From an uncultured Actinomycetes bacterium (lineage in GTDB: Bacteria; Actinomycetota; Acidimicrobiia; Acidimicrobiales; JACDEA01), in assembly GCA_963742585.1 (NCBI GenBank), contig CAVUMI010000005.1:172984-236983 (forward strand): DNA of 64,000 bases, read 5' to 3'. The first letter of the stretch is position 1; every line of letters begins with the position of its first letter. The translations under genes and the position numbers were made by a program. The notes under the pieces are model-generated. The model did no database searches and was not told where the DNA came from. It worked only from the letters and a program-made list of their open reading frames with translations. Shown here one piece after another: positions 1-64,000 of this stretch.

Positions 1-233
1 TGGACGACAGCGTCGTGGAACTGTCGGGCGGAAAAGAGCGGGCCCGCGAAGAGTTCGACAAGGTGGCGATGACCAGCCCCGAGAAAGCGGCCCGCCAGAT
101 CCTCAACGCGGTGCGCAGGAACCGGCGCCGCGCCCTGCTTGGACCCGACGCCAAAGTCATCGATCTCATCTCCCGCCTGCCCGCCGGTCTGTACCAGCGC
201 GTCGTGGTCCTCGGCGCCCGACACCGCCGCTGA
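1..233 (+). CDS. 3' end of a short-chain dehydrogenase/reductase (partial, begins upstream of window)
   Basis: The frame is open from the window edge to the stop at 231-233. The tail ...SPEKAARQILNAVRRNRRRALLGPDAKVIDLISRLPAGLYQRVV resembles the C-terminus of classical actinobacterial SDRs. Confidence 0.55.
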   Translation, partial: DDSVVELSGGKERAREEFDKVAMTSPEKAARQILNAVRRNRRRALLGPDAKVIDLISRLPAGLYQRVVVLGARHRR

Positions 234-261
234 AATCTGCCGATCTGGGTACAACCGGGTC

Positions 262-726
262 ATGGACATCGTTCGCAATGACGACGGCACGCTCGTCGTG
301 CCCGTAGAGCCGGCCCGCCAGCACGACAGCGATGAGAGCCGGGACGACGAGTCCACGCCCGCTGAAGCGGGCCCCACCACGCGGGTGCTGCATCCCGGCG
401 AAGGGGGTTATGACGAGGCGCTGGCCGAGTGGGACCTTCAGCAGAACCCGGATCGCGCACCGGTCGTTTCGACCGCGGCCGGTCGTGAGGAGGCGATGGC
501 GCTCGTGCACGCCGTGGCGACGTCCGAGGACCACGCAGTCGCTCCAGCGGTCGAGGCGCTCAAGGATCCTGAGGCGAGCGGCGAAGCCCTGCGCCACGTT
601 CTTGTCGGTGGCGTTCCGTCGGTCGAGGCCTTTTCCGCCGAGGTAGCCGAGGCCGAAGGCGGCGACCCGATCCCGGCTCACCAAGCGACGAAGATCATCG
701 GCGAGGTGCTCGCCGAGCTGGACTGA
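262..726 (+). CDS. acidic hypothetical protein
   Basis: ATG at 262 lies inside ORF 139..726. The composition is coding-like (MDIVRNDDGTLVVPVE...IIGEVLAELD), while the overlapping antisense ORFs are Arg/Pro junk. No domain recognised. Confidence 0.45.
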   Translation: MDIVRNDDGTLVVPVEPARQHDSDESRDDESTPAEAGPTTRVLHPGEGGYDEALAEWDLQQNPDRAPVVSTAAGREEAMALVHAVATSEDHAVAPAVEALKDPEASGEALRHVLVGGVPSVEAFSAEVAEAEGGDPIPAHQATKIIGEVLAELD

Positions 727-733
727 CGCGGGG

Positions 734-2236
734 CTACGAGCTGCGCAGCCAGATGGGCGCGGTGACCGCCAGGTAGTTCTGGTTCCTGCCGCACTCGGTG
801 CCGGCGTCGGCCGGGCACACCACGACGAAGTACCACGACTCGTCGGTGGCGGGGGAGTTGCGGACCACGCCCACCGCTGCGGTTCCATCGGCGTCGGCCG
901 CTCCGAGTTGCGTTGGCGCGGCCTGCGCGCCGGTGGTGTTGCTGACCATGGCCAGCCGGCTGCCCGGCGGCAGTCCTGTCGCGTCGAAGCGCAGCGTGTG
1001 CGACCCGGGCGCCTTGATCGTTCCGCCCAGGACCGTGGCGGCGGCATCCTGCACGTTGGCGCCGTCGGCGTAGAAGTACATCGTCGGCACGATCGCCTTC
1101 TGGCCCGGCGCGCCGTTCACCAGCCGTTCGTTCACAGCCATCGTGCGGTGGTTCTGGAAGGCGAAGTAGTAGTCGGCCGGGGCCGTCCCGCGGGTGAGGA
1201 TGAGCGTCTTGCCGTCGGCCGACGTCGCCCATTCGCGCTGGTGCTCGTCCTCGGCGGCCACCGGCCCGATGTGCCAGCCCCGAGCCAGGCCCTTGACGTA
1301 CCACTCGATGTCGTCGCCGCCGTTGACCTCGATGCCGGCCACGCGAGCGTCGACATCAGGGACGTACGCCATGTCGTTCCAGTTGCTGCCGCCCGGCAAG
1401 GTGGCCAGCAACTGGTTGTGCGGAAGGTCGCCGTCGAACGGAGTGAGCGCGGGCCAACCACCGGGATGGTTGAAGGTCAGCAGCGCGTCGGCCCCGCCGC
1501 CGCGGTCGACTGGCTTGCGCAGCCAGTCCCACATCACGTTCATCGACAAGTAGCTGCCGTCGGTCTTGACGTTGCGGAAGTTGGTCGAGAAGTACACGTT
1601 CATGTGGTTGAAGTAGTCGTTGGTCCACTCGAAGCCCCGTACCGCGGTGAACGACGGGTCGGTCGCCTCCATGGCCTGGCGCAGGGCCGCCGGCCATTTC
1701 CAGTAGTGGTCGTTCTCGGTCAGGTGAGCGCAGGCCAGCAGATACGCCGGCTGCAGGCACGCCTCGGCGGTGGTGATGGGAATCTCGGCGTTGTCGCTGT
1801 GCTCCGACGAGAACATGAAGTCGAGGCGCACGCCGGTATCGCCACCGCTGTCAGCGGTGTTGTGGCCCGTGCGGGCCGCCTTGTAATAGTCGCGGGGCGC
1901 CATGGCCGGATCGCCGTCGGAGTAGCCGCTGTGCTCATGGACCGCACCCACGCGCTGCACGAGCGGCTGCCAGGGGGTGGGATCGGTGGTGGCCCGGTAG
2001 CCGGGGTCGGGGAAGCGGGTCGGAGCGCAGAGCGGCTCGACCCACACCAGGTAGCAGACCAGGCGGAGCAGGTGACCAAAGGACCCGTCAGGCACGACGC
2101 ACGTGGCATCGAACGCCATGTCGGGGTCGGTGCACCGGTTGTGAAGGATTGGTGCGGCAGCGCTCGGCGCAATGTTGAGGCCGAGGCTGAGCACGCCGAG
2201 GACGAGCGCGAGCCGTAGAGGGCGAAACCGAGGCAT
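734..2236 (-). CDS. secreted PHP-domain metal-dependent phosphoesterase-like protein
   Basis: Signal peptide MPRFRPLRLALVLGVLSLGLNIAPSAAAP begins at ATG 2236. PHP-type metal motifs VHEHSGYSDGD and FSSEHSDN are present. Confidence 0.8.
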   Translation of the reverse strand: MPRFRPLRLALVLGVLSLGLNIAPSAAAPILHNRCTDPDMAFDATCVVPDGSFGHLLRLVCYLVWVEPLCAPTRFPDPGYRATTDPTPWQPLVQRVGAVHEHSGYSDGDPAMAPRDYYKAARTGHNTADSGGDTGVRLDFMFSSEHSDNAEIPITTAEACLQPAYLLACAHLTENDHYWKWPAALRQAMEATDPSFTAVRGFEWTNDYFNHMNVYFSTNFRNVKTDGSYLSMNVMWDWLRKPVDRGGGADALLTFNHPGGWPALTPFDGDLPHNQLLATLPGGSNWNDMAYVPDVDARVAGIEVNGGDDIEWYVKGLARGWHIGPVAAEDEHQREWATSADGKTLILTRGTAPADYYFAFQNHRTMAVNERLVNGAPGQKAIVPTMYFYADGANVQDAAATVLGGTIKAPGSHTLRFDATGLPPGSRLAMVSNTTGAQAAPTQLGAADADGTAAVGVVRNSPATDESWYFVVVCPADAGTECGRNQNYLAVTAPIWLRSS

Positions 2237-2238
2237 GT

Positions 2239-3471
2239 GTGTGCTTACTTCCACGCCGACCGGTCGCTTTCCTCTCGCGACGGTCGTTAGCCTCGGCGGC
2301 CATCGCGCCGGACATCAACTTCCTGTCGGGTCGGTTCTACGTCGAGGGCGCGCGCGAGTCGTACCGCTGGCTACGCGAACAGGCGCCGGTCTTCTTCGAC
2401 GAGCAGAACAGCCTGTGGGGCATCGCGCGGTACGACGACGTCCTGGCGGTCGAGCGCGATCCGTCGACCTTTTCGAACGCAGGCGGGAGCCGGCCCGATA
2501 CCGGCCCGCTGCCGTGGATGATCGACCTGGACGGGCTGGCGCACTCGAAGCGCCGCAAACTGGTGGGCGGCGGGTTCACGCCGGGACGCGTCCGAGCCAC
2601 CCAGCCCCACCTGCGCGAGATTTGTGACGACCTCATCGACCAGGTGTGCGAGGCGGGTGCGTGCGACTTCGTTCACGACCTGGCCGCACCCCTGCCGATG
2701 ATCGTCATCGGTGACATGCTCGGCGTCCCCGCCGCCGACCGTGCCGATTTGCTGCGCTGGTCGCACGGCATGCTCGCCTCACTCACCGGTGAGCCGGAGG
2801 GGTTCGAAGCCGCGGCCGCGGCATTCGGCGAGTACGTGGCATACGCGCAGCGGGTCATGGCCGACCGCCGCGCCAACGCCCGCGACGACCTCTACAGCCT
2901 TCTCGTGCACGCGGAGGTCGACGGCGACCGGCTCGATGACAACGAGATCATCTTCGAGTCGCTGCTCCTGCTGATCGGCGGCGACGAGACCACCCGCCAA
3001 GTGACGGCTGGCGGAATGGAGCAGTTGCTTCTTCACCCCGAGCAACGAGCGCGCCTGGCGGCACGACCGGGGCTCATGTCGTCGGCGGTGGAGGAGATGC
3101 TCCGCTGGGTGTCGCCGATCAAGAACATGGGCCGTTCGGTCGTCGTTGACGTGGAACTGGGCGGCTCCACCCTTCGAGCCGGCGCCAAGGTGGTGCTGCT
3201 CTACGAGTCGGCCAACTTCGACGACCAGCACTTCACCGAACCCGAGATCTTCGACATCGGGCGCACTCCCAACGACCACCTTGCCTTTGGTTTCGGACCC
3301 CACTTCTGTCTCGGCGCGAGTCTCGCCCGCGCTGAACTGGGCGTGATGTTCGAGCAACTGCTCCGCCGGTTGCCCGACCTCGAACTCGCGTCAGCCGCCC
3401 CACTCGAACGGGCGATAACCGGCATAGAGAGCATGCCGGTCGTCTTTACGCCGCAGCCGCGGCGCGCTTAG
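2239..3471 (+). CDS. cytochrome P450
   Basis: Heme-thiolate loop FGFGPHFCLGASLAR, I-helix LLLIGGDETTR and EEMLRW (ExxR). GTG 2239 is the only canonical start upstream of the conserved N-terminus, so the start is uncertain. Confidence 0.9.
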   Translation: MCLLPRRPVAFLSRRSLASAAIAPDINFLSGRFYVEGARESYRWLREQAPVFFDEQNSLWGIARYDDVLAVERDPSTFSNAGGSRPDTGPLPWMIDLDGLAHSKRRKLVGGGFTPGRVRATQPHLREICDDLIDQVCEAGACDFVHDLAAPLPMIVIGDMLGVPAADRADLLRWSHGMLASLTGEPEGFEAAAAAFGEYVAYAQRVMADRRANARDDLYSLLVHAEVDGDRLDDNEIIFESLLLLIGGDETTRQVTAGGMEQLLLHPEQRARLAARPGLMSSAVEEMLRWVSPIKNMGRSVVVDVELGGSTLRAGAKVVLLYESANFDDQHFTEPEIFDIGRTPNDHLAFGFGPHFCLGASLARAELGVMFEQLLRRLPDLELASAAPLERAITGIESMPVVFTPQPRRA

Positions 3472-3626
3472 ACGTCGCGACGCTGAAAGACGCTGTAGCC
3501 GCCGGGGCCGACAAGACACGCGCCCACGATCAGCAGGATGCCGAACAGCATCTGACCCTGGAACAGCTGCACGACGCCGACGATTCCGAGAATGACTGCG
3601 ATTATCCAAAGCACTGATGCGTTCAT
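3468..3626 (-). CDS. small two-TM membrane protein
   Basis: MNASVLWIIAVILGIVGVVQLFQGQMLFGILLIVGACLVGPGGYSVFQRRDV has two hydrophobic helices. It is convergent with the P450 and overlaps it by 4 nt. Confidence 0.5.
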   Translation of the reverse strand: MNASVLWIIAVILGIVGVVQLFQGQMLFGILLIVGACLVGPGGYSVFQRRDV

Positions 3627-3687
3627 GCGCCGGCTATACCCAACAACCAACGCGCTCACGCTTGGTGGTCGAGCCGCGGCAACGCGT

Positions 3688-4095
3688 TTAGTCGTTCGGC
3701 CGCGTGAGATACCAACGCCGGCCGATCATCCCCGCGGTGGCGAGGAAACCTCCGACGCTCAGCGCCGCGAAAAACGGGTTGATAGTGCCGCCGCCGTGGT
3801 CAACCGACAGCACGGTGTTGTCGGGGTCGGTCGCCACGGTGGCCTCGGGCGGTCCAGTGGTGCGGGGGGCGGTGGTTGCTACCGGGATTCGCGTCGAGCT
3901 CGGCCGCGCCGGGCGCGTGGTCGCCGCGATCGGCGGCGCGGTGGGCTGCGTCGGCGGCAGCGTCGTCGGGATAGGTGCAGGCCGGGTCGGCGGCGGCACC
4001 GTTCGTGTCGGGAACACCTGCGCGGCGGCGGGCGTGAGAGGGCTGAACACAACGAGCAGCAGGACCACCCCCACCAACCAGACAGTCGCTCGCAC
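3688..4095 (-). CDS. Pro/Thr-rich secreted protein with C-terminal TM anchor
   Basis: GTG 4095 (or TTG 4101) gives the signal peptide MRATVWLVGVVLLLVVFSPLTPAAAQ. This is followed by a PT-rich linker and the C-terminal helix FFAALSVGGFLATAGMIGRRW. The upstream part of ORF 3688..4554 is antisense noise over the next gene. Confidence 0.5.
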   Translation of the reverse strand: MRATVWLVGVVLLLVVFSPLTPAAAQVFPTRTVPPPTRPAPIPTTLPPTQPTAPPIAATTRPARPSSTRIPVATTAPRTTGPPEATVATDPDNTVLSVDHGGGTINPFFAALSVGGFLATAGMIGRRWYLTRPND

Positions 4096-4106
4096 AGTCA
4101 AGATCG

Positions 4107-4829
4107 TCAGCCGACCGCGGCGACCGCCGCGTCGCAGAGCTTGGCGAGCGTGTCGAGCTCTGATGCATCGAGAACGGCGAGCGCCATGCCGAAGGTGTTG
4201 TTGGTGGCCGTTTCGGCCGCGTCCCACGCGGGTTGCAGGCCGTCCACTTCGGGTAGCCCATCGGTCCACCCGAAGATCGTTGCCATATAGGGCGTCTTGA
4301 TCGCTAGCGCTTCGACCGGTCGGAGGCCGGCGGCGACGACCGCGGCGCCGTGGAGGGCCATCCGCAGCTCGCGCAGGGCATTCATGCGGTGGGCGGCGAG
4401 CTGCTTCGGGTCGGCGGGCTCGTCGAGACCGCGCCAGGCGGCGAAGATCGGGGCGGCCGCAGGATTGGCGTTGGCGACGACCGTACCGGTCAGCTCGGCC
4501 AGCCGCGCCCAGTCGACGTCGTCGGTCAGGCGGTCGGTCCAGCGATGGAGGCACGCGGCGAACTCGGCCGCCGTCGCGGCACGCGGCAGCACAGGTTGCG
4601 TTCGCTCCCAGGTCGCGCGCACCGATTCCGGGTTGAAGAACACGAACGCGGCGGCCACGACGTCGCCGGCAACCTCGCCGAGCACGCCGCCGCGGCCCGC
4701 GGTGTAGAAATCGACACCGTCAAACCCAAGCTCGGCCCCGCGCTTGTACGTGTCGCCGTCGAGCATGAAGTTGCTGGTGAACGACGACACGGCACCAGCG
4801 GTGGCCGTAGCGGTTACCTCGGGCGTCAT
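4107..4829 (-). CDS. conserved actinobacterial helical protein (tentatively SCO6745-like family)
   Basis: 240-aa ORF with good coding composition. ...GAELGFDGVDFYTAGRGGVLGEVAGDVVAAAFVFFNPESV... matches my memory of that family. Function unknown. Confidence 0.7.
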   Translation of the reverse strand: MTPEVTATATAGAVSSFTSNFMLDGDTYKRGAELGFDGVDFYTAGRGGVLGEVAGDVVAAAFVFFNPESVRATWERTQPVLPRAATAAEFAACLHRWTDRLTDDVDWARLAELTGTVVANANPAAAPIFAAWRGLDEPADPKQLAAHRMNALRELRMALHGAAVVAAGLRPVEALAIKTPYMATIFGWTDGLPEVDGLQPAWDAAETATNNTFGMALAVLDASELDTLAKLCDAAVAAVG

Positions 4830-4862
4830 GGACGGGACGTTACGCCCTTAGTCTGGACGGCG

Positions 4863-5072
4863 GTGAAGATCCGCATCGACGACGAGCGCTGCGTGGGCCA
4901 CGGTCGCTGCTACGCGCTGGCGCCCGAGTTGTTCGAGCCCGACGAGCTAGGCAACGGCGACGTGATCGGCGATGGCAGAGTGTCGCCGGAGCACGTGGCT
5001 GCGGGCGAACGCGCCGCGGCCAACTGTCCAGAGAAAGCAATCACGTTGCACGAGGAGAACCCCGATGGGTGA
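4863..5072 (+). CDS. small single-cluster ferredoxin (P450 redox partner type)
   Basis: GTG 4863 is in frame. CVGHGRC...ANCPEKAI is the CxxHxxC...CP cluster-binding pattern. It overlaps the downstream P450 start by 8 nt. Confidence 0.85.
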   Translation: MKIRIDDERCVGHGRCYALAPELFEPDELGNGDVIGDGRVSPEHVAAGERAAANCPEKAITLHEENPDG

Positions 5073-6267
5073 GCATCCGCCGGTTGTCGATTGGGCTACC
5101 GACTTCGACCACACCGACGACGAGTGGGCCGCCGATCCGTACCCCATCTGGGAAGAACTGCGGACGAAGTGCCCCATCGCCCACTCCGACCGCTACGGGG
5201 GCGTGTGGCTTCCCACCCGCCACGAAGATGTGTCGGCCATTGCTTACGACACCGAACGGTTCTCGTCGCGCAGCATCATCGTGAGCGAGTTCCGCGCGCC
5301 GCACGCGCTGGCGCCGGCGGGGATCGCGCCGCCGATCTCGTCGGACCCGCCGTATCACCACGACGCGCGGCGGATGCTGCTTCCGATCTTCTCCCCGCAA
5401 GAGATCGCCAAGCTCGAACCGTCGACGCGCGCGTATTGCCACCAGCTGCTTGATGCCCAGCGAGGGAAGGACGTGGTCGACGCGGCGATCGATTACGCGC
5501 AACATATTCCCGTGCGGGTGATCGCCAACATGCTCGGCCTCCCTGAGGCGGACGCCGACGTCTTCCGGGGCTTCGTGCACCATGTGTTGGAAGGCGTCTC
5601 CAAGCCCATGGAGGAACGGGCCCAGGGGATGATGGGTCTGTTCGGCTACCTCCAGCACCACATCGAGGATCACGTCGCCAACCCGCGCGACGATTTGATC
5701 ACGTTCCTGCTCGAGTCCGAACTGGAGGGCAAGAAGCTCGACGGATTCCAGGTCGGTCGAACGATCGCGCTGCTGCTGATCGCCGGCATCGACACCACGT
5801 GGAGTGCGATCGGCGCGTCCCTGTGGCACCTGGCCAAGACGCCGTCCGACCGCGAGCGGCTGGTGGCCGAGCCGGCACTGCTGCCGACCGCGATCGAGGA
5901 ACTGCTCCGCGCCTATGCCCCGGTGACGATGGCTCGGCTGGTCAAGGAGGATATGGAGTACAACGGCTGCCCGATGAAGGCCGATGATTGGGTGCTGCTC
6001 CCGTTCCCGTCGGCGAACCGCGACCCCGAGGCGTTCGACCAGCCTGACGAAGTCATCCTCGACCGCGATCCCAACCGCCACGCAGCATTCGGCCTCGGCG
6101 TCCACCGCTGCGCGGGTTCACACCTCGCGCGGATGGAGCTCAGCGTGGCGCTCGAGGTGTGGCTCGAGAGGTTCCCGGTCTTCAGCCTGGCCGACCCCGA
6201 TGCGGTGACGTGGGCCGGCGGCCAGGTCCGGGGCCCACGAGTGCTGCCGGTGCGAATCGGCGCCTAA
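5065..6267 (+). CDS. cytochrome P450
   Basis: ATG 5065 (MGEHPPVVDW...), I-helix LLIAGIDTT, EELLRAY, heme loop FGLGVHRCAGSHLAR. Confidence 0.9.
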   Translation: MGEHPPVVDWATDFDHTDDEWAADPYPIWEELRTKCPIAHSDRYGGVWLPTRHEDVSAIAYDTERFSSRSIIVSEFRAPHALAPAGIAPPISSDPPYHHDARRMLLPIFSPQEIAKLEPSTRAYCHQLLDAQRGKDVVDAAIDYAQHIPVRVIANMLGLPEADADVFRGFVHHVLEGVSKPMEERAQGMMGLFGYLQHHIEDHVANPRDDLITFLLESELEGKKLDGFQVGRTIALLLIAGIDTTWSAIGASLWHLAKTPSDRERLVAEPALLPTAIEELLRAYAPVTMARLVKEDMEYNGCPMKADDWVLLPFPSANRDPEAFDQPDEVILDRDPNRHAAFGLGVHRCAGSHLARMELSVALEVWLERFPVFSLADPDAVTWAGGQVRGPRVLPVRIGA

Positions 6268-6530
6268 GCCACCCAATCCAGGGTGAAGCCGTCCGGTCGG
6301 GGAGCGGTGCCCGCCCAGTAGGTGCGCGCGTCGCTCCGGCGGATGCGCACGCGCGAGCTGCGGACGCGACCCCAGGCCACCGCAGTGGATGCGGTCGGTT
6401 CGCGGCCCCGCTCGATTAGCCGGTCGTCGTTCGGGCCGGTGTACCAGTAGCAGAGGTAGTCGCCCTTGGCGCGGTCGGCGACGAGCCATACCGTGCCGTC
6501 ACCATGCTGCGGTTCGCGGCGCCCCCTCAT
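6264..6530 (-). CDS. hypothetical protein (88 aa)
   Basis: Last gene of the minus-strand string 8073>6264. Its ATG overlaps the upstream stop (ATGA). No domain recognised. Confidence 0.45.
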   Translation of the reverse strand: MRGRREPQHGDGTVWLVADRAKGDYLCYWYTGPNDDRLIERGREPTASTAVAWGRVRSSRVRIRRSDARTYWAGTAPRPDGFTLDWVA

Positions 6531-6832
6531 CGGCGTCGCCGCCGGCCGACGGTGCCACTGCTTGGCTTCACGCCGAGGAACGCGATGGCCCGCTCGAGGA
6601 TCTTCACGCCGCCGCGTGCCTTGGCGTCGTCCCCATCCGCACTGACGCTGGTCTGGCCGAGCGCCAGCGCGTGGGACATCGCGGTCGGGTCATGGTGAGC
6701 GGCACGCAACAGCTCGAGCGCGACCGCGAATTGGTCATGCTGGGCCGTAGGGTCGGCCAGCTCCCGTGCCCGTTCCCAGACGACCTGAGCACGCTCGAGC
6801 GGCTTGCGGGTTCCGGTTCCGGCAGGTGACAT
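6527..6832 (-). CDS. hypothetical helical protein (101 aa)
   Basis: ATG 6832 shares one base with the stop of the DUF3494 gene (TGATG). The upstream 32 codons of ORF 6527..6928 overlap that gene and are discounted. Confidence 0.45.
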   Translation of the reverse strand: MSPAGTGTRKPLERAQVVWERARELADPTAQHDQFAVALELLRAAHHDPTAMSHALALGQTSVSADGDDAKARGGVKILERAIAFLGVKPSSGTVGRRRRR

Positions 6833-8073
6833 CAATCGGTGTCCAATCGTTGGCGGCGGTCTTGCCGTGCGGTGACGAGCAGCAGGATCCCCAGAGTCAG
6901 GGCCAGACCACCGGCGAATGTCCGCCACTGCACCGCAGCACCGGTACGGGCGAATCCCCGCGCCGTTTCGGCGAGCGTCGTGGGCGTTCCCGCCGTTGAT
7001 GTCGCACCTCCACCGGCATTGCCCTGGCCGGCAGCGCTACCGGAGCCGGCTGGCGTGATGCTCGGTATGCCGGTCACTGTGGCGGTCGGGCTGGTCGGCG
7101 AGAGGCCCACGGTCACTGGCGCGTCGACGGTCGGTTGGTTAAGCGCGGCGGTCGTCGGCTCTTCGACGAAGACGCCGTTCACCATGGCGCCTGGGGCCGG
7201 GGCCGTGGAACCAGCGGTGGTCACGGTCGTTGCCGCCGCGGTGGTTGCGGTGGTTGCCGCCGCAGTCGTCGAGGTTGTGGTCACCGCCGTGGTCGCGGTA
7301 GTCGCGGTCGACGCCGCGGTCGTGGTGGTCGCCGCGCATGGTGCTCGGGTGACCGTGTTGGTATCGAGGGTGGTGGCGCCGTTGCGGGCCAGCAGCCGGC
7401 CGGTGATGACCGCGTTCGTGTTGGCGGCGATCGACGTCAACGCGAGGACGGTGCCGACGAACGTTGACCCGACGCCGAGCGTGGCCGAGCTGCCCACCTG
7501 CCAGAAGACGTTGCACGGGTGTGCGCCGTTGAGGAAGCGCACAGTGCTGTTCACCTCGGTGATGAGCGTCGACGCGGCTTGGAAGATGAACACGGAGTTG
7601 GGGTCGGCTTGACCGTCGAGGGTCAGCGTCCCGGTGATGGCCATGGTGGACGGAGACTTGTAGACACCGGGAAGCAACGTCGTGTTGCCGCCAAGATCAA
7701 TGGGTCCCGGGTAGAGCACGCTCGGGGCGCGTCCGGCGGCGTCGTTGTATGCGGTGGTGATATCAGCCTGCGCGCCGCAGGCGACGCCGTTCGCCGCGTA
7801 GATGGTGCCGTTGACGATCCCCGGTGGGAAGCCGGTGATGTCCGTCGCCGCGCCGGGACAGATGCCTAGGTCTCCGTTGAGAACGCTGGGGCCCGTGTTG
7901 GTTACCGCCTGCCCACCCATTACCGCGAAGCTCTCTGCGGTCCCGAGCCCTACAGGCGCTTCGGCCGCGCCGGCGATTCTCGTGACGACGACAACGATGC
8001 TCAGCATCAGTACGACAACAAGAGCGGAACCGTTGCGCAGCGTCTTGGTGGCCATGGCGATTCCCACGGACAT
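6832..8073 (-). CDS. DUF3494 / ice-binding-like family surface protein with Thr/Ala-rich stalk and C-terminal sorting-signal-like anchor
   Basis: The body reads LGTAESFAVMGGQAVTNTGPSVLNGDLGICPG...ITGFPPG...LTLDGQADPNSVFIFQAASTL...NVFWQVGSSATLGVGSTFVGTVLA...GRLLARNGATTLDTNTV, the family signature. This is followed by about 60 aa of T/A repeats, and the protein ends ...LAETARGFARTGAAVQWRTFAGGLALTLGILLLVTARQDRRQR. The start at ATG 8073 has AAGGAG 7 nt upstream. Confidence 0.8.
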   Translation of the reverse strand: MSVGIAMATKTLRNGSALVVVLMLSIVVVVTRIAGAAEAPVGLGTAESFAVMGGQAVTNTGPSVLNGDLGICPGAATDITGFPPGIVNGTIYAANGVACGAQADITTAYNDAAGRAPSVLYPGPIDLGGNTTLLPGVYKSPSTMAITGTLTLDGQADPNSVFIFQAASTLITEVNSTVRFLNGAHPCNVFWQVGSSATLGVGSTFVGTVLALTSIAANTNAVITGRLLARNGATTLDTNTVTRAPCAATTTTAASTATTATTAVTTTSTTAAATTATTAAATTVTTAGSTAPAPGAMVNGVFVEEPTTAALNQPTVDAPVTVGLSPTSPTATVTGIPSITPAGSGSAAGQGNAGGGATSTAGTPTTLAETARGFARTGAAVQWRTFAGGLALTLGILLLVTARQDRRQRLDTD

Positions 8074-8189
8074 CGCGGGCTCCTTTCGGCGACAAGAAGC
8101 CGTAGCCACCAAACGGGGACATGTGTCCCGCCGCTCAGAGAAGCGTATACCAGTAGGAAAAAACTAGCAAACTGCTTCTAGAATCAATA

Positions 8190-8195
8190 TACAAT
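8190..8195 (+). promoter_or_regulatory. candidate -10 hexamer (TACAAT) giving a leaderless transcript for the wHTH regulator
   Basis: TACAAT lies in the only AT-rich island of the divergent 8074-8202 spacer. It ends 7 nt before GTG 8203, and no Shine-Dalgarno sequence is present. Confidence 0.35.
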
Positions 8196-8202
8196 TGTCG
8201 TC

Positions 8203-8496
8203 GTGGCCGAGTGGAGCTTCCTGACGAATCACGCCAGGGCGATGGTGTTCATCGCGAATCACGAGGACGCGCGCCTGCGCGACCTCGCCGAGGTGCTCAA
8301 CGTCACTGAGCGGACCGCGTATGGGATCGTCGTCGACCTCACCGAGGCCGGCTACGTGGTCAAGGAGCGCGACGGCCGGCGCAACCGCTACCAGATCCAG
8401 GACCACCTGCCCCTGCGTGACTCGGTGAGTCGCGAGCGGACGATTGGCGAGGTGTTGAAATTGCTGGTCGACCCGAAGCGGCGTATTAAGCGTTAG
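8203..8496 (+). CDS. winged-helix (ArsR/MarR-like) transcriptional regulator
   Basis: 97 aa. ...ARLRDLAEVLNVTERTAYGIVVDLTEAGYVVKERDGRRNRY... is a typical HTH plus wing. Confidence 0.8.
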   Translation: MAEWSFLTNHARAMVFIANHEDARLRDLAEVLNVTERTAYGIVVDLTEAGYVVKERDGRRNRYQIQDHLPLRDSVSRERTIGEVLKLLVDPKRRIKR

Positions 8497-8503
8497 CCGC
8501 GGT

Positions 8504-9329
8504 GTGCGAGTGTGTGATACTGGACACATTCGTACGTCCCGAGCCTTCGGCGCCGCCGTGGCAGTGATGCTCGCCTCGTTGGCCGGCGCTGGCGTCGCCG
8601 TCGCGCAGGAGATCCCGCGCCCCCCACCTGAAGCCCTTCCCGCGCTCGAGGCCGCCGGCCCGATCACCTGGACCGTGTGCAACGGGCCGAACCAGGTGCT
8701 CGGCACCTTGAGCAGCGTGCAGCCCCTCATCCCCGTCGCACTGCCGGTCAACCCCGGCGACGTCCTCACGCCGCTGACACCGGTCACCGCGACCTTCTAC
8801 GACGCCTGCGCCCTCTTCCCGATGCCGCCACCGCTGCCGGTCTGCACCGCCGACGCGCCGTTCGCCGCACTGGCCGCGATCGGCGCCCCGGTGTCCGGTC
8901 GCGGTCGTGGTCCTGCAGGTCGGCGCGCTCGAGAATCTCGCGTCGACCGGGGGCACGGTGGCCGGCACGCTCGCGGAACAGGGCGGGTGCACCAAAGCAC
9001 CGGCGCCGCCGGCACCGCCTTCGGGCGACGCCGGTGGTCAGTCGGCCAGCGCACCGGGCAAGGTGAACGACGTCTCTTTCACGGGCGGCGCACTGGCGGT
9101 CGACGCCGCGCAACTCGGCGGCGCGCTCGGCGCGCTACCTATCACCGGGTCGAGCGGGTCGGGCTTCGCCGATGCGCAACTGGCCGTCGACGCCGCCTTC
9201 CCGGAGCCGCCCCGGCGGTTCGCGACGTGGGTCCTGAGCTTCATGATTCTCGCCGGCGCCGCACTAGCCACGGCGGCGACGGTGATCGGCGGGCGGCTAC
9301 GTCAGAGGAGTTCGGCCAGCCCGCGGTAA
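8504..9329 (+). pseudogene. secreted, C-terminally membrane-anchored protein, one +1 frameshift near 8894
   Basis: Signal peptide AFGAAVAVMLASLAGAGVAVAQE is in ORF 8504. The readable peptide continues in ORF 8907 (...VAVVVLQVGALENLASTGG...) and ends with the TM helix WVLSFMILAGAALATAATVIGGRLRQR. Frames step 2>0. Confidence 0.55.
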
Positions 9330-10060
9330 TCGTCGAGCCGGGCGTCGTCGGGATCGAGTTCGGTTACCAGAAGGTCGATGTCCTCCCACGCCATGCTGCG
9401 CGCCACTGACCGCCCGGCCAGCTTGGTGGAGTCGACCGCCAGTACGACCTCGCCGGCGACTCCCGAGAGCGCCCGCTTCACCTCCGCCTCCTCGAGACAC
9501 GGCTCGCTCGGACCGAACTCGACGTCGACGGCGGCGGCGGAGATGAACAGCCGGCTCATGAGCAGGCTGCCGGCGGCGCGGTAGGCGATCGGGCCCACGA
9601 GGCTGCCGGTGCGGGCGTCGAGTTCGCCCCCGGTGAGCATCGGGGTGACGCCGGCCTTTCCCTGCAAGGCGTGGAATGTCTCCCAGCCGTTGGTGAGGAC
9701 GATGAGATCGCGGCGGCTATCGATGGCGGTTGCCAACCGCAACAACGTGGAGGATGCATCGATCCCGATTGCACCGTTGGCGGGCACGAGGTCGATGAGC
9801 TTGGCGGCGATCTTGGCCTTGGCCCGGGCTCGGCTCTTGTGGCGGTCGGCGAAGGCCATTGGGCCGACGGCCACCGCGCCGCCCCGCACGCGGCGGGCGA
9901 CTCCCTGCGCCTCGAGCTCTTGGAGGTCGCGCCGGATCGTCATCTCGCTGACGTCGAGCTCGGTGGCGGCGCTGGCGATGCGGATCTGGCCGTGCTCGTC
10001 GAGGTGCTGGCGGATCCAGAGGAGCCGGCCCTCCGTCGCCAGGTTCCCGCTCACGCTCAC
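9302..10060 (-). CDS. DeoR-family transcriptional regulator (probable rhamnose regulon repressor)
   Basis: N-terminal HTH IASAATELDVSEMTIRRDLQELEAQG plus a DeoR C-terminal sugar-phosphate sensor domain. It is divergent from the rha operon. Confidence 0.9.
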   Translation of the reverse strand: MSVSGNLATEGRLLWIRQHLDEHGQIRIASAATELDVSEMTIRRDLQELEAQGVARRVRGGAVAVGPMAFADRHKSRARAKAKIAAKLIDLVPANGAIGIDASSTLLRLATAIDSRRDLIVLTNGWETFHALQGKAGVTPMLTGGELDARTGSLVGPIAYRAAGSLLMSRLFISAAAVDVEFGPSEPCLEEAEVKRALSGVAGEVVLAVDSTKLAGRSVARSMAWEDIDLLVTELDPDDARLDDYRGLAELL

Positions 10061-10082
10061 GGAGCGACTTTACCGGGTTCCG

Positions 10083-10112
10083 TTGTCACATTGGTTTACG
10101 TTCTTGTAGCAT
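10083..10112 (+). promoter_or_regulatory. candidate promoter of the rha operon (TTGTCA-18 nt-TAGCAT)
   Basis: AT-rich spacer between the DeoR gene and rhaEW. -35 at 10083-10088 and -10 at 10107-10112. The ATG at 10128 would leave a very short leader. Confidence 0.35.
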
Positions 10113-10127
10113 TTCTCGTAATCGAAC

Positions 10128-12167
10128 ATGCCGTCGACCGAGCCCGTCACGTCCGAGATTGATGCCCTGTTGGCGCGGTCCCGCGCCCTGGGGGCCGACA
10201 AGCGGGTCACGAACTACGGCGGCGGCAATACGTCATGCAAGGCCGCGGAGGTCGATCCCGTCACGGGTGACAGCCGCGACGTTCTCTATGTGAAGGGCTC
10301 CGGCGGTGACCTGGGCACGCTCACCGCCGAGGGACTGTCCGCCCTCGCACTCGATCGGATCAGGGCGCTGAAGCAACGCTTCGCCGGCGACGACGACGCC
10401 ATGGTCGAGTTGCTGGAGCACTGTTGGCTACGTGGCTCGGCCCCGTCGATCGACACCGCCATGCACGGGCTCCTCACACCCGCCCACGTCGATCATCTAC
10501 ACCCGGACGCGGTCATCGCCCTCGCCGCGGCCGCCGACGGCGAGGTGCTGGTGAAGGAGTGCTACGGCGAAGAGGTGGCGTGGGTGCCATGGCGGCGTCC
10601 GGGCTTCGAACTCGCGCTCCAGATCGAGGCCCTGCACGCCGAGCACCCCGCACTGCGCGGCGTCGTGCTCGGTGGTCACGGCCTCACAACCTGGGGGGCG
10701 ACGTCGGAGGACTGCCAGGCGGCTTCGCTCGCACTCATTGCTCGTGCGGTGGCCTTCATTGCCGAGCGGGGCCGGGCCGAGCCTTTCGGCGCCATCGTGC
10801 CCGGCCTCGAAGGATTGCCCGTCGCCGAGCGCCGCCGCGCCGCCGCGGAACTGGCTCCCGCCATTCGCGCCCTGGCCGGCCGCGACGCGGCGGTGGTCGG
10901 TCACTTCGACGACTCCGATGTGGTGCTCGACTTCCTCGCCCGCGAAGCGGCACCCCGGCTCGTGGCGCTGGGCACGTCGTGCCCTGACCACTTCATCCGT
11001 ACGCGTGTCCGGCCGTTGCTGCTCGACTTACCGCCCGGCGTTGAGCCCGAAACACGCACCGAGCGACTGCGCGAGCTGCATGACACGTACCGCGGCGAGT
11101 ACGCCGCCTACTACCAGCGCCACGCCGCGGCCGGCGATCCGCCGATGCGCGCCGCCGACCCGGCCATCGTGCTGGTTCCTGGCGTGGGCATGTTCAGCTT
11201 CGGCGCCGATGCGCAGACGGCGCGCCTGGCTGGCGAGTTCTACATCAACGCCATAAACGTGATGCGCGGCGCTGAGGCGCTCTCCACCTATGACCCGGTG
11301 CCCGAGGCCGAGAAGTTCCGCATCGAATACTGGGCGCTCGAGGAGGCGAAGCTGCGCCGCCGCCCTGCACCCCGGCCGCTCACTGGGCGGGTGGCGGTGG
11401 TCACCGGCGCGGGTTCCGGCATCGGCCGAGCGATCGCCGAACGTTTGGCGGCCGAAGGCGCAGCGGTTGTAGTTGCCGATCTCGATCCCGCGGCAGCGGC
11501 CGATGTCGCGACCGGTCTGGGAGATCGCGATGTCGCAGTGGCTGTCGCCATGGACGTTTGCGACGCGGAGGCGATTCGTGCCGGCTTCAACGCCGCCGCC
11601 ATCGCCTTCGGTGGTGTCGACCTCGTCGTGAACAATGCCGGGTTGTCGATTTCCGAGTCGCTGCTCGACACGTCGGTAGACGACTGGGATCGCCAGCACG
11701 ACGTGATGGCGCGGGGCTCGTTCCTCGTGAGCCAGGCCGCGGCCCGCATGATGATCGAGCAGGGTCGGGGCGGCGACATCGTGTACGTCGTGTCGAAGAA
11801 CGCCATCGTGGCCGGGCCCAACAACGTCGCCTATTCGTCGGCCAAAGCCGATCAAGCGCATCAGGTGCGGTTGCTAGCCGCTGAGTTGGGCGTGCACGGC
11901 ATCCGCGTCAACGGCGTCAACCCCGACGGGGTCGTGCGGGGCTCGGGCATCTTCGCCAACGGCTGGGGCGCCGAGCGGGCCAAGGTCTACGGCGTGCCTG
12001 AGGCCGACCTCGGGCAGTACTACGCGTCGCGCACACTGTTGAAGACCGAGATCGTGCCCGAGCACGTCGCCGCCGCCGTCTTCGCGCTGGTCGGCGGCGA
12101 TCTCGGTGTCACGACAGGAACGCTCATTCCGGTCGACGGCGGCGTGCCAGCTGCGTTCCTACGCTGA
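10128..12167 (+). CDS. rhaEW: bifunctional L-rhamnulose-1-phosphate aldolase / L-lactaldehyde dehydrogenase (class II aldolase fused to SDR)
   Basis: 679 aa. N-terminal class II aldolase/adducin-like half and a C-terminal SDR (VAVVTGAGSGIGRAIA...YSSAKAD). It lies next to rhaI and rhaB, as in actinobacterial rhamnose loci. Confidence 0.9.
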   Translation: MPSTEPVTSEIDALLARSRALGADKRVTNYGGGNTSCKAAEVDPVTGDSRDVLYVKGSGGDLGTLTAEGLSALALDRIRALKQRFAGDDDAMVELLEHCWLRGSAPSIDTAMHGLLTPAHVDHLHPDAVIALAAAADGEVLVKECYGEEVAWVPWRRPGFELALQIEALHAEHPALRGVVLGGHGLTTWGATSEDCQAASLALIARAVAFIAERGRAEPFGAIVPGLEGLPVAERRRAAAELAPAIRALAGRDAAVVGHFDDSDVVLDFLAREAAPRLVALGTSCPDHFIRTRVRPLLLDLPPGVEPETRTERLRELHDTYRGEYAAYYQRHAAAGDPPMRAADPAIVLVPGVGMFSFGADAQTARLAGEFYINAINVMRGAEALSTYDPVPEAEKFRIEYWALEEAKLRRRPAPRPLTGRVAVVTGAGSGIGRAIAERLAAEGAAVVVADLDPAAAADVATGLGDRDVAVAVAMDVCDAEAIRAGFNAAAIAFGGVDLVVNNAGLSISESLLDTSVDDWDRQHDVMARGSFLVSQAAARMMIEQGRGGDIVYVVSKNAIVAGPNNVAYSSAKADQAHQVRLLAAELGVHGIRVNGVNPDGVVRGSGIFANGWGAERAKVYGVPEADLGQYYASRTLLKTEIVPEHVAAAVFALVGGDLGVTTGTLIPVDGGVPAAFLR

Positions 12168-12180
12168 GCGAGGAGGACCG

Positions 12181-13464
12181 ATGATCAACAGCGAGCGCAT
12201 CGCCGAACATAACGCCGAGGCCGGACGTCACCTGGACGGCGACGTTGCCCACACCGCCGACGTGGTCGGGCGCTGGGGGATCGACGCGGCGGCGGTGATC
12301 GATGCGGTCGCCGCGTTCTCGGTGGCCGCACCATCGTGGGCGGTGGGCACCGGCGGAACCCGCTTCGGACGCTTTCCGATCGCCGGCGAACCGCGCACGA
12401 CGTTCGAGAAGGTCGACGACGTCGCCGCGCTGAATTCAGTCACCGGCGCCAGCCGCACGATCAGCCTGCACGTGCCGTGGGATGACCCCGACGATCCTGA
12501 TGCGCTCCGCGAGTACGCGGCGGCACGTGGTATCGGGTTCGACGCCATGAACTCGAACACGTTCCAGGACAACCCGTCGACCACGGCCAACGGCGCGGTG
12601 TCCTACAAGTTCGGCAGCCTGGCCAACGTCGACGAGGGCGCGCGCAAAGCGGCGGTCGAGCACAACGTGGCGGTGGTCGACCTGGGCGTGCGCCTGGGGT
12701 CGAAGGCCATCACCGTCTGGCTGGCCGACGGCATGAATCATCCGGGCCAAGCCAGTTTCCGCGGCCAGTTCGAGCGGGTGCTCGACGGCCTGCAGCAAAT
12801 CCATGCACACCTTCCCGCCGATTGGTTGATGTTCACCGAGCACAAGCCGTTCGAGCCGGCCTTCTACTCGTCGGTCAACAACGACTGGGGTTCCTCGCTG
12901 TTACTGGCGCAGGGTGCCGGCGATCGCTGTCGCTGTCTGGTCGACCTCGGTCACCACTTGCCGAACACCAACATCGAGCAGGTCGTGAGTCGCCTGGCCA
13001 TGGCCGGCCGGCTGGGCGGGTTCCACTTCAACGACTCCAAGTACGGCGACGACGACCTCACCGTCGGTTCGATCACGCCGTACCAGCTGTTCTTGATCTT
13101 CCTCGAGCTCCTTGAGGCGGGCGGGAACTCTATGCCACCGCTCGCCTACATGATCGATGAGAGCCACAACTTGAAGGACCCACTCGAGGACCTGATCCAG
13201 GCCACCGACGCCATCCAGCACACGCTCGCGCTGGCCCTGTGCGTGTCGCGCGACGACTTGATCGACGCGCAGCAGGCCAACGATCCGGCCCGCGCCGCCG
13301 ACGTTTTGCACCGGGCCTTCCGCACCGATGTCCGGCCTTTGGTGGCTGAGGCGCGGCGGCGGAACGGCGCCGCAGTGGATCCACTCGCCGCCTACCGCAC
13401 GTCGGGCTACCGCGCCGCCACTGTGGCTGAGCGCGGCGCGTCGGGCGCCGCCACCGGTCTGTAA
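12181..13464 (+). CDS. rhaI: L-rhamnose isomerase, xylose-isomerase-like TIM-barrel type
   Basis: ATG 12181 is preceded by GAGGAGGA. FSVAAPSWAVGTGGTRFGRFPIAGEPRT...ISLHVPWD matches the Pseudomonas stutzeri-type L-RhI signature. Confidence 0.9.
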   Translation: MINSERIAEHNAEAGRHLDGDVAHTADVVGRWGIDAAAVIDAVAAFSVAAPSWAVGTGGTRFGRFPIAGEPRTTFEKVDDVAALNSVTGASRTISLHVPWDDPDDPDALREYAAARGIGFDAMNSNTFQDNPSTTANGAVSYKFGSLANVDEGARKAAVEHNVAVVDLGVRLGSKAITVWLADGMNHPGQASFRGQFERVLDGLQQIHAHLPADWLMFTEHKPFEPAFYSSVNNDWGSSLLLAQGAGDRCRCLVDLGHHLPNTNIEQVVSRLAMAGRLGGFHFNDSKYGDDDLTVGSITPYQLFLIFLELLEAGGNSMPPLAYMIDESHNLKDPLEDLIQATDAIQHTLALALCVSRDDLIDAQQANDPARAADVLHRAFRTDVRPLVAEARRRNGAAVDPLAAYRTSGYRAATVAERGASGAATGL

Positions 13465-13469
13465 GCACG

Positions 13470-14768
13470 TTGCTGCGCGTCGCGGCGGTCGATCTCGGCG
13501 CCACCTCGGCGCGTGTCGCCGTCGTCGATCTCGAACGCGAGCCCTTGGTCGCCGAAGTCGTTCACCGTCATCACCATCAGCCCGTCGTGTGGCGGGACGG
13601 CACGTTGCGGTGGGACTGGTTGCGGTTGGTTGACGAGGTCGAGCTGGGGCTGAGCCGCGCGCTCGACGGTGGGCCGCTGGAGTCCATCGGTATCGATACG
13701 TGGGGTGTCGACTACGGCCTGCTCGACGCGAGTGGGTCATTGGTAGCGCCGCCGTTTGCGTATCGCGACGCGCGGACCGCGGGATGGGAAGCATTCGCCG
13801 ACCGCTTGGGCCGCGAGCGTCTCTACCGCACGACGGGAATCCAACTCCTGGCGGTCAACACGGTGTTCCAGCTGGCCGTGCATCCGCGCAAGGAGCTCGC
13901 GGCAGCAACGTCACTTCTGCTGTTGCCCGAGCTGTTGGTCCACCACTTGACCGGCGTGATCACCGGCGAGGTCACGAGCGCGGGAACGACTGCGTTGGTT
14001 GATATCGACACCGGTACATGGTCAGCGGACCTGCTCGCCGACGTCGGTGTGGATGCGGAACTGTTCCCCCCGATCGCCCGGGCGGGGAACCGGGTCGGCG
14101 CGTGGCGCGGCGTTCCGGTGCATCTGGTGGGCGGCCACGACACCGCGTCGGCGGTGGCGGCGCGACCCGCCTATGCGCCGACGGCCAGCGCGTTCGTCTC
14201 GGCGGGCACCTGGCTGCTGGTCGGTGCTGAGCGCCCGGCGCCGGACACATCGGAGGCGGCGCGGCTCGGCAACTTCTCCAACGAGCCCGCCGTGCTCGGC
14301 GGCGTCCGCTTCCTCAAGAACGTCAACGGCCTGTGGTTGCTCGAACGGTGTCGCGCCGCGTGGGGCGACCCGCCGGTCGCTCAGCTGGTCGCGGACGCGG
14401 CCGCGATCCGACCGGGCGGGCCGATCGTCGACCCCAATGACGCCCGCTTCGTCAACCCCGCGGACATGGAAGCCGAGATCCGCGCCGCCGCCGGCTTGGG
14501 CCGTACCGCGAGTCGCGACGTCGTGGTGCGTTGCATCCTCGACTCGCTGGCCGTCGCCACCGCCGGCGTTGTCGCCGAACTCGCCACCTTCCTCGGCGAG
14601 CCGGTGAGGCGGATCGACATGATCGGCGGCGGCGGTCAGATCCCTCTACTCGTCGACCTCATCGCCGACGCCACGGGCGCCGACCTCGAGGTCGGCCCCG
14701 CCGAAGCCACCGCCATCGGCAACGCCATCGTCCAAGGCAATGCCCTGTCCGGCGCGCTCAATCCTTAG
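13470..14768 (+). CDS. rhaB: rhamnulokinase (FGGY carbohydrate kinase)
   Basis: TTG start. The N-terminus AAVDLGATSARVAVV and the motif GIDTWGVDYGLLD are present, and length and context fit rhaB. Confidence 0.9.
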   Translation: MLRVAAVDLGATSARVAVVDLEREPLVAEVVHRHHHQPVVWRDGTLRWDWLRLVDEVELGLSRALDGGPLESIGIDTWGVDYGLLDASGSLVAPPFAYRDARTAGWEAFADRLGRERLYRTTGIQLLAVNTVFQLAVHPRKELAAATSLLLLPELLVHHLTGVITGEVTSAGTTALVDIDTGTWSADLLADVGVDAELFPPIARAGNRVGAWRGVPVHLVGGHDTASAVAARPAYAPTASAFVSAGTWLLVGAERPAPDTSEAARLGNFSNEPAVLGGVRFLKNVNGLWLLERCRAAWGDPPVAQLVADAAAIRPGGPIVDPNDARFVNPADMEAEIRAAAGLGRTASRDVVVRCILDSLAVATAGVVAELATFLGEPVRRIDMIGGGGQIPLLVDLIADATGADLEVGPAEATAIGNAIVQGNALSGALNP

Positions 14769-14827
14769 GACTCTGTCGCCGACACGCGTCGCGAGATCGG
14801 CACGTTCCGGATGGTTCCGATGGCCTT

Positions 14828-14870
14828 TTGATTGGATCTTTCCGTCGCCCGAACGGAGAGATCCAATCAG
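14828..14870. terminator. bidirectional stem-loop between convergent rhaB and HNH relic
   Basis: ttgattggatctttccgt / cgcccga / acggagagatccaatcag forms an 18-nt stem (two mismatches, one terminal) with a 7-nt loop. There is no U-tract on either strand (I-shaped type). Confidence 0.5.
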
Positions 14871-14936
14871 AAGCCGCCGCTGACGAGGTAGCGCAGATTG
14901 CCGGGTCTCGCGCACCTACTCCGCCGCGCTGAATCC

Positions 14937-16130
14937 TCAGGACACCAGCAGTTGTCGCTGCGCCATGGGTCCCGCGGGGTAGCTCGAATAGACCCGGTGA
15001 CCGGGGTCGGTGATGTGGAGCGTGCCGTCGGGCTCCAGGCGCTCGGTCCACCCGAGCTTGCGGCGTTTATGCCACAGATGGTGGTGGCGGACACAGCGCA
15101 GGACGCTGTTCTCAAGGCTGGTGACGCCGCCTTCGTCCCACACATCGACGTGATGGGCATCGCACCAGCTCGGCGGCCGGTCACAGCCCGGTTCGCGGCA
15201 GTGGCCGTCGCGCAGGGCGATGGCGTTGAACAGATCAGGTGGCGCGGTGCGCACCGAGCGGCCGTAGTCGAGGATCGCCGAGCGACCGGACTTCAGTACC
15301 CGGTGCAGGTTGCAGTCACAGAGGATCGACTCGATGACCGCGGCCGGCGCGGGGGAGCCGTCGATGAAGCGCCCGGGCAGGCCGGCGTCGAGGTCTCCAC
15401 ATCGGCCACCAGGTTCAGGTGCGGGCGGTGGCGGCCACCGCGCTTGGTGCGCTGGTTGTCCAAGAAGTACTGGCAGATATCGATGAGCGCGTCGGCCCGG
15501 CGTTCCTTGGCCGTGCGGGTCTCGGTCTCTGCGTCGGTGGTGGTGGCAAGTGCCAGGGCGGCGTCGATGACCTGGCCCGGGGCATCGTCATAGGAGCCCC
15601 GCAGCTCGCGCCGGCCACCAAAGGTGCGGGAGAACGACAGCTCGCGGGAGGTCTCGCGTTCGCCGGGCCCCTCATCGAGGGCATCGGCGCGCAGACGCCA
15701 GTCGTTCATGGTCGAGCTGGTGTCGGCCACCGACAGCGGCACCAGGCGGGGGATCAGCTCTTCCTCGTGGGAGGCGAAGAGGCCGACCCGGCGCTGCCGA
15801 GACATTGGCCACGATGGCGCGGACCTGGGAGCCCGACAGCGCACCTGTTTCCCAGGCCGCGGCGGTCACCGGTAACTCGGCTACCCGGGCCGAAACGGTG
15901 GTCAAGGTCTTGGCCGAGCCCCCGGCCATGCGCCCGTGCTCGCGGAGCCAGGAGACCATGGAGACCGCGCCCTCGATCTGCCACTCGCCCGAGTCGGCCA
16001 CCGCGTCGATGGCCGGCGCCAGCTTGGCCTCGAGCCGACTCACCAGCGCGAAGTACTGGCGCAGGCCATCGCAACTCCGCGGCACCTCGAGGTCCTCCAT
16101 CACATCTGCGAGTTCCTCGAGGTCCATCAC
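14937..16130 (-). pseudogene. HNH endonuclease with DUF222 N-terminal domain (REP13E12-like), two frameshifts
   Basis: The readable peptide runs through three frames. ORF 15672..16130 holds DUF222, ORF 15293..15844 the middle, and ORF 14937..15254 the end, with RDGHCREPGCDRPPSWCDAHHV...RCVRHHHLWH. There is one insertion near 15805 and one G deletion near 15397 (gtggag-acctc). Confidence 0.75.
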
Positions 16131-16450
16131 CTCATCGTATGCGAACGTGTGTTCGATTGCAAGGATTTCGAGCCTACAAATAGAGGGAAAATTTCACCGC
16201 GCGGCGACCAATCCGTCGGGGTCGACACCACGCCAGCCGTGGACTCCCCACCGCCACACCCGGCCTCGACGGAGCGCAGCCGAACGCACGGACCGCCGCG
16301 GCACGATGGCGCTGAAGCTCCAACCCATCCGCACGTCGCTCGTCGACCACGCCATTGCTCCTGACAGTTTCGCCGGCTTGTCGCGTGTTTTGAGTCGATG
16401 TTAACTAATGGGGGATTGATCGAAAGCTCACATCGGCGTACGCTTCTTGC

Positions 16451-17275
16451 GTGCTGCGAGAGTTGCCCGATCTCACCGAGCCGTACACGGTGACGCCGGA
16501 GAAGGTGCACGAATTCCGCGAGAAAGGCCACACGTTGTTGCGGCAGGTGGCCGCGCCCGACGAGATCGCATCGTGGGGTCCCTACATCCGCGAAGTGGCG
16601 CTGGCCAACTCGCCAGAGGACCGACCGCTCGAGCAACGGGACACGCTCCTCACCAAGGCCTTCCTGCAGATCCAGAACCTCTGGTGGGTTGACGAGGGCA
16701 TGCGTCGATTCAGCCTGGCGGAACGGTTCGGCCGTATCGCCGCCGATCTGCTCGGCGTCGACGCCGTGCGCATGTATCACGACCAAGCGATCTTCAAGGA
16801 GCCCGGCGGCGCGCTCACGCCGTGGCACCAGGACCAGTACTACTTCCCGCTCGACCGTGACGACATTCTCACGATGTGGATGCCGCTCACCGACGTGACG
16901 CCCGAGATGGGGAGCCTCGTCTACGCGTCGGGTAGCCACAAGCTCGGCTACCTGGGCGAGTTCGAAGCGTCCGAGGAGTCGGAGCGCGTCTTCCAGCAAA
17001 TGATCGTGGACACGGGCATGCAGCTGGAGAGTCCCGGGCCGATGGCAGCGGGCGACGCCACGTTTCACGCCAGCTGGACGCTGCACGGCGCGCCGGCGAA
17101 TCCCACCGATCAGATGCGTGCCGCGATGACGGTGATCTGGTTCGCCGACGGGCTGCGCGGTATCGAGCCCGAGCACGAGTGGCATCAGAAGGATTACGAC
17201 AAGTGGATGCCCGACGTGAGGCCGGGCCAGCTTGCTGCCGGTCGACTCAACCCGCTCGTTTGGCGCCGGTCGTAA
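16451..17275 (+). CDS. phytanoyl-CoA dioxygenase (PhyH) family Fe(II)/2-oxoglutarate oxygenase
   Basis: 274 aa. ...GALTPWHQDQYYFPL... supplies the HxD motif and ...FHASWTLHGAP... the distal His. Confidence 0.85.
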   Translation: MLRELPDLTEPYTVTPEKVHEFREKGHTLLRQVAAPDEIASWGPYIREVALANSPEDRPLEQRDTLLTKAFLQIQNLWWVDEGMRRFSLAERFGRIAADLLGVDAVRMYHDQAIFKEPGGALTPWHQDQYYFPLDRDDILTMWMPLTDVTPEMGSLVYASGSHKLGYLGEFEASEESERVFQQMIVDTGMQLESPGPMAAGDATFHASWTLHGAPANPTDQMRAAMTVIWFADGLRGIEPEHEWHQKDYDKWMPDVRPGQLAAGRLNPLVWRRS

Positions 17276-17285
17276 CCGGGGTGGC

Positions 17286-17789
17286 GTGAGGCGGGCGACG
17301 CTCTTCTTCCTGTGCGCGGCGACGCTGCTGGCCGCCTGCAACACGCGCGGGTACGCGTTCAGGGTCGACGAGAGCATTGACTTCACCGGCCCGAAGGCGC
17401 GGGCCACCGTGAACCTGCCCGTCACCATCACCTGGGCCGACGAGAAAGCACCGGCCACGCTCCGGGCCGACTTCAGGGATCCGACCGCCGAGTACTACGG
17501 CGTGTTCGTCGACCGGGCACCGATCGGGCCCGGCAAGCGACTGACCTCGCTGGTTCCCGACGACGACTCCTGCCGCCGCACTCCCGGCTGTCCCGGTGAG
17601 GCCTACTTCCGCGATCGCGACGTCTTCCTCACCGCGTCGCCGGCGCTGACGCTCGAACTGCTCGACGACCTCCGCCCGACCAACCGGGGCACCAGCAAGG
17701 ATCCCCACGAAGTCACCGTCGTCCGGATGCGCGGCGAGCGCCGGGTCGGCGAGGCCGCGTTCCGCCTCAACTTCTTCGTCCGCCGATGA
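17286..17789 (+). CDS. lipoprotein of unknown function
   Basis: GTG 17286 gives VRRATLFFLCAATLLAAC with lipobox LLAAC. Its stop overlaps the next ATG (ATGA). Confidence 0.6.
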   Translation: MRRATLFFLCAATLLAACNTRGYAFRVDESIDFTGPKARATVNLPVTITWADEKAPATLRADFRDPTAEYYGVFVDRAPIGPGKRLTSLVPDDDSCRRTPGCPGEAYFRDRDVFLTASPALTLELLDDLRPTNRGTSKDPHEVTVVRMRGERRVGEAAFRLNFFVRR

Positions 17790-19956
17790 CCGACGTACTG
17801 GACGACGTCGAGGAAGTCCGCGTCCGCATGCGCGGCGTGGCTCGGGAGGCACTGGGCCTGCACGACGAGGCGCACACCACTTCACTGCGCGAAGGCCTGC
17901 GGTCTGCACGCGTCGGCTGGTACCCGCTGATCGCCCTCTCGATCCTGGTGATCGTCGACGAACTCCAGGGCTACGCGTTCTACGTCCTCGGGCCAGAGAT
18001 CGGCAACACCCTCGGGATCGGCAAGGGCGCGCTGGCCGGCCTGAGCACGCTGAAGATCCTGGCCATCACCCTGGCCACGCTCCCCACCGCCGCCTATATC
18101 CAGCGCCGGGGTCGCCGCGGTCTGATCAGCAGCGTGAGCGCGTTCGCGTGGAGCACGCTGACGCTGTTGACCGGACTGGTCTCCAACGCATGGGGCTTGG
18201 CCGGCGTTCTGCTCGCCGACGGTGCCAGTACCGGAACCGTGCGGGCTACCCACACGCCGCTGCTCATGGACTTCCACCCGCCGGAGACGCGCGTTCGGGT
18301 GTTGTCGTTCTACAGGGGCGCCGACGCCGTCGGAAACGTCATCGCGCCGCTCGGCGTCGGCCTGCTCACCGCAGTCCTCGGGTTCACGTGGCGCGGCGTG
18401 TTCATCATCCTCGGCGCCATCTCCCTTCTCGCCGCGCTCAGTCAGCATTCGCTTACGGGACCCAGGCGTTGGTAAGTGGGACACCGGCCAGGTCCGGGCC
18501 ACTATCACCGACGCCCCGCCCGCGCCGGAGAAGGTCAAGCTCGGCTTCTTCGAAGTCGTGCGCCGCTTGCTCATGATCCCGACGGTGCGCCGCATCCTCA
18601 CCGCCAGCGCAGTGCTCGGCATGTTCCTCGTTCCGCTCAACACGTACTTCTTCTTCTTCCTCGAGGAACGGTGGGGCCTGGGGCCGGGCGGCCGCGGCGC
18701 GTTCTTCGCGGTAATGCCGCTGTTCTCGATGGCCGCGTTCGCGCTGTTCGGCCGACGCGGAGAAGACCTTTTCCAGCGCGACCCAGCGGCCTTCGTCCGC
18801 GTCTCGGCGTGGCTGTTCGGCGCCGGCGCGGTGCTGCTTCCGGTGTCGGTGTACTCCCCGTTCCTCGCCGGGTTGGTGTTGCTGTTCGGCCTCTCGTTTG
18901 CCTGCTTCGGGCTGCTCGCCGTCTCCACGACGATGGTGATGCTGTCGATCGTGCCGGCCAGCATGCGCCCGCACGCGGCGGCTCTAGCCGGCATCTTCAC
19001 TGCCGCAGTTGGCGGCTTCGGGGGGATCCTGTTGCTGGGCGGGATGGAACAGGCGTTGGGCGCTACCGGCGCGATAGGCACGCTGGTGGTCCCCGGCGTT
19101 GTCTCGGCCATCGTGTTGTGGACTGCGGCGCGCACCGTCGATCACGACTTCGACATCATGGTCGACGAGTTGGTGGAGGAGGAGGAGTTCCGCGTCCTGC
19201 GCGAGATGGGCGCCCACCTTCCGCTGCTCGCCTGCCGCGGCGTCGACTTCTCCTACGGCCGGCTCCAGGTGCTCTTCGACGTGAACTTTGCGGTCGATGA
19301 AGGCGAGATGGTCGCGCTTCTCGGCACCAACGGCGCCGGCAAATCCACGTTGTTACGCGTGATCTCCGGGGTGGGCTTGCCGAGTCGGGGCACGGTGCGG
19401 CTCGACGGTGCCGACGTCACGTTCCTCGACGCCGAGCGTCGCGTCGGCGCGCGGTATCACTCAGATCCCGGGCGGCAAAGCGGTGTTCGGTCCCATGACC
19501 GTGCTCGACAACATGCGCGTCTACGGCTTCAGCCACGGCAGTCACCGGGCTGAAGTCGAACGGGGTATCGAGGAGTCGTTCGCCGCGTTCCCGCGCCTGG
19601 CCGAACGTCGCGACCAGTTGGCCGCGACCCTCTCCGGTGGCGAGCAGCAGATGCTGGCTCTGTCGAAGGCGTTCATCGTGCGGCCCCGCCTGCTCCTCAT
19701 CGACGAGCTGTCGCTCGGGCTGGCGCCGAAGGTGGTTGGCGAGCTGCTCGAGATGGTGCGGCGCATCAATGCCACCGGCACCGCGGTGGTGCTGGTCGAG
19801 CAGTCGGTGAACATCGCGCTGTCGGTCGTCGACCACGCGTACTTCATGGAGAAGGGCGAGATCAGGTTCGACGGCCGCGCGGCCGATCTGCTCGGCCGCG
19901 ACGACCTGCTGCGGTCGGTGTTCCTCGAAGGCGCGAGCAAGGGCTTCGGCAAGTGA
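17786..19956 (+). pseudogene. MFS-like membrane domain fused to LivF-type ABC ATPase; two +1 frameshifts (~18445, ~19450)
   Basis: The peptide runs ORF 17786 (frame 2) > ORF 18222 (frame 0) > ORF 19408 (frame 1). It contains Walker [10 protein letters not shown], signature LSGGEQQ and Walker B LLLIDELS. Confidence 0.75.
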
Positions 19957-22795
19957 TGCTCGGCGCACTTGAAATCGAGCGCGTCGACGCTCACCCTCGG
20001 CCTCATCACCGGGATGGCCTACGGCCTTCTCGCCGTCGGCCTGGTGCTCGTCTACCGGTCGAACAAGGTCATCAACTTCGCCCACGGCGAGATCGGCGCC
20101 TTCGGTGCCGCGTTCTTCGGCGTCGCCGTCCTCAAGTGGAACGTGCCCTACTGGGTCGCGTTGCCGCTAGCGCTCGCGGTCTCGGCGGCCACCGGCGCGG
20201 TCGCCGAAGTCGCCGTGGTCCGCCGGTTGCGGGCCGCGCCCAAGCTGATGTCGCTGGTCGCCACGCTCGGCGTGGCGCAGCTGCTGCTGTTCAGCTCACT
20301 GCTCGTCAGCGATGCCGTTCCCGCCGGAAGCCGGTTCCCGCAACCGAGCGGGCTGCCCACCTTCCACATCGGGCCCGTTCTCGTCACCCAGGCTTACGTG
20401 GGCATTCTCATCCTCAGTCCGCTGGTCGTCCTTGCCCTCGTTTTCTTCCTGCGGGCCAGCCGCTATGGGCTGGCCATGCGTGCCGCGGCGGCCAATCCCG
20501 AAGCGGCCCGGATGGCCGGCGTGTTCGCGGCGCGGATGTCGACGCTGGCGTGGGCCATCGCCGGCGGCGTGGCCGCACTCACGTCGGTGCTGCTGAAGCC
20601 CGCCCTCGGCTTTGTCGCCGCGGAGAGCCTCGGGCCCAACTTGTTGTTGCGCGCCTTGGTCGCCGTTGTCATCGCTCGGCTGCAGAGCTTGCCGATCGCG
20701 CTCGTCGCCGGCATCGGCGTGGGCGTGCTCGAGCAAGTGCTGATTCAGAGCTATCCGGATTCGGGCTCGGTCGAGCTCGTGCTCTTCCTCGTCATCCTCG
20801 GCACACTTCTGTTCCAGAGCCGTGGTGGCGGTCGCGAGGAGGACCGAGTCTCGTGGTCGTCGGTGCAACCCTGGCAGCCGCTGAGCGCGATGCTGCGCCA
20901 GTCGCGTATCGCCGGTTGCTTCGGCTCCGGGACCGGGCTCACCGCGCTGGCGATCGCCGCACTGTTGCCGCTGACGGTGTCGAACCAGACCGCGACGACC
21001 TACACCACGATCATTGCTATCGCCATCATTGGTCTGTCGGTCGGCATCGTCGCCGGTCTCGCCGGCCAGTTGTCGCTCGGTCAGTTCGCTCTCGCGGGCG
21101 TGGGTGCCACGGTGTCGATCCATATGGCCAACTGGACGGGCAACTTCCCACTGGCCTTCCTGGTGGCGGGTCTGGCGACCGCGGCGGCGTCGGTACTGAT
21201 CGGGCTGCCGGCCGTCGCGGATCCGTGGCCTCCTGCTGGCGGTCACGACGCTCGCGTTCGCGATCGCCGCCAGTGGCTGGCTGCTGCAGCAGCCCTGGAT
21301 GCTGGGGTCGGGTGAAGTTCCCGGCCGGCCGATCATCGCCGACCGGGTCTTCGACACCGGGCATACGTACTACCTCTTCTCGCTCGTCGTCCTCGTTCTG
21401 TGCCTCTTGCTCGCCCGGAACGTGTGGCGGTCGGGCCTCGGCCGCCGCCTCCGTGCCCTGCGCGACAACGAAGAGGGCGCCCGCGCCTTCGGCGTGGCGG
21501 CAACACGGGTGAAGCTCGAGACGTTCGCACTGGCCGGATTCTTCGCCGGCGTCGGCGGCGCGCTTTACGGCCACACGCCTCTCGCTGCTGAAGCCGAGCG
21601 ACTTCTCGATCACGGCCAACATCGAGGTGGTCGCCCTGGCGGTGATCGGCGGCATCGGTCTGCTGGCCGGACCGCTCATCGGCGCCCTCTACATCATCGG
21701 CCTACCCCGGTTCCTGCCCGGCATCGGCAGCTCGGGCCTGGCTGCGTCATCGCTCGGGTGGCTCATCCTCATCCTCTATTTCCCGGGCGGCCTGGCCCAG
21801 CTCGTGCGACCCGTGCGTGATCGCATCGTGCGGTTGGCGGGCCGGGCAACTGCGACCGCGCCCGACGAAGCCGAAGACATCGACACGGCCGCAGCACCGG
21901 TCGTATCCCTCGGTTCGATGAACCGCTCGGGGCTACGGGCGGCGGCGCTCTCCGCCGCCGAGCCGCTGCTCACCGCCACCGGGTTGGTCAAGCGGTTCGG
22001 CGGCGTACTGGCAGTGGATGGCGTCGACCTCGACGTCGTGCCGCGGTGAGACGCTGGGTCTCATCGGCCCCAACGGCGCAGGTAAGACGACGCTGTTCGA
22101 GCTGCTCGGCGGCTTCACCCGGCCTGACCAGCGGCGCCATCGCCTTCGCCGGCGAGGACATCACCCGGCTCACCCCCGAAGACCGCGCCCGCCTCGGCCT
22201 GGTGCGCTCGTTCCAGGACGCAGCCCTGTTCCCGACGCTCACAGTCATCGAGACGATCCAGCTGGCCTGCGAGCGGCAAGCGACCGACCCGCACGCTGCC
22301 GTCGCTGCTCGGCGCAACCACGGCCGATCGTCGCAAGGGGCGCCGGGCCCGCGAGCTGGTCGCGCTGATGGGTCTCGAGGCATATGCCGATAAGCAGACC
22401 GGTGAACTGTCGACGGGAACGCGACGCATCACCGAGCTGACGTGTGTCATCGCGCTCGAGCCCGACACTGCTGCTCCTCGACGAGCCGTCCTCGGGCGTC
22501 GCGCAGCGGGAGACCGAGGCGCTGGGCGAGCTGCTCGCCCGGGTGAAGCAGCATCTCGGCGCCACCCTTATCGTGATCGAGCACGACATGCCGTTGATCA
22601 TGGGAATGGCTGACCGCATCGTGGCCATGGACTCCGGCGCGGTGATCGCCGCAGGGCACGCCGGCCGAGGTGCGGGCCGACCCGCTCGTCCTCGAGTCAT
22701 ACCTCGGCGGCAGCGCGGTGGCCGTCGAACGCTCGGGCCTGCTGGCGAAGCCGAAGCCGGCGGCGAAGAAGGCAGCAGCAAAGGGGCGGGCATGA
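19956..22795 (+). pseudogene. fused branched-chain-amino-acid-type ABC permease/ATPase (LivH-LivM-LivG); at least 8 +1 frameshifts
   Basis: LivH signature VINFAHGEIGAFGA, LivM LSLGQFALAGVGA and IRGLLLAVTTLAFA, Liv[20 protein letters not shown] and LLLLDEPSSG. Frames step 0>1>2>0>1>2>0>1>2. The end ...TPAEVRADPLVLESYLGG...KGRA* overlaps the next ATG. Confidence 0.75.
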
Positions 22796-25346
22796 GCCTC
22801 TCCGTCCACCGGCTGCGCTGCGAGCACCTGGTCGATCCGCTCGGGATCGACACCACCGAGCCGCGGCTGAGCTGGCAGGTGCACGCGACGCGCAACGGCA
22901 CCGAGCAGGTCGCCTACCAAGTGCTGGCCGCGTCGAGCCCGGATCGGCTGGCCGCGGGCGTCGGCGACCTGTGGGACAGCGGCCGCGTTCGAGTCGGCCG
23001 AGTGCTCCTCGTGCCGTGGAACGGACCTGCGCTGGGAAGCCGTCAACGCGTGCACTGGACGGTGCAGGTGTGGGACGACGTCGGCGACTGCTCCGGGTAC
23101 GCGCCCGCCGCGTGGTGGGAGATGGGGTTGCTCGACGCCTGCGGACTGGAGCGCAGACGTGGATCGCCGCGCCGGAGCCGCACACCGAGTCGTCAGTGCA
23201 TCTACTTCCGCTCATCACTGGTTGTCGACGGACCCGTCCGCGAAGCGCGCGCCTACGCCACCGCACTGGGCGTGTACGAACTGACCGTCAACGGACATCG
23301 CGTGACGACGCGCAGCTTCCTCCCGGGATGGACCGACTACCACCAGCGGATCCAGTACCAGGTGCTCGACCTGACCGATGCGCTGGAGCCCGGCGAGAAC
23401 GAGATCGGCGCCGCGCTGGCCGACGGCTGGTACAGCGGCTACGTCGGCTTCGTCGGCGAACGCGAGCACTACGGCGACACCCCACAGCTACTCGTACAGA
23501 TCGAGGTCGAGACGGACGGCGGGCGAACGATTCTGCACGAGCAGTCCGAGGTGGCAGGCGGGCGACGGGCCGATCCGCGCCAGCGACATGCTCAACGGCG
23601 AGGTGCAGGACCTCAGCCTCACGGCAGGCAACTGTCAGTCGGCGCGGGTCACTGCGGGTACCGACGGCAGCGCGGGTGACCTCGCCGGCGCCGCCGGTGC
23701 GGTGTACCGAGGAACTGGCGCCGGCCAGCGTCGACGCGTACCGGCGCCGACTCGCACCTCGTCGATCTCGGCCAGAACATGGTCGGCACGCTTCGGCTGC
23801 GATTGGACGGGGTGGCCGGCACCGACGTGACGGTTCGTCATGCCGAGATGCTCGACGCCGACGGCGCGCTGTACCTCGAGAACCTGCGCGGCGCAGCGGC
23901 GATCGACCGCTATGTCCTCTCGCGGTGCCGGCGTCGAGATCTGCGAGCCGCGCTTCACCTTCCACGGTTTTCGGTATGCCGAAGTCAGTGGATGGCCGGG
24001 GGAGCTCGACGCCGCAGGACGTCACCGGTGTTGTTCTCGGCACCGATGTCGAACCGATCGGGTCCTTCGCCTGCTCCGACGACCGGCTCAACCAGCCTGC
24101 ACTCGAACATCGTGTGGGGCGCACGCGGCAACTTTCTCGAGGTGCCCACCGACTGCCCGCAGCGCGACGAGCGGCTCGGGTGGACGGGCGACGCGCAGGT
24201 GTTCGTCGAGACGGCGTGCTATCTCTTCGACACCTCGGCGTTCTACGCGAAGTGGCTGCGCGACCTGGTCGACGCGCAGTCCGACGACGGCGGCTTCCCG
24301 GATGTCGCGCCGCGAATCGTCGACCCTGCTGACGGTGCGGCCGGCTGGGCCGACGCCGGCACGATCGTGCCGTGGGTCGTGGCTCGGCGGTTCGGTGACG
24401 ACCGGCTACTGACCGACGCCTATCCAGCGATGCGCCGCTGGGTCGACTACGTGCACGCGGCCAACCCCGGGCTGGTCTGGCTCGAGCGGCGAAACAACGA
24501 CATGGGCGACTGGCTCAACGTGGGAGTCGACACCGACAAGGACCTGATCGCCACTGCTTTCTTCGCGCACAGCACGCGGCTCACGGCGCGAGGTGGCCGG
24601 CCGCGCTCGGCCTCGATGACGCGGCCGAGCTGCACGCGTTGGCCGACGCTATCGGCGCCGCCTTCCGCGCCGCGTTCATGCTCGACGACGGGCGGCTCAA
24701 GTGCGAGACGCAAACCGCCTACGCGCTCGCGCTGCGGTTCGGCCTCGTGCCCCACGACCTGATTGACCGCGGCCGTGGAGCAGCTGGTCGCGGACATAGA
24801 TCGGCGGGGGCACCTGACCACCGGCTTCCTCGGGGTGAACCACCTGTTGCCGGCTCTGTCGATCGGCGGTCGTCACGATGTGGCGTATCGCCTGCTCCTG
24901 CACGACGGCTACCCGTCATGGCTGTACAGCGTGAAGCACGGCGCCACCACGATCTGGGAGCGCTGGGACGGGTGGACGGCTGAGCGCGGCTTTCAGGATC
25001 CGGCCATGAACTCGTTCAATCACTACGCGTTCGGCGCGGTCGGCGAGTGGCTGTATCGCACCGCGGCGGGCATCGGCTTCGACGAGTCGGTCGCCCGGCG
25101 GCCGGGTGCTCGAGATCGCGCCACAGCCGGATCCCTCGCTTGGACTGGGTCGAGGCCACCTGCGACTCGCCGCTCGGGCCGGGTCGGCTGTGCCTGGCGG
25201 CGCGACGATGGAGGGACTGTCTCGATGACCGTCGAAATTCCGGTCGGGCGCGTCGGCGCGCGTGCGCGTGCCCGGCTCCGACGCGCCCGTCGAGGTCGGC
25301 TCGGGCCGTTACGAGTTCACCGCACCCCGCCGAGGAGTCCCGATGA
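22792..25346 (+). pseudogene. alpha-L-rhamnosidase (GH78); about 17 +1 frameshifts
   Basis: N-terminus MSLSVHRLRCEHLVDPLGIDTTEPRLSWQV. Later pieces include ALGVYELTVNGHRV, VDLGQNMVG, FTFHGFRYAEV, EVPTDCPQRDERLGWTGDAQVF and TIWERWDGW, spread over all three frames in strict +1 order. Confidence 0.8.
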
Positions 25347-26873
25347 CCACAGATCAAGCGTCCCGCCCTGGTCGCCGTGGTCGCGGTCGTGGCCATGCTG
25401 TCGGCGGCGTGCAACTCGACGAACCGCCTGGCCGACACCGCTTCACGGCAGTCAAGCGGTCAATGCCGGCGAAGGCCGGACACGGGGCTGGGCGGCGACG
25501 CTGGCCGGCGACCACGCCGACGCCGGGCGGAACCGGCGCGGCGCCGGCCACGGGCAGAACGGTGGGCTCCACCGCGCGTGCCGGCACCAGCGGCACAGGC
25601 GTGCCAGGGACGGCGGCGGCCGGCCCGGGCCAGATGGCGCCGGGCGTCACCGCTAGCGAGATCAAGATCGGCATCAACCTCGTCAAGGGCGGCGAGGCCA
25701 TGGGCAACCTCATCGGCGCCGCACTCAACTTCGGCGACACCGAGGCGCAGGCCAACGCGGTGGTCAACTACATCAACAGCAGAGGCGGCATCGCCGGCCG
25801 CAAGATCGTGCCGGTCTTCTACACCTTCGACCTGGCCCGACTCGGGACTGGCCGACGGCCAGTCCGAGCAGGAGGCCTGCGTGGCGCTGGACCGAGGACA
25901 ACCGCGTGTTCGCCGCCATCAACGTCGCACTGGCCCGCGTCAGGCCCTCCTCGTCTGTCTGGCCAAGCGGGGCGTGCCCGGCATCCACCTCGGCATGCCG
26001 ATGGACGAGCAGACGCTCAAGACGTACCGCGACTACTGGTACAGCGGCTACGGCGGCAGCGGGCCTCACCCTCGACCGGCTGGCCGAGAAGCAGGTGAAG
26101 GTGTTCGGCGCGCGCGGGTGGTTCGGTCCCAACGCGGTCGTCGGCATCGAGTACTTCGACGACCCGTCGTACAAGAAGGTGGTCGACGAGCAGTTCGTAC
26201 CGCTCCTCAAAGCGGCCGGGCGTCAAGAAGATCGTGCTGCAAGGCGCGCCCCGCGGCGGCACGCGAGGCCACCAGCTACGTCGTGCGCTTCCGCAACGAG
26301 GGCGTCACCAACGTGTTGTTCCTCGGCGAGGGCGGGCTCTACCCGCTGTTCTTCATGCGCGCCGCTGACACGCAGGGCTACTACCCGAAGTACGGGCTGA
26401 ACACCGACCAGGCGCCCGGCAGCGTCCTGCAGCGGACGGCGCCGGCTGCGCAACTGCGAAACGCCATCGGCATGGGGTGGACGCCGATCCTCGACGTCGA
26501 CGCGGCGCACGATCCGGGCCCGGTGAACCCAGCAACACGCTTGTGTCTCGACATCATGCGCAGGCGCCGGCCAGGACATGTCGGCGCGCCAGCCGCAGAT
26601 CACCGCGCTGGGCTACTGCCACGGCCTGTTCTTGCTGCAGCAGACGCGCTGGCGTCAGCCAACGCGACATCACCGTCGGCGGCCTGTCGCGCGGGCGTCG
26701 CCGCGCTCGGAACCAGCTTCGCCGTCGCCCGGCGTGTACGGCACCCGGTACAGCGTCGACTGATGCACGACGGCGTCGACGCGTACCGCGACTTCGTCTT
26801 CGACACGGGCTGCAAATGCTTCGTCTACACCAGCCCGCCCAAGCTTTTCCCCGTAGGAGGAAGCGCACGATGA
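25343..26873 (+). pseudogene. LivK-like ABC solute-binding lipoprotein; about 16 +1 frameshifts
   Basis: Lipobox VAVVAMLSAAC. The binding-protein core reads GVTASEIKIGINL...AVVNYINSRGGIAGRKIV...VVGIEYFDDPSYKKVV...VVRFRNEGVTNVLFLGEGG. Both ends are ATGA-coupled. Confidence 0.7.
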
Positions 26874-27737
26874 CACGCCCTGCACGAAACATCGACCTCG
26901 GCCGACGGCGACGGAGCTGCGCCAGCGGCTCGCCGAGCACGGGCTACATGTTCTTCCGCGGGCTCATCGATGCCGACGGCAGTGCTGCGACACCCGTCGC
27001 GCGGTGCTCGGGCGCGCTCGACGAGTGCGGATGGCTGGCCGACGGCTCGGATCTCGACGCCGCGCTGCCGTCGGACAAGGTTCGCCGGGAGGAGGCCAAC
27101 GCCGACCCCGCGTACTTCGAGGCCTACACCGCGATCCAGCGGCTTCAGGCGTTCCACGAACTGGCCCACGCCAAGGGCCTGGTGGCGACGATGGAGCGCA
27201 TCTTCGACGACGCGGTACTCGTGCACCCGCGCAAGATCGCCCGCATCGGCCTGCCGCGCGACGAGTTCGTGGTCGGCGCGCACCAGGACTACCCGCTCAA
27301 CCAGGGCACGCACCGACGTCCTTACCGCGTGGGTTCCGTTGGGTGCGTGTCCCGACGAACTGGGTGGGCTGCGCGTGCTCGCCGGCTCGCAGCAGCCGGG
27401 CTCTGGCCGGTCGAGGCGGTGCCCGAACGTCGGCGGGCTGCGCGTGGCCGACGAAGGTCGACGACGACGCCGGGATGGCTCACGACCGACTTCGAAGCGG
27501 GCGACGTGCTTGTGTTCCACAGCCTTACCGTGCATGCGGCCAAGCGGAACCACACCGACCGGCTGCGGCTGTCGGCTGACTTCCGCTACCAGGCGGTCGC
27601 CGATCCGATCGTGCGAGGACTCCCTCGTGCCGCATTACTTCCCCGTGGTGCCCGGCCACGACGAGCTGACCGCGGGCTGGACATCGCCAACGGCGGTGGC
27701 CGCTCCGGAAGGCCTTACGGTGGTCGCCGTCGTTTGA
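26870..27737 (+). pseudogene. PhyH-family dioxygenase; about 7 +1 frameshifts
   Basis: ELRQRLAEHG/YMFFRGLID, GAHQDYPLNQG, LTAWVPLGACPDELGGLRVLAGS and DVLVFHSLTVHAAKRN are read across frames. Confidence 0.65.
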
Positions 27738-27813
27738 CCCATTCGCCGGCCCACCCGAGCCGGTCCACTCACGTCTCATCCAACTCGTCTCAGGGCTTCC
27801 CGAAAGGACTCCA

Positions 27814-28980
27814 ATGGATCGACGCAGATTTCGTCAAGGCGGGTGCGGCCACGGCCGGGTTGTTGGCCACCGGCGCGTGGCGCCGGCCGGTCGCCGCCGC
27901 GCCGGGCGATCCGCTGCCGCCGCTGGCGTGGCTGCCCACGAGCCTCTCGCCGGTCCTCACCCACACCGCGGTTCCCTCCAACATCGAGACCCAGTGGAAT
28001 CACACCTCGGTTCTCCCTGCCGGCGCGCTGCTGGGCGCCGCGGCGATCGACAAGTGGTACCTGTTCCGGTGGACGCACGACACCAGCCACATCTACCTCT
28101 ACACCGCGCCAAAGATCACTGGGCCGTTCACGCTTATCCCCGGGTCGGCGACGCGCCCACCCCGTATCCCGCGGGCTACATCGTCGGCCACTTCTCCTCC
28201 GGCGACATCGTGTGGGATCCGGTTGGTAAGCAGTTCGTGTCGTCACCACACGGCGTGCAGGATCACATCGTCCCCGGCAACGCCGAGCCCATGCAGGACT
28301 CGTTCATCATCACGTCCAAGGACGGGCTCAACTGGGAGTGGGAGGGCGGTGACAACCGGCCGCGGCTGCGCTGCGGCGGACCTGGCACGCCCGATGGCAT
28401 CCACACCGGCTACGGCCGGTTGTTGCGGGACATGAACGGCAACATCACCACGCACCACGGGCGCTACTGGTGGATCTACCGGGCCCAGCAACTCGACGTC
28501 GGACATGAACCCGTTAGCGCCGACGTTCCGCGCTCTTGGTACGAAGTACACGCCGTATCTGGCCAGCGCGGCCAGCCTCAGCAGTGACTTCGACCAGAAG
28601 CAGAAAGCGTTCGACTCCTACACCTTGAACTCGGCCTGAAGCCTTCGGCTGCTTCCTGCGGGCCGGCGGCACCCATCACACCTACATCGGCCAGGGGCTA
28701 CCCGACCCGCCGATTGTTCCGACGAAGTCGGTGTACTACCGCACCCTGACGGACGACATGACGTTCGTCCCGGTGCCGATCGTCCCTGTCATGCCGACGA
28801 CGCCGCGGGGCGCCATCATCGACGACAGCACCGATCATCCGCGACCCGGAGACGGGGATGATCTACCTGTGTCACACCACCGCGGCGCTCAACCCCGACC
28901 CGAGCCTCACCTCCACAGTCGAGGTATGGGTGTACCGCGCCACCGAGCTCCCCCAAGTCCGCATCAAGCTGCTGCAGTAG
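27814..28980 (+). pseudogene. Tat-signal secreted protein of unknown function (possible beta-propeller glycosidase); at least 5 +1 frameshifts
   Basis: MDRRRF then a shift to VKAGAATAGLLATGAW gives the twin-arginine motif RRRFVKAG. Later pieces include KWYLFRWTHD, FIITSKDGLNWEWEG and the end VEVWVYRATELPQVRIKLLQ*. Confidence 0.55.
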
Positions 28981-29055
28981 TCGACTAGCCCTCGCCGAAC
29001 TGTCAGTGAAAACGTAGGCAAACCCCCGCCGCGATTCCGCTGTCAGTGCGTAGGA

Positions 29056-30853
29056 CTAGCCGACGGGGAAGTAGACGGTGTAGGGCTCGTCGATGACGCT
29101 GTAGAGCGGCACGAAACGGAAGCCGTTGTCGATGCCATGGGTGCGGTGGGTGTACTCCTGGAATGCGCCGTCGAGGGCGCGCTCGGCGTCCGGCCGGAGC
29201 ATCGTCGTCGGGTCGGTCGACATCACCGCGCAACAGGCGCTCGCCGTCGCACAGGCCGGCCAGGACGACCGGCCCGTCGACGAAGGCGACGGTGTCCGGT
29301 GCGTCGGGGAGCGCTGGCGCGACCACCCGGCGCGGGAGCTCGAGCCGCATCGTCGAGTGGTGCCACTTCCGGTGCAACCGATGGATCGTGCCCGGCGCGT
29401 TCGGTAGCTCGATCCGTTCACCGTCGATGTCGATCACGGCCGCGGCCGGCCAGCCAGCCGGGGAGTCGCAGCCCGATCGCGGTATCGGTTGGGCTGTCGC
29501 AGTCGACCGACAGCTCGACGACCATGGCGTCGGGGCGGCGGACGGGCCGCACGGCGCGGTAGTCGGCCTTGCCCGGGTCGCCCGGCCGTGACTCGAAGCT
29601 CTGGCGAACGCGCGACCGGCCCGCTCGGAGTTCGCTCGGCACGTACTGCGCGACGACGATGCCATCGGCGTCGTTGAAATAGACGTCATCGGCGTGTTCG
29701 GCGTGGGCTTGTACCAGCGTGGCCACGCAACACCAGAAGCTCTCGGTGGGCGTCGACCACGTCTTGCGGCCGCCGCCGCGCAGCGGCAGGTAATAGGTGA
29801 CCATGCCGGTCGCCGGGTGCTGCTGCGCCAGGATGCCGTTGTAGAGGTTGCGCTCGCGGTAGTCGGCGTATTCCGGGTCACCGGTCCAGCGGAGCAGGTA
29901 CGACGCCAGCCGGTTCATGTTGTAGACGGTGCAGTGTTCCTGGGTGGTGTCGCTCAACCGGGCCGACAGTTCGCCCGGCGCGGCCCATACCTCGGCGCTA
30001 GGTCTGACCGCCGGTGCAGAACTGGTCGCGACGCGTGACCGCGCAGTCCCAGTACGCCTCGGCGATGTCGCGCCAGCGCTGCTCGCCGGTGACCTCCCAC
30101 GCGCGGGCCGCGCCGTGCGCCTCGGGGATCGTCATGTTGGCGTGATGGTTGGTGAGGATGTCCTCGCCGGCGAGCAGCGGGTCGAAGAGCCGCCGCCGGT
30201 AGTAGCGGTTCATCAGCTCGAGGTGCTCCTCGTCCTTCGTGACGGCGAAGAGATCGGCCCACAGTTCGAGCATGGCGTTGGTCTCGAAGTCGAACAGCTC
30301 GTCGAGCTCGTCGCTGACTCATCGCGCCGGTCCACCGTGAGAACCACCGCGCTGCGTTGACCACGATGTCGAGAGCCTGCTCGTTGCCGGTGAGCCGGTG
30401 CGTCTCGAGGAGACCCATCAACGTCTTCTGGGCGACGTAGTGCGGCGCCCAGATGGGGCGGCCCTGCGCGATCCAGTGGAGGTACTTCTCGGGTATGCCG
30501 GCGACCCACTCCCCGCCGTTGGCCTCCTGGCAGCGACCCAGACCGGCGACGACCTCTTCGACCTGCGCGCCGAGCACCGCATCCGGCGCGACGATCGAGA
30601 CCCGTGCCGCGGCGGCCAACCAGTGGCCGACGAAGTGACTGCGCACCTGGGAGTTGGGCGACTCCCACCCCCAGTGGATGTCGCCGGGCTTCTCCGGCGG
30701 CCCCCACAGTCCCGCCTCGAAGAGGTGGTTCTGCAGCAGGTTCTCGGTGCGCAGGCTGCGGAGGTAGCGGTGGTTGAGGTCGAAGCGTTGCTGAAACAGC
30801 CCGGGCTGGAGCCGTACACGGCCGGGAGCGAACGGCTGGAAGACGTCGGTCAT
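29056..30853 (-). pseudogene. GH127 / DUF1680 beta-L-arabinofuranosidase-like glycoside hydrolase; 4 single-base insertions
   Basis: The peptide runs ORF 29954..30853 > 29998..30273 > 29418..29957 > 29003..29881 > 29056..29421 (ends mod 3: 1,0,2,1,0). The family-like stretch is ...CTVYNMNRLASYLLRWTGDPEYADYRERNLYNGILA...SFWCC. Confidence 0.75.
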
Positions 30854-30857
30854 GTGA

Positions 30858-32477
30858 TCACTTCGTTATCGGCAACGTCACGCGCGACGGCCGGGCGCCG
30901 CCGAGGTGCACAGTCTGGTGGGCGCCGTGGAGCGACGTCGCCTCGCCGGCGTGAGCATTCGTCGACGGGTTGCGATCGAGCCGCGGAAAATTCGATGACG
31001 ACACGTCCACCCGTATGCGGTGCCCGGCGCGGAAGCAGAGGGCGGTCGACCCTACCGCAACCTCCACGTAACGGGGACGGCCCGGCGTGAACGCCAGACG
31101 GCGTACCGAGTCCACGACGTTGAATGCGCGTCCGTCGGGGTGCACGTCCACCAGCTTGACCGTGACGTCGGCCGACTGGCCTGTGGTCGAGAAGCGGATC
31201 GTGGCCTTAACCGGCCCGATCACCGTGAGGTCGCGGCTCAGGGGATCGGACGTATAGACGAGGACGTCGGGCCGCGCTCTCGACCGGGCGCTGGTCGACG
31301 GGTCCGGCCATCGGCAGGAAGGGACCGAGGGCGCGGCCGCCCCGGGTGGGGACGGGGTCGTGCGGGTCGTAGTCGAAGGTGTCGATCGACCGCGTGGGGG
31401 GTGCCTCGGGAGATCGCAGCGCGCCGCCCGAGCCCAGGTACAGGTCGGTCTCGGTGGCCGGCGGTGGCCAGTCAGTGAAGTCGCGCCACTCGTTCAGGCC
31501 CATGACGAAGAGCCGGGCGCCGCCCTCGACGCTCTCACCATCGACAGCCCGACGCACCCAGCGCAGCGCCTCACCCCGGACATCGGCCGCCGGTCCCGAG
31601 GTCGGACCGAACGCCATCTCCGGAGTCGCGTCGGCGAACAGACCGGCGTGCGTCCACGGTCCGACGACGATGCGCTGACCAGCCCGTCGCGCTCGACGGC
31701 GCCGCGGTGGCCAGGCCTTTCCACGCCCGCAAGGAGCCATCGCAGAACAGGTCGAACCAACCGGCCACGTGGAAGGCGGGCACGTCGATGTGCTTGAACG
31801 CCTTCGCGACCGCCACCGGGCGCCACGTCGGCCGGGGGTCGACGGCCAGCCATTCGGCAAACGCCGGGAACGCGTCGCGCACGGGGTGATCACCGAGCGT
31901 GTGTGAGTAAAGAGCATCGAAATCGGACGCGAGCTCGGCGCGCTGGGCGAGCGCCGCGGGATCCGCACGCGGGTCGCTGGCCGCCATCAGCAGCGCCCAC
32001 GGCATGGCGAAGCCGAGCTGCAGCGCGCCGCCCTCGTAGGTCCAGCCCTCGTCGTACCAGGCCGAGGTGACCATCGGCGCCATCGCCCGGAGGGCGGGCG
32101 GCCGTTCGGCCGCGGCAAGCCACTGGGTCGCGCCGAGGTAGCTCGCGCCCCAGCCGGCGACGCGGCCATCCGACCATGGCTGGCGCGGCGCACCAGGCGA
32201 TGGTGGCGGCGCCGTCCTTGCGTTCCTGGCGGAACGGATCGAACGAACCCTCGGAGTCGAATCGGCCGCGGACGTCCTGGATCACCACCGACCAACCCAG
32301 TTGTGTCAGCCCGACAACGTCCTCGGCGGCGCGTGACGCGGCGCGTGAGTACGGCGTGCGCACCAGAAGTGTGGGCCGGGCGACACCGTTGTCGACGGTG
32401 GCTACGTCGGCGGTCAGCACGGTGCCGTCCCGCATCGGGATCAGCGCCTCCTCGACCCGTATCGCTCCTCCGCCCAT
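30858..32477 (-). pseudogene. CocE/NonD (X-Pro dipeptidyl-peptidase S15) family hydrolase; 3 single-base insertions
   Basis: LVRTPYSRAAS...GWSVVIQDVRGRFDSEG, then the cap domain, then GPWTHAG, then the C-terminal beta-sandwich ...VKLVDVHPDGRAFNV...HRIRVDVSSSNFPRLDRN. ORF ends mod 3 are 2,1,0,2. The start is either 32477 or 32510. Confidence 0.75.
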
Positions 32478-32535
32478 ATCCCCTCTGTGAAGTCTTGTTG
32501 AATCGAACATTACCGTCAGTTACCGTCACACCGCG

Positions 32536-33387
32536 ATGGCTGTTCAGTTAGAGGCCGGTTCGGCCCGAGTAGCGATCTTTCCGGAACACGGCGGCCGGCT
32601 GGGCCAGATCGAGATCGATGGCACGCCTCTGCTCCGCGGCTCCGAAGATGCGCAGCTCGGCTGGGGTTCCTGGGGGAGTTATCCGTTGCTGCCGTGGTCG
32701 AATCGCATCCCCGACGGTCGGTTCGAATTCGAGGGTCGCGAGCTGCGCGTGCCGGTGAACTTCGACGACGGCAGCGCGCTTCACGGACTGACCGCCTGGC
32801 TGCCGTGGACTGTGACCGAGAGCGACGCGACGCGTGTCGGACTCGAAGTGGCGGTAGCCGAAGGTTCATACGACGTCGTCGGTCGCCAGACGTTCGCTCT
32901 CACCGAGACCCACCTCGACCAGACCCTCGAGGTCATCAACCGCGGTACCGACCGGGTGCCGGTCGGGTTGGGGATCCACCCGTGGTTCCGGGTCGGGCCG
33001 GTGCAGGTGCCGGCCGACGAGATGTGGCCGGGCGACGGTCCGATGCCCACCGGGCCGCCGGTGCCGGTCGGTCCCGACGAGGACCTGCGTACCAAGCGCC
33101 TCGCCCCACCGATGGACCGGTGCTACACCGGTCTGAGCGGCATGTCAGCGGAGATCGCCGCCTTGCGGCTCCACTGGTCGGATCCGATCACACAAGTTGT
33201 CGTCTTCAGCGGTGTCTCCGAGTACGTGTGCGTCGAGCCGGTCACCATGGCCAACGACGGCTTCCGCCTCGCCGAGGCAGGTGTGCTCGGCACCGGCGTT
33301 ATCGCCCTCGACCCCGGCGAGTCGACCTCGGTGCTCTATCGCTTCGAATGGAATAGTGGTGCGCATGTCGACCGACCTGGGGTTTGA
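32536..33387 (+). CDS. aldose 1-epimerase family protein
   Basis: 283 aa, intact. ...[22 protein letters not shown]...[11 protein letters not shown]... is typical of the mutarotase fold. Confidence 0.85.
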
Positions 33388-35158
33388 TCCCGACGCACTC
33401 CGCGCCAAGTACCGCGAGGAACGGGGCAAGCGGATTCGTGAGGACGGGAACGCGCAATACGTCGAGGTCACGGGCCAGTTCGCGCACTACGTCGAGGATC
33501 CGTACGTCGAACGATTCACCCGCGAGCCGCTGTTCGACGAAGTAGAAGTCGTCATCATCGGTGGCGGCTTCGGCGGGCTGCTCGCCGGGGCGCGATTGCG
33601 CGAGGCTGGCGTCGAGGACATTCGCGTCATCGAACGAGGCGGGGACTTCGGGGGCACCTGGTACTGGAACCGCTACCCCGGCGCCATGTGCGACGTCGAG
33701 TCCTACATCTACCTGCCGCTCCTCGAAGAGCTCGACTACGTCCCCACCGAGAAATACGCGCGGGCGCCGGAGATCCTCGCCCACAGCAAAGCGATCGGCG
33801 AGAAGTTCGACCTCTACCGGAACGCGTGCTTCCAGACCGAGGTCACCGAGCTGCGGTGGGACGAGGACAGCGCGCGCTGGATCGTGTCGACCAACAGGGG
33901 CGACCGCATGAAGGCGCATTTCGTCTGCATGCCGACCGGCCCGCTCAATCGACCGAAGCTGCCCGGGATCCCCGGTATCGAAACGTTCAAGGGCCACTCG
34001 TTCCATACCAGCCGGTGGGACTACGGATACACCAGCGGCGACTCCAACGGGAACCTCTCAGGCCTGGCGGGCAAGACCGTCGGCATCATCGGGACCGGCG
34101 CGACGGCGGTGCAGTGCGTGCCCCACCTCGGGGAGGCGGCGGAGCAGCTCTACGTCTTCCAGCGGACGCCGTCGTCGATCGACGTTCGGGCCAACCGACC
34201 CACCGACCCGGAGTGGGCATCGAGCCTCGGGCCGGGCTGGCACCACTACCGGATGGAGAACTTCAACACGCTCGTGTCGGGTGGTATCGCCGACGAGGAC
34301 CTCGTCAACGACGGGTGGACCGACATCATCCGCAAGCTCCTCGTGATGTTGCGGGAGGACGCCGGTGGAGCGGTCGACGCCGACGGCCTGATGAAGACGA
34401 TGGAACTGGCCGACTTTCAGAAGATGGAGCAGATCCGGGCGCGCGTCGACTCGATCGTCGCCGACGACTCCGTCGCGGAATCGCTCAAGCCCTACTACCG
34501 GCAGTTCTGCAAGCGGCCCTGCTTCCACGATGAATACCTCGACACGTTCAACCGGCCCAACGTCACGCTGGTCGACACCAGGGGCCGCGGCGTCGAACGG
34601 ATCACCGAGACCGGCGTGGTGGCCAACGGCGTCGAGTACCAGCTCGATTGCCTCATCTATGCCACCGGCTTCGAGGTGGGCACCGACTACACGCGGCGCG
34701 CCGGCTACGAACTATTCGGCCGCGACGGCGCAACATTGACCACGCGCTGGGCGGACGGCGTGCGGACGATGCACGGCATGCACAGCCGCGGGTTCCCGAA
34801 CTGTTTCATCATGGGCCCGCAGCAGAGCGGGTTCACCGTGAACTTCCCGCACATGCTCGACGAGCAGAGCAAACACATCGCCTATCTCATCAAGCACGCG
34901 GTCGACAACGACATCCGCACGCTCGAGGTCTCCGAGGAGGCCGAGGAGGAGTGGGTCCAGACCGTCCTCCAGGCGGCCGGCATGGGCCGGCAGTTCCTGG
35001 AGGAGTGCACGCCGGGGTACTACAACAACGAAGGCAACCTTTCGGAAGTCGCCGCACAGAACGGCTTCTACGGAGGCGGCTCGGTTGCGTTCTTCAAGAT
35101 CCTCAGCGACTGGCGGGACGAGGGCTCGCTCCGCGGCCTCGACCTCGAGCCGAGCTGA
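33365..35158 (+). CDS. Baeyer-Villiger (type I flavin) monooxygenase
   Basis: ATG 33365. FAD motif [12 protein letters not shown] fingerprint [12 protein letters not shown], second Rossmann motif [11 protein letters not shown]. Confidence 0.9.
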
Positions 35159-35160
35159 CG

Positions 35161-35985
35161 ATGAGCGAGTTCGATCCCGGTACGCCGCCGGCGAGTGGCT
35201 TCGCCGTCATGCTCAGCGACGATCAGATCGACGAGTTTCATCGGCAGGGATTCACTCACATCGACCGCATCACCACCGACGAAGAGCTGGCCTGGTTGGC
35301 GCCGCTCTACGACCACCTCTTCGACCGCAAGGGCGCGTTTCGGGGTGGGTATTTCGATCTCTCGCGTCCGTACGACAGCGACGGCGACGACCTCGTCCCG
35401 CAGGTGCTGGCGCCCGAAGTCAAGTTCCCGCAGCTGCGCGAGACCACGCTGTTTCGCAACGCGCTGGCCATCGGCGCGCAGCTACTCGGCGTGGCCGAGA
35501 CCGACGTCAAGTCGTGGAGCCACATGATCCTCAAGCCGCCCCGCATCGGCGGTGAGCTGCCCTGGCACCAGGACGAGGCGTACTGGGACACCGGGATGCG
35601 GTATCGCGCGCTCGGCTGCTGGGTCCCGCTCGACCCGGCGACGGTCGAGAGCGGATGCCTGCATTTCCTGCCGGGCTCACACAATGACGGTGTGCGCACA
35701 CACCGTCACATCGACGACGACCCGAACGTGCACGGGTTGCTCACCGAGGGCGTTGACGACGCGGCCGCGGTGCCGGTACCGATGGAACCCGGCGGAGCGT
35801 CGTTCCACCACTGCCGCACACTGCATCGGTCCACGCCGAACACGAGCGGTCACGTTCGCCGGGCGTGGGCCAATGAACTGCAACTCGACCCGGTCCCCCT
35901 GGCCGCCGACGATGTCCCCGAACGCCCGTGGGTCAGGGACGGCAAGCAAGCCTGGGAGAACCGGGCGGTCTACAAGAAGACTTAA
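35161..35985 (+). CDS. PhyH-family Fe(II)/2-oxoglutarate dioxygenase
   Basis: ATG 35161. ...LPWHQDEAYW... supplies the HxD motif and ...FHHCRTLHRSTPN... the distal His. Confidence 0.85.
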   Translation: MSEFDPGTPPASGFAVMLSDDQIDEFHRQGFTHIDRITTDEELAWLAPLYDHLFDRKGAFRGGYFDLSRPYDSDGDDLVPQVLAPEVKFPQLRETTLFRNALAIGAQLLGVAETDVKSWSHMILKPPRIGGELPWHQDEAYWDTGMRYRALGCWVPLDPATVESGCLHFLPGSHNDGVRTHRHIDDDPNVHGLLTEGVDDAAAVPVPMEPGGASFHHCRTLHRSTPNTSGHVRRAWANELQLDPVPLAADDVPERPWVRDGKQAWENRAVYKKT

Positions 35986-37259
35986 CCACGCGTCGTCGCC
36001 TTCTCGGCCATGTCGGCCCAGGCCGCATACTCCGGGTCGGACGCCAGGAGTTCGGCGTACTTCTTCTTGGCCTCTTCGCGCTTGGCCGGGATGTACTCGC
36101 TCGGCCACAGGCCAGGATGCGGGCGGTACTCCTTAAGGACGTTGCGGGCAACGGTGACCTTGTGGACCTCGTCGACGCCGTCGGCGATGCCCATCGTCGG
36201 CGCCGCCGCGTACATCGCCTGGAGGGGTGTGAGGTTGGTGGTGCCGAGCGAGCCCATGATGTGGAGCGCGCGGTACAACACGTCGCGCAGCACCTTGCCC
36301 ATCGTGTACTTGCACGCGGCGATCTGCGTACGGGACTCCTGGGTGCTGGAGTTGTCGATCGTCCAGGCCGTCCAGAGCACCATCAACCGGAGCATGTTGA
36401 TCTCGGCGTAAGAGTCGGCGATCGCCTCTTGGACCATCTGGTGGTCGGCGATGATCTTGCCGTGCGACTCGCGGCTCAGCGCTCGCTCGCACATCATGTC
36501 GAACGCCCGCTTGCAGTTGGCAATCGTCCGCATGGCGTGATGGATGCGACCGCCGCCCAGCCGCCGCTGCGCAAGAACCTTGGCCCCGTCCTCCGGCCCG
36601 AGCAGGTGATCGAGCGGGATCCGGACGTCGTTGTAAATGATGTGACTGTGCGTTGCCGGGAACGGCTGTATCTCAACGCCCGGTGTCTCCTTGGGCACCA
36701 CGAACATGCCGTTGGTGCACATCACGAAGAGGATGTCGGCATGGCGCCCGCCGCTGGTGAACCACTTCTCGCCGTTGATCACCCACTCCTCGCCGTCGCG
36801 GACGGCGTGGGACTTGAACAGGTTGGGATCGGAGCCGCCCTGCGGCTCGGTCATGGAGTACGCCGACCAGATCTCCTGGTTCATCAGCGGGTACAGCCAT
36901 CGGTCCTTCTGCTCGTCAGTGCCGTACGCGGCGAGCATCTCCATGTTCCCGGTGTCGGGCGCCTGCGTGCCGAAGATCACCGGCGCCGACCCGTACCGAC
37001 CGAGGATCTCGTTGATTAGGGCGAGCTTCAGCTGACCGAAGCCCGGCCCGCCCAGCTCCTTGTCGAGGAACAGCGCCCATAGCCCCTGATCCTTAACCTG
37101 CTGCTTGAGCGGATCGGCCAGCGCCTTGCCCTTGGGGTTGCGCGTGTACGCCGCGCCCGGGAACACCAGATCGAGTGGCTCGATCTCGGTTCGACAAAAC
37201 TCCTCGACCCAGTCGAGCTGCTTCTGAAACTCGGGTTCAGTCGAAAAATCCCACGCCAT
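35982..37259 (-). CDS. acyl-CoA dehydrogenase
   Basis: 425 aa, intact. It contains YSMTEPQGGSDP and has typical ACAD length and organisation. Confidence 0.9.
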   Translation of the reverse strand: MAWDFSTEPEFQKQLDWVEEFCRTEIEPLDLVFPGAAYTRNPKGKALADPLKQQVKDQGLWALFLDKELGGPGFGQLKLALINEILGRYGSAPVIFGTQAPDTGNMEMLAAYGTDEQKDRWLYPLMNQEIWSAYSMTEPQGGSDPNLFKSHAVRDGEEWVINGEKWFTSGGRHADILFVMCTNGMFVVPKETPGVEIQPFPATHSHIIYNDVRIPLDHLLGPEDGAKVLAQRRLGGGRIHHAMRTIANCKRAFDMMCERALSRESHGKIIADHQMVQEAIADSYAEINMLRLMVLWTAWTIDNSSTQESRTQIAACKYTMGKVLRDVLYRALHIMGSLGTTNLTPLQAMYAAAPTMGIADGVDEVHKVTVARNVLKEYRPHPGLWPSEYIPAKREEAKKKYAELLASDPEYAAWADMAEKATTRG

Positions 37260-37304
37260 TGCTGCTCCTGTCGTCTGAGTCGAACAGACATTAGGTCGCG
37301 GCTT

Positions 37305-38732
37305 CTAGCTGGTGCTGCGCACGACAACGATCGTCACGTCATCGACGAGACCGTCGGGGCAGTGGCGAAACAAGGCGCTGACGACCTCCTCCAGCGTGGC
37401 GTGGGCCGACGCGCTGGCGGTGGCAACGACCGCTTGGCGCACGGGCTTGATGCCGAAATCGCGGCCCTCGCTGTCCCGAGCCTCGGTCAAGCCGTCGCTG
37501 TAGAGCACGAGCGTGTCGCCGGCGACAAACGGTAGGGCGCCGACCCGCCACTCGCCGGGGAACGGGCCGATGAGCGGTCCGGTCGGCGCGAGCTCGGTTG
37601 CGTTGCCCCGGGTGTCGATCAACATTGGCGGCGGGTGGCCGGCATTGCCGTAGCGACAGGAACCCAAGGCGGCATCGAGGGCCACTACCACGGCGGTCAC
37701 GAAGTCGCTGTTGTCGCCAAACCGCCGTGCCGCCAGGTCGAGGCTGGCGCCCGGGTCGAGACCAAGGTTGGCGCCGTCGAGCAGCGCGAACTTTGTCCGC
37801 ACTGCGGATATGCCGGTCGAGGCACCGTGACCACACACATCGCCGACGCTGATCATCAGTTGGTCGCCGCGGCGAGTGACGTCGTACCAGTCGCCGGCCA
37901 GGACACCCTCGGCTGGTAGGAGCGTCGCGGCGATGTCGAGTCCCCTCGGCGGTTCCGCTTCCGCCGGTGCGAGCAGCTCGCGCAACGCGGCTACGGCGGG
38001 GGCGTCCTGATCCACCGCTTCGCCGGCCCGCTCGCGGGCATCGCGTTCGCGAAGAATGCTGGTGCGCATGCGCTCGGCGGCGGCACCGAGTTCCATGAGA
38101 TCGCGCGCGCCGACCAGCCGGACGGGCCGGTGAATGTCTCCCTCACCGATCGCGTCGATGTCGGCGTGCAGCTGGCCGATCGGCACGACGACCCAGCGAC
38201 GCAGGGCGATGCTGCCGATGATCAGTAGGACGGTCGCCGCCGCGGTCGCGGCGATGACGCTGTCGAAGAACTGGTTCCGGCTTCGTGCGGTCGCGACGAC
38301 TGAGTCGACGACGACCACTCGGGTGGCTTCCGCGAGCGCGTCGATGCTCCCCTCCGCGCGCGCGTAGGCGGCGGGATCCCCGCCCGAGGTGTGCCAGTCG
38401 CTAACCATCTGGCGCACGCGTACGAACGGCAGCCGCAACCGCGGCTCGCGCCCGATGGCCGCTGCTACTCGGGCCACCACCGCATCGGTCTCCTCGGCGG
38501 TGACCGCGGCGTCGCGCTGGCCCTTCAACGACCCGGCGAGGTGGGCGATCTCGCCGCTGGCGAGGACCAGCGGGTCGCGTCGCATCACGTCGCGACGGAG
38601 ACGCGAGGCGGTCACGCCCATGAACGTGACGACGACCAGCAATACCAGCGTCAACGAGGCGACGAGCAGCTGGAGCCGGCGCTGCAGCGTCATCCTCGGC
38701 CTGGCTCGCGGTTCCGTCCCCACCTGGGCCAA
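37305..38732 (-). CDS. membrane-anchored HAMP + PP2C (SpoIIE-type) serine phosphatase
   Basis: TTG start, N-terminal TM LQLLVASLTLVLLVVVTFMGV, second TM plus HAMP, and a PP2C core ...AGDWYDV...VGDVCGHG...LVLYSDGLTEA. Confidence 0.85.
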   Translation of the reverse strand: MAQVGTEPRARPRMTLQRRLQLLVASLTLVLLVVVTFMGVTASRLRRDVMRRDPLVLASGEIAHLAGSLKGQRDAAVTAEETDAVVARVAAAIGREPRLRLPFVRVRQMVSDWHTSGGDPAAYARAEGSIDALAEATRVVVVDSVVATARSRNQFFDSVIAATAAATVLLIIGSIALRRWVVVPIGQLHADIDAIGEGDIHRPVRLVGARDLMELGAAAERMRTSILRERDARERAGEAVDQDAPAVAALRELLAPAEAEPPRGLDIAATLLPAEGVLAGDWYDVTRRGDQLMISVGDVCGHGASTGISAVRTKFALLDGANLGLDPGASLDLAARRFGDNSDFVTAVVVALDAALGSCRYGNAGHPPPMLIDTRGNATELAPTGPLIGPFPGEWRVGALPFVAGDTLVLYSDGLTEARDSEGRDFGIKPVRQAVVATASASAHATLEEVVSALFRHCPDGLVDDVTIVVVRSTS

Positions 38733-38747
38733 TGGTTAGCAGGCGAG

Positions 38748-38785
38748 TGCGCACGAACCGGCGTCTACAGCCCGGTTCGTGCACA
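38748..38785. promoter_or_regulatory. inverted repeat in divergent promoter region (candidate operator)
   Basis: tgcgcacgaaccgg - 10 nt - ccggttcgtgcaca (13 of 14 paired), lying between the PP2C gene start 38732 and the esterase start 38808. Confidence 0.3.
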
Positions 38786-38807
38786 CTCCGCCCGGTAAGT
38801 TGCACCG

Positions 38808-40118
38808 GTGAGGTCTGCCCGATTGCTCGCCGTCGTGGTGATGGCGGCGCTTCTGCCGTTGGTGGCATCGACGCCGGCGCGCGCCGACGCCGAGGTGGTC
38901 GCCGAGCAGCGGCTGTCGGCCCGCCTCACCGAGTTGCAGGTCTACAGCCCGGCGCTGGCCCGCGTGACCACGGTTCGGGTGCTCACGCCCGCCGGCTTCG
39001 ATGCATCCCGTGATCACCTGCCGGTGCTGTTCCTCCTTCACGGCGGGTTCGGCAACGCCGCCGACTGGACTGCGGCCGGGAAGGCGGTCACCCTCACGGA
39101 GGGCCTGCCGTTGATTGTTGTCATGCCCTACGGCGGCATCGGTGGTTGGTACACCGACTGGCGTCACAACACCATGGAGGGCAAGCAGCGCTGGGAGACG
39201 TATCACGTCGATGAGCTGCGGCGGTTCATCGAGGCGCGCTACCGGACTCGCACCGACCGGGCGGGTCGGGCGGTGGTGGGGTTGTCGATGGGGGGCTTCG
39301 GCGCGATGCATTACGCGACACGCCATCCCGATCTGTTCGGCTTCGCCGCGGCGTTCTCTGGCGCGGTGGACTTGCTCCACCCCGGGGTGTCGGGAATCGT
39401 GGGCATATCGCCGCTCGCTCATGCCGGCCTCTTTACCGACATCTTCGGCGATCGTCTACTCGAGGAGACGCGCTGGCGCGCTCACAATCCGGTCGACCTT
39501 GCCGCCAACCTGGCGACGGTCGAGACGCAGTTGCGGACCGGGAACGGCATGCCCGGCGGTCGGTTCGGCGGCGGGCGCGACATCCAGGAGATGGGTGTTT
39601 CCCAGGCCACGGCGAAGCTGCACAACCGGCTCACCCAGCTCGGTATCGCGGACGTCTACGACGATTACGGCCCTGGCGCGCATACGTGGGATTACTGGGC
39701 CGACGATCTGCGCGTCACGCTGCCGCGGATCGTGGCGTCGGCGGCGGAGCATCGGGCCGCGCCGACCACGATCGACCACATCGCCTTTGAGCCCGCGTTC
39801 TCGGTGTGGGGCTTCGATGTCCGTTTGGCCCGCACGTCGCTCGAAGTCACGAAGCTCTCGGTTCGCCCCGACGGGTTCGGATTGCGGGGGAGCGGCCGCG
39901 GAACGGTGACCACGCCGGCGCGGTACACACCGGGCCAGGTGGTCAGAGCTGTCGTCACGCGCGCTGGTATACAGAGTTACTTCGATGTTCGGGCCGGCGC
40001 CGACGGGCGGCTCATCGTCCCGGTGAATCTCGGGCCCGCCAACCTGCTGGATCAGTACCTGCTCGGGACGGCGCTACCCGTGACACAAAACGTGGTCGAG
40101 GTCGAGCTCGAGGACTGA
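38808..40118 (+). CDS. secreted esterase-D / antigen-85-like alpha/beta hydrolase with extra C-terminal domain
   Basis: Signal peptide LLAVVVMAALLPLVASTPARA, then LFLLHGGFGNAADW and the nucleophile elbow GLSMGGFGA. Confidence 0.8.
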   Translation: MRSARLLAVVVMAALLPLVASTPARADAEVVAEQRLSARLTELQVYSPALARVTTVRVLTPAGFDASRDHLPVLFLLHGGFGNAADWTAAGKAVTLTEGLPLIVVMPYGGIGGWYTDWRHNTMEGKQRWETYHVDELRRFIEARYRTRTDRAGRAVVGLSMGGFGAMHYATRHPDLFGFAAAFSGAVDLLHPGVSGIVGISPLAHAGLFTDIFGDRLLEETRWRAHNPVDLAANLATVETQLRTGNGMPGGRFGGGRDIQEMGVSQATAKLHNRLTQLGIADVYDDYGPGAHTWDYWADDLRVTLPRIVASAAEHRAAPTTIDHIAFEPAFSVWGFDVRLARTSLEVTKLSVRPDGFGLRGSGRGTVTTPARYTPGQVVRAVVTRAGIQSYFDVRAGADGRLIVPVNLGPANLLDQYLLGTALPVTQNVVEVELED

Positions 40119-41300
40119 GTGTTGCGGCTTGGCGACAGCGAGCGGCGTGCGCGACTTGCCGTGCGCCACCATCTCGCGCCGACCGCCCGCGTGGCCGACG
40201 TGACGACCGTGGCCGGCGACCTGGTTGGCCTCCATGCCAGCGATCCGGCCAGCGTGTACCTGTCGACCGCGACGCGGCTGAAGCGACCGGCCACGGCGGT
40301 CGCCGATTTGGAGCGCGCTCTGTACGACGACCGCACCCTCGTCAAGACGCTCTGTATGCGGCGCACGATGTTCGTCGTGCCGCTCGGTCTCGTGCCCGTC
40401 GTGCAGGCCGCGTGTACCGATGCGCTCGTACCCGGAGAGCGCAAGCGCTTGGTCCAGATGCTCGAGGAGAACGACGTGACGACCGACGGGGCGCGCTGGC
40501 TGGAGGACGTCGAGGTCCGGACGGTCGCCGAGCTAGAAGCGCGCGGCGAGGCAACGGGCGCCGAACTCTCCAAAGCGGTGCCCGGCCTGAGCGAGCAGCT
40601 GGCGTTCGGCGAGGGCAAGACGTGGGAGGGCACGGTCGGTGTGTCGACCCGCGTGCTGTTCCTGTTGTCGACCGCGCAGCGCGTGGCGCGTGGTCGGCCG
40701 AAGGGATCGTGGACGAGCACCCAGTACCGCTGGGCACCGATGGAGCGATGGTTTCCGGACGGTGTGCACGCGATGCCGGTGGGCGAGGCCCGCGTTGAAC
40801 TCGTCCGCCGCTGGCTGGCGACCTATGGGCCGGGCACGACCGCCGACGTCAAGTGGTGGACCGGTTGGCCCCTCGGCCACACGAAGGCCGCGCTGGGCGC
40901 GTCGGGCGCGGTCGAAGTCGAGCTCGACGATGGCGTGGGCTGGGTGTTGCCGGGCGATGAGGCGCCGACGCGCGCGCCGAAGCCGTGGGTCGCGCTCCTG
41001 CCAGCGTTGGATCCCGCGGCAATGGGCTGGCAGCAACGCGGTTGGTACCTGGGCGAACACAAGACCGTTCACTACGACCGAAACGGCAACGCCGGGCCGA
41101 CGGTGTGGGCCGACGGCCGCATCGTCGGCGGCTGGACGCAGCGTCGCAGCGGCGAGATTGTCTACGAACTGCAGGAGGACGTCGGCCGAGAGGCGGTATC
41201 GGCCATCGACCGCGCCGCGGCCGACCTACAAACCTGGTTCGGCAACGTTCGCATCATCCCCCGCTTCACCTCACCCCTCGAGAAGCGTCTACGGGCGTAG
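40119..41300 (+). CDS. winged-helix DNA glycosylase-like protein (YcaQ/AlkZ family)
   Basis: 393 aa. ...VAGDLVGLHASDPASVYLS...LYDDRTLVKTLCMRRTMFVV... has the family pattern as I recall it. Confidence 0.75.
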   Translation: MLRLGDSERRARLAVRHHLAPTARVADVTTVAGDLVGLHASDPASVYLSTATRLKRPATAVADLERALYDDRTLVKTLCMRRTMFVVPLGLVPVVQAACTDALVPGERKRLVQMLEENDVTTDGARWLEDVEVRTVAELEARGEATGAELSKAVPGLSEQLAFGEGKTWEGTVGVSTRVLFLLSTAQRVARGRPKGSWTSTQYRWAPMERWFPDGVHAMPVGEARVELVRRWLATYGPGTTADVKWWTGWPLGHTKAALGASGAVEVELDDGVGWVLPGDEAPTRAPKPWVALLPALDPAAMGWQQRGWYLGEHKTVHYDRNGNAGPTVWADGRIVGGWTQRRSGEIVYELQEDVGREAVSAIDRAAADLQTWFGNVRIIPRFTSPLEKRLRA

Positions 41301-41307
41301 CGCTCGG

Positions 41308-41775
41308 TCAGTCGAACAGCGCGAGCTCGTCGGCATCGGGGCGCTCGATCCGATCGTCCCAGAAGGCGACGAGAGCGGGGTCGATGCGCGGTGCGCCCTT
41401 TGGCAGGGTGCGATTGCGCTCCGCAACTCTGGCGGTCAGCACCTCGACTGGCGCGTCGAGGAACCGCAGTTCGACGGGTACGCCGTGATCCCGCGCCCAT
41501 TCCCGGCGCAGGTCGCGCTCCCAGCGCTGCCAGACGCCGCACTCGTCGACAACCGTCAGCCCCCGTAGTACGAGCCCTTGGGCCAGCTCCCATTGGAGGG
41601 CCTCGACGGCGACGCGGGCGTCCTTGTCGTAGATGTCGAACCCCAGTGCTACCAGCCACTCGTCGGGACACATGCGCACTGCGCCGTCGGCCTCGAGCGC
41701 CTTGGCCAGAGTGGTCTTGCCGCTGCCGGCCAGTCCGCACACGATGATCAGCCGCCCGCCCGGGATCGTCGCCAC
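41308..41775 (-). CDS. small P-loop kinase / AAA-type ATP-binding protein
   Basis: Walker A CGLAGSGKTT at the N-terminus. 155 aa. Confidence 0.8.
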   Translation of the reverse strand: MATIPGGRLIIVCGLAGSGKTTLAKALEADGAVRMCPDEWLVALGFDIYDKDARVAVEALQWELAQGLVLRGLTVVDECGVWQRWERDLRREWARDHGVPVELRFLDAPVEVLTARVAERNRTLPKGAPRIDPALVAFWDDRIERPDADELALFD

Positions 41776-41796
41776 GTCTGCACAGTAGGCAGGGAC

Positions 41797-42573
41797 CTAC
41801 TCGGGTAGCGGCGCGGGCCAGGCTTCGGCGCGGAGGACGGCGTCGGTGCCACCGTCGACGAAGATCACCGAGCCGCAGAAGAAGCCGGCCTCGGGCGAGA
41901 GTAGGAACGCGACCAGCGAGGCGATCTCCTCGGGGCGGCCGGCCCGTCCTTGTGGGATCGGGTAGATGTCCCCAAGGCCGAGCACCGCGTCCTCCATGCC
42001 GTGGGTCATCGGCGTACTGATCAAACCTGGCGCGACCGCATTCAGCCGGATGCCGGCGCCGATCCAGTCCGCGGTCGGTGCATGCCGGCGCACCCAACGG
42101 GCCAGCGCGAGCTTCGACGCCGGATATGCGGCGAGCGGGTCGCTCCCGTCGGCCTCGGCGCGAGCGGCGTCTTCGTTCTCGGCCAGACACGCATCCACCA
42201 GGGCGGCGGGCAGGCCGGGAAAGGTCGTGGTCGAGTTGGAGCTGATGGCGACCGCACTGGGCTTGTCGCCTCGCGCCAGCAGCGGCCGCAGGTCGCGGAG
42301 GGTTGCCACCGCGCCGAAGTAGTTGATCGACACCACCGTCGGCGCGTCGGGACCGGTTACTCCGGCGGCGGCGACCACGCCGTCGAGCGCGCCGCCCGAC
42401 GCGGCGGTCACGCCGGCGACCATCTCGGCGCGGCCGTCAGGCGTCGAAAGGTCGGCGATCACGTCGGCGTCGTGCAAGTCGACGCCGATCACGCGGTGCC
42501 CGTGGGCCTGGAGCCGCGCCCGCATGGCCACACCCATTCCGCCCGCCGCGCCGGTAATCGCAATCGTTGCCAT
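41797..42573 (-). CDS. short-chain dehydrogenase/reductase
   Basis: ATG 42573 gives [14 protein letters not shown]. Catalytic YPASK is present, with a typical C-terminal [20 protein letters not shown]. Confidence 0.85.
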
Positions 42574-42595
42574 CGACAGGGTGTAGCAAATTGCC

Positions 42596-43420
42596 ATGGC
42601 CGACGACGATCTCGGTGACTTCGAGCGCACCACCTTCACCCACGACGGTAAGACCCGCGACGTGTTCCGCCAGGGGAGCGGGCCGGCGGTGATCGTGATC
42701 GCGGAGATGCCGGGGATCAGTCCGAAGGTGCTGGAATTCGCCCGGCGCCTCCCTGCCATCGGGTGTACGGCGGTCGTCCCGCACCTGTTCGGCCGTCCCG
42801 GGTACGACGCCCTCGCTCACGGCAAGGCAAGGGCCGCCGCCTACCTGCTGTCGTCGATGGTGCCGGCGTGCATCAGCCGCGAGTTCGCGGTGTTCGCCAC
42901 CGGCAAGACGTCGCCCATCGTCTCCTGGCTGCGAGCACTGGCGGCTGACGAGCACCACCGGTGCGGCGGGCCGGGCGTCGGCGCGGTCGGGATGTGCTTC
43001 ACGGGAGGCTTCGCCCTGGCTATGGCGGTCGACGATCGCATGCTGGCGCCGGTGCTTTCGCAGCCATCCCTTCCGTTCAGTATCACCAAGAAGCACAAGC
43101 ACTCGATCGACATCTCGCCGGCCGACCTCGACGTGGTGAAGCACCGTTGCGCGGCGGAAGGGCTCCAGGTGGTGGGTCTGCGGTTCGAGGGCGACGCGTT
43201 CGTGCCCGGCGAGCGGTTCGCTTTTCTCAAGGAGCAATTGGGCGACGGTTTCGTGGCCGTCGAGCTCCCGGACAAGGCCGCGAACCCCGACGCGGCGACG
43301 AAGAATCCGCACTCGGTTCTCACCGAGCACCTCATTGACATGCCCGGCGAGCTCACGCGCGACGCTCTCGACCAGGTGCTCGATCTCTTCAGCTCGCGAC
43401 TCGTGACCGCGTCGACGTAG
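42596..43420 (+). CDS. dienelactone hydrolase family protein
   Basis: 274 aa with a DLH-like alpha/beta fold. It contains GMCFTGGFA (Cys nucleophile elbow). Confidence 0.8.
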
Positions 43421-44349
43421 GTGAGGGCGTCGTTCGCGATCCCCGAGCTGGTGCAGCAGAGCCTTGCCGCGCGGGCGAGACCGCGTGGTTGGCCGACCTC
43501 GGCACGCTGATCGGCGAGATCGAGCGCGAGTGGGACATCACCGTGGGGTCGGCTTTCGACGGCGGCACCGCGGCGGTGGTAGCCCAAGCCACGACGGCGA
43601 CCGGCGATCCGGTGGTCGTCAAGCTGGCGTTGCCCGGGGGGTTCGATGGCGTGAGCCACTTCGCCAACGAGATAACAACGCTGCGCCTATTCGAGGGGCG
43701 GGGTTGTGTGCGCGTTCTGCGATACGACGAACCCCGCCGGGCGCTGCTGCTCGAGCGCCTCGGCCGGCGGCTCGTCGATCTCGAGCTCCCAGTCGAGCGG
43801 CAGCTCGAGATCATCTGCGAGACGTTGAAGCTCATGTGGCGTCCGGCCCCGCCGGACTCGGGCCTGTCGACGCTGGCCGAGAAGGGCCCATGGTTGGCCC
43901 GCTTCATCGAGCGGACGTGGGAGAAGCTCGACCGGCCCTGCTCGACGCGGGCTGTCGAGCAGGCCGCGGAGTTCGCCGAACGCCGAGCAGCCGCCTTCGA
44001 TGCTGATACTGCTGTACTGCTACATGGCGACGCCCACCAGTGGAACACGCTCGAGGATGGCGCCGGCTTCAAGTTCGTGGATCCCGACGGCGTCATCGGG
44101 GAGCGCGAGTACGACCTGGCCATCCCGATGCGCGAGTTCACCGAGGAGCTGCTCGTCGACGACCCGCTCGCCCTTGGCCGCGACCGGGCCGCGCTGCTCG
44201 CCAGCCTGACGGGCCTCGACCCCGAACCAATCTGGGAGTGGGGCTTCGTCGAGCGCATGTCGACTGGTCTGCTCTGCATGACCGAAGATCCCAAGCGCGT
44301 GTGGGGGAGGGACATGCTCGAGGTCGGCGACGCCTGGGTCCGCGGTTGA
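43421..44349 (+). pseudogene. APH(6)/StrA-like aminoglycoside phosphotransferase-family kinase; N-terminal -1 frameshift near 43470
   Basis: GTG 43421 gives VRASFAIPELVQQSLAAR in frame 2. The conserved continuation ..AGETAWLADLGTLIGEIEREWDI... and the catalytic LLHGDAHQWN are in frame 1. This layout parallels the StrA N-terminus (VPDGLAES...GRAWIAGLPAL). Confidence 0.7.
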
Positions 44350-44370
44350 CGTAAGGAAAATACCGAGCAC

Positions 44371-44669
44371 GTACAGCAACGCAGCGCGCGCCGAGCGCTT
44401 GCGGCGACCGGCGCGACGAGCAGGATGCGCCGGACCTCACCGGGGTTACGGCGGGCGCGCTGGCCTTGCTCGGCGCGATGTTCGGCATCGCGGGCGCGGA
44501 CATCGCCCTGTCGGCCGGGTTCTTTGATCAACTCAGCCGGCTCGACAGCATCCCGGTGCGGCACCTCGCGGTCACTGCGGTCGGGCTTCGGTTGTTTGCT
44601 GCCGCAGTCGGCTGGCTGGTCGCCGGCCGTGAGCCACCGGTGATCGCCCGGCAGCCGCTGTTGGAATAA
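44371..44669 (+). pseudogene. 3' remnant of an FtsX-like ABC permease gene (tentative)
   Basis: ..RSARRALAATGATSRMRR.. in frame 1 resembles the RRrE..lLrAlGAt.rq loop. A hydrophobic tail ..GALALLGAMFGIAGADIALSAGFF...FAAAVGWLVAG follows in frame 0, ending at TAA 44667-44669. No N-terminal part is present. Confidence 0.35.
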
Positions 44670-47023
44670 GCGTGCGCCGGGTGACGGCGAGCAACAGCGC
44701 GGCGGCGGCCAATGCCAACCCGGCGCGCGGTGAGGATCCGGTCGCCGGGAGGGGACCGGTCGGCGCGGCGGCGGCCCCGGCGCGGGCCGCGAGCCGCCCG
44801 TCGGCGTTGAACCGGATGACGCGGGTGCCGCCGCCGGTGAGGCAGTACGCGAACGTCGACGCCTGGCGGCGCTGCGGCTGTCCGGCCTGCCGCAGTACTT
44901 CCTCGACCGTCAGCCCGTTCGGCAGGCCATCGATCAGCCCGGGCGCCCGGCACCCAGTGGGCGTAATGCCGACTGCCGTCTCCCACATCTGGAGGTACGC
45001 GTCCGCGCCGCAGCTCATGTCGGCGACGATCTGGTCGCCGGCCAGACGGCGGAGGTCTTCGATCCAATCGGAGTAGAGGCCGTAATGGGCGACGCCGTCG
45101 ACGTTGATGTCGTACACGCGCTGGCCGCTGACCTGCTTGCCCACGCTGACGCCGCCCAAGCCGGCGAACGGATACGTCACCGGGTTGGTCGCACCTGCGC
45201 CGCGGGGCCGCCCTGCGCGCCGAGGCCGTTCGTGTCGGCGCCGTACCCGATACCGAAGCACGGCCGGCCAGGCGGCGCGTACTTGCGCCGCGCCTGCCAC
45301 GACTCGACGAAACCCTTCGAACCACCGGCGTACGGCGTGGTCATCCCGCCGAGGGCGTAGATGCGCGGGTACGCGTCCGTGGTCGCCCAGCTGTGACTCG
45401 AGATCACGCCGGGATAACGGTGCGCCTCGAGCACGTCGAGTGACTGCTGGCGGGCCAGCACGCTCATGTGATCGGGATCGACGATCATGCCGCGCTTCAT
45501 GATCTGCTCGATCGTGTGCCGGCCGAGTGCGCTCAACCCGCGTTGGTTGCAATGCGGCGGCGCCGGATAAACGGGCAGCGTCCCCGGAGGCAGCAGCCCG
45601 CTGAGAACGACGCCGAACAGCGCGTCCTGCTCGGCGACGCCGGGCAACACCGTCTGCTCCTGGTCGTGGACGCCGGTGTGGCGGGCGTCGCAGGATCGCA
45701 TGGCCCAGAACTGCCCGGTCCTGTAGAAGTTCCCGCTGTTGACGATGAGCCCAAGGCTGCCGCCGTCGCCGGCCACGCCGGTCAGCGCATTGTCGAACTT
45801 GTTGACCAGCTCGAGCTGGCGGACGCCGAGTGCATAGACCTCGTCGAGCTGGCGGTCGATATCGGCGGCGGTGCACTGCGGTTCGCCGAGCTGCAGCGTG
45901 CACCCGAACGGCTCGGAGGTTTCGATGCCGAGGATCACCGCCAGCCGCCCATCGTTCATCACCCGCCGCGCCTCGAACGGATCCTTCACGATGCGGAACC
46001 AACCGCGGCCGGGACCGCCGCTCTGCGCGTCGATGTAGCGCTCTAGTTCGCGGGCGCGCTGGGCCTGAAGGCGGACGCCGACCATCTCGTCGCAGCTGTT
46101 CTGCTTCAACGGGTACAACTCGCACAGCACGGCATTTTCGGTGAGCAGGGTGACGAACATGCGCAACCCGCCGCGCCACGCCCGCTCCAGCCAGCGGTAG
46201 TACACCTGCTCGTGGGTGAGCGACGCGTGAGCCGGCCAGTCCTTGAACGTGGGCCAGCCCACCGGGTCGTGCGTCCCCGCCGGGAAGCCGTGCAGCAAGT
46301 AGTTCTCGAGGACCGCGCCGGCCCCGTCGGCCACCTCGTGGTCGGGACAATCGACCAGCGCCCCGGTTACGCCGTAGCGGTGCCAGGGGCGGGCGCAGTG
46401 GAGGCGACCGCCGATGAACTCGTACGCCATCAGGTGGTTGTGGGCGTCGAGGTAGCCCCGCACCTCCTCGGAAGGCGTGGCGCCGCGGGGTACGGTCCCG
46501 TGACGCCGACCTCGACCTCGGGGAACGCCGCGCAGCCCGTGCCCCGACGGAATGTGAAGCGGGCGCCGTCCGAGACGTCGTCGCCCGCGGCGAGGGACAA
46601 CGCGCCGTCGGCGCCGGCGAGGAGCGTGCGCGCCGGCGCCGATAGTCGCAGGCTGAACGATCCCTCGCCGAGCGCGTCGATCAGCCAGTCCGCCGCGCTG
46701 CTCGGCTGTGGCGCGCTCGACACTGTCTGTTCGGTCCCGGCGAGGAAGGCGCCACCGCTGTCGAGGAGGAGGTAGCTGCCCAGATCGGTCGCGCGGAAGT
46801 AGAACGGCGCGGCGGGCCCGACGAACCGCGCGGCGCGCACCGACCACACGCCGTAGCAGCCGCCGGCCATGGCGTAGCGGTCCTCGGCCACATCGCGACG
46901 GACGCGCGCACCCGGCGGCGCGGCCGTCGGGCCAGACGGCGTCTGCGCGATGCCGACGTGGGCTGGCACCGCCACGCCGATGCATACGACGAGCGCCACC
47001 AATACGAGTGCCCGGCGGGCCAC
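44572..47023 (-). pseudogene. large secreted TIM-barrel metallohydrolase-like protein (M19 dipeptidase-like, tentative) with LPATG sorting signal; two homopolymer deletions
   Basis: Signal peptide MARRALVLVALVVCIGVAV. The body contains YLDAHNHLMAYEF, ILGIETSEP and IVDPDHMS. The C-terminus is PLPATGSSPRAGLALAAAALLLAVTRR. Frame junctions are near 46505 (G-run short by one) and 45205 (C-run short by one). Confidence 0.7.
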
Positions 47024-48996
47024 TACCGGATAGCCGTCAATCCGAGGTGCATGCGGACCTCGGTGCCCTGCTCGCCGTAGCGGACTTCAACATCGGTCAG
47101 CGCCCTGATGATGGGTAGCCCGCGGCCACCCACCTCGGAGCTCTGCGCGGGATCCCGCCACGTGCCCTGGTCGCGCACGACCAGCGTCACCACCCGCGCG
47201 GCGTCGATGGATGCCTCGACCTCGACGAAGCCATCCGGCCCGCGGTACGCGTGCTTCACCGCGTTGGTCTGGGCCTCGGAGCAGGCAACCAGCAGGTCGA
47301 AGGTCTCGTCGTCGGTGGCGCGGTTGGCCCGGAGCCACCGCTGCAGGATCCGGCGGACGTCGACGACCGCGGCGGCGGTGGCTGGGCGTTGGATGCTCAG
47401 GTTCTCGCCGGCCAGCGAGGTCGGGCGCATCGCCAGGAAGGCGACGTCGTCGCCGGCGCCCTCGACGCAGAGGCCGGTGGTGATGCGATCGCACAGCTTT
47501 TCGAGCGCGACGCCGTTGCTCGCGCTCACTCGCCGCAGGGTCTCGAGACCCTCGTCGATGTCACGTCCGCGGCGTTCGACCAAGCCGTCGGTGAACATGA
47601 TCAGCGTCGAGTCATATGGAATGGTGTGCACCGTCTCCTCACACTCGAGCTCTGCGGACACGCCGATCGGCGGCGCCTGCGCCGCCTCGAGATACCGCGC
47701 TTCGTTCGCAGAGATCAGGAGGGGCGGCGGATGGCCGGCGTTGGCGATGCGCAACTCGGCGCGGCCCGGGTCGTACTCGGCGTAGAGCAGCGTCGCCATC
47801 GTGCCCGGATACAGCTCGGCCGCCATGCGGTTCAGCTCACTGACGGTCGCCGCCGGGCCCCGGTGGGCTAGCGCGTACGTGCGCAGCCCGATCCGGAGTT
47901 GAGCCATGGCCGCCGCGGCGGCGAGGCCGTGGCCGACGACGTCGCCGACGACCAGGCCGAGCTTGTCCTCGGCCAGCGGAATCACGTCGTACCAATCGCC
48001 GGCGACTTCGGACTCGTCCCGCGACGGTAGGTAGCGGGCGGCGAGGTCGATTCCTGGAAGCGACGGCACCTCGGGCAGGAGGCTGCGCTGGAGGGTCTCG
48101 GCGATGCGGTGCTCCCGTTGATAGAGGGCTTCCAGAATGTGCCGCCGCTCGGTCACCGCGGCGGCGAAGACGAACGACGTCAGCGCCACGGACGCGTTGA
48201 AGGCTTGCAGCACGAACATCTTGCGGAGCAAGGGCTCACCTTCGAAGACCCCAGCGCCATCGGTCGCGGTGAGGATGACGATGGTGGATGCGATCAAGCC
48301 GGCCGGCGCGGCGCCGGCCAACTGAAAGCGCCAGGCGATCCAACCCAGCAGCGGGAGCACGACGAACAGCGGACCGTGCTCCATCCGCGACGAGAAATCC
48401 GCGGCGACCGCAAGCGCGGCGAACAACACGCTGGCCGTCGCCACGCCGCGCCACCGAACCTGGCCGGTGCGCACTCGGACGAGCGACCACAGGAACGGCG
48501 CCACGATGAGCACGCCCATGGCGTCGCCGGTCCACCAAACCCACCAAGTGTCAATGGTGGCGGTGCTGGTGGTTCCGGCAACCGAGACCGCGGCGGTGCC
48601 CACCGAGGCACTGACTGTCATGCTCACGAGCGCTACCCCGACTAGGACTATCGCGTCGCGCAGCCGGGCAAGCTGTGAATCGAAGCCGAGCCGGCGCAAC
48701 AAGGCCGCGCCGGCCACCGGCGCCAGCGTGTTCCCGATCGCGATCACCGCCGCCGTCGATGGCGCGTCGGCGGCTGAAAGGTTCACGGCAAAGGCGGCGA
48801 GCGCGATCGCGGGCCACACGGAGAAGCCGAAGATGGCAAGCGCGACGATGGCGACGCCCGTGGGCGGCCACAGTGGTGTGACCACGTCGCCGACCAACGC
48901 GAGCTGCAACCCGAGCCGGGCCGAGACGTAGTAGGCGAGCGCCACGACGAGGAGGCGTACGGGCCGTGGCCACCCAGGGTCCCGGTCCGCCGACAT
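47023..48996 (-). CDS. MASE1 membrane sensor + PP2C phosphatase + RsbW-like HATPase_c kinase domain protein
   Basis: 657 aa, intact. An N-terminal multi-TM MASE1-like region is followed by the PP2C core AGDWYDV...VGDVVGHG...IMFTDGLVE and a C-terminal ...ACSEAQTNAVKHAY...RGLPIIRAL. Its stop shares a base with the next gene's start. Confidence 0.85.
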   Translation of the reverse strand: MSADRDPGWPRPVRLLVVALAYYVSARLGLQLALVGDVVTPLWPPTGVAIVALAIFGFSVWPAIALAAFAVNLSAADAPSTAAVIAIGNTLAPVAGAALLRRLGFDSQLARLRDAIVLVGVALVSMTVSASVGTAAVSVAGTTSTATIDTWWVWWTGDAMGVLIVAPFLWSLVRVRTGQVRWRGVATASVLFAALAVAADFSSRMEHGPLFVVLPLLGWIAWRFQLAGAAPAGLIASTIVILTATDGAGVFEGEPLLRKMFVLQAFNASVALTSFVFAAAVTERRHILEALYQREHRIAETLQRSLLPEVPSLPGIDLAARYLPSRDESEVAGDWYDVIPLAEDKLGLVVGDVVGHGLAAAAAMAQLRIGLRTYALAHRGPAATVSELNRMAAELYPGTMATLLYAEYDPGRAELRIANAGHPPPLLISANEARYLEAAQAPPIGVSAELECEETVHTIPYDSTLIMFTDGLVERRGRDIDEGLETLRRVSASNGVALEKLCDRITTGLCVEGAGDDVAFLAMRPTSLAGENLSIQRPATAAAVVDVRRILQRWLRANRATDDETFDLLVACSEAQTNAVKHAYRGPDGFVEVEASIDAARVVTLVVRDQGTWRDPAQSSEVGGRGLPIIRALTDVEVRYGEQGTEVRMHLGLTAIR

Positions 48997-49025
48997 GGAG
49001 CAACGCTACCTGCGAGCATCACGGC

Positions 49026-49671
49026 GTGAACGAGCATCCCGTCCGGCCGCGACTGCGGGGCGTCATCCATCGGTGGGCGGCGCCAATCGGCGTCGTGCTG
49101 TTCGCGGGACTTGCTGTACGCGCACCGGGCGGGAGCGCTCGGTTCGGCGTGATCGTCTATGGCCTCTGCGTGACCGCGATGCTCGGGGTCAGCGCGATCT
49201 ATCACAGCGGGCGCCTCTCAGCGGGCGCGGTGAGCCGCCTCAAACGGGTCGACCACTCCACGATCCTGCTGGCCATCGCTGGGTCGTATACGGCGATCAT
49301 CACCCTGGGCCTCGAGGGGTCGACTAAGACCACCCTCCTGATCGCCACGTGGAGCGCCGCGCTCATCGGCGTGCTGATCCGGATGTTCTGGCTCCACGCG
49401 CCATACCCGGTGGTGGCGACGGTCTATGTGGTGGTCGGCTGGATGGCACTGATCGACGTCAACGCCTATGTCGACGCGCTCGAGCGCGACCGAGATGACC
49501 CTGGTGGTGATCGGCGGTGTGCTGTACACGGTGGGCGCGGTGGTCTACGCCCTGCACAAGCCGAACCCGTGGCCGGCCACGTTCGGGTACCACGAGGTGT
49601 TCCACGCGCTTGTCGTGCTGGCGGCCCTCGCGCATTATGGAGCGGTGTTTAGCCTCGCAGGAGCAGCATGA
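49026..49671 (+). pseudogene. hemolysin III / PAQR family membrane protein; one +1 frameshift near 49480
   Basis: RGVIHRWAAP...SAIYH...DHSTILLAIAGSYT is in frame 0. The last two helices MTLVVIGGVLYTVGAVVYA...GYHEVFHALVVLAA are in frame 1. Confidence 0.75.
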
Positions 49672-49958
49672 GCGACATTCCCGCCGTCGTCGACAACGAG
49701 TCGGCCAGCCGTTTCGAGGTCACCGTCGACGGCCACTTGGCCGAACTGGACTATGCGCGTAGTGGCGGCCGGCTGGTGCTGGTGCGCACCCTCGTCCCCG
49801 ACGAGCTCGAGGGCCGCGGTGTCGGTGGGGCATTGGTTCGGGCAGCCGTCGAGAGCGCAGCTCAGCGCGGTCTCGTCGTCGTGCCTGATTGCCCCTTCGC
49901 CCGCGCCTGGCTCGAGCGTCATCCCGACGACGCGGCCACCGTCAAGGTTCAGTACTAG
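49668..49958 (+). CDS. small GNAT-like N-acetyltransferase (YjdJ type)
   Basis: 96 aa. ...FEVTVDGHLAELDY...LVPDELEGRGVGGALV...CPFARAWLERHP has the family pattern. It is ATGA-coupled to the upstream gene. Confidence 0.75.
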   Translation: MSDIPAVVDNESASRFEVTVDGHLAELDYARSGGRLVLVRTLVPDELEGRGVGGALVRAAVESAAQRGLVVVPDCPFARAWLERHPDDAATVKVQY

Positions 49959-50457
49959 TCCACGACTCAACGAACACAGACCACGTCGCCTGCGCGCCGA
50001 GGAACAGTAAGACCGCGACGAGCACGCCCTCGATCAGGATGGCAGTCGCGTCGAATCCCAGCCGGCTCACGAGGGGCGTCCCTCCGATGGCGACCACGGC
50101 CGCCGCCGCGTAAACGAGGGCGATCAGCGCCCAGCTGTACGCGCTCACCGGCGTTGCCGCACCGCGCCTGCGGCGCATGACGTCGCCGATGATGAGGAGC
50201 GCGGCGACGAAACCGATCGCACCGCCGGCTCCGAATGCCACGCGCCAGATTGCACTGTTCTCGGCCGCCAGGATCGACACCAAGCTCCCGACGCCGGTCA
50301 CCAGAAAGTGCAGGGTCACGTAATAGGCAACCCGGCGTCGGGCGGCGTCGAGCAGCCACTCGTCCCGCTTCAACGTGATTACCGCCCACCAGAAGCCCAG
50401 CAGCACAACCGACAGCTGCGCGGCAGCCGAGTAGAAGTACAGGAACGCGTCGGGCAT
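49942..50457 (-). CDS. integral membrane protein (5 predicted TM helices)
   Basis: 171 aa, strongly hydrophobic, no recognised domain. Confidence 0.6.
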   Translation of the reverse strand: MPDAFLYFYSAAAQLSVVLLGFWWAVITLKRDEWLLDAARRRVAYYVTLHFLVTGVGSLVSILAAENSAIWRVAFGAGGAIGFVAALLIIGDVMRRRRGAATPVSAYSWALIALVYAAAAVVAIGGTPLVSRLGFDATAILIEGVLVAVLLFLGAQATWSVFVESWTSTEP

Positions 50458-50474
50458 CGGCCCGATGCTACGGG

Positions 50475-51086
50475 TTAGGCGGTGGGCGCGAGGTTGGCGA
50501 AGGCGCGGACGGTGTCCTCGCCGCGGGTGGCGTCATCGAGCGTGCGGCGGCCCACGACGCGGTAGTCCTCGGCGAACTCGGGACGCTGCTCCCCGTCGGC
50601 ATCGACCAGCCACACCATCGCCATGCGTTGCGGCAGCCGCACCACGGTCGGACGCTCGTAGGTGCCGAAGACCTTGTCCCACAGCGGGGTCGTCACGCCG
50701 AAGTTGCGCATCGGCGCATGGAAGTGGTGGTGGAAGTGCGACTTGCGCACCCAACGGCCATACGCGTTGCGCGGCGCCCGCCGGTGCGCCCGCCAGTGCA
50801 GCACGTCGTAGATGCCATAACCGGCGATCCAGCCCAGGGCGAGGGCCCAGCCGCCGATGGGCCGGAGGGCGAACACGCCGACGGTGATGATGCCGGTCCA
50901 TGCGACGGGCCACTTCTCGAGCAGCGAGTCGCGGTCGGAGTGGTGGCGCAGATGCTCGCGGCTGGCCAGGCCGCGGCCGCGCAGCTCGTGCATCGCGAAG
51001 CGGTGCATCAGGTACTCGCCCAGCGTCCAGAGAAAGGCACCGGTAATCACGAGTAGGGGTAGCGGAAGGTTGCCGATGATGCTCAT
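50475..51086 (-). CDS. fatty-acid hydroxylase / sterol desaturase superfamily di-iron membrane oxygenase
   Basis: His boxes HRFAMH, HLRHH and HFHHHFH. It overlaps the TetR stop by 4 nt. Confidence 0.85.
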   Translation of the reverse strand: MSIIGNLPLPLLVITGAFLWTLGEYLMHRFAMHELRGRGLASREHLRHHSDRDSLLEKWPVAWTGIITVGVFALRPIGGWALALGWIAGYGIYDVLHWRAHRRAPRNAYGRWVRKSHFHHHFHAPMRNFGVTTPLWDKVFGTYERPTVVRLPQRMAMVWLVDADGEQRPEFAEDYRVVGRRTLDDATRGEDTVRAFANLAPTA

Positions 51087-51841
51087 TGGTTGTCGGACTC
51101 CTGTAGAGGTCGGGCCAACGCGCCGCGGGCGGCGAGCGCGTCGACGTGTGCGTGCGCGAGGGCCAAGGCGCCGAGGTCGGCGCCCCAGCCGGTCAAGAGG
51201 TCATCGACCAGCGCGGCGGCCAGGCGTTCGCCGTCGAGCAGCGCGGGGTCGAGGTGGGATAGGCGGCTGACTTGGAGCACGCCGTTGAGCGCGGCGACCA
51301 GCGTGACCGTGCGGGCCATCGGATCGCCGGCGCTGAATGCGCCCGCCGTTGTGGCCGCGGCGATCGGCTCCCGCGCCAGCTCGAGATGGCGCAGTGCGCC
51401 AGGGGCGACGCGGACCACGTCCTCCGGATTCAGCGCTTGCTCCCCCTGCGACATGAGCAGTTGCAGCAGGCGGGTTTCCTCGGGATACGTGCGGCCGATG
51501 TCGATCCAGAACCGGGCGACGGCCACTACATGCGTGAGCTCACGCACCGGCGCGCCGTCGCTGGTGAGGAGCTCGTCGAGTTCCTGCCGGAGATGGAGGT
51601 AGCTACTGGTGAGGCGGTCGATGGCCTGTTGCTGGACCTCGGCTACGAGCGCGCTCTTGGAAGGGAAGTACGTGTAGACGGTGCCGACGGCGCAGTCGAG
51701 CTCGTCAGCGAGCCGCTGCATGGTGACGGCATGGAGGCCTTCGGCGGTGGCGATTCGCAGCGCCGTCGCCAGGTACCCACGGAGGCGGGCTTCCCGGTTG
51801 CGGCTACGCCTGCCCGTCGTCGAAGTTTGAACCACGTTCAT
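51083..51841 (-). CDS. TetR-family transcriptional regulator
   Basis: The N-terminal HTH is ...ATALRIATAEGLHAVTMQRLADELDCAVGTVYTYFPSK. The true start may be GTG 51835 if the transcript is leaderless. Confidence 0.9.
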   Translation of the reverse strand: MNVVQTSTTGRRSRNREARLRGYLATALRIATAEGLHAVTMQRLADELDCAVGTVYTYFPSKSALVAEVQQQAIDRLTSSYLHLRQELDELLTSDGAPVRELTHVVAVARFWIDIGRTYPEETRLLQLLMSQGEQALNPEDVVRVAPGALRHLELAREPIAAATTAGAFSAGDPMARTVTLVAALNGVLQVSRLSHLDPALLDGERLAAALVDDLLTGWGADLGALALAHAHVDALAARGALARPLQESDNQ

Positions 51842-51842
51842 T

Positions 51843-51871
51843 ATTGAACATCATTCAGACTTGGCTGTCAA
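51843..51871 (-). promoter_or_regulatory. near-consensus promoter TTGACA-17 nt-TTCAAT for the TetR operon
   Basis: On the minus strand the -35 TTGACA is at 51871-51866 and the -10 TTCAAT at 51848-51843. The -10 ends 1 nt before ATG 51841, which implies a leaderless mRNA starting about at GTG 51835. Confidence 0.4.
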
Positions 51872-51874
51872 CCC

Positions 51875-51948
51875 CCGCGTTTCTCCGACTTCTGGACACT
51901 TAACGCCCTGGGAGGGCGCTAAGTGTCCAGAAGTCGGAGAAGACGCGG
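51875..51948. terminator. very long hairpin (34/35-nt arms, 5-nt loop) covering the stop codon of the upstream gene
   Basis: ccgcgtttctccgacttctggacacttaacgccc / tggga / gggcgctaagtgtccagaagtcggagaagacgcgg, with one mismatch and one bulge. The right arm encodes the last 12 codons of gene 51900..53588, and the stop TAA (51902-51900) sits in the left arm. Confidence 0.7.
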
Positions 51949-53588
51949 TAGCGGGCGGAGATGCCGGCCCAGACGGGAAGCGGCGCGAAGGCCGGGGGGG
52001 CGGCTTCGGTGTAGAAGCGGATCATCCAGTAGGGCAGCAGGAAGTCGGCGCCGGGCGAGGACCAGGTGGCGCCCTGATCGCCATCGAGGATCGACGGGTC
52101 CTTCTGCCACATGAAGTCGGCGCCCCTACGCAGCGCGACCGGCAGTGGGAAGCGAGCGCGCTTCTGCGCCGCCGACCCGGGAATGTTGATGGTGATCCGG
52201 CCGCCCGTGGGCAGTGGGATCAGCAGCTCGATGCGGTCCTGGGCCACGCATTCGATGGTGATGCCGCACTGCGGGCTGTTCAGTGTCTTGTTGGCTGACG
52301 CGTCGAGGCGGTCCTTGTAGTCCATCCACTGGCGGTGATGGAGGACGGCGTCGTTGAGTCGTGACACCTCGCCCGTGAGCGCGAACGTGAAGGCTTCGTA
52401 CAACGCGTTGATGTCATCGCCGGTCGTGGCGTCCATCACGCCGATGGCCCGGCGCATCTCGTCGCGCACCGTGCGATTGGGCTCGAGGCGGATGAGGTTG
52501 AACCCGGTGAGGAAGTTGAGGTGGAACTTGTAGTACGAGTCGTGCGGTTGCACGGCGTCGAGCTGCATCGAGCCCGACAGCTGCGGCAACGAGGTCACCA
52601 GCTGCCCGGCCCACACCGCCTCCCACTTCTGACGATCGGCCGCAGTTCCCACGTAGCGCGCCGCGTGGCGGGCCACCTGCACCATGTTCATCTGCGCTAT
52701 CGGCGTGTACACGAACAGCGGCGAGATGAAGTTGTCGAGGTCGTTGCCGCCGAAGACTTCGGGGATCACGACCGCGCCGTGTGGACGGGGCGTGGTCCAG
52801 AGCCACTTGTGGGCGAACGCCGTCATCGTCATCAGGTCGCGGCCGAGCATCTGGCGCATGGCGGGATCGTCGGGGCCGACAAGGTCGAACGCGGTGACCA
52901 TCCCGAACGTGGTTCCGGCGTACGCGTCGCGGCTGGTGCCGTCGAGGCAGTAGTACTGCTTGCCGTCGTCCCAGTTGAGCGGGCCGACGAGCCGGCCCCG
53001 GTTCGGGTCGCGGCCGACGTTGAGGGGGGCCGGCGCGGTGGTCGGGGTGCAGGCGCGGAACAGGAGGCCGGCCTCGCCCTGGAAGACGCCGCCGCCGAAG
53101 TCGATGTAGCCGTTGTCGGTGGGCTCGCGGTCGTCGCGGAGCCGCGGGTTGAACGTCGTCTTCCAGTTCTTCGAGATGTTGACCAGGATGTGGAACTGCT
53201 CGGCCATCGCCTTGACCCGGCTCAAGGCCTCGGCCTTTTGAGCGAGCCAGAAGGTGTCGGTGGGCGCGGCGGCGAGCTTGTGCTTGGCCAGTGCATACCG
53301 GAAGGCCTCGGCGCCGAGGTAGTTGCCGGTGTAGAGGGCCGAGTCGTTCTCGCCGACCAGCGTCGCGATGTCGCCCGGAATCCTCGCCGCGGTGCGGTAG
53401 TGCTGCTCGTGCACCTGCCCGTAGTGGAAGTGGTCGAGGATCCGGGCTTCCATGGCCAGGGCGTCAGCCAGGTCGACTGGGTTGTCCAGTGGCGTTGGGA
53501 TCGCGGCCCGGGCGGTGGGCACCGTTGCCGCGCCCAAAGCCACCGTCAGGACGGTAAGTAGCAGAATGCGACGAAATCTCACAAGCAC
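51900..53588 (-). CDS. secreted protein of unknown function (562 aa)
   Basis: GTG start with signal peptide ILLLTVLTVALGAATVPTARA. Long intact ORF with coding-like composition. I recognise no domain. Confidence 0.75.
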   Translation of the reverse strand: MLVRFRRILLLTVLTVALGAATVPTARAAIPTPLDNPVDLADALAMEARILDHFHYGQVHEQHYRTAARIPGDIATLVGENDSALYTGNYLGAEAFRYALAKHKLAAAPTDTFWLAQKAEALSRVKAMAEQFHILVNISKNWKTTFNPRLRDDREPTDNGYIDFGGGVFQGEAGLLFRACTPTTAPAPLNVGRDPNRGRLVGPLNWDDGKQYYCLDGTSRDAYAGTTFGMVTAFDLVGPDDPAMRQMLGRDLMTMTAFAHKWLWTTPRPHGAVVIPEVFGGNDLDNFISPLFVYTPIAQMNMVQVARHAARYVGTAADRQKWEAVWAGQLVTSLPQLSGSMQLDAVQPHDSYYKFHLNFLTGFNLIRLEPNRTVRDEMRRAIGVMDATTGDDINALYEAFTFALTGEVSRLNDAVLHHRQWMDYKDRLDASANKTLNSPQCGITIECVAQDRIELLIPLPTGGRITINIPGSAAQKRARFPLPVALRRGADFMWQKDPSILDGDQGATWSSPGADFLLPYWMIRFYTEAAPPAFAPLPVWAGISARYRVFSDFWTLSALPGR

Positions 53589-53591
53589 TGT

Positions 53592-54788
53592 TTACCGGCT
53601 GAGCGCTTCTGATGCATCGATCAGCGAGGTCACGCCGATCAGGGTGAGCCGGCTGTGGGTACCCGCGCCCAGTTGGTCGACGGGCAGCAGCATCAGAGCG
53701 GCACCGCCGTGGCGGGCTCCGACGATCTTCTCGGCGACGCTGCCTACTGGACCGACGCGGCCCGCGGCGTCGACCGTGCCGGTGGCGGCGACGTCGCGCC
53801 CTCGGGCCAGATCCTCCGGCCCGAGCAGGTCGCGCACGAGGAGCGCGTAGGCCAACCCGGCCGACGGCCCCACGATGTCCCGTCGCCGGAACTGCGCGGT
53901 GACCTGGAGCCCCGCGCCGTGGGCGGCCGCGGCCGCCGCGGTCATACGGCTGTCGTCGAAGGCGGCGCGGCCGGCGCGGTGGAGTGCGTCGCGGTCGACA
54001 CCTTGCCGCAGGGCCACGATGTCCCCGTCGCCGGTGAGCTTGGCCAGGCCGAGGGCGAGGAGGCTCGGGCGGCTCAGCCGCACTGGCGTCATCAGGTAGC
54101 GCCCGTTGAGCGGGTAGGTGGGCGCGCCCGTGATCGTGACGTCGTTGCTGATGTCGACGGCCGTACCGGGAGTGAGCATCACTACCGGTGGGTGGTAGCG
54201 GGCGGCCAGGGCCAGCAGCGCCACGACCACCGCGCCGGCGATCGCCCACGGGAGTAGCGACCGGCCCGTCCGCACCGGCGGCGCGGGCGCGCGGGCCACC
54301 GTGTGCGCGACGCGGGGCGTGGCTCGGATGGCGATGGGCGCGGCCGAAACGCGGGGCTTTGGCCGCGGCGGGGCAGGTGCGGCCGCCGCCAGCGCGCCGA
54401 GGGGGCCGGCGGCCAGCGCGGGGATGTCGCTGACCGCGCCCAGGATGTCGCGGGCGGACGCGACGAAGGCCCGCACATCGGTGCGGGCGCGTACGGTCGC
54501 AGTTTGCGGTCGCCGCAAGTGCAGCGCTTCAGTGCCGCAGAACCCGCCGGGGCCGACGGTGGTGCGGTCGCCGCTCAGTGTGATGACGTCGGCCTCGCCC
54601 TCCTCGATGAGAAAGAACCACCGGGCCAGCGGCGCCGCCTCAACTACGCGCGTGCCGGCCGGCACCTCGATCTCATCGAAGATGCGAGCAATGCGAACGA
54701 GCTCGGCGGGCCGGCAGCCCTTGAGGAGCGGTTGACGGCCAAGGCGAGCGAGCTTGGTGTCGCGCTGCGTGCTGGTGAGCACGGCCAT
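53592..54788 (-). CDS. cyclic-nucleotide-binding domain / TM helix / Lon-type S16 protease domain protein (YlbL-like without PDZ)
   Basis: N-terminal cNMP-binding fold ...FDEIEVPAGTRVVEAAPLARWFFLIEEGEADV...GPGGFCGTEAL...RTATVRA. TM helix LLPWAIAGAVVVALLALAA. C-terminal Lon_C with GPSAGLAYALL (Ser nucleophile) and ATGTVDAAGRVGPVGSVAEK (the GSVAEK Lys is the candidate dyad Lys). Confidence 0.8.
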   Translation of the reverse strand: MAVLTSTQRDTKLARLGRQPLLKGCRPAELVRIARIFDEIEVPAGTRVVEAAPLARWFFLIEEGEADVITLSGDRTTVGPGGFCGTEALHLRRPQTATVRARTDVRAFVASARDILGAVSDIPALAAGPLGALAAAAPAPPRPKPRVSAAPIAIRATPRVAHTVARAPAPPVRTGRSLLPWAIAGAVVVALLALAARYHPPVVMLTPGTAVDISNDVTITGAPTYPLNGRYLMTPVRLSRPSLLALGLAKLTGDGDIVALRQGVDRDALHRAGRAAFDDSRMTAAAAAAHGAGLQVTAQFRRRDIVGPSAGLAYALLVRDLLGPEDLARGRDVAATGTVDAAGRVGPVGSVAEKIVGARHGGAALMLLPVDQLGAGTHSRLTLIGVTSLIDASEALSR

Positions 54789-54818
54789 GCCCCGGCTCCT
54801 CTGGTCTTACTGCTCCTT

Positions 54819-56117
54819 CTATAAAAGGTACCCCGCCACCAGAAGTACCCCGGTCAGGAGATGCAAGCCGATGTTGGCCTGCATCGTCGGCATCAAGTCG
54901 TACGGTCGCTCGTAGTGCGCGGCCAGCCCGCGCTGCACCCGCAGGGCGAGCGGAATGGTGAGGAGCCCGAGCAGCGTCCACCGCGGCGTAGCGCCGGCTA
55001 TCGCGCCTGCGGCAATCAGCGCGTAGGCCAGTGCGGCCGCCACCCGGTAGCCGGTGACCACCTGGTGACGCGTCCATCGCACCGGCAGCGTGCGCTTCCC
55101 GACCACCGCGTCACCAGCCCGGTCGGGCACCTCGTTGAGGTAGAGGACGAGCGCGATGAACAGCGCGACCGGTAGCGAGATGAAGAGGGCTTCGCCCGAG
55201 AAGCGCTGCGCGCATACGTAGTACGTGCCGAGCGTGGTGACCGGGCCGAACCCGACAGCGGTCGTGACCTCGCCCAGGCCACGGTGCACGAGCCGAAGGG
55301 GTGGCGCGGAGTACGCCAGGCTGATGATCACGCCGACCGCGCCGATCGCCAGCAGGCCCCACCCGCGCGCCGCGGCCAGACCGAGGCCGATCGCCATACC
55401 GCCGATGTAACACGCGGCCGAAGCCCGGATCACCGCGCGGCGGGAGACCAGCCCGTATTGGAGAACGCGGGAGCCGCCGCTGAAGGGCGTCGGCGTTACG
55501 TTGGCTTTGTCGGCCCCGCTGGCGTCGTCGAACAGGTCGTTGGCCATGTTCAGCCCGAGGTGGATGAGGATCCCGCCCAGCATCGCCAGCAGGAACCAGC
55601 CCCACCCGAAGCGATGGTGATGGGCGGCAACGGCACCCCCCAACGCCACAGGAACGATGGTCGCGGTGAGGAACGGAAGCCGGGTAGTGAGGAAGAACGT
55701 CCAGAACGCCGAGAGACGCGGGCGGGCGCCCAACTCGCCCATGTAGCGGCGGGCCTCGTCGACGGTGCGCTCGGCATATTCGAAGAACGGCACCTCGGCC
55801 TCGTCCCAACCTGTCGCCTGCTCGACGGTCACCGTCAGCTGCCCACCGGCAACGGTGGCCCTACCCCAGCAGTTGACGTAGCGACGTTCGTCATAGCCGA
55901 TACCGGGTTGGGGCCGGATGTGGCTGAACAGCAGGCCGACCTCCTGGCCGTTCTCAGGCAAGACCGTTGCGGCCACCGGACCGACGACGATCTCGCGGCG
56001 CTCGGCGCGGGCCACGAACGGACCGGCCACCGAGAACGGGTAGCCGTCCTCGCCGACGAACGAGACCACCGCGTGGTCGAAGCCGGCCGCCTTGGCTACC
56101 GCGTCGACCGCATTCAT
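54819..56117 (-). CDS. PNPOx-like split-barrel domain fused to UbiA/MenA-type aromatic prenyltransferase
   Basis: ATG 56117 is ATGA-coupled to the upstream gene. The first ~170 aa are soluble and PNPOx-like. The multi-TM UbiA part has Asp-rich motifs NMANDLFDDASGAD and NEVPDRAGDAVVGKRT. Confidence 0.85.
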   Translation of the reverse strand: MNAVDAVAKAAGFDHAVVSFVGEDGYPFSVAGPFVARAERREIVVGPVAATVLPENGQEVGLLFSHIRPQPGIGYDERRYVNCWGRATVAGGQLTVTVEQATGWDEAEVPFFEYAERTVDEARRYMGELGARPRLSAFWTFFLTTRLPFLTATIVPVALGGAVAAHHHRFGWGWFLLAMLGGILIHLGLNMANDLFDDASGADKANVTPTPFSGGSRVLQYGLVSRRAVIRASAACYIGGMAIGLGLAAARGWGLLAIGAVGVIISLAYSAPPLRLVHRGLGEVTTAVGFGPVTTLGTYYVCAQRFSGEALFISLPVALFIALVLYLNEVPDRAGDAVVGKRTLPVRWTRHQVVTGYRVAAALAYALIAAGAIAGATPRWTLLGLLTIPLALRVQRGLAAHYERPYDLMPTMQANIGLHLLTGVLLVAGYLL

Positions 56118-56608
56118 CAGGCCGCCCCTTCCAGCTCGGTGACGCGCGGCGGAAGGTCGGTGCGACCGTCCTTCCAGAACGTGACGCGGCGCGGGACGAT
56201 CTCGATTACCGATCGTTCGAAGAACAGCGGGATCCCGAACCGCATCTTCACGAACTTGTCGATCACCGGTTCCTTGGCTCGCCACAACGGCAGGAGCCGC
56301 TCCCAGTCGGTGTGGAGGTCGCCGTCGAGCACGATGGCGTCACCCTGGATCGTCGCCCGGGCGAAGGGCTTGGCGGGGACGCCCACGGGATCGGTGAGGG
56401 CGACGCTCACCTTCGGGTTGGCCTTGATGTGGCGGAGCTTCTTGGAGAACAGCGCCGCCGACGTCATGTAGATGCGCGAGCCGTCGTACAAAGGGATCAG
56501 CGGGTAGCTAATCGGACGACCGCGGCCGTCGAGCACCGTCAGCTCGGCCACCAACGCAGCATCGAGCAGGGCGGCGACGGCCTCCGGCAACACACCTTCA
56601 GTGGCCAT
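56117..56608 (-). CDS. pyridoxamine 5'-phosphate oxidase-like (FMN/F420 split-barrel) family protein
   Basis: 163 aa. ...ELTVLDGRGRPISYPLIPLYDG...KLRHIKANPKVSVALTD... is typical of the fold. Confidence 0.8.
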   Translation of the reverse strand: MATEGVLPEAVAALLDAALVAELTVLDGRGRPISYPLIPLYDGSRIYMTSAALFSKKLRHIKANPKVSVALTDPVGVPAKPFARATIQGDAIVLDGDLHTDWERLLPLWRAKEPVIDKFVKMRFGIPLFFERSVIEIVPRRVTFWKDGRTDLPPRVTELEGAA

Positions 56609-56717
56609 TTCTAGACGCCATCCTTCGGATGGCAGAAATGGAGCATGCTCTGCCCATTGGCTCGTTCGCTGTCGCTCACTCGTGTGACGCTACCGCCGCG
56701 GCGCACATAATCGACAC

Positions 56718-58098
56718 GTGGACAGCGTCCTCAACACCCTCTCGAGCGTGGCCAGCCCGTGGGGCTACGTGCTGGTGGGGGTGCTGGCCATGCTCGAAAC
56801 CTCCGCGCTGGTCGGGCTGGCGGTTCCGGGCGAGACCGCCCTGTTGATCGGCGGCTTCCTGGCGTACCAGGGTAAGGCCAGCGTGGTCGGGATGGCGGCG
56901 GTGGCGACCCTCGGTGCGATCGTCGGCGACTCGATCGGCTACCAACTCGGCCGGCGTGTTGGACCGCGCCTTCGGGCCAGTGCCATGGGCCAGCGCGTCG
57001 GCGAGGCGCGCTCGGCTACGGGCCGAGGACTATCTGCGCCGCAAGGGCGGGCGGGCCGTTTTCCTCGGACGGTTCGTGGGCGTGCTGCGGGCGCTGGTCC
57101 CGATGATGGCCGGGCTGAGCCGCATGCCCTACCGCAAGTTCCTGGCTTGGACTGCTGCCGGCGGGCTCATTTGGGCGCCCTCGACGGTGCTCGTGGGGTA
57201 CGCGGCCGGCTCCTCGTATCGGCGCATCGAGCACATCGCCGGGCGGGCGACGCTGCTGGTGCTGGTCCTGCTGGCCATCGTGGTGGTGATCGTCGCGGCG
57301 GCGCGCTTCGCCGCCGCCCGCCAGCTCGACATTGCTGCGGCGCGCCAACGGTTCTTGGCCCGGCCGCGGGTGCAGCTGGTCGCCGATCGCTACGGCACCC
57401 AGCTCCGATTCTTCGCCGGCCGGTTCCGACCCGGCGCCGCTCTGGGTCTCTCCTACACCGTCGGGATCGTCGTGGCCATCGCGCTGGCGTGGGCCTTCGG
57501 CACCGCGGTCAACGACGTACTGGCCCGCGGCGAGCTGAGCCGGCTCGACGAGCCGGTGCGGGAGTTCTTCGGTCAGCGTCACGAGGAGTTCTTCACGCGC
57601 GCGCTCTATCCGATCGAACTACTCGGCAGCCTTCCGGTGTTGGCCGCCGCGGTGATCGGGTTCGCGGCGTGGACCATCGCGCGCCACCGCGACCCGCGCA
57701 CGCCGATCCTTCTCGCGGTCTGTCTCCTCGGCGCTGGCGGGGCGGCCCTGATCGTGCGCGCCCTGATCGACCGGCCCGGGCCGGACGGTGGGGTGTCGTC
57801 CTTCCCGTCGGTGACCGTCGCCGCCGCGGCAGCCTTCTTCGGGGGCGCCGCGGTGTTTGCCGGCGAGGGACGCGCGTGGCGGCGCCGGATCGGGCTGTAC
57901 GCGGTCGCCGTCCTCGCCGTTTCGCTGGTCGGCTTCACGACGCTCTATCTGGAGCGCGGCTGGCTCTCCGACGTGGTGGGCGGCCTCACCCTCGGCGCGC
58001 TGTCGATCGCCACCGTGTTCATCCCGGCCCGCACCCTCGGCTTCCGCCGCCCGCGCGTCACAGAACTGGAGCGGGTGTACGACCGTGGTCATACGTGA
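56718..58098 (+). pseudogene. DedA-family membrane protein fused to a degenerate PAP2-like domain; one +1 frameshift near 57010
   Basis: DedA core LETSALVGLAVPGETALLIGGFLA...GDSIGYQLGRR is in frame 0. ...YLRRKGGRAVFLGRFVGVLRALVPMMAG and the PAP2-like C-terminal half are in frame 1. The PAP2 motifs are degenerate (RALIDRPGP, FPSVTV instead of PSGH, ERGWLSD instead of SRxxxxxHxxxD). Confidence 0.75.
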
Positions 58099-58110
58099 GA
58101 GCGTGTGGTC

Positions 58111-58794
58111 ATGGCTGATGGTGCCCGCATCACGGTGACGGACGGCCCATATCTCTTGAGCGGAGACGTCCCACTGGTGCGGCGACGGATCGCGTATTCC
58201 GAGCACGGCGAACCGCTCACGATGGAGACCACCGCCACTGTCGACGGCGCCGCGTCGCCCGAGTCACCGGTGGCGCTCTGTCGCTGTGGTGGGTCGGAGA
58301 ACAAGCCGTTCTGCGACGGAACCCACACCCGGAACGCGTTCGATGGCGCAACTACCGCGCCGAGCACCACCTACGACGAGCGGCAGCGCACCTACGAGGC
58401 GACGGGCATCGTGATGCGCGACGACCGATCGGTGTGCTCGCACGCCGGCTTCTGCGGCAACCGGCTGACCAACGTGTGGAAGATGGCGCGAGGCGAGACA
58501 ACCGAAGACAGCATCGCTCGCCTACAGCTCATGGCGATGATCGAACGCTGTCCGTCGGGCGCGTTGACCTATCGCCTCGAACCCGACGGTGCCGACGTCG
58601 AACTGCCGCTACGGACCGAAGTGTGCGTCGTCGAGGACGGACCGCTGGCGACGACCGGACGCATCCCGGTCGAGCTACCCGACGGCACCGTCCTTGAGGC
58701 CCGCAATCGCCAGACGCTGTGCCGTTGTGGCACCTCGGCGAGCAAACCGTTCTGCGACGGGAGCCACAAGGAGGCCGGCTTCCACGACGGTTAG
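58111..58794 (+). CDS. CDGSH-type iron-sulfur domain protein with central mono-cluster 4Fe-4S-like motif
   Basis: Two CDGSH motifs (CRCGGSENKPFCDGTH and CRCGTSASKPFCDGSH) flank CSHAGFCGN...ERCPSGAL. Confidence 0.85.
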   Translation: MADGARITVTDGPYLLSGDVPLVRRRIAYSEHGEPLTMETTATVDGAASPESPVALCRCGGSENKPFCDGTHTRNAFDGATTAPSTTYDERQRTYEATGIVMRDDRSVCSHAGFCGNRLTNVWKMARGETTEDSIARLQLMAMIERCPSGALTYRLEPDGADVELPLRTEVCVVEDGPLATTGRIPVELPDGTVLEARNRQTLCRCGTSASKPFCDGSHKEAGFHDG

Positions 58795-59063
58795 TGACCC
58801 GGTGAACGCAGCAGGGTGCTCAGTAGGACGGCCTTGTCGGGGTCGGCCTCCGCGCCGAACGCCGACACCAGTACACCCTTGAGGTCCCACTCGGGCAGGC
58901 CGATGCCGAGGACGATCGCCTCGTCGGCCGGATCGGTCGGCCCTTCGAAGCGGAACGTGTAGTCGACGATCGCGGTGGACACCGGGTGGGTGCCGGCGAC
59001 CCGGTCGCAGGCCAGCCCGTCGGGAACCAGCCGGAGTTCGTCGCGGTATCCCTCCGCGGTCAA
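58791..59063 (-). CDS. small conserved hypothetical protein (90 aa)
   Basis: ...FRFEGPTDPADEAIVLGIGLPEWDLKGVLVSAFGAEADP... resembles a recurrent actinobacterial DUF. It is convergent with the CDGSH gene and overlaps it by 4 nt. Confidence 0.6.
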   Translation of the reverse strand: MTAEGYRDELRLVPDGLACDRVAGTHPVSTAIVDYTFRFEGPTDPADEAIVLGIGLPEWDLKGVLVSAFGAEADPDKAVLLSTLLRSPGH

Positions 59064-59107
59064 GAAGGCGACCGCGTCGGTGACCGTGTCCGGCGCGGGT
59101 GTGGCGG

Positions 59108-60288
59108 TCAGCGGAGCACCGCCGGCATGGCTTTGGCGCCCCGCACCAACGTGGACGCGGTGACTTCGGGTGGGCCGGCGAGCTCGTAGTCGGGGAAGCG
59201 GGCCAGCAGCTCCTCGAACACGATCCGCGTCTCGAGCCGGGCCAGGCTGGCGCCGAGGCAGAGGTGCTCACCGAACCCGAACGCGACGTGGGTTGTGTCG
59301 ACCGGTCGGGCCACATCGAAGCGGTCGGCGGTGGGCCCGAAGGCGGCTTCGTCGCGGTTGCCCGACGCGTAGAGCATCACGAGGAAGTCGCCGGCGGCGA
59401 TGGGCAGGCCGCCGATTTCGAGGTCGGCGGTGGCGGTGCGGCCGAAGGCCTGAATCGGTGTGACCCACCGCAGGAACTCTTCGACCGCGACCGGTAGGCC
59501 GGCCGGTGCACCGGCCAGCGCGGCTCGCTGATCGGGATGCTGCGCGAGAGCGTCGACCCCGCCGGAGATGAGGTGGCGCGTCGTCTCGTTCCCGGCCACC
59601 AGCAGCGTGATGCAGAACATCACCAGCTCGGCGCGCGTCAGGTCGGTGCTGACCAGGAGCGAGATGAGGTCGTCGCGGGGGTGCTCCTGGCGCTCGCCGA
59701 TGTACGCGTCGAGGAACTGGAACAGCTCGAGGGTGACCGCGAAGGTCTCCGGCGTGGGGTCGTCGCTGATTTCGATCATGGCGTCGGACCACCGGCGGAA
59801 GTCGGCCAAGTCGCCGTCGCCGAGCCCGAGCAATTCGGCGATCACCAGCACGGGGATGGGCACCGCGATCTGTCCGACCACGTCGATGACTTCGCTGCGG
59901 GGCAGCGCATCGAGGACGCCGATCACCTGTTGACGGACCCGCTCCTCGAGCTTGCCGACGGCCCGTGGCGTGAACTCGCGGTTGACGATCTTGCGGTAGT
60001 CGGCGTGGTCGGGCGGATCCATATGCAGGATCGAGCCCTCGATCTGCTGGGCATCGGGGCGGCGGGCCGGGTCGTTGATCAACACGCCGTGCGCCGATGA
60101 GAAGCGGGCCGGGTCGCGGCTGATGGCGCGGATGTCGTCGTAGCGGGTGATGAGCCACGTGCCGGGCTCGGAGGGAAATACCGGCGCCTCGTCGCGGAGC
60201 GTGGCCAGGGTGCTGAAGTAGTCGGGGTCGAGGAAGAAACCCGGCTTGGTGATGTCGATCTGGATACCCGTGGCAGCGATACGGCCAT
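59108..60288 (-). pseudogene. cytochrome P450 whose ATG is out of frame with the body (1-nt deletion near the start, or non-canonical start)
   Basis: Heme loop FGFGEHLCLGASLAR, I-helix LLVAGNETTRH and EEFLRW. The conserved N-terminus IQIDITKPGFFLDPDYF...WLITRYDDIRAISRDP is in frame from TAG 60292-60290 but has no ATG/GTG/TTG before GTG 60085. ATG 60288 is in the neighbouring frame. Confidence 0.8.
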
Positions 60289-60339
60289 GCTACGAGAGGG
60301 AGTCGGAGGCGGAGACGGAGACGACCGTAGGGTAGGGAG

Positions 60340-61113
60340 GTGGAGGCTCTGTGGGGCACGGTCGGCGGGCGGTGGTACGTCACGGTGTTCGGGCTGGCGT
60401 TTGCGTGGCGGGCCGGGCGTCACCTGGGCTTGCGGCGCACCGTGGCCTACTCGATCGTGGCCGTGGCGGTCGGTGCGCTGGCCGAGAACGGCTCGGTGCA
60501 CCTCGGCTTTCCGTACACGCGCTACGCGTTCAATCCCGACCTGCGGGGCGACGAGTTGTTCATCGGCGACGTTCCCCTGATGGTGCCGCTGAGCTACACG
60601 TTCATGGCCTACTTCGCCTTCGAGGCGGGGCGACTGCTGGCGTCGGGGCCGCGCCATACCCGCGCGCCGCGGCCGTGGATGGAGTGGCTGCTGGCCCTGG
60701 TGCTGGCGGTGTGGGCCTTGTGGCTGCTCGACCCCATGAGCCGGCTGGGCGAGCACTTCTACCTCGGGCGGGTCTTCGAGTACGCCGGCCCCGGTTTCTG
60801 GTTCGGGCTGCCGACCGGAAGCCAGGTGGGCTTCGCGGCCACCGCTGCGGTGTTGCTCGCAGTGCTCTTCTGGATGACGCGCGATGAGCAGGACGAGCCG
60901 GTGGAGGGACTGGCCCGTCACCCGCACCTCGCCGCGCTGCTCACCTACCACGGTCAGGTGTTCCATCTCGTCATCGTCGGTTTCTGGGTCGGCCGCGACG
61001 TAGCGGTGGCCAACACGATCGCCGGCGGCGCCCTCCTCATGTGGGTTCCGATCGCAACGATGACCGCGGTGTACTGGTCGGCGATCCGCGAACGCGAACG
61101 CGCCCTAGCGATC
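60340..61113 (+). CDS. carotenoid-biosynthesis-like membrane protein (DUF422 / CruF-like), no stop before next domain
   Basis: Multi-TM protein with ...GSVHLGFPYTRYAFN...VPLMVPLSYTFMAY... as I recall the family. It reads straight into the next feature in the same frame. Confidence 0.6.
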
Positions 61114-61980
61114 ATGCGCGCCGCGGCGGCTGTGCTCGCGGCCGCGCTCGTGCTTGTGGCCTGTAGCGAGTCGCCTTCACGACCTCCCGCCACACCCACG
61201 TCCTCGTCGTCCTCGACGTCCACCTCCACATCCCCGACGACACCGAGCACGACAACGACAACCAGAGCCGCGCGACCGGTGAGCGGGTTGCAGGCCGCGG
61301 TAACCGCGGCGGCGACGGGCCGGCGCGTGCCGGTGAGCGTGGTGGCCGTCAACCTCACCACGGGCGAGCGCGGGTCCAACCTCGGCAGTCGCGTCGTGCT
61401 GAGCGCCAGCCTCTACAAGCTGTTCGTGGCCCGTGAGCTTTTCCGCCGAATCGCCGCCGGCACCGTCGCCCGCAACGACCCGAGCGGCGACGGCCGCCAC
61501 ACCGTCGACGAGTGTCTGCGGCTCATGATCGTGATCTCCGACGACGGCTGCGGCGTGGCCGGCCTGAACATGGTGGGCAAGGGGAACCTCGACGCGTCGT
61601 TGCACCGCGACGGCTTCCCTGGGACCTACCTCGCTTCGCCGCAACGCACCACCGCGGCGGATACCGCCGAGTTCCTGCGGCGCGAGCGGGCGGGGAACAC
61701 CGAGCTGTACGGGCTGCTGCGCCAGCAACAGGTGAACAACCGCATCCCGCCCGCGCTGCCAGCGGGCACACCGATCGCCCACAAGACCGGCGACCGCACC
61801 GGTTGGGCCCACGACGCCGGCGTCATCACCACTCCCAAGGGCGAATTCGTCATCGCCGTCCTCACCGGCGAATGGCCCTCGCCCTGTTGCCACGAAGAAC
61901 GCATAGGCGCGCTCGAGCGCGAAGCATTCGCGCTGATCGGCGCGGTAGCGCGCCGCGTCTACGACTACATCGCGGCCTAA
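61114..61980 (+). CDS. class A beta-lactamase-like serine hydrolase lipoprotein (internal ATG of ORF 60340..61980)
   Basis: MRAAAAVLAAALVLVAC lipobox, a Ser/Thr/Pro linker, then SxxK (SLYK), SDN-like (SDD) and KTG (HKTGDR). Confidence 0.7.
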   Translation: MRAAAAVLAAALVLVACSESPSRPPATPTSSSSSTSTSTSPTTPSTTTTTRAARPVSGLQAAVTAAATGRRVPVSVVAVNLTTGERGSNLGSRVVLSASLYKLFVARELFRRIAAGTVARNDPSGDGRHTVDECLRLMIVISDDGCGVAGLNMVGKGNLDASLHRDGFPGTYLASPQRTTAADTAEFLRRERAGNTELYGLLRQQQVNNRIPPALPAGTPIAHKTGDRTGWAHDAGVITTPKGEFVIAVLTGEWPSPCCHEERIGALEREAFALIGAVARRVYDYIAA

Positions 61981-62009
61981 CGTGCTTTCCGCCTCGGGTC
62001 TCGCCGCAC

Positions 62010-62300
62010 TCATAGCGCAGCCGCCACAGGTGGGGCGTTGGCCCTCCGAGGGTGGCGTGGATCGTCGGGTCCCACGAAGGCCCGCGTGCCGGTGCCCTCG
62101 ACCAACTGCCAGTCCTTGGTGGTCTTGAGCTTGTGGTGGTGCTACCGCCGCTCGCGCTGCTCGAAGCCGGAGCTGAGACTGACGTCCGCGTGCCAACGTG
62201 CGGACGGCGCCCCTCGGGTCGTTCGCCGGGCTCCCACCTGAGCGCCGGTTCAGTTGGATCGCGTACTTCGGCGTCACGTATCTCGTGACGTGGCTGCTGT
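62010..62300 (-). pseudogene. possible relic of a second HNH (DUF222-type) endonuclease C-terminus with in-frame TAG
   Basis: The minus frame reads ...FEQRERR*HHHKLKTTKDWQLVEGTGTRAFVGPDDPRHP...* (TAG at 62143-62141, stop at 62012-62010). It resembles the ...HHHLWHKRRKLGWTERLEPDGT... tail of the relic at 14937-16130. The upstream extent is unclear. Confidence 0.3.
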
Positions 62301-62333
62301 AGGCCAATCTCCGCCATCTGGTAGACGCTAGGT

Positions 62334-62864
62334 ATGAGCGCCGCTGTTGATCACCTCGTGGTGGGCTCCGCCGACTTGGATGTGGGCATCGGCTGGGTGG
62401 CCGAGCGGCTCGGCGTAGCGCCGGTTTTCGGCGGTGTGCACGACGGCTTCGGGACCCGCAACGCGTTGCTCGGTCTCGGCGATCAGTACCTCGAGGTGTT
62501 GGCCGTCGACCCCGACCAGGCTGGAGCTTCGTCGGCGATAGTCGAACAGATAGGGGGTCTACTCGTGCCGGCGCTGATCACCGTGGCGATTGCGAAGTCC
62601 GATCTCCAAAACCCGATTGCCATGTCCCGCACCCGTCCCGACGGCGTCCGTCTCGAGTGGGCCTTGGAGTTCACGTCGACGCCAATCTTCTTCATCGACT
62701 GGAAGGCGTCTCCGAGACCGGTGGGACTTCCTGACGGCGGACGCCTCACGTCGTTGTCGATCACCACCCCCGAACCGGAAGCCCTTGCCGGTGTCGATGG
62801 CGTCTCGGTCCACAAGGGCGAGTGGCGGGTTGAAGCCAGCATCGACGGCAAGGAGTTGGTGTAG
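62334..62864 (+). CDS. VOC / glyoxalase-like domain protein
   Basis: 176 aa. ...VDHLVVGSADLDVGIGWVAERLGV...FGTRNALLGLGDQYLEVLAVDP... is typical of the Glyoxalase-like domain family. Confidence 0.7.
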   Translation: MSAAVDHLVVGSADLDVGIGWVAERLGVAPVFGGVHDGFGTRNALLGLGDQYLEVLAVDPDQAGASSAIVEQIGGLLVPALITVAIAKSDLQNPIAMSRTRPDGVRLEWALEFTSTPIFFIDWKASPRPVGLPDGGRLTSLSITTPEPEALAGVDGVSVHKGEWRVEASIDGKELV

Positions 62865-62866
62865 CG

Positions 62867-64000
62867 ATGGATGGACGTGCGCCGGTGGTGGTCGGCGTTG
62901 GGATGGTGGACCAGCGCCACGACGATCCGTCATTCGCGGCCGAGCCGCTCGAGCTGATGCTGCAGGCCGTGCAGCGCGCCGGCGACGACAGCGGGGTCGC
63001 CGCGCTGCTCTCCCGCGTCGAGCTGATCGCCTCGCCACGCGGCCTCTGGCAGTACGGGGATCCCGGCCGGCACATCGCTGACGCGATCGGGTCGCCCGCG
63101 GCCACCACGGTGCTGTCGCTGGTCGGCGTGCTCCAGCAGACGCTCATCGGCGACGCGTGCCGCCGCATCGCCGAGGGCGAGATCGATGTCGCGGCGGTGG
63201 TCGGCGGCGAGGCGCGATTCCGTAAACTCAGGGGCCGCATCCTCGACGTCGAGGTCGTGGAGTCCGACATCGAGGGCACACCCGACGTCACGCTCAAGCC
63301 CACCGCCGACCTCGTCCTCCAGTCGGAGATACACAGCGGCCTCGGCCCGATGCCGGTCGGCTACTACGCCATCATCGAGAGCGCGCTGCGGGCCGCGGCC
63401 GGGCTGAGCATCGACGAGCACCGCCGGCGCGTCGCCGACCTGTACAGCCGGTTCAGTGCGATCGCCGTCGGCAACCCGCACGCGTGGAAGCGCGAGCCGG
63501 TCGCCGCCGAGTTCATCCGCGAGCCCTCCGATAAGAACCCGATGCTGGCGTTCCCGTACACCAAGCTGCACAACAGTTCGTGGAACGTCGACCAAGCCAC
63601 CGCGTTGCTCATCTGTTCCGCGGCGGCGGCCGACGAGGTCGGCATCGACCCCTCGCGCCGGGTCTTCGCCCGCGCCAGCGCCGAGTCCAACCACGCCACG
63701 ACCATCTCGGCTCGCCCGGATCTGGCCCGCTGCCCGGGCGTGCGGCTGGCCGGTCGCAGCGCGCTCGCAGCCGCCGCGGTCGACGCGCACGCGGTCGACC
63801 TGGTCGAGCTGTACAGCTGCTTCCCCGCCGCGGTGCAGATGCACGCCCGCGAGCTCGGCGTGCGCGCCGACGTCGATTGGACCGTTACCGGCGGGATGCC
63901 GTTCGCCGGCGGACCGTTCAACAGCTACGTGCTCCAGTCGACCGGCACGATGATCGAGCGATTGCGCGCCCAGCCCGGTGCGGTTGGCCTGGTGTCGTCG
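62867..64000 (+). CDS. thiolase-like (acetyl-CoA acetyltransferase family) protein, 3' end beyond window
   Basis: It is not in the ORF track because no stop is reached. I translated ATG 62867 (MDGRAPVVVGVGMVDQRHDD...) through 378 codons to the window end without a stop. ...NPMLAFPYTKLHNSSWNVDQA...VDLVELYSCFPAAVQM...GGMPFAGGPFNSY is a thiolase-fold C-terminal pattern. Confidence 0.75.
   Translation, partial: MDGRAPVVVGVGMVDQRHDDPSFAAEPLELMLQAVQRAGDDSGVAALLSRVELIASPRGLWQYGDPGRHIADAIGSPAATTVLSLVGVLQQTLIGDACRRIAEGEIDVAAVVGGEARFRKLRGRILDVEVVESDIEGTPDVTLKPTADLVLQSEIHSGLGPMPVGYYAIIESALRAAAGLSIDEHRRRVADLYSRFSAIAVGNPHAWKREPVAAEFIREPSDKNPMLAFPYTKLHNSSWNVDQATALLICSAAAADEVGIDPSRRVFARASAESNHATTISARPDLARCPGVRLAGRSALAAAAVDAHAVDLVELYSCFPAAVQMHARELGVRADVDWTVTGGMPFAGGPFNSYVLQSTGTMIERLRAQPGAVGLVSS

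Follow-up and report, generated by a model that had tools for sequence, protein, structure and literature searches.

Insertion-biased frameshifts across a rhamnoside uptake and hydrolysis cluster, probably left by a poorly polished long-read consensus

Gene content of the frameshifted block

The window analyzed here is a 64,000-nucleotide stretch of a contig from an uncultured Actinomycetes bacterium. It harbors eight consecutive genes (Table 1) that the first-pass annotation had described as readable only by hopping between frames, and this was borne out for all of them across positions 17786 to 32477. The three intact genes used as boundary controls and a flanking DeoR gene, aligned by the same method, contain no events. 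The gene order of the block is syntenic with that of the loci L081, L082, and L083, and the start and stop overlaps from gene to gene are kept once the extra bases are skipped. The PhyH-family oxygenase has no in-frame stop after its last aligned codon, and the 383-aa protein with a Tat-like N-terminus gave no match in searches of Pfam, NCBIfam, and PDB.

As read from their translations, intact open reading frames at 10122-14757 encode a RhaD-like aldolase/dehydrogenase, a rhamnose isomerase, and a rhamnulokinase, and the same rhamnose-catabolic families were found by Pfam in the upstream region of L082. The GH78, transport, and accessory hydrolase genes (Pfam and NCBIfam) stand beside rhamnose catabolic genes in conserved synteny, as expected of a rhamnoside cluster.

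Table 1. Genes of the block and boundary controls, with the frame-breaking events placed by alignment to orthologues and the extra bases absent from the independent metagenome X1
Feature	Position	Strand	Orthologue (aa)	Events	Position of events	Absent from X1
PhyH_a, left boundary control	16451-17275	+		0	intact	
hyp147, left boundary control	~17280-17789	+		0	intact	
MFS_1 domain fused to LivF-like ABC ATPase	17786-19956	+	724	2	+1: ~18440-18443, 19446	T18442
LivH-LivM permease fused to LivG-like ATPase	19956-22795	+	938	8	+1: 19977, 21217, 21578, 22038, 22132, 22277, 22461, 22654	C19976, G22043
GH78 alpha-L-rhamnosidase	22792-25346	+	842	16	+1: 23137, 23156, 23202, 23536, 23663, 23739, 23923, 24011, 24096, 24762, 25090, 25133, 25182, 25246, 25325; +2: 24599	C23202
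Peripla_BP_6 (LivK-type) substrate-binding lipoprotein	25347-26873	+	483	13 (six references agree)	+1: 25844, 25887, 26061, 26215, 26264, 26565, 26690, 26724; +2: 25937, 26645, 26662, 26759; ambiguous: ~25460-25530	T25842
PhyH-family 2OG-Fe(II) oxygenase	26872-27800	+	305	10 (at least)	+1: 26935, 26972, 26988, 27010, 27311, 27422, 27453, 27466, 27620, 27729; -1: 27395	
Conserved uncharacterised protein, Tat-like N-terminus	27814-28980	+	383	6	+1: 27829, 28504, 28833; +2: 28137; -1/-1 pair: 28630, 28638	
GH127-family glycoside hydrolase	29056-30853	-	599	4	+1: 30310, 30000, 29441, 29221	C29443, T29999
CocE/NonD-family (Peptidase_S15) hydrolase	30858-32477	-	538	3	+1: 32186, 31693, 31275	
Aldose 1-epimerase, right boundary control	32536-33387	+		0	intact	

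Number, sign, and distribution of the events

The frameshifts were counted by frameshift-aware protein-to-DNA alignment against intact syntenic orthologues, the approach that the first-pass annotation had proposed for an exact count of both signs. Events of +1, +2, and -1 were allowed at about equal cost, and the intact syntenic locus L081 served as the main reference for all eight genes. This resulted in 62 frame-breaking events between positions 18440 and 32186, in line with the approximately 60 first estimated; the per-gene figures given at that time were 2, 8, 17, 16, 7, at least 5, 4, and 3, in the order of Table 1. As to sign, 51 events were +1, 8 were +2, and at most 3 were -1 (sign test, 51 versus 3, p = 3e-12; 51 versus 11, with every +2 taken as a deletion, p = 3e-7), and the field carries approximately 67 to 70 surplus bases and at most 3 to 5 missing ones. 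What had been described as a field of one sign only is therefore a strong insertion bias with rare exceptions, since the -1 event at 27395 was reproducible with different references and the window lacks bases at 23003 and 23306 relative to X1, each 10 to 12 nucleotides from an extra base. The -1/-1 pair in the Tat-signal gene can equally be read as a +1 event plus a one-codon gap. As previously claimed, no in-frame nonsense codon interrupts the block (0 stops in 4,768 aligned codons).

On intact DNA the aligner made no false calls, and simulated mixed-sign indels were recovered in 45 of 45 cases, 44 of them with the right sign. The events were reproduced with other references (L082, L083, P0001, P0002, P0004, P0006, and P0007). 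Scanning genome contigs with a piece of the GH78 gene yielded only relatives of at most 45% identity, which were used for the first alignment and not for base-level pinning. A plain tblastn search with the same gene returned one long HSP in which the frameshifts were masked, because triplets of +1 events restore the original frame. An f1>f2>f1 order in the codon-usage Viterbi path had suggested mixed signs, but the frameshift-aware alignment resolved it into short intermediate frames.

From 18 to 32 kb, the number of events per kb was 1, 2, 0, 2, 5, 7, 4, 9, 12, 8, 5, 2, 2, 2, and 1. This is a bell-shaped profile, with approximately 1 per kb at the edges and 9 to 12 per kb at 25 to 27 kb, and a block-wide density of 4.2 per kb. 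The sharp boundaries initially proposed were not found, and the field runs past the proposed end at 32100 to a last event at ~32186. An arrangement in which the events group as "bridges" joining clean anchors was also considered and dropped (spacing CV, 0.91; p = 0.66).

The first-pass annotation had also placed frameshifts outside the block, and for four a Pfam domain running across the junction gave confirmation. Across the ~50 kb of flanks, there are at least these four (~0.1 per kb), three of them +1. In L082, a related 4.1-Mb contig of a metagenome-assembled genome (MAG), +1 frameshifts were observed in three orthologues, and a fourth has a +2/+1 pair that is uncertain; no -1 event was seen. 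The mostly +1 frameshifts of the flanks, together with the +1 pattern of L082, point to an assembly-wide, insertion-biased error mode.

These observations bear on whether the genes are genuine, very recent pseudogenes, with approximately 65 single bases put into the island by a real process that inactivated all eight genes. The frameshifts are indeed present in the sequence as given. Nevertheless, we consider such an origin very unlikely. In place of the mixed lesions of a genuine pseudogene field, nonsense codons are absent and deletions make up at most 3 to 5 of approximately 70 indel bases, although spontaneous bacterial indels tend toward deletions; the low-density +1 bias also recurs in unrelated flank genes and in another MAG. 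To our knowledge, no natural process would leave +1 insertions alone, at a density of 4 per kb and with no substitutions beside them. An insertion-only mutational or templated process, by which approximately 65 real, non-homopolymer insertions would have outpaced any substitution or selection signal, is in our view likewise very unlikely.

Comparison with an independent metagenome

A search of sequencing runs returned no run for the block query, and the flank queries returned only X1, an independent, short-read-like soil metagenome of the same organism. Over the ~11 kb of flank covered, X1 is ~99.9% identical to the window, with 9 substitutions and no indels. In the block, X1 represents a related haplotype, 95 to 99.6% identical, and over the ~3.6 kb covered, 10 bases of the window have no counterpart in X1 and 2 bases of X1 are missing from the window. 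At all seven covered sites where the orthologues had indicated a frameshift, the extra base was absent from X1, so that accurate reads obtained independently from the same organism do not show these lesions. With a lower likeness threshold for X1, one more indel was listed (25842); two other look-ups gave none, and one loose end led to two further pinned sites. That the tract is a haplotype distinct from that of X1 makes lineage-specific changes, and hence genuine pseudogenes, conceivable, but a relative so close in the flanks has none of the seven testable lesions. Strictly, X1 shows that a close relative, being a close haplotype and not the source library, is without the insertions, rather than that the source DNA is, and we count this against an artefact.

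Substitution divergence between the window and X1 in the block ranged from 0.4 to 4.8%, with 0.4 to 1% at the edges and 2.5 to 4.8% at 22 to 26 kb, and the insertion density tracks this local divergence. Of 47 substitutions, 35 fall at third codon positions; synonymous changes number 34 and non-synonymous ones 13. Where exactly one allele of a non-synonymous site matched L081, it was that of the window in six cases and that of X1 in one. Therefore, the base calls of the window correspond to a functional sequence under purifying selection, and the mostly synonymous divergence indicates a selected, functional-looking divergent haplotype with scattered insertions. A raised substitution error in the block was ruled out on the same grounds; insertions without an accompanying excess of substitution errors do, on the other hand, count against an artefact. 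For genuine pseudogenes, the conserved alleles and the lack of relaxed selection beside 62 disabling lesions are a further difficulty. Taken with the sign bias and the lack of nonsense codons, this unrelaxed selection makes for an error spectrum of a technical type. The earlier suggestion of population heterogeneity, put forward as an island present in only part of the population, holds in modified form, as a tract where the haplotype of the window truly diverges from that of X1.

Ten extra bases could be pinned against X1 (T18442, C19976, G22043, G22991, C23202, C23316, T25842, C29443, G29614, and T29999), and each differs from both of its neighbors. With pinning based on orthologues, runs of three were seen at only 5 of 23 resolvable sites, about the chance rate by a rough estimate. 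The link to homopolymers that had been proposed is thus not upheld, and the junction assigned to aaa 19972-19974 is actually C19976. Extra bases that never duplicate a neighbor, unlike classic homopolymer-length errors, weigh against an artefact, and this context, atypical of long-read errors, is a point in favor of genuine pseudogenes.

The same context bears on biological decoding, that is, programmed ribosomal frameshifting, transcriptional slippage, or RNA editing that would leave the genes functional as written. Apart from the preserved coding potential, nothing speaks for it, and we give it next to no credence. The 62 sites have no common motif, homopolymer, or slippery tract, and orthologues and close relatives specify these proteins with no such extra bases. 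We know of no bacterial system that deletes single transcript bases at dozens of unrelated sites, and the absence of the extra bases from X1 and of a common sequence context effectively refutes such decoding.

An artefact might also arise by the stacking of alleles, in which two haplotypes are collapsed and the consensus passes both alleles of a single nucleotide polymorphism (SNP) in tandem, leaving a one-base insertion. The density of insertions does scale with the real SNP density between haplotypes, and pinned bases that differ from their neighbors are what two alleles require. Moreover, at four of seven unpaired sites the sequence allows a reading as a pair of alleles at the third codon position (AG[T/C], AT[C/G], CC[G/C], and CA[T/C]). 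However, four of seven is the chance expectation of two thirds, and three sites misfit a third-position SNP. The frameshifts of the flanks and of L082 lie outside any demonstrated heterogeneity. We hold this sub-mechanism to be possible but doubtful.

Origin, significance, and comparison with known systems

We consider, with a probability of about 0.9, that the block is a poorly polished patch of long-read consensus over a strain-variable tract and not a biological event. This agrees with the first reading of the locus, which favored a long-read patch of low quality or without polishing over true pseudogenes and is supported by the absence of extra bases from X1 at 7 of 7 sites, the absence of nonsense codons, the synonymous substitutions, and the indel rates. 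Beneath it would lie an operon cluster for rhamnoside uptake and hydrolysis that is intact and under selection, from which the published consensus would differ over approximately 14 kb by spurious single extra bases. This most likely came about because the block is a strain-variable tract of divergent haplotypes, where read support or short-read polishing of the assembled haplotype was probably poor, so that an insertion-biased long-read consensus may have been left uncorrected. Platform, read depth, and the way in which polishing failed are inferences on our part. Published rates are consistent with this origin. Long-read metagenome assemblies carried 474 indels per 100 kb when unpolished and 22.8 when polished, and short-read polishing corrected 172,854 insertions versus 12,674 deletions, a ratio of ~14 to 1 (PMC6487183). 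The density of the block approximates the unpolished rate of 4.7 per kb, and that of the flanks is of the same order as the polished rate of 0.23 per kb (PMC6487183).

The main value of the finding is a quality flag. Annotation of the 284.5-kb contig would give eight pseudogenes or dozens of gene fragments at a locus that almost certainly holds an intact cluster for the uptake and hydrolysis of rhamnosides. Any pseudogene tally, assessment of pathway completeness, or estimate of "genome decay" made from this genome would be wrong. For builders of long-read MAGs, the error field coincides and scales with a real tract of haplotype divergence. Since the spurious bases would be insertion-only and are not linked to homopolymers, they would be missed by homopolymer-aware polishers. 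Were the insertions true, which is very unlikely, they would represent an unprecedented mutational signature.

Genuine pseudogene fields, such as those of Mycobacterium leprae and recently host-restricted pathogens, combine nonsense codons, deletions, and insertions under relaxed selection. The block resembles them in that adjacent genes are disrupted while homology is still recognizable, but it is without nonsense codons, almost without deletions, and its divergence is dominated by synonymous changes. In endosymbionts, frameshifted genes are rescued by transcriptional slippage at poly(A) tracts, which requires a long homopolymer at the lesion. There too, genes frameshifted by a single base may still give protein, but the lesions described here have no long homopolymer tract. 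Indel and frameshift errors in long-read assemblies reportedly fragment predicted proteins, as Watson and Warr are said to have described in 2019. The block shares with such errors (PacBio CLR or Nanopore) a dense set of single-base indels that breaks up every gene but leaves the coding potential otherwise in place; errors of this type remain wherever polishing with short reads is unsuccessful. Residual long-read errors are usually described as homopolymer-length errors, whereas no homopolymer is lengthened by any of the 10 pinned insertions, and the errors here crowd into a single 14-kb tract of graded density, which coincides with a divergent haplotype.

Frameshift counts and signs in the block

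With a window G+C of ~69%, open reading frames (ORFs) by themselves are little informative. A frame tracker (a codon-usage Viterbi model trained on the window's long high-GC3 ORFs) placed dense frame switches at 18.4 to 32.5 kb and, elsewhere, switches mostly at gene borders. ABC ATPase, BPD_transp_2, GH78, and PhyH domains were found with Pfam in the longer pieces of the block, and the family assignments of the cluster genes agree with NCBIfam. Compared with the genome collection, a GH78 piece had relatives at ≤45% identity only; the stitched read-through of the binding protein had homologues at up to 71% identity, and the contigs encoding them yielded L081, a 27.7-kb contig with the gene order of the window and all genes intact. 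Two more related loci, L082 and L083, were identified.

The block was aligned with L081 proteins using a custom protein-to-DNA aligner that skips one base (+1), skips two (+2), or re-uses one (-1) at near-equal penalties. This resulted in 62 events, comprising 51 +1, 8 +2, and 3 -1. Each +2 call most likely reflects two insertions close to each other. Positions and signs recurred with independent references, including a -1 at 27395, and one +2 resolved into two +1 events. The aligner made no calls on intact L081 DNA and recovered 45 of 45 simulated mixed-sign indels, 44 with the right sign (deletions were called -1 in 18 of 19 cases); therefore, the sign bias is not made by the method. The first-pass annotation, which had described eight genes broken by single-base insertions, was confirmed in its core, with remarkably close event counts. 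Its claim of no event of opposite sign does not hold given the three -1 calls, but the excess of insertions remains strong (51 versus 3; sign test, p = 3e-12). As it had stated, the eight block genes contained no in-frame stop across 4,768 aligned codons, and it was right about double steps through short intermediate frames: in GH78, +1 triplets restore the original frame, so plain tblastn returns one long HSP. Operon start/stop overlaps were also restored once the extra bases were skipped (ATGA 17786, TGATG 19954, and ATGA 22792).

Rather than being sharply bounded, as had been proposed, the event density forms a bell without sharp edges (counts in 1-kb bins, 18 to 32 kb: 1, 2, 0, 2, 5, 7, 4, 9, 12, 8, 5, 2, 2, 2, and 1), and spacing in the dense part is compatible with a Poisson process (CV, 0.91). 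Frameshifts with a Pfam domain across the junction occur at low density in the flanks, where +1 accounts for three of the four confirmed.

Cluster genes in the order of L081 (protein lengths and strands from L081), frameshift events called with L081 references, and other features of the window
Feature	L081 protein	Window	L081	L083	Events
DeoR					0
Upstream PhyH					0
147-aa protein	147 aa				0
MFS-ABC fusion	724 aa				2
LivH/M/G fusion	938 aa				8
Both transporter genes		17786-22795	2492-7479	2867-7794	
GH78	842 aa				16
Peripla_BP_6 binding protein	483 aa				13
PhyH	305 aa				10
383-aa protein	383 aa	27814-28980	12402-13553		6
GH127	599 aa (minus)				4
CocE/NonD	538 aa (minus)				3
Aldose epimerase					0
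Three long unbroken ORFs		10122-14757			
DUF222/HNH gene (flank)		15006-16170 (-)			~15795, +1; ~15394, -1 or +2
HlyIII gene (flank)					~49488, +1
DedA/VTT gene (flank)					~56940, +1
Further flank candidates					~8892, ~45190, ~46487

Gene content of the cluster

The transporter architecture is unusual yet conserved in the window, L081, and L083: one fusion protein joins an MFS_1 domain to a LivF-like ATPase, a LivH-LivM-LivG triple fusion is partnered with the Peripla_BP_6 binding protein, and the fused genes are located within a glycoside-hydrolase cluster. The conserved 383-aa protein, with a Tat-like N-terminus, had no significant match in Pfam, NCBIfam, or PDB sequence; it lies invariably between PhyH and GH127 in the cluster and is a candidate uncharacterized enzyme. 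Judged by reading of their translations, the three unbroken ORFs between DeoR and the block probably encode a RhaD-like aldolase/dehydrogenase, a rhamnose isomerase, and a rhamnulokinase; L082 carries Aldolase_II/adh_short, AP_endonuc_2, and FGGY genes at the matching position, and in L081 DeoR immediately adjoins PhyH. The DUF222/HNH-endonuclease-type gene, itself frameshifted, has the rhamnulokinase gene on one side and the upstream PhyH gene on the other and looks like a mobile insertion; in L083, PhyH directly follows the kinase.

Extra bases and divergence relative to a soil metagenome

One soil-metagenome run, X1, contains 6 to 7% of the flank words. X1 contigs at ≥95% identity showed 9 substitutions and no indels over roughly 11 kb of flank (our estimate, from depth tables). 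Over roughly 3.6 kb of block, X1, here a close haplotype, lacked one window base at 18442, 19976, 22043, 22991, 23202, 23316, 25842, and 29443; G29614 and T29999 were likewise missing at two soft-clipped contig ends. Seven unpaired sites are orthologue-called +1 events, and all seven orthologue-inferred events inside X1 contigs were absent from X1. X1 also has an added base after 23003 and after 23306, giving compensated micro-shifts (22991/23003 and 23306/23316) in which an extra and a missing base 10 to 12 nt apart re-code 3 to 4 residues and escape protein-level frameshift detection; 29614 is listed among them, its partner lying past the contig end.

Each of the ten pinned extra bases is unlike the base on either side, a property expected, by our estimate, in about one of two random insertions (p ~0.001). 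The earlier homopolymer link is thus not upheld; the junction assigned to aaa 19972-19974 is really C19976, in LivHMG codon 7. Orthologue-based pinning placed 5 of 23 resolvable sites in GGG runs, about chance at this base composition by a rough estimate.

X1 depth in the outer block is close to flank depth (2 to 3.5x), indicating that at least the outer parts of the island are present in the X1 population; no X1 contig at ≥95% identity covered 25.6 to 29.2 kb. Substitutions between the window and X1 rise from 0.4% at the block edges to 2.5 to 4.8% at 22 to 26 kb. Codon position 3 holds 35 of 47 substitution sites, 34 of the 47 are synonymous, and where exactly one allele at a nonsynonymous site matches L081, it is the window's in six cases and X1's in one; the window's base calls therefore represent sequence under purifying selection. 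The block substitutions are evolutionary, the insertions alone being anomalous. Positions 18000 to 33000 show true, mostly synonymous divergence from the X1 haplotype (0.4 to 4.8%), the flanks being ~99.9% identical, which suggests a recombined or strain-variable island allele within an otherwise near-clonal population.

The density of insertions follows this divergence. Such scaling, like the never-equal-to-neighbor rule, is consistent with collapsed haplotypes, the consensus giving the two alleles one after the other at some SNPs, a narrower variant of an assembly artefact that is not otherwise supported: third-position compatibility was 4 of 7, versus two-thirds by chance.

Origin of the frameshifts

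The most economical account of the block frameshifts is a consensus artefact, and the earlier preference for an unpolished or low-quality long-read patch stands. The contig would have been assembled from error-prone long reads with insertion-biased residual errors, and correction may have failed progressively toward the center of a tract in which the assembled haplotype has thin coverage or departs from the dominant haplotype. Genuine pseudogenization of the eight genes is highly improbable, as it would need ~65 insertions essentially without deletions, nonsense codons, or relaxed selection, none of them common with X1 despite flanks ~99.9% identical. Because the sites share no context and the relatives are intact, biological decoding can be excluded. 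The field of frameshifts is not a real biological feature; the value of the finding is as a warning on assembly quality.

Other assemblies of this lineage seem to share the insertion-biased error mode. L082, a 4.1-Mb MAG contig of a related organism, has clear +1 frameshifts in three orthologues (~5978, 8096, and 20284; split orthologues at 4395-10004 and 19999-20818) and an uncertain +2/+1 pair close to the N-terminus of hyp147, with no -1 in its orthologues.

Unlike classic long-read homopolymer errors, the ten pinned spurious bases never equal a neighbor. In published long-read metagenome assemblies, short-read polishing lowered indels per 100 kb from 474 to 22.8, taking out 172,854 insertions versus 12,674 deletions (PMC6487183). 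The 4.2 events per kb of the block resemble the unpolished rate, and the flanks, where four or more frameshifts are confirmed over ~50 kb (~0.1 per kb), are of the same order as polished assemblies.
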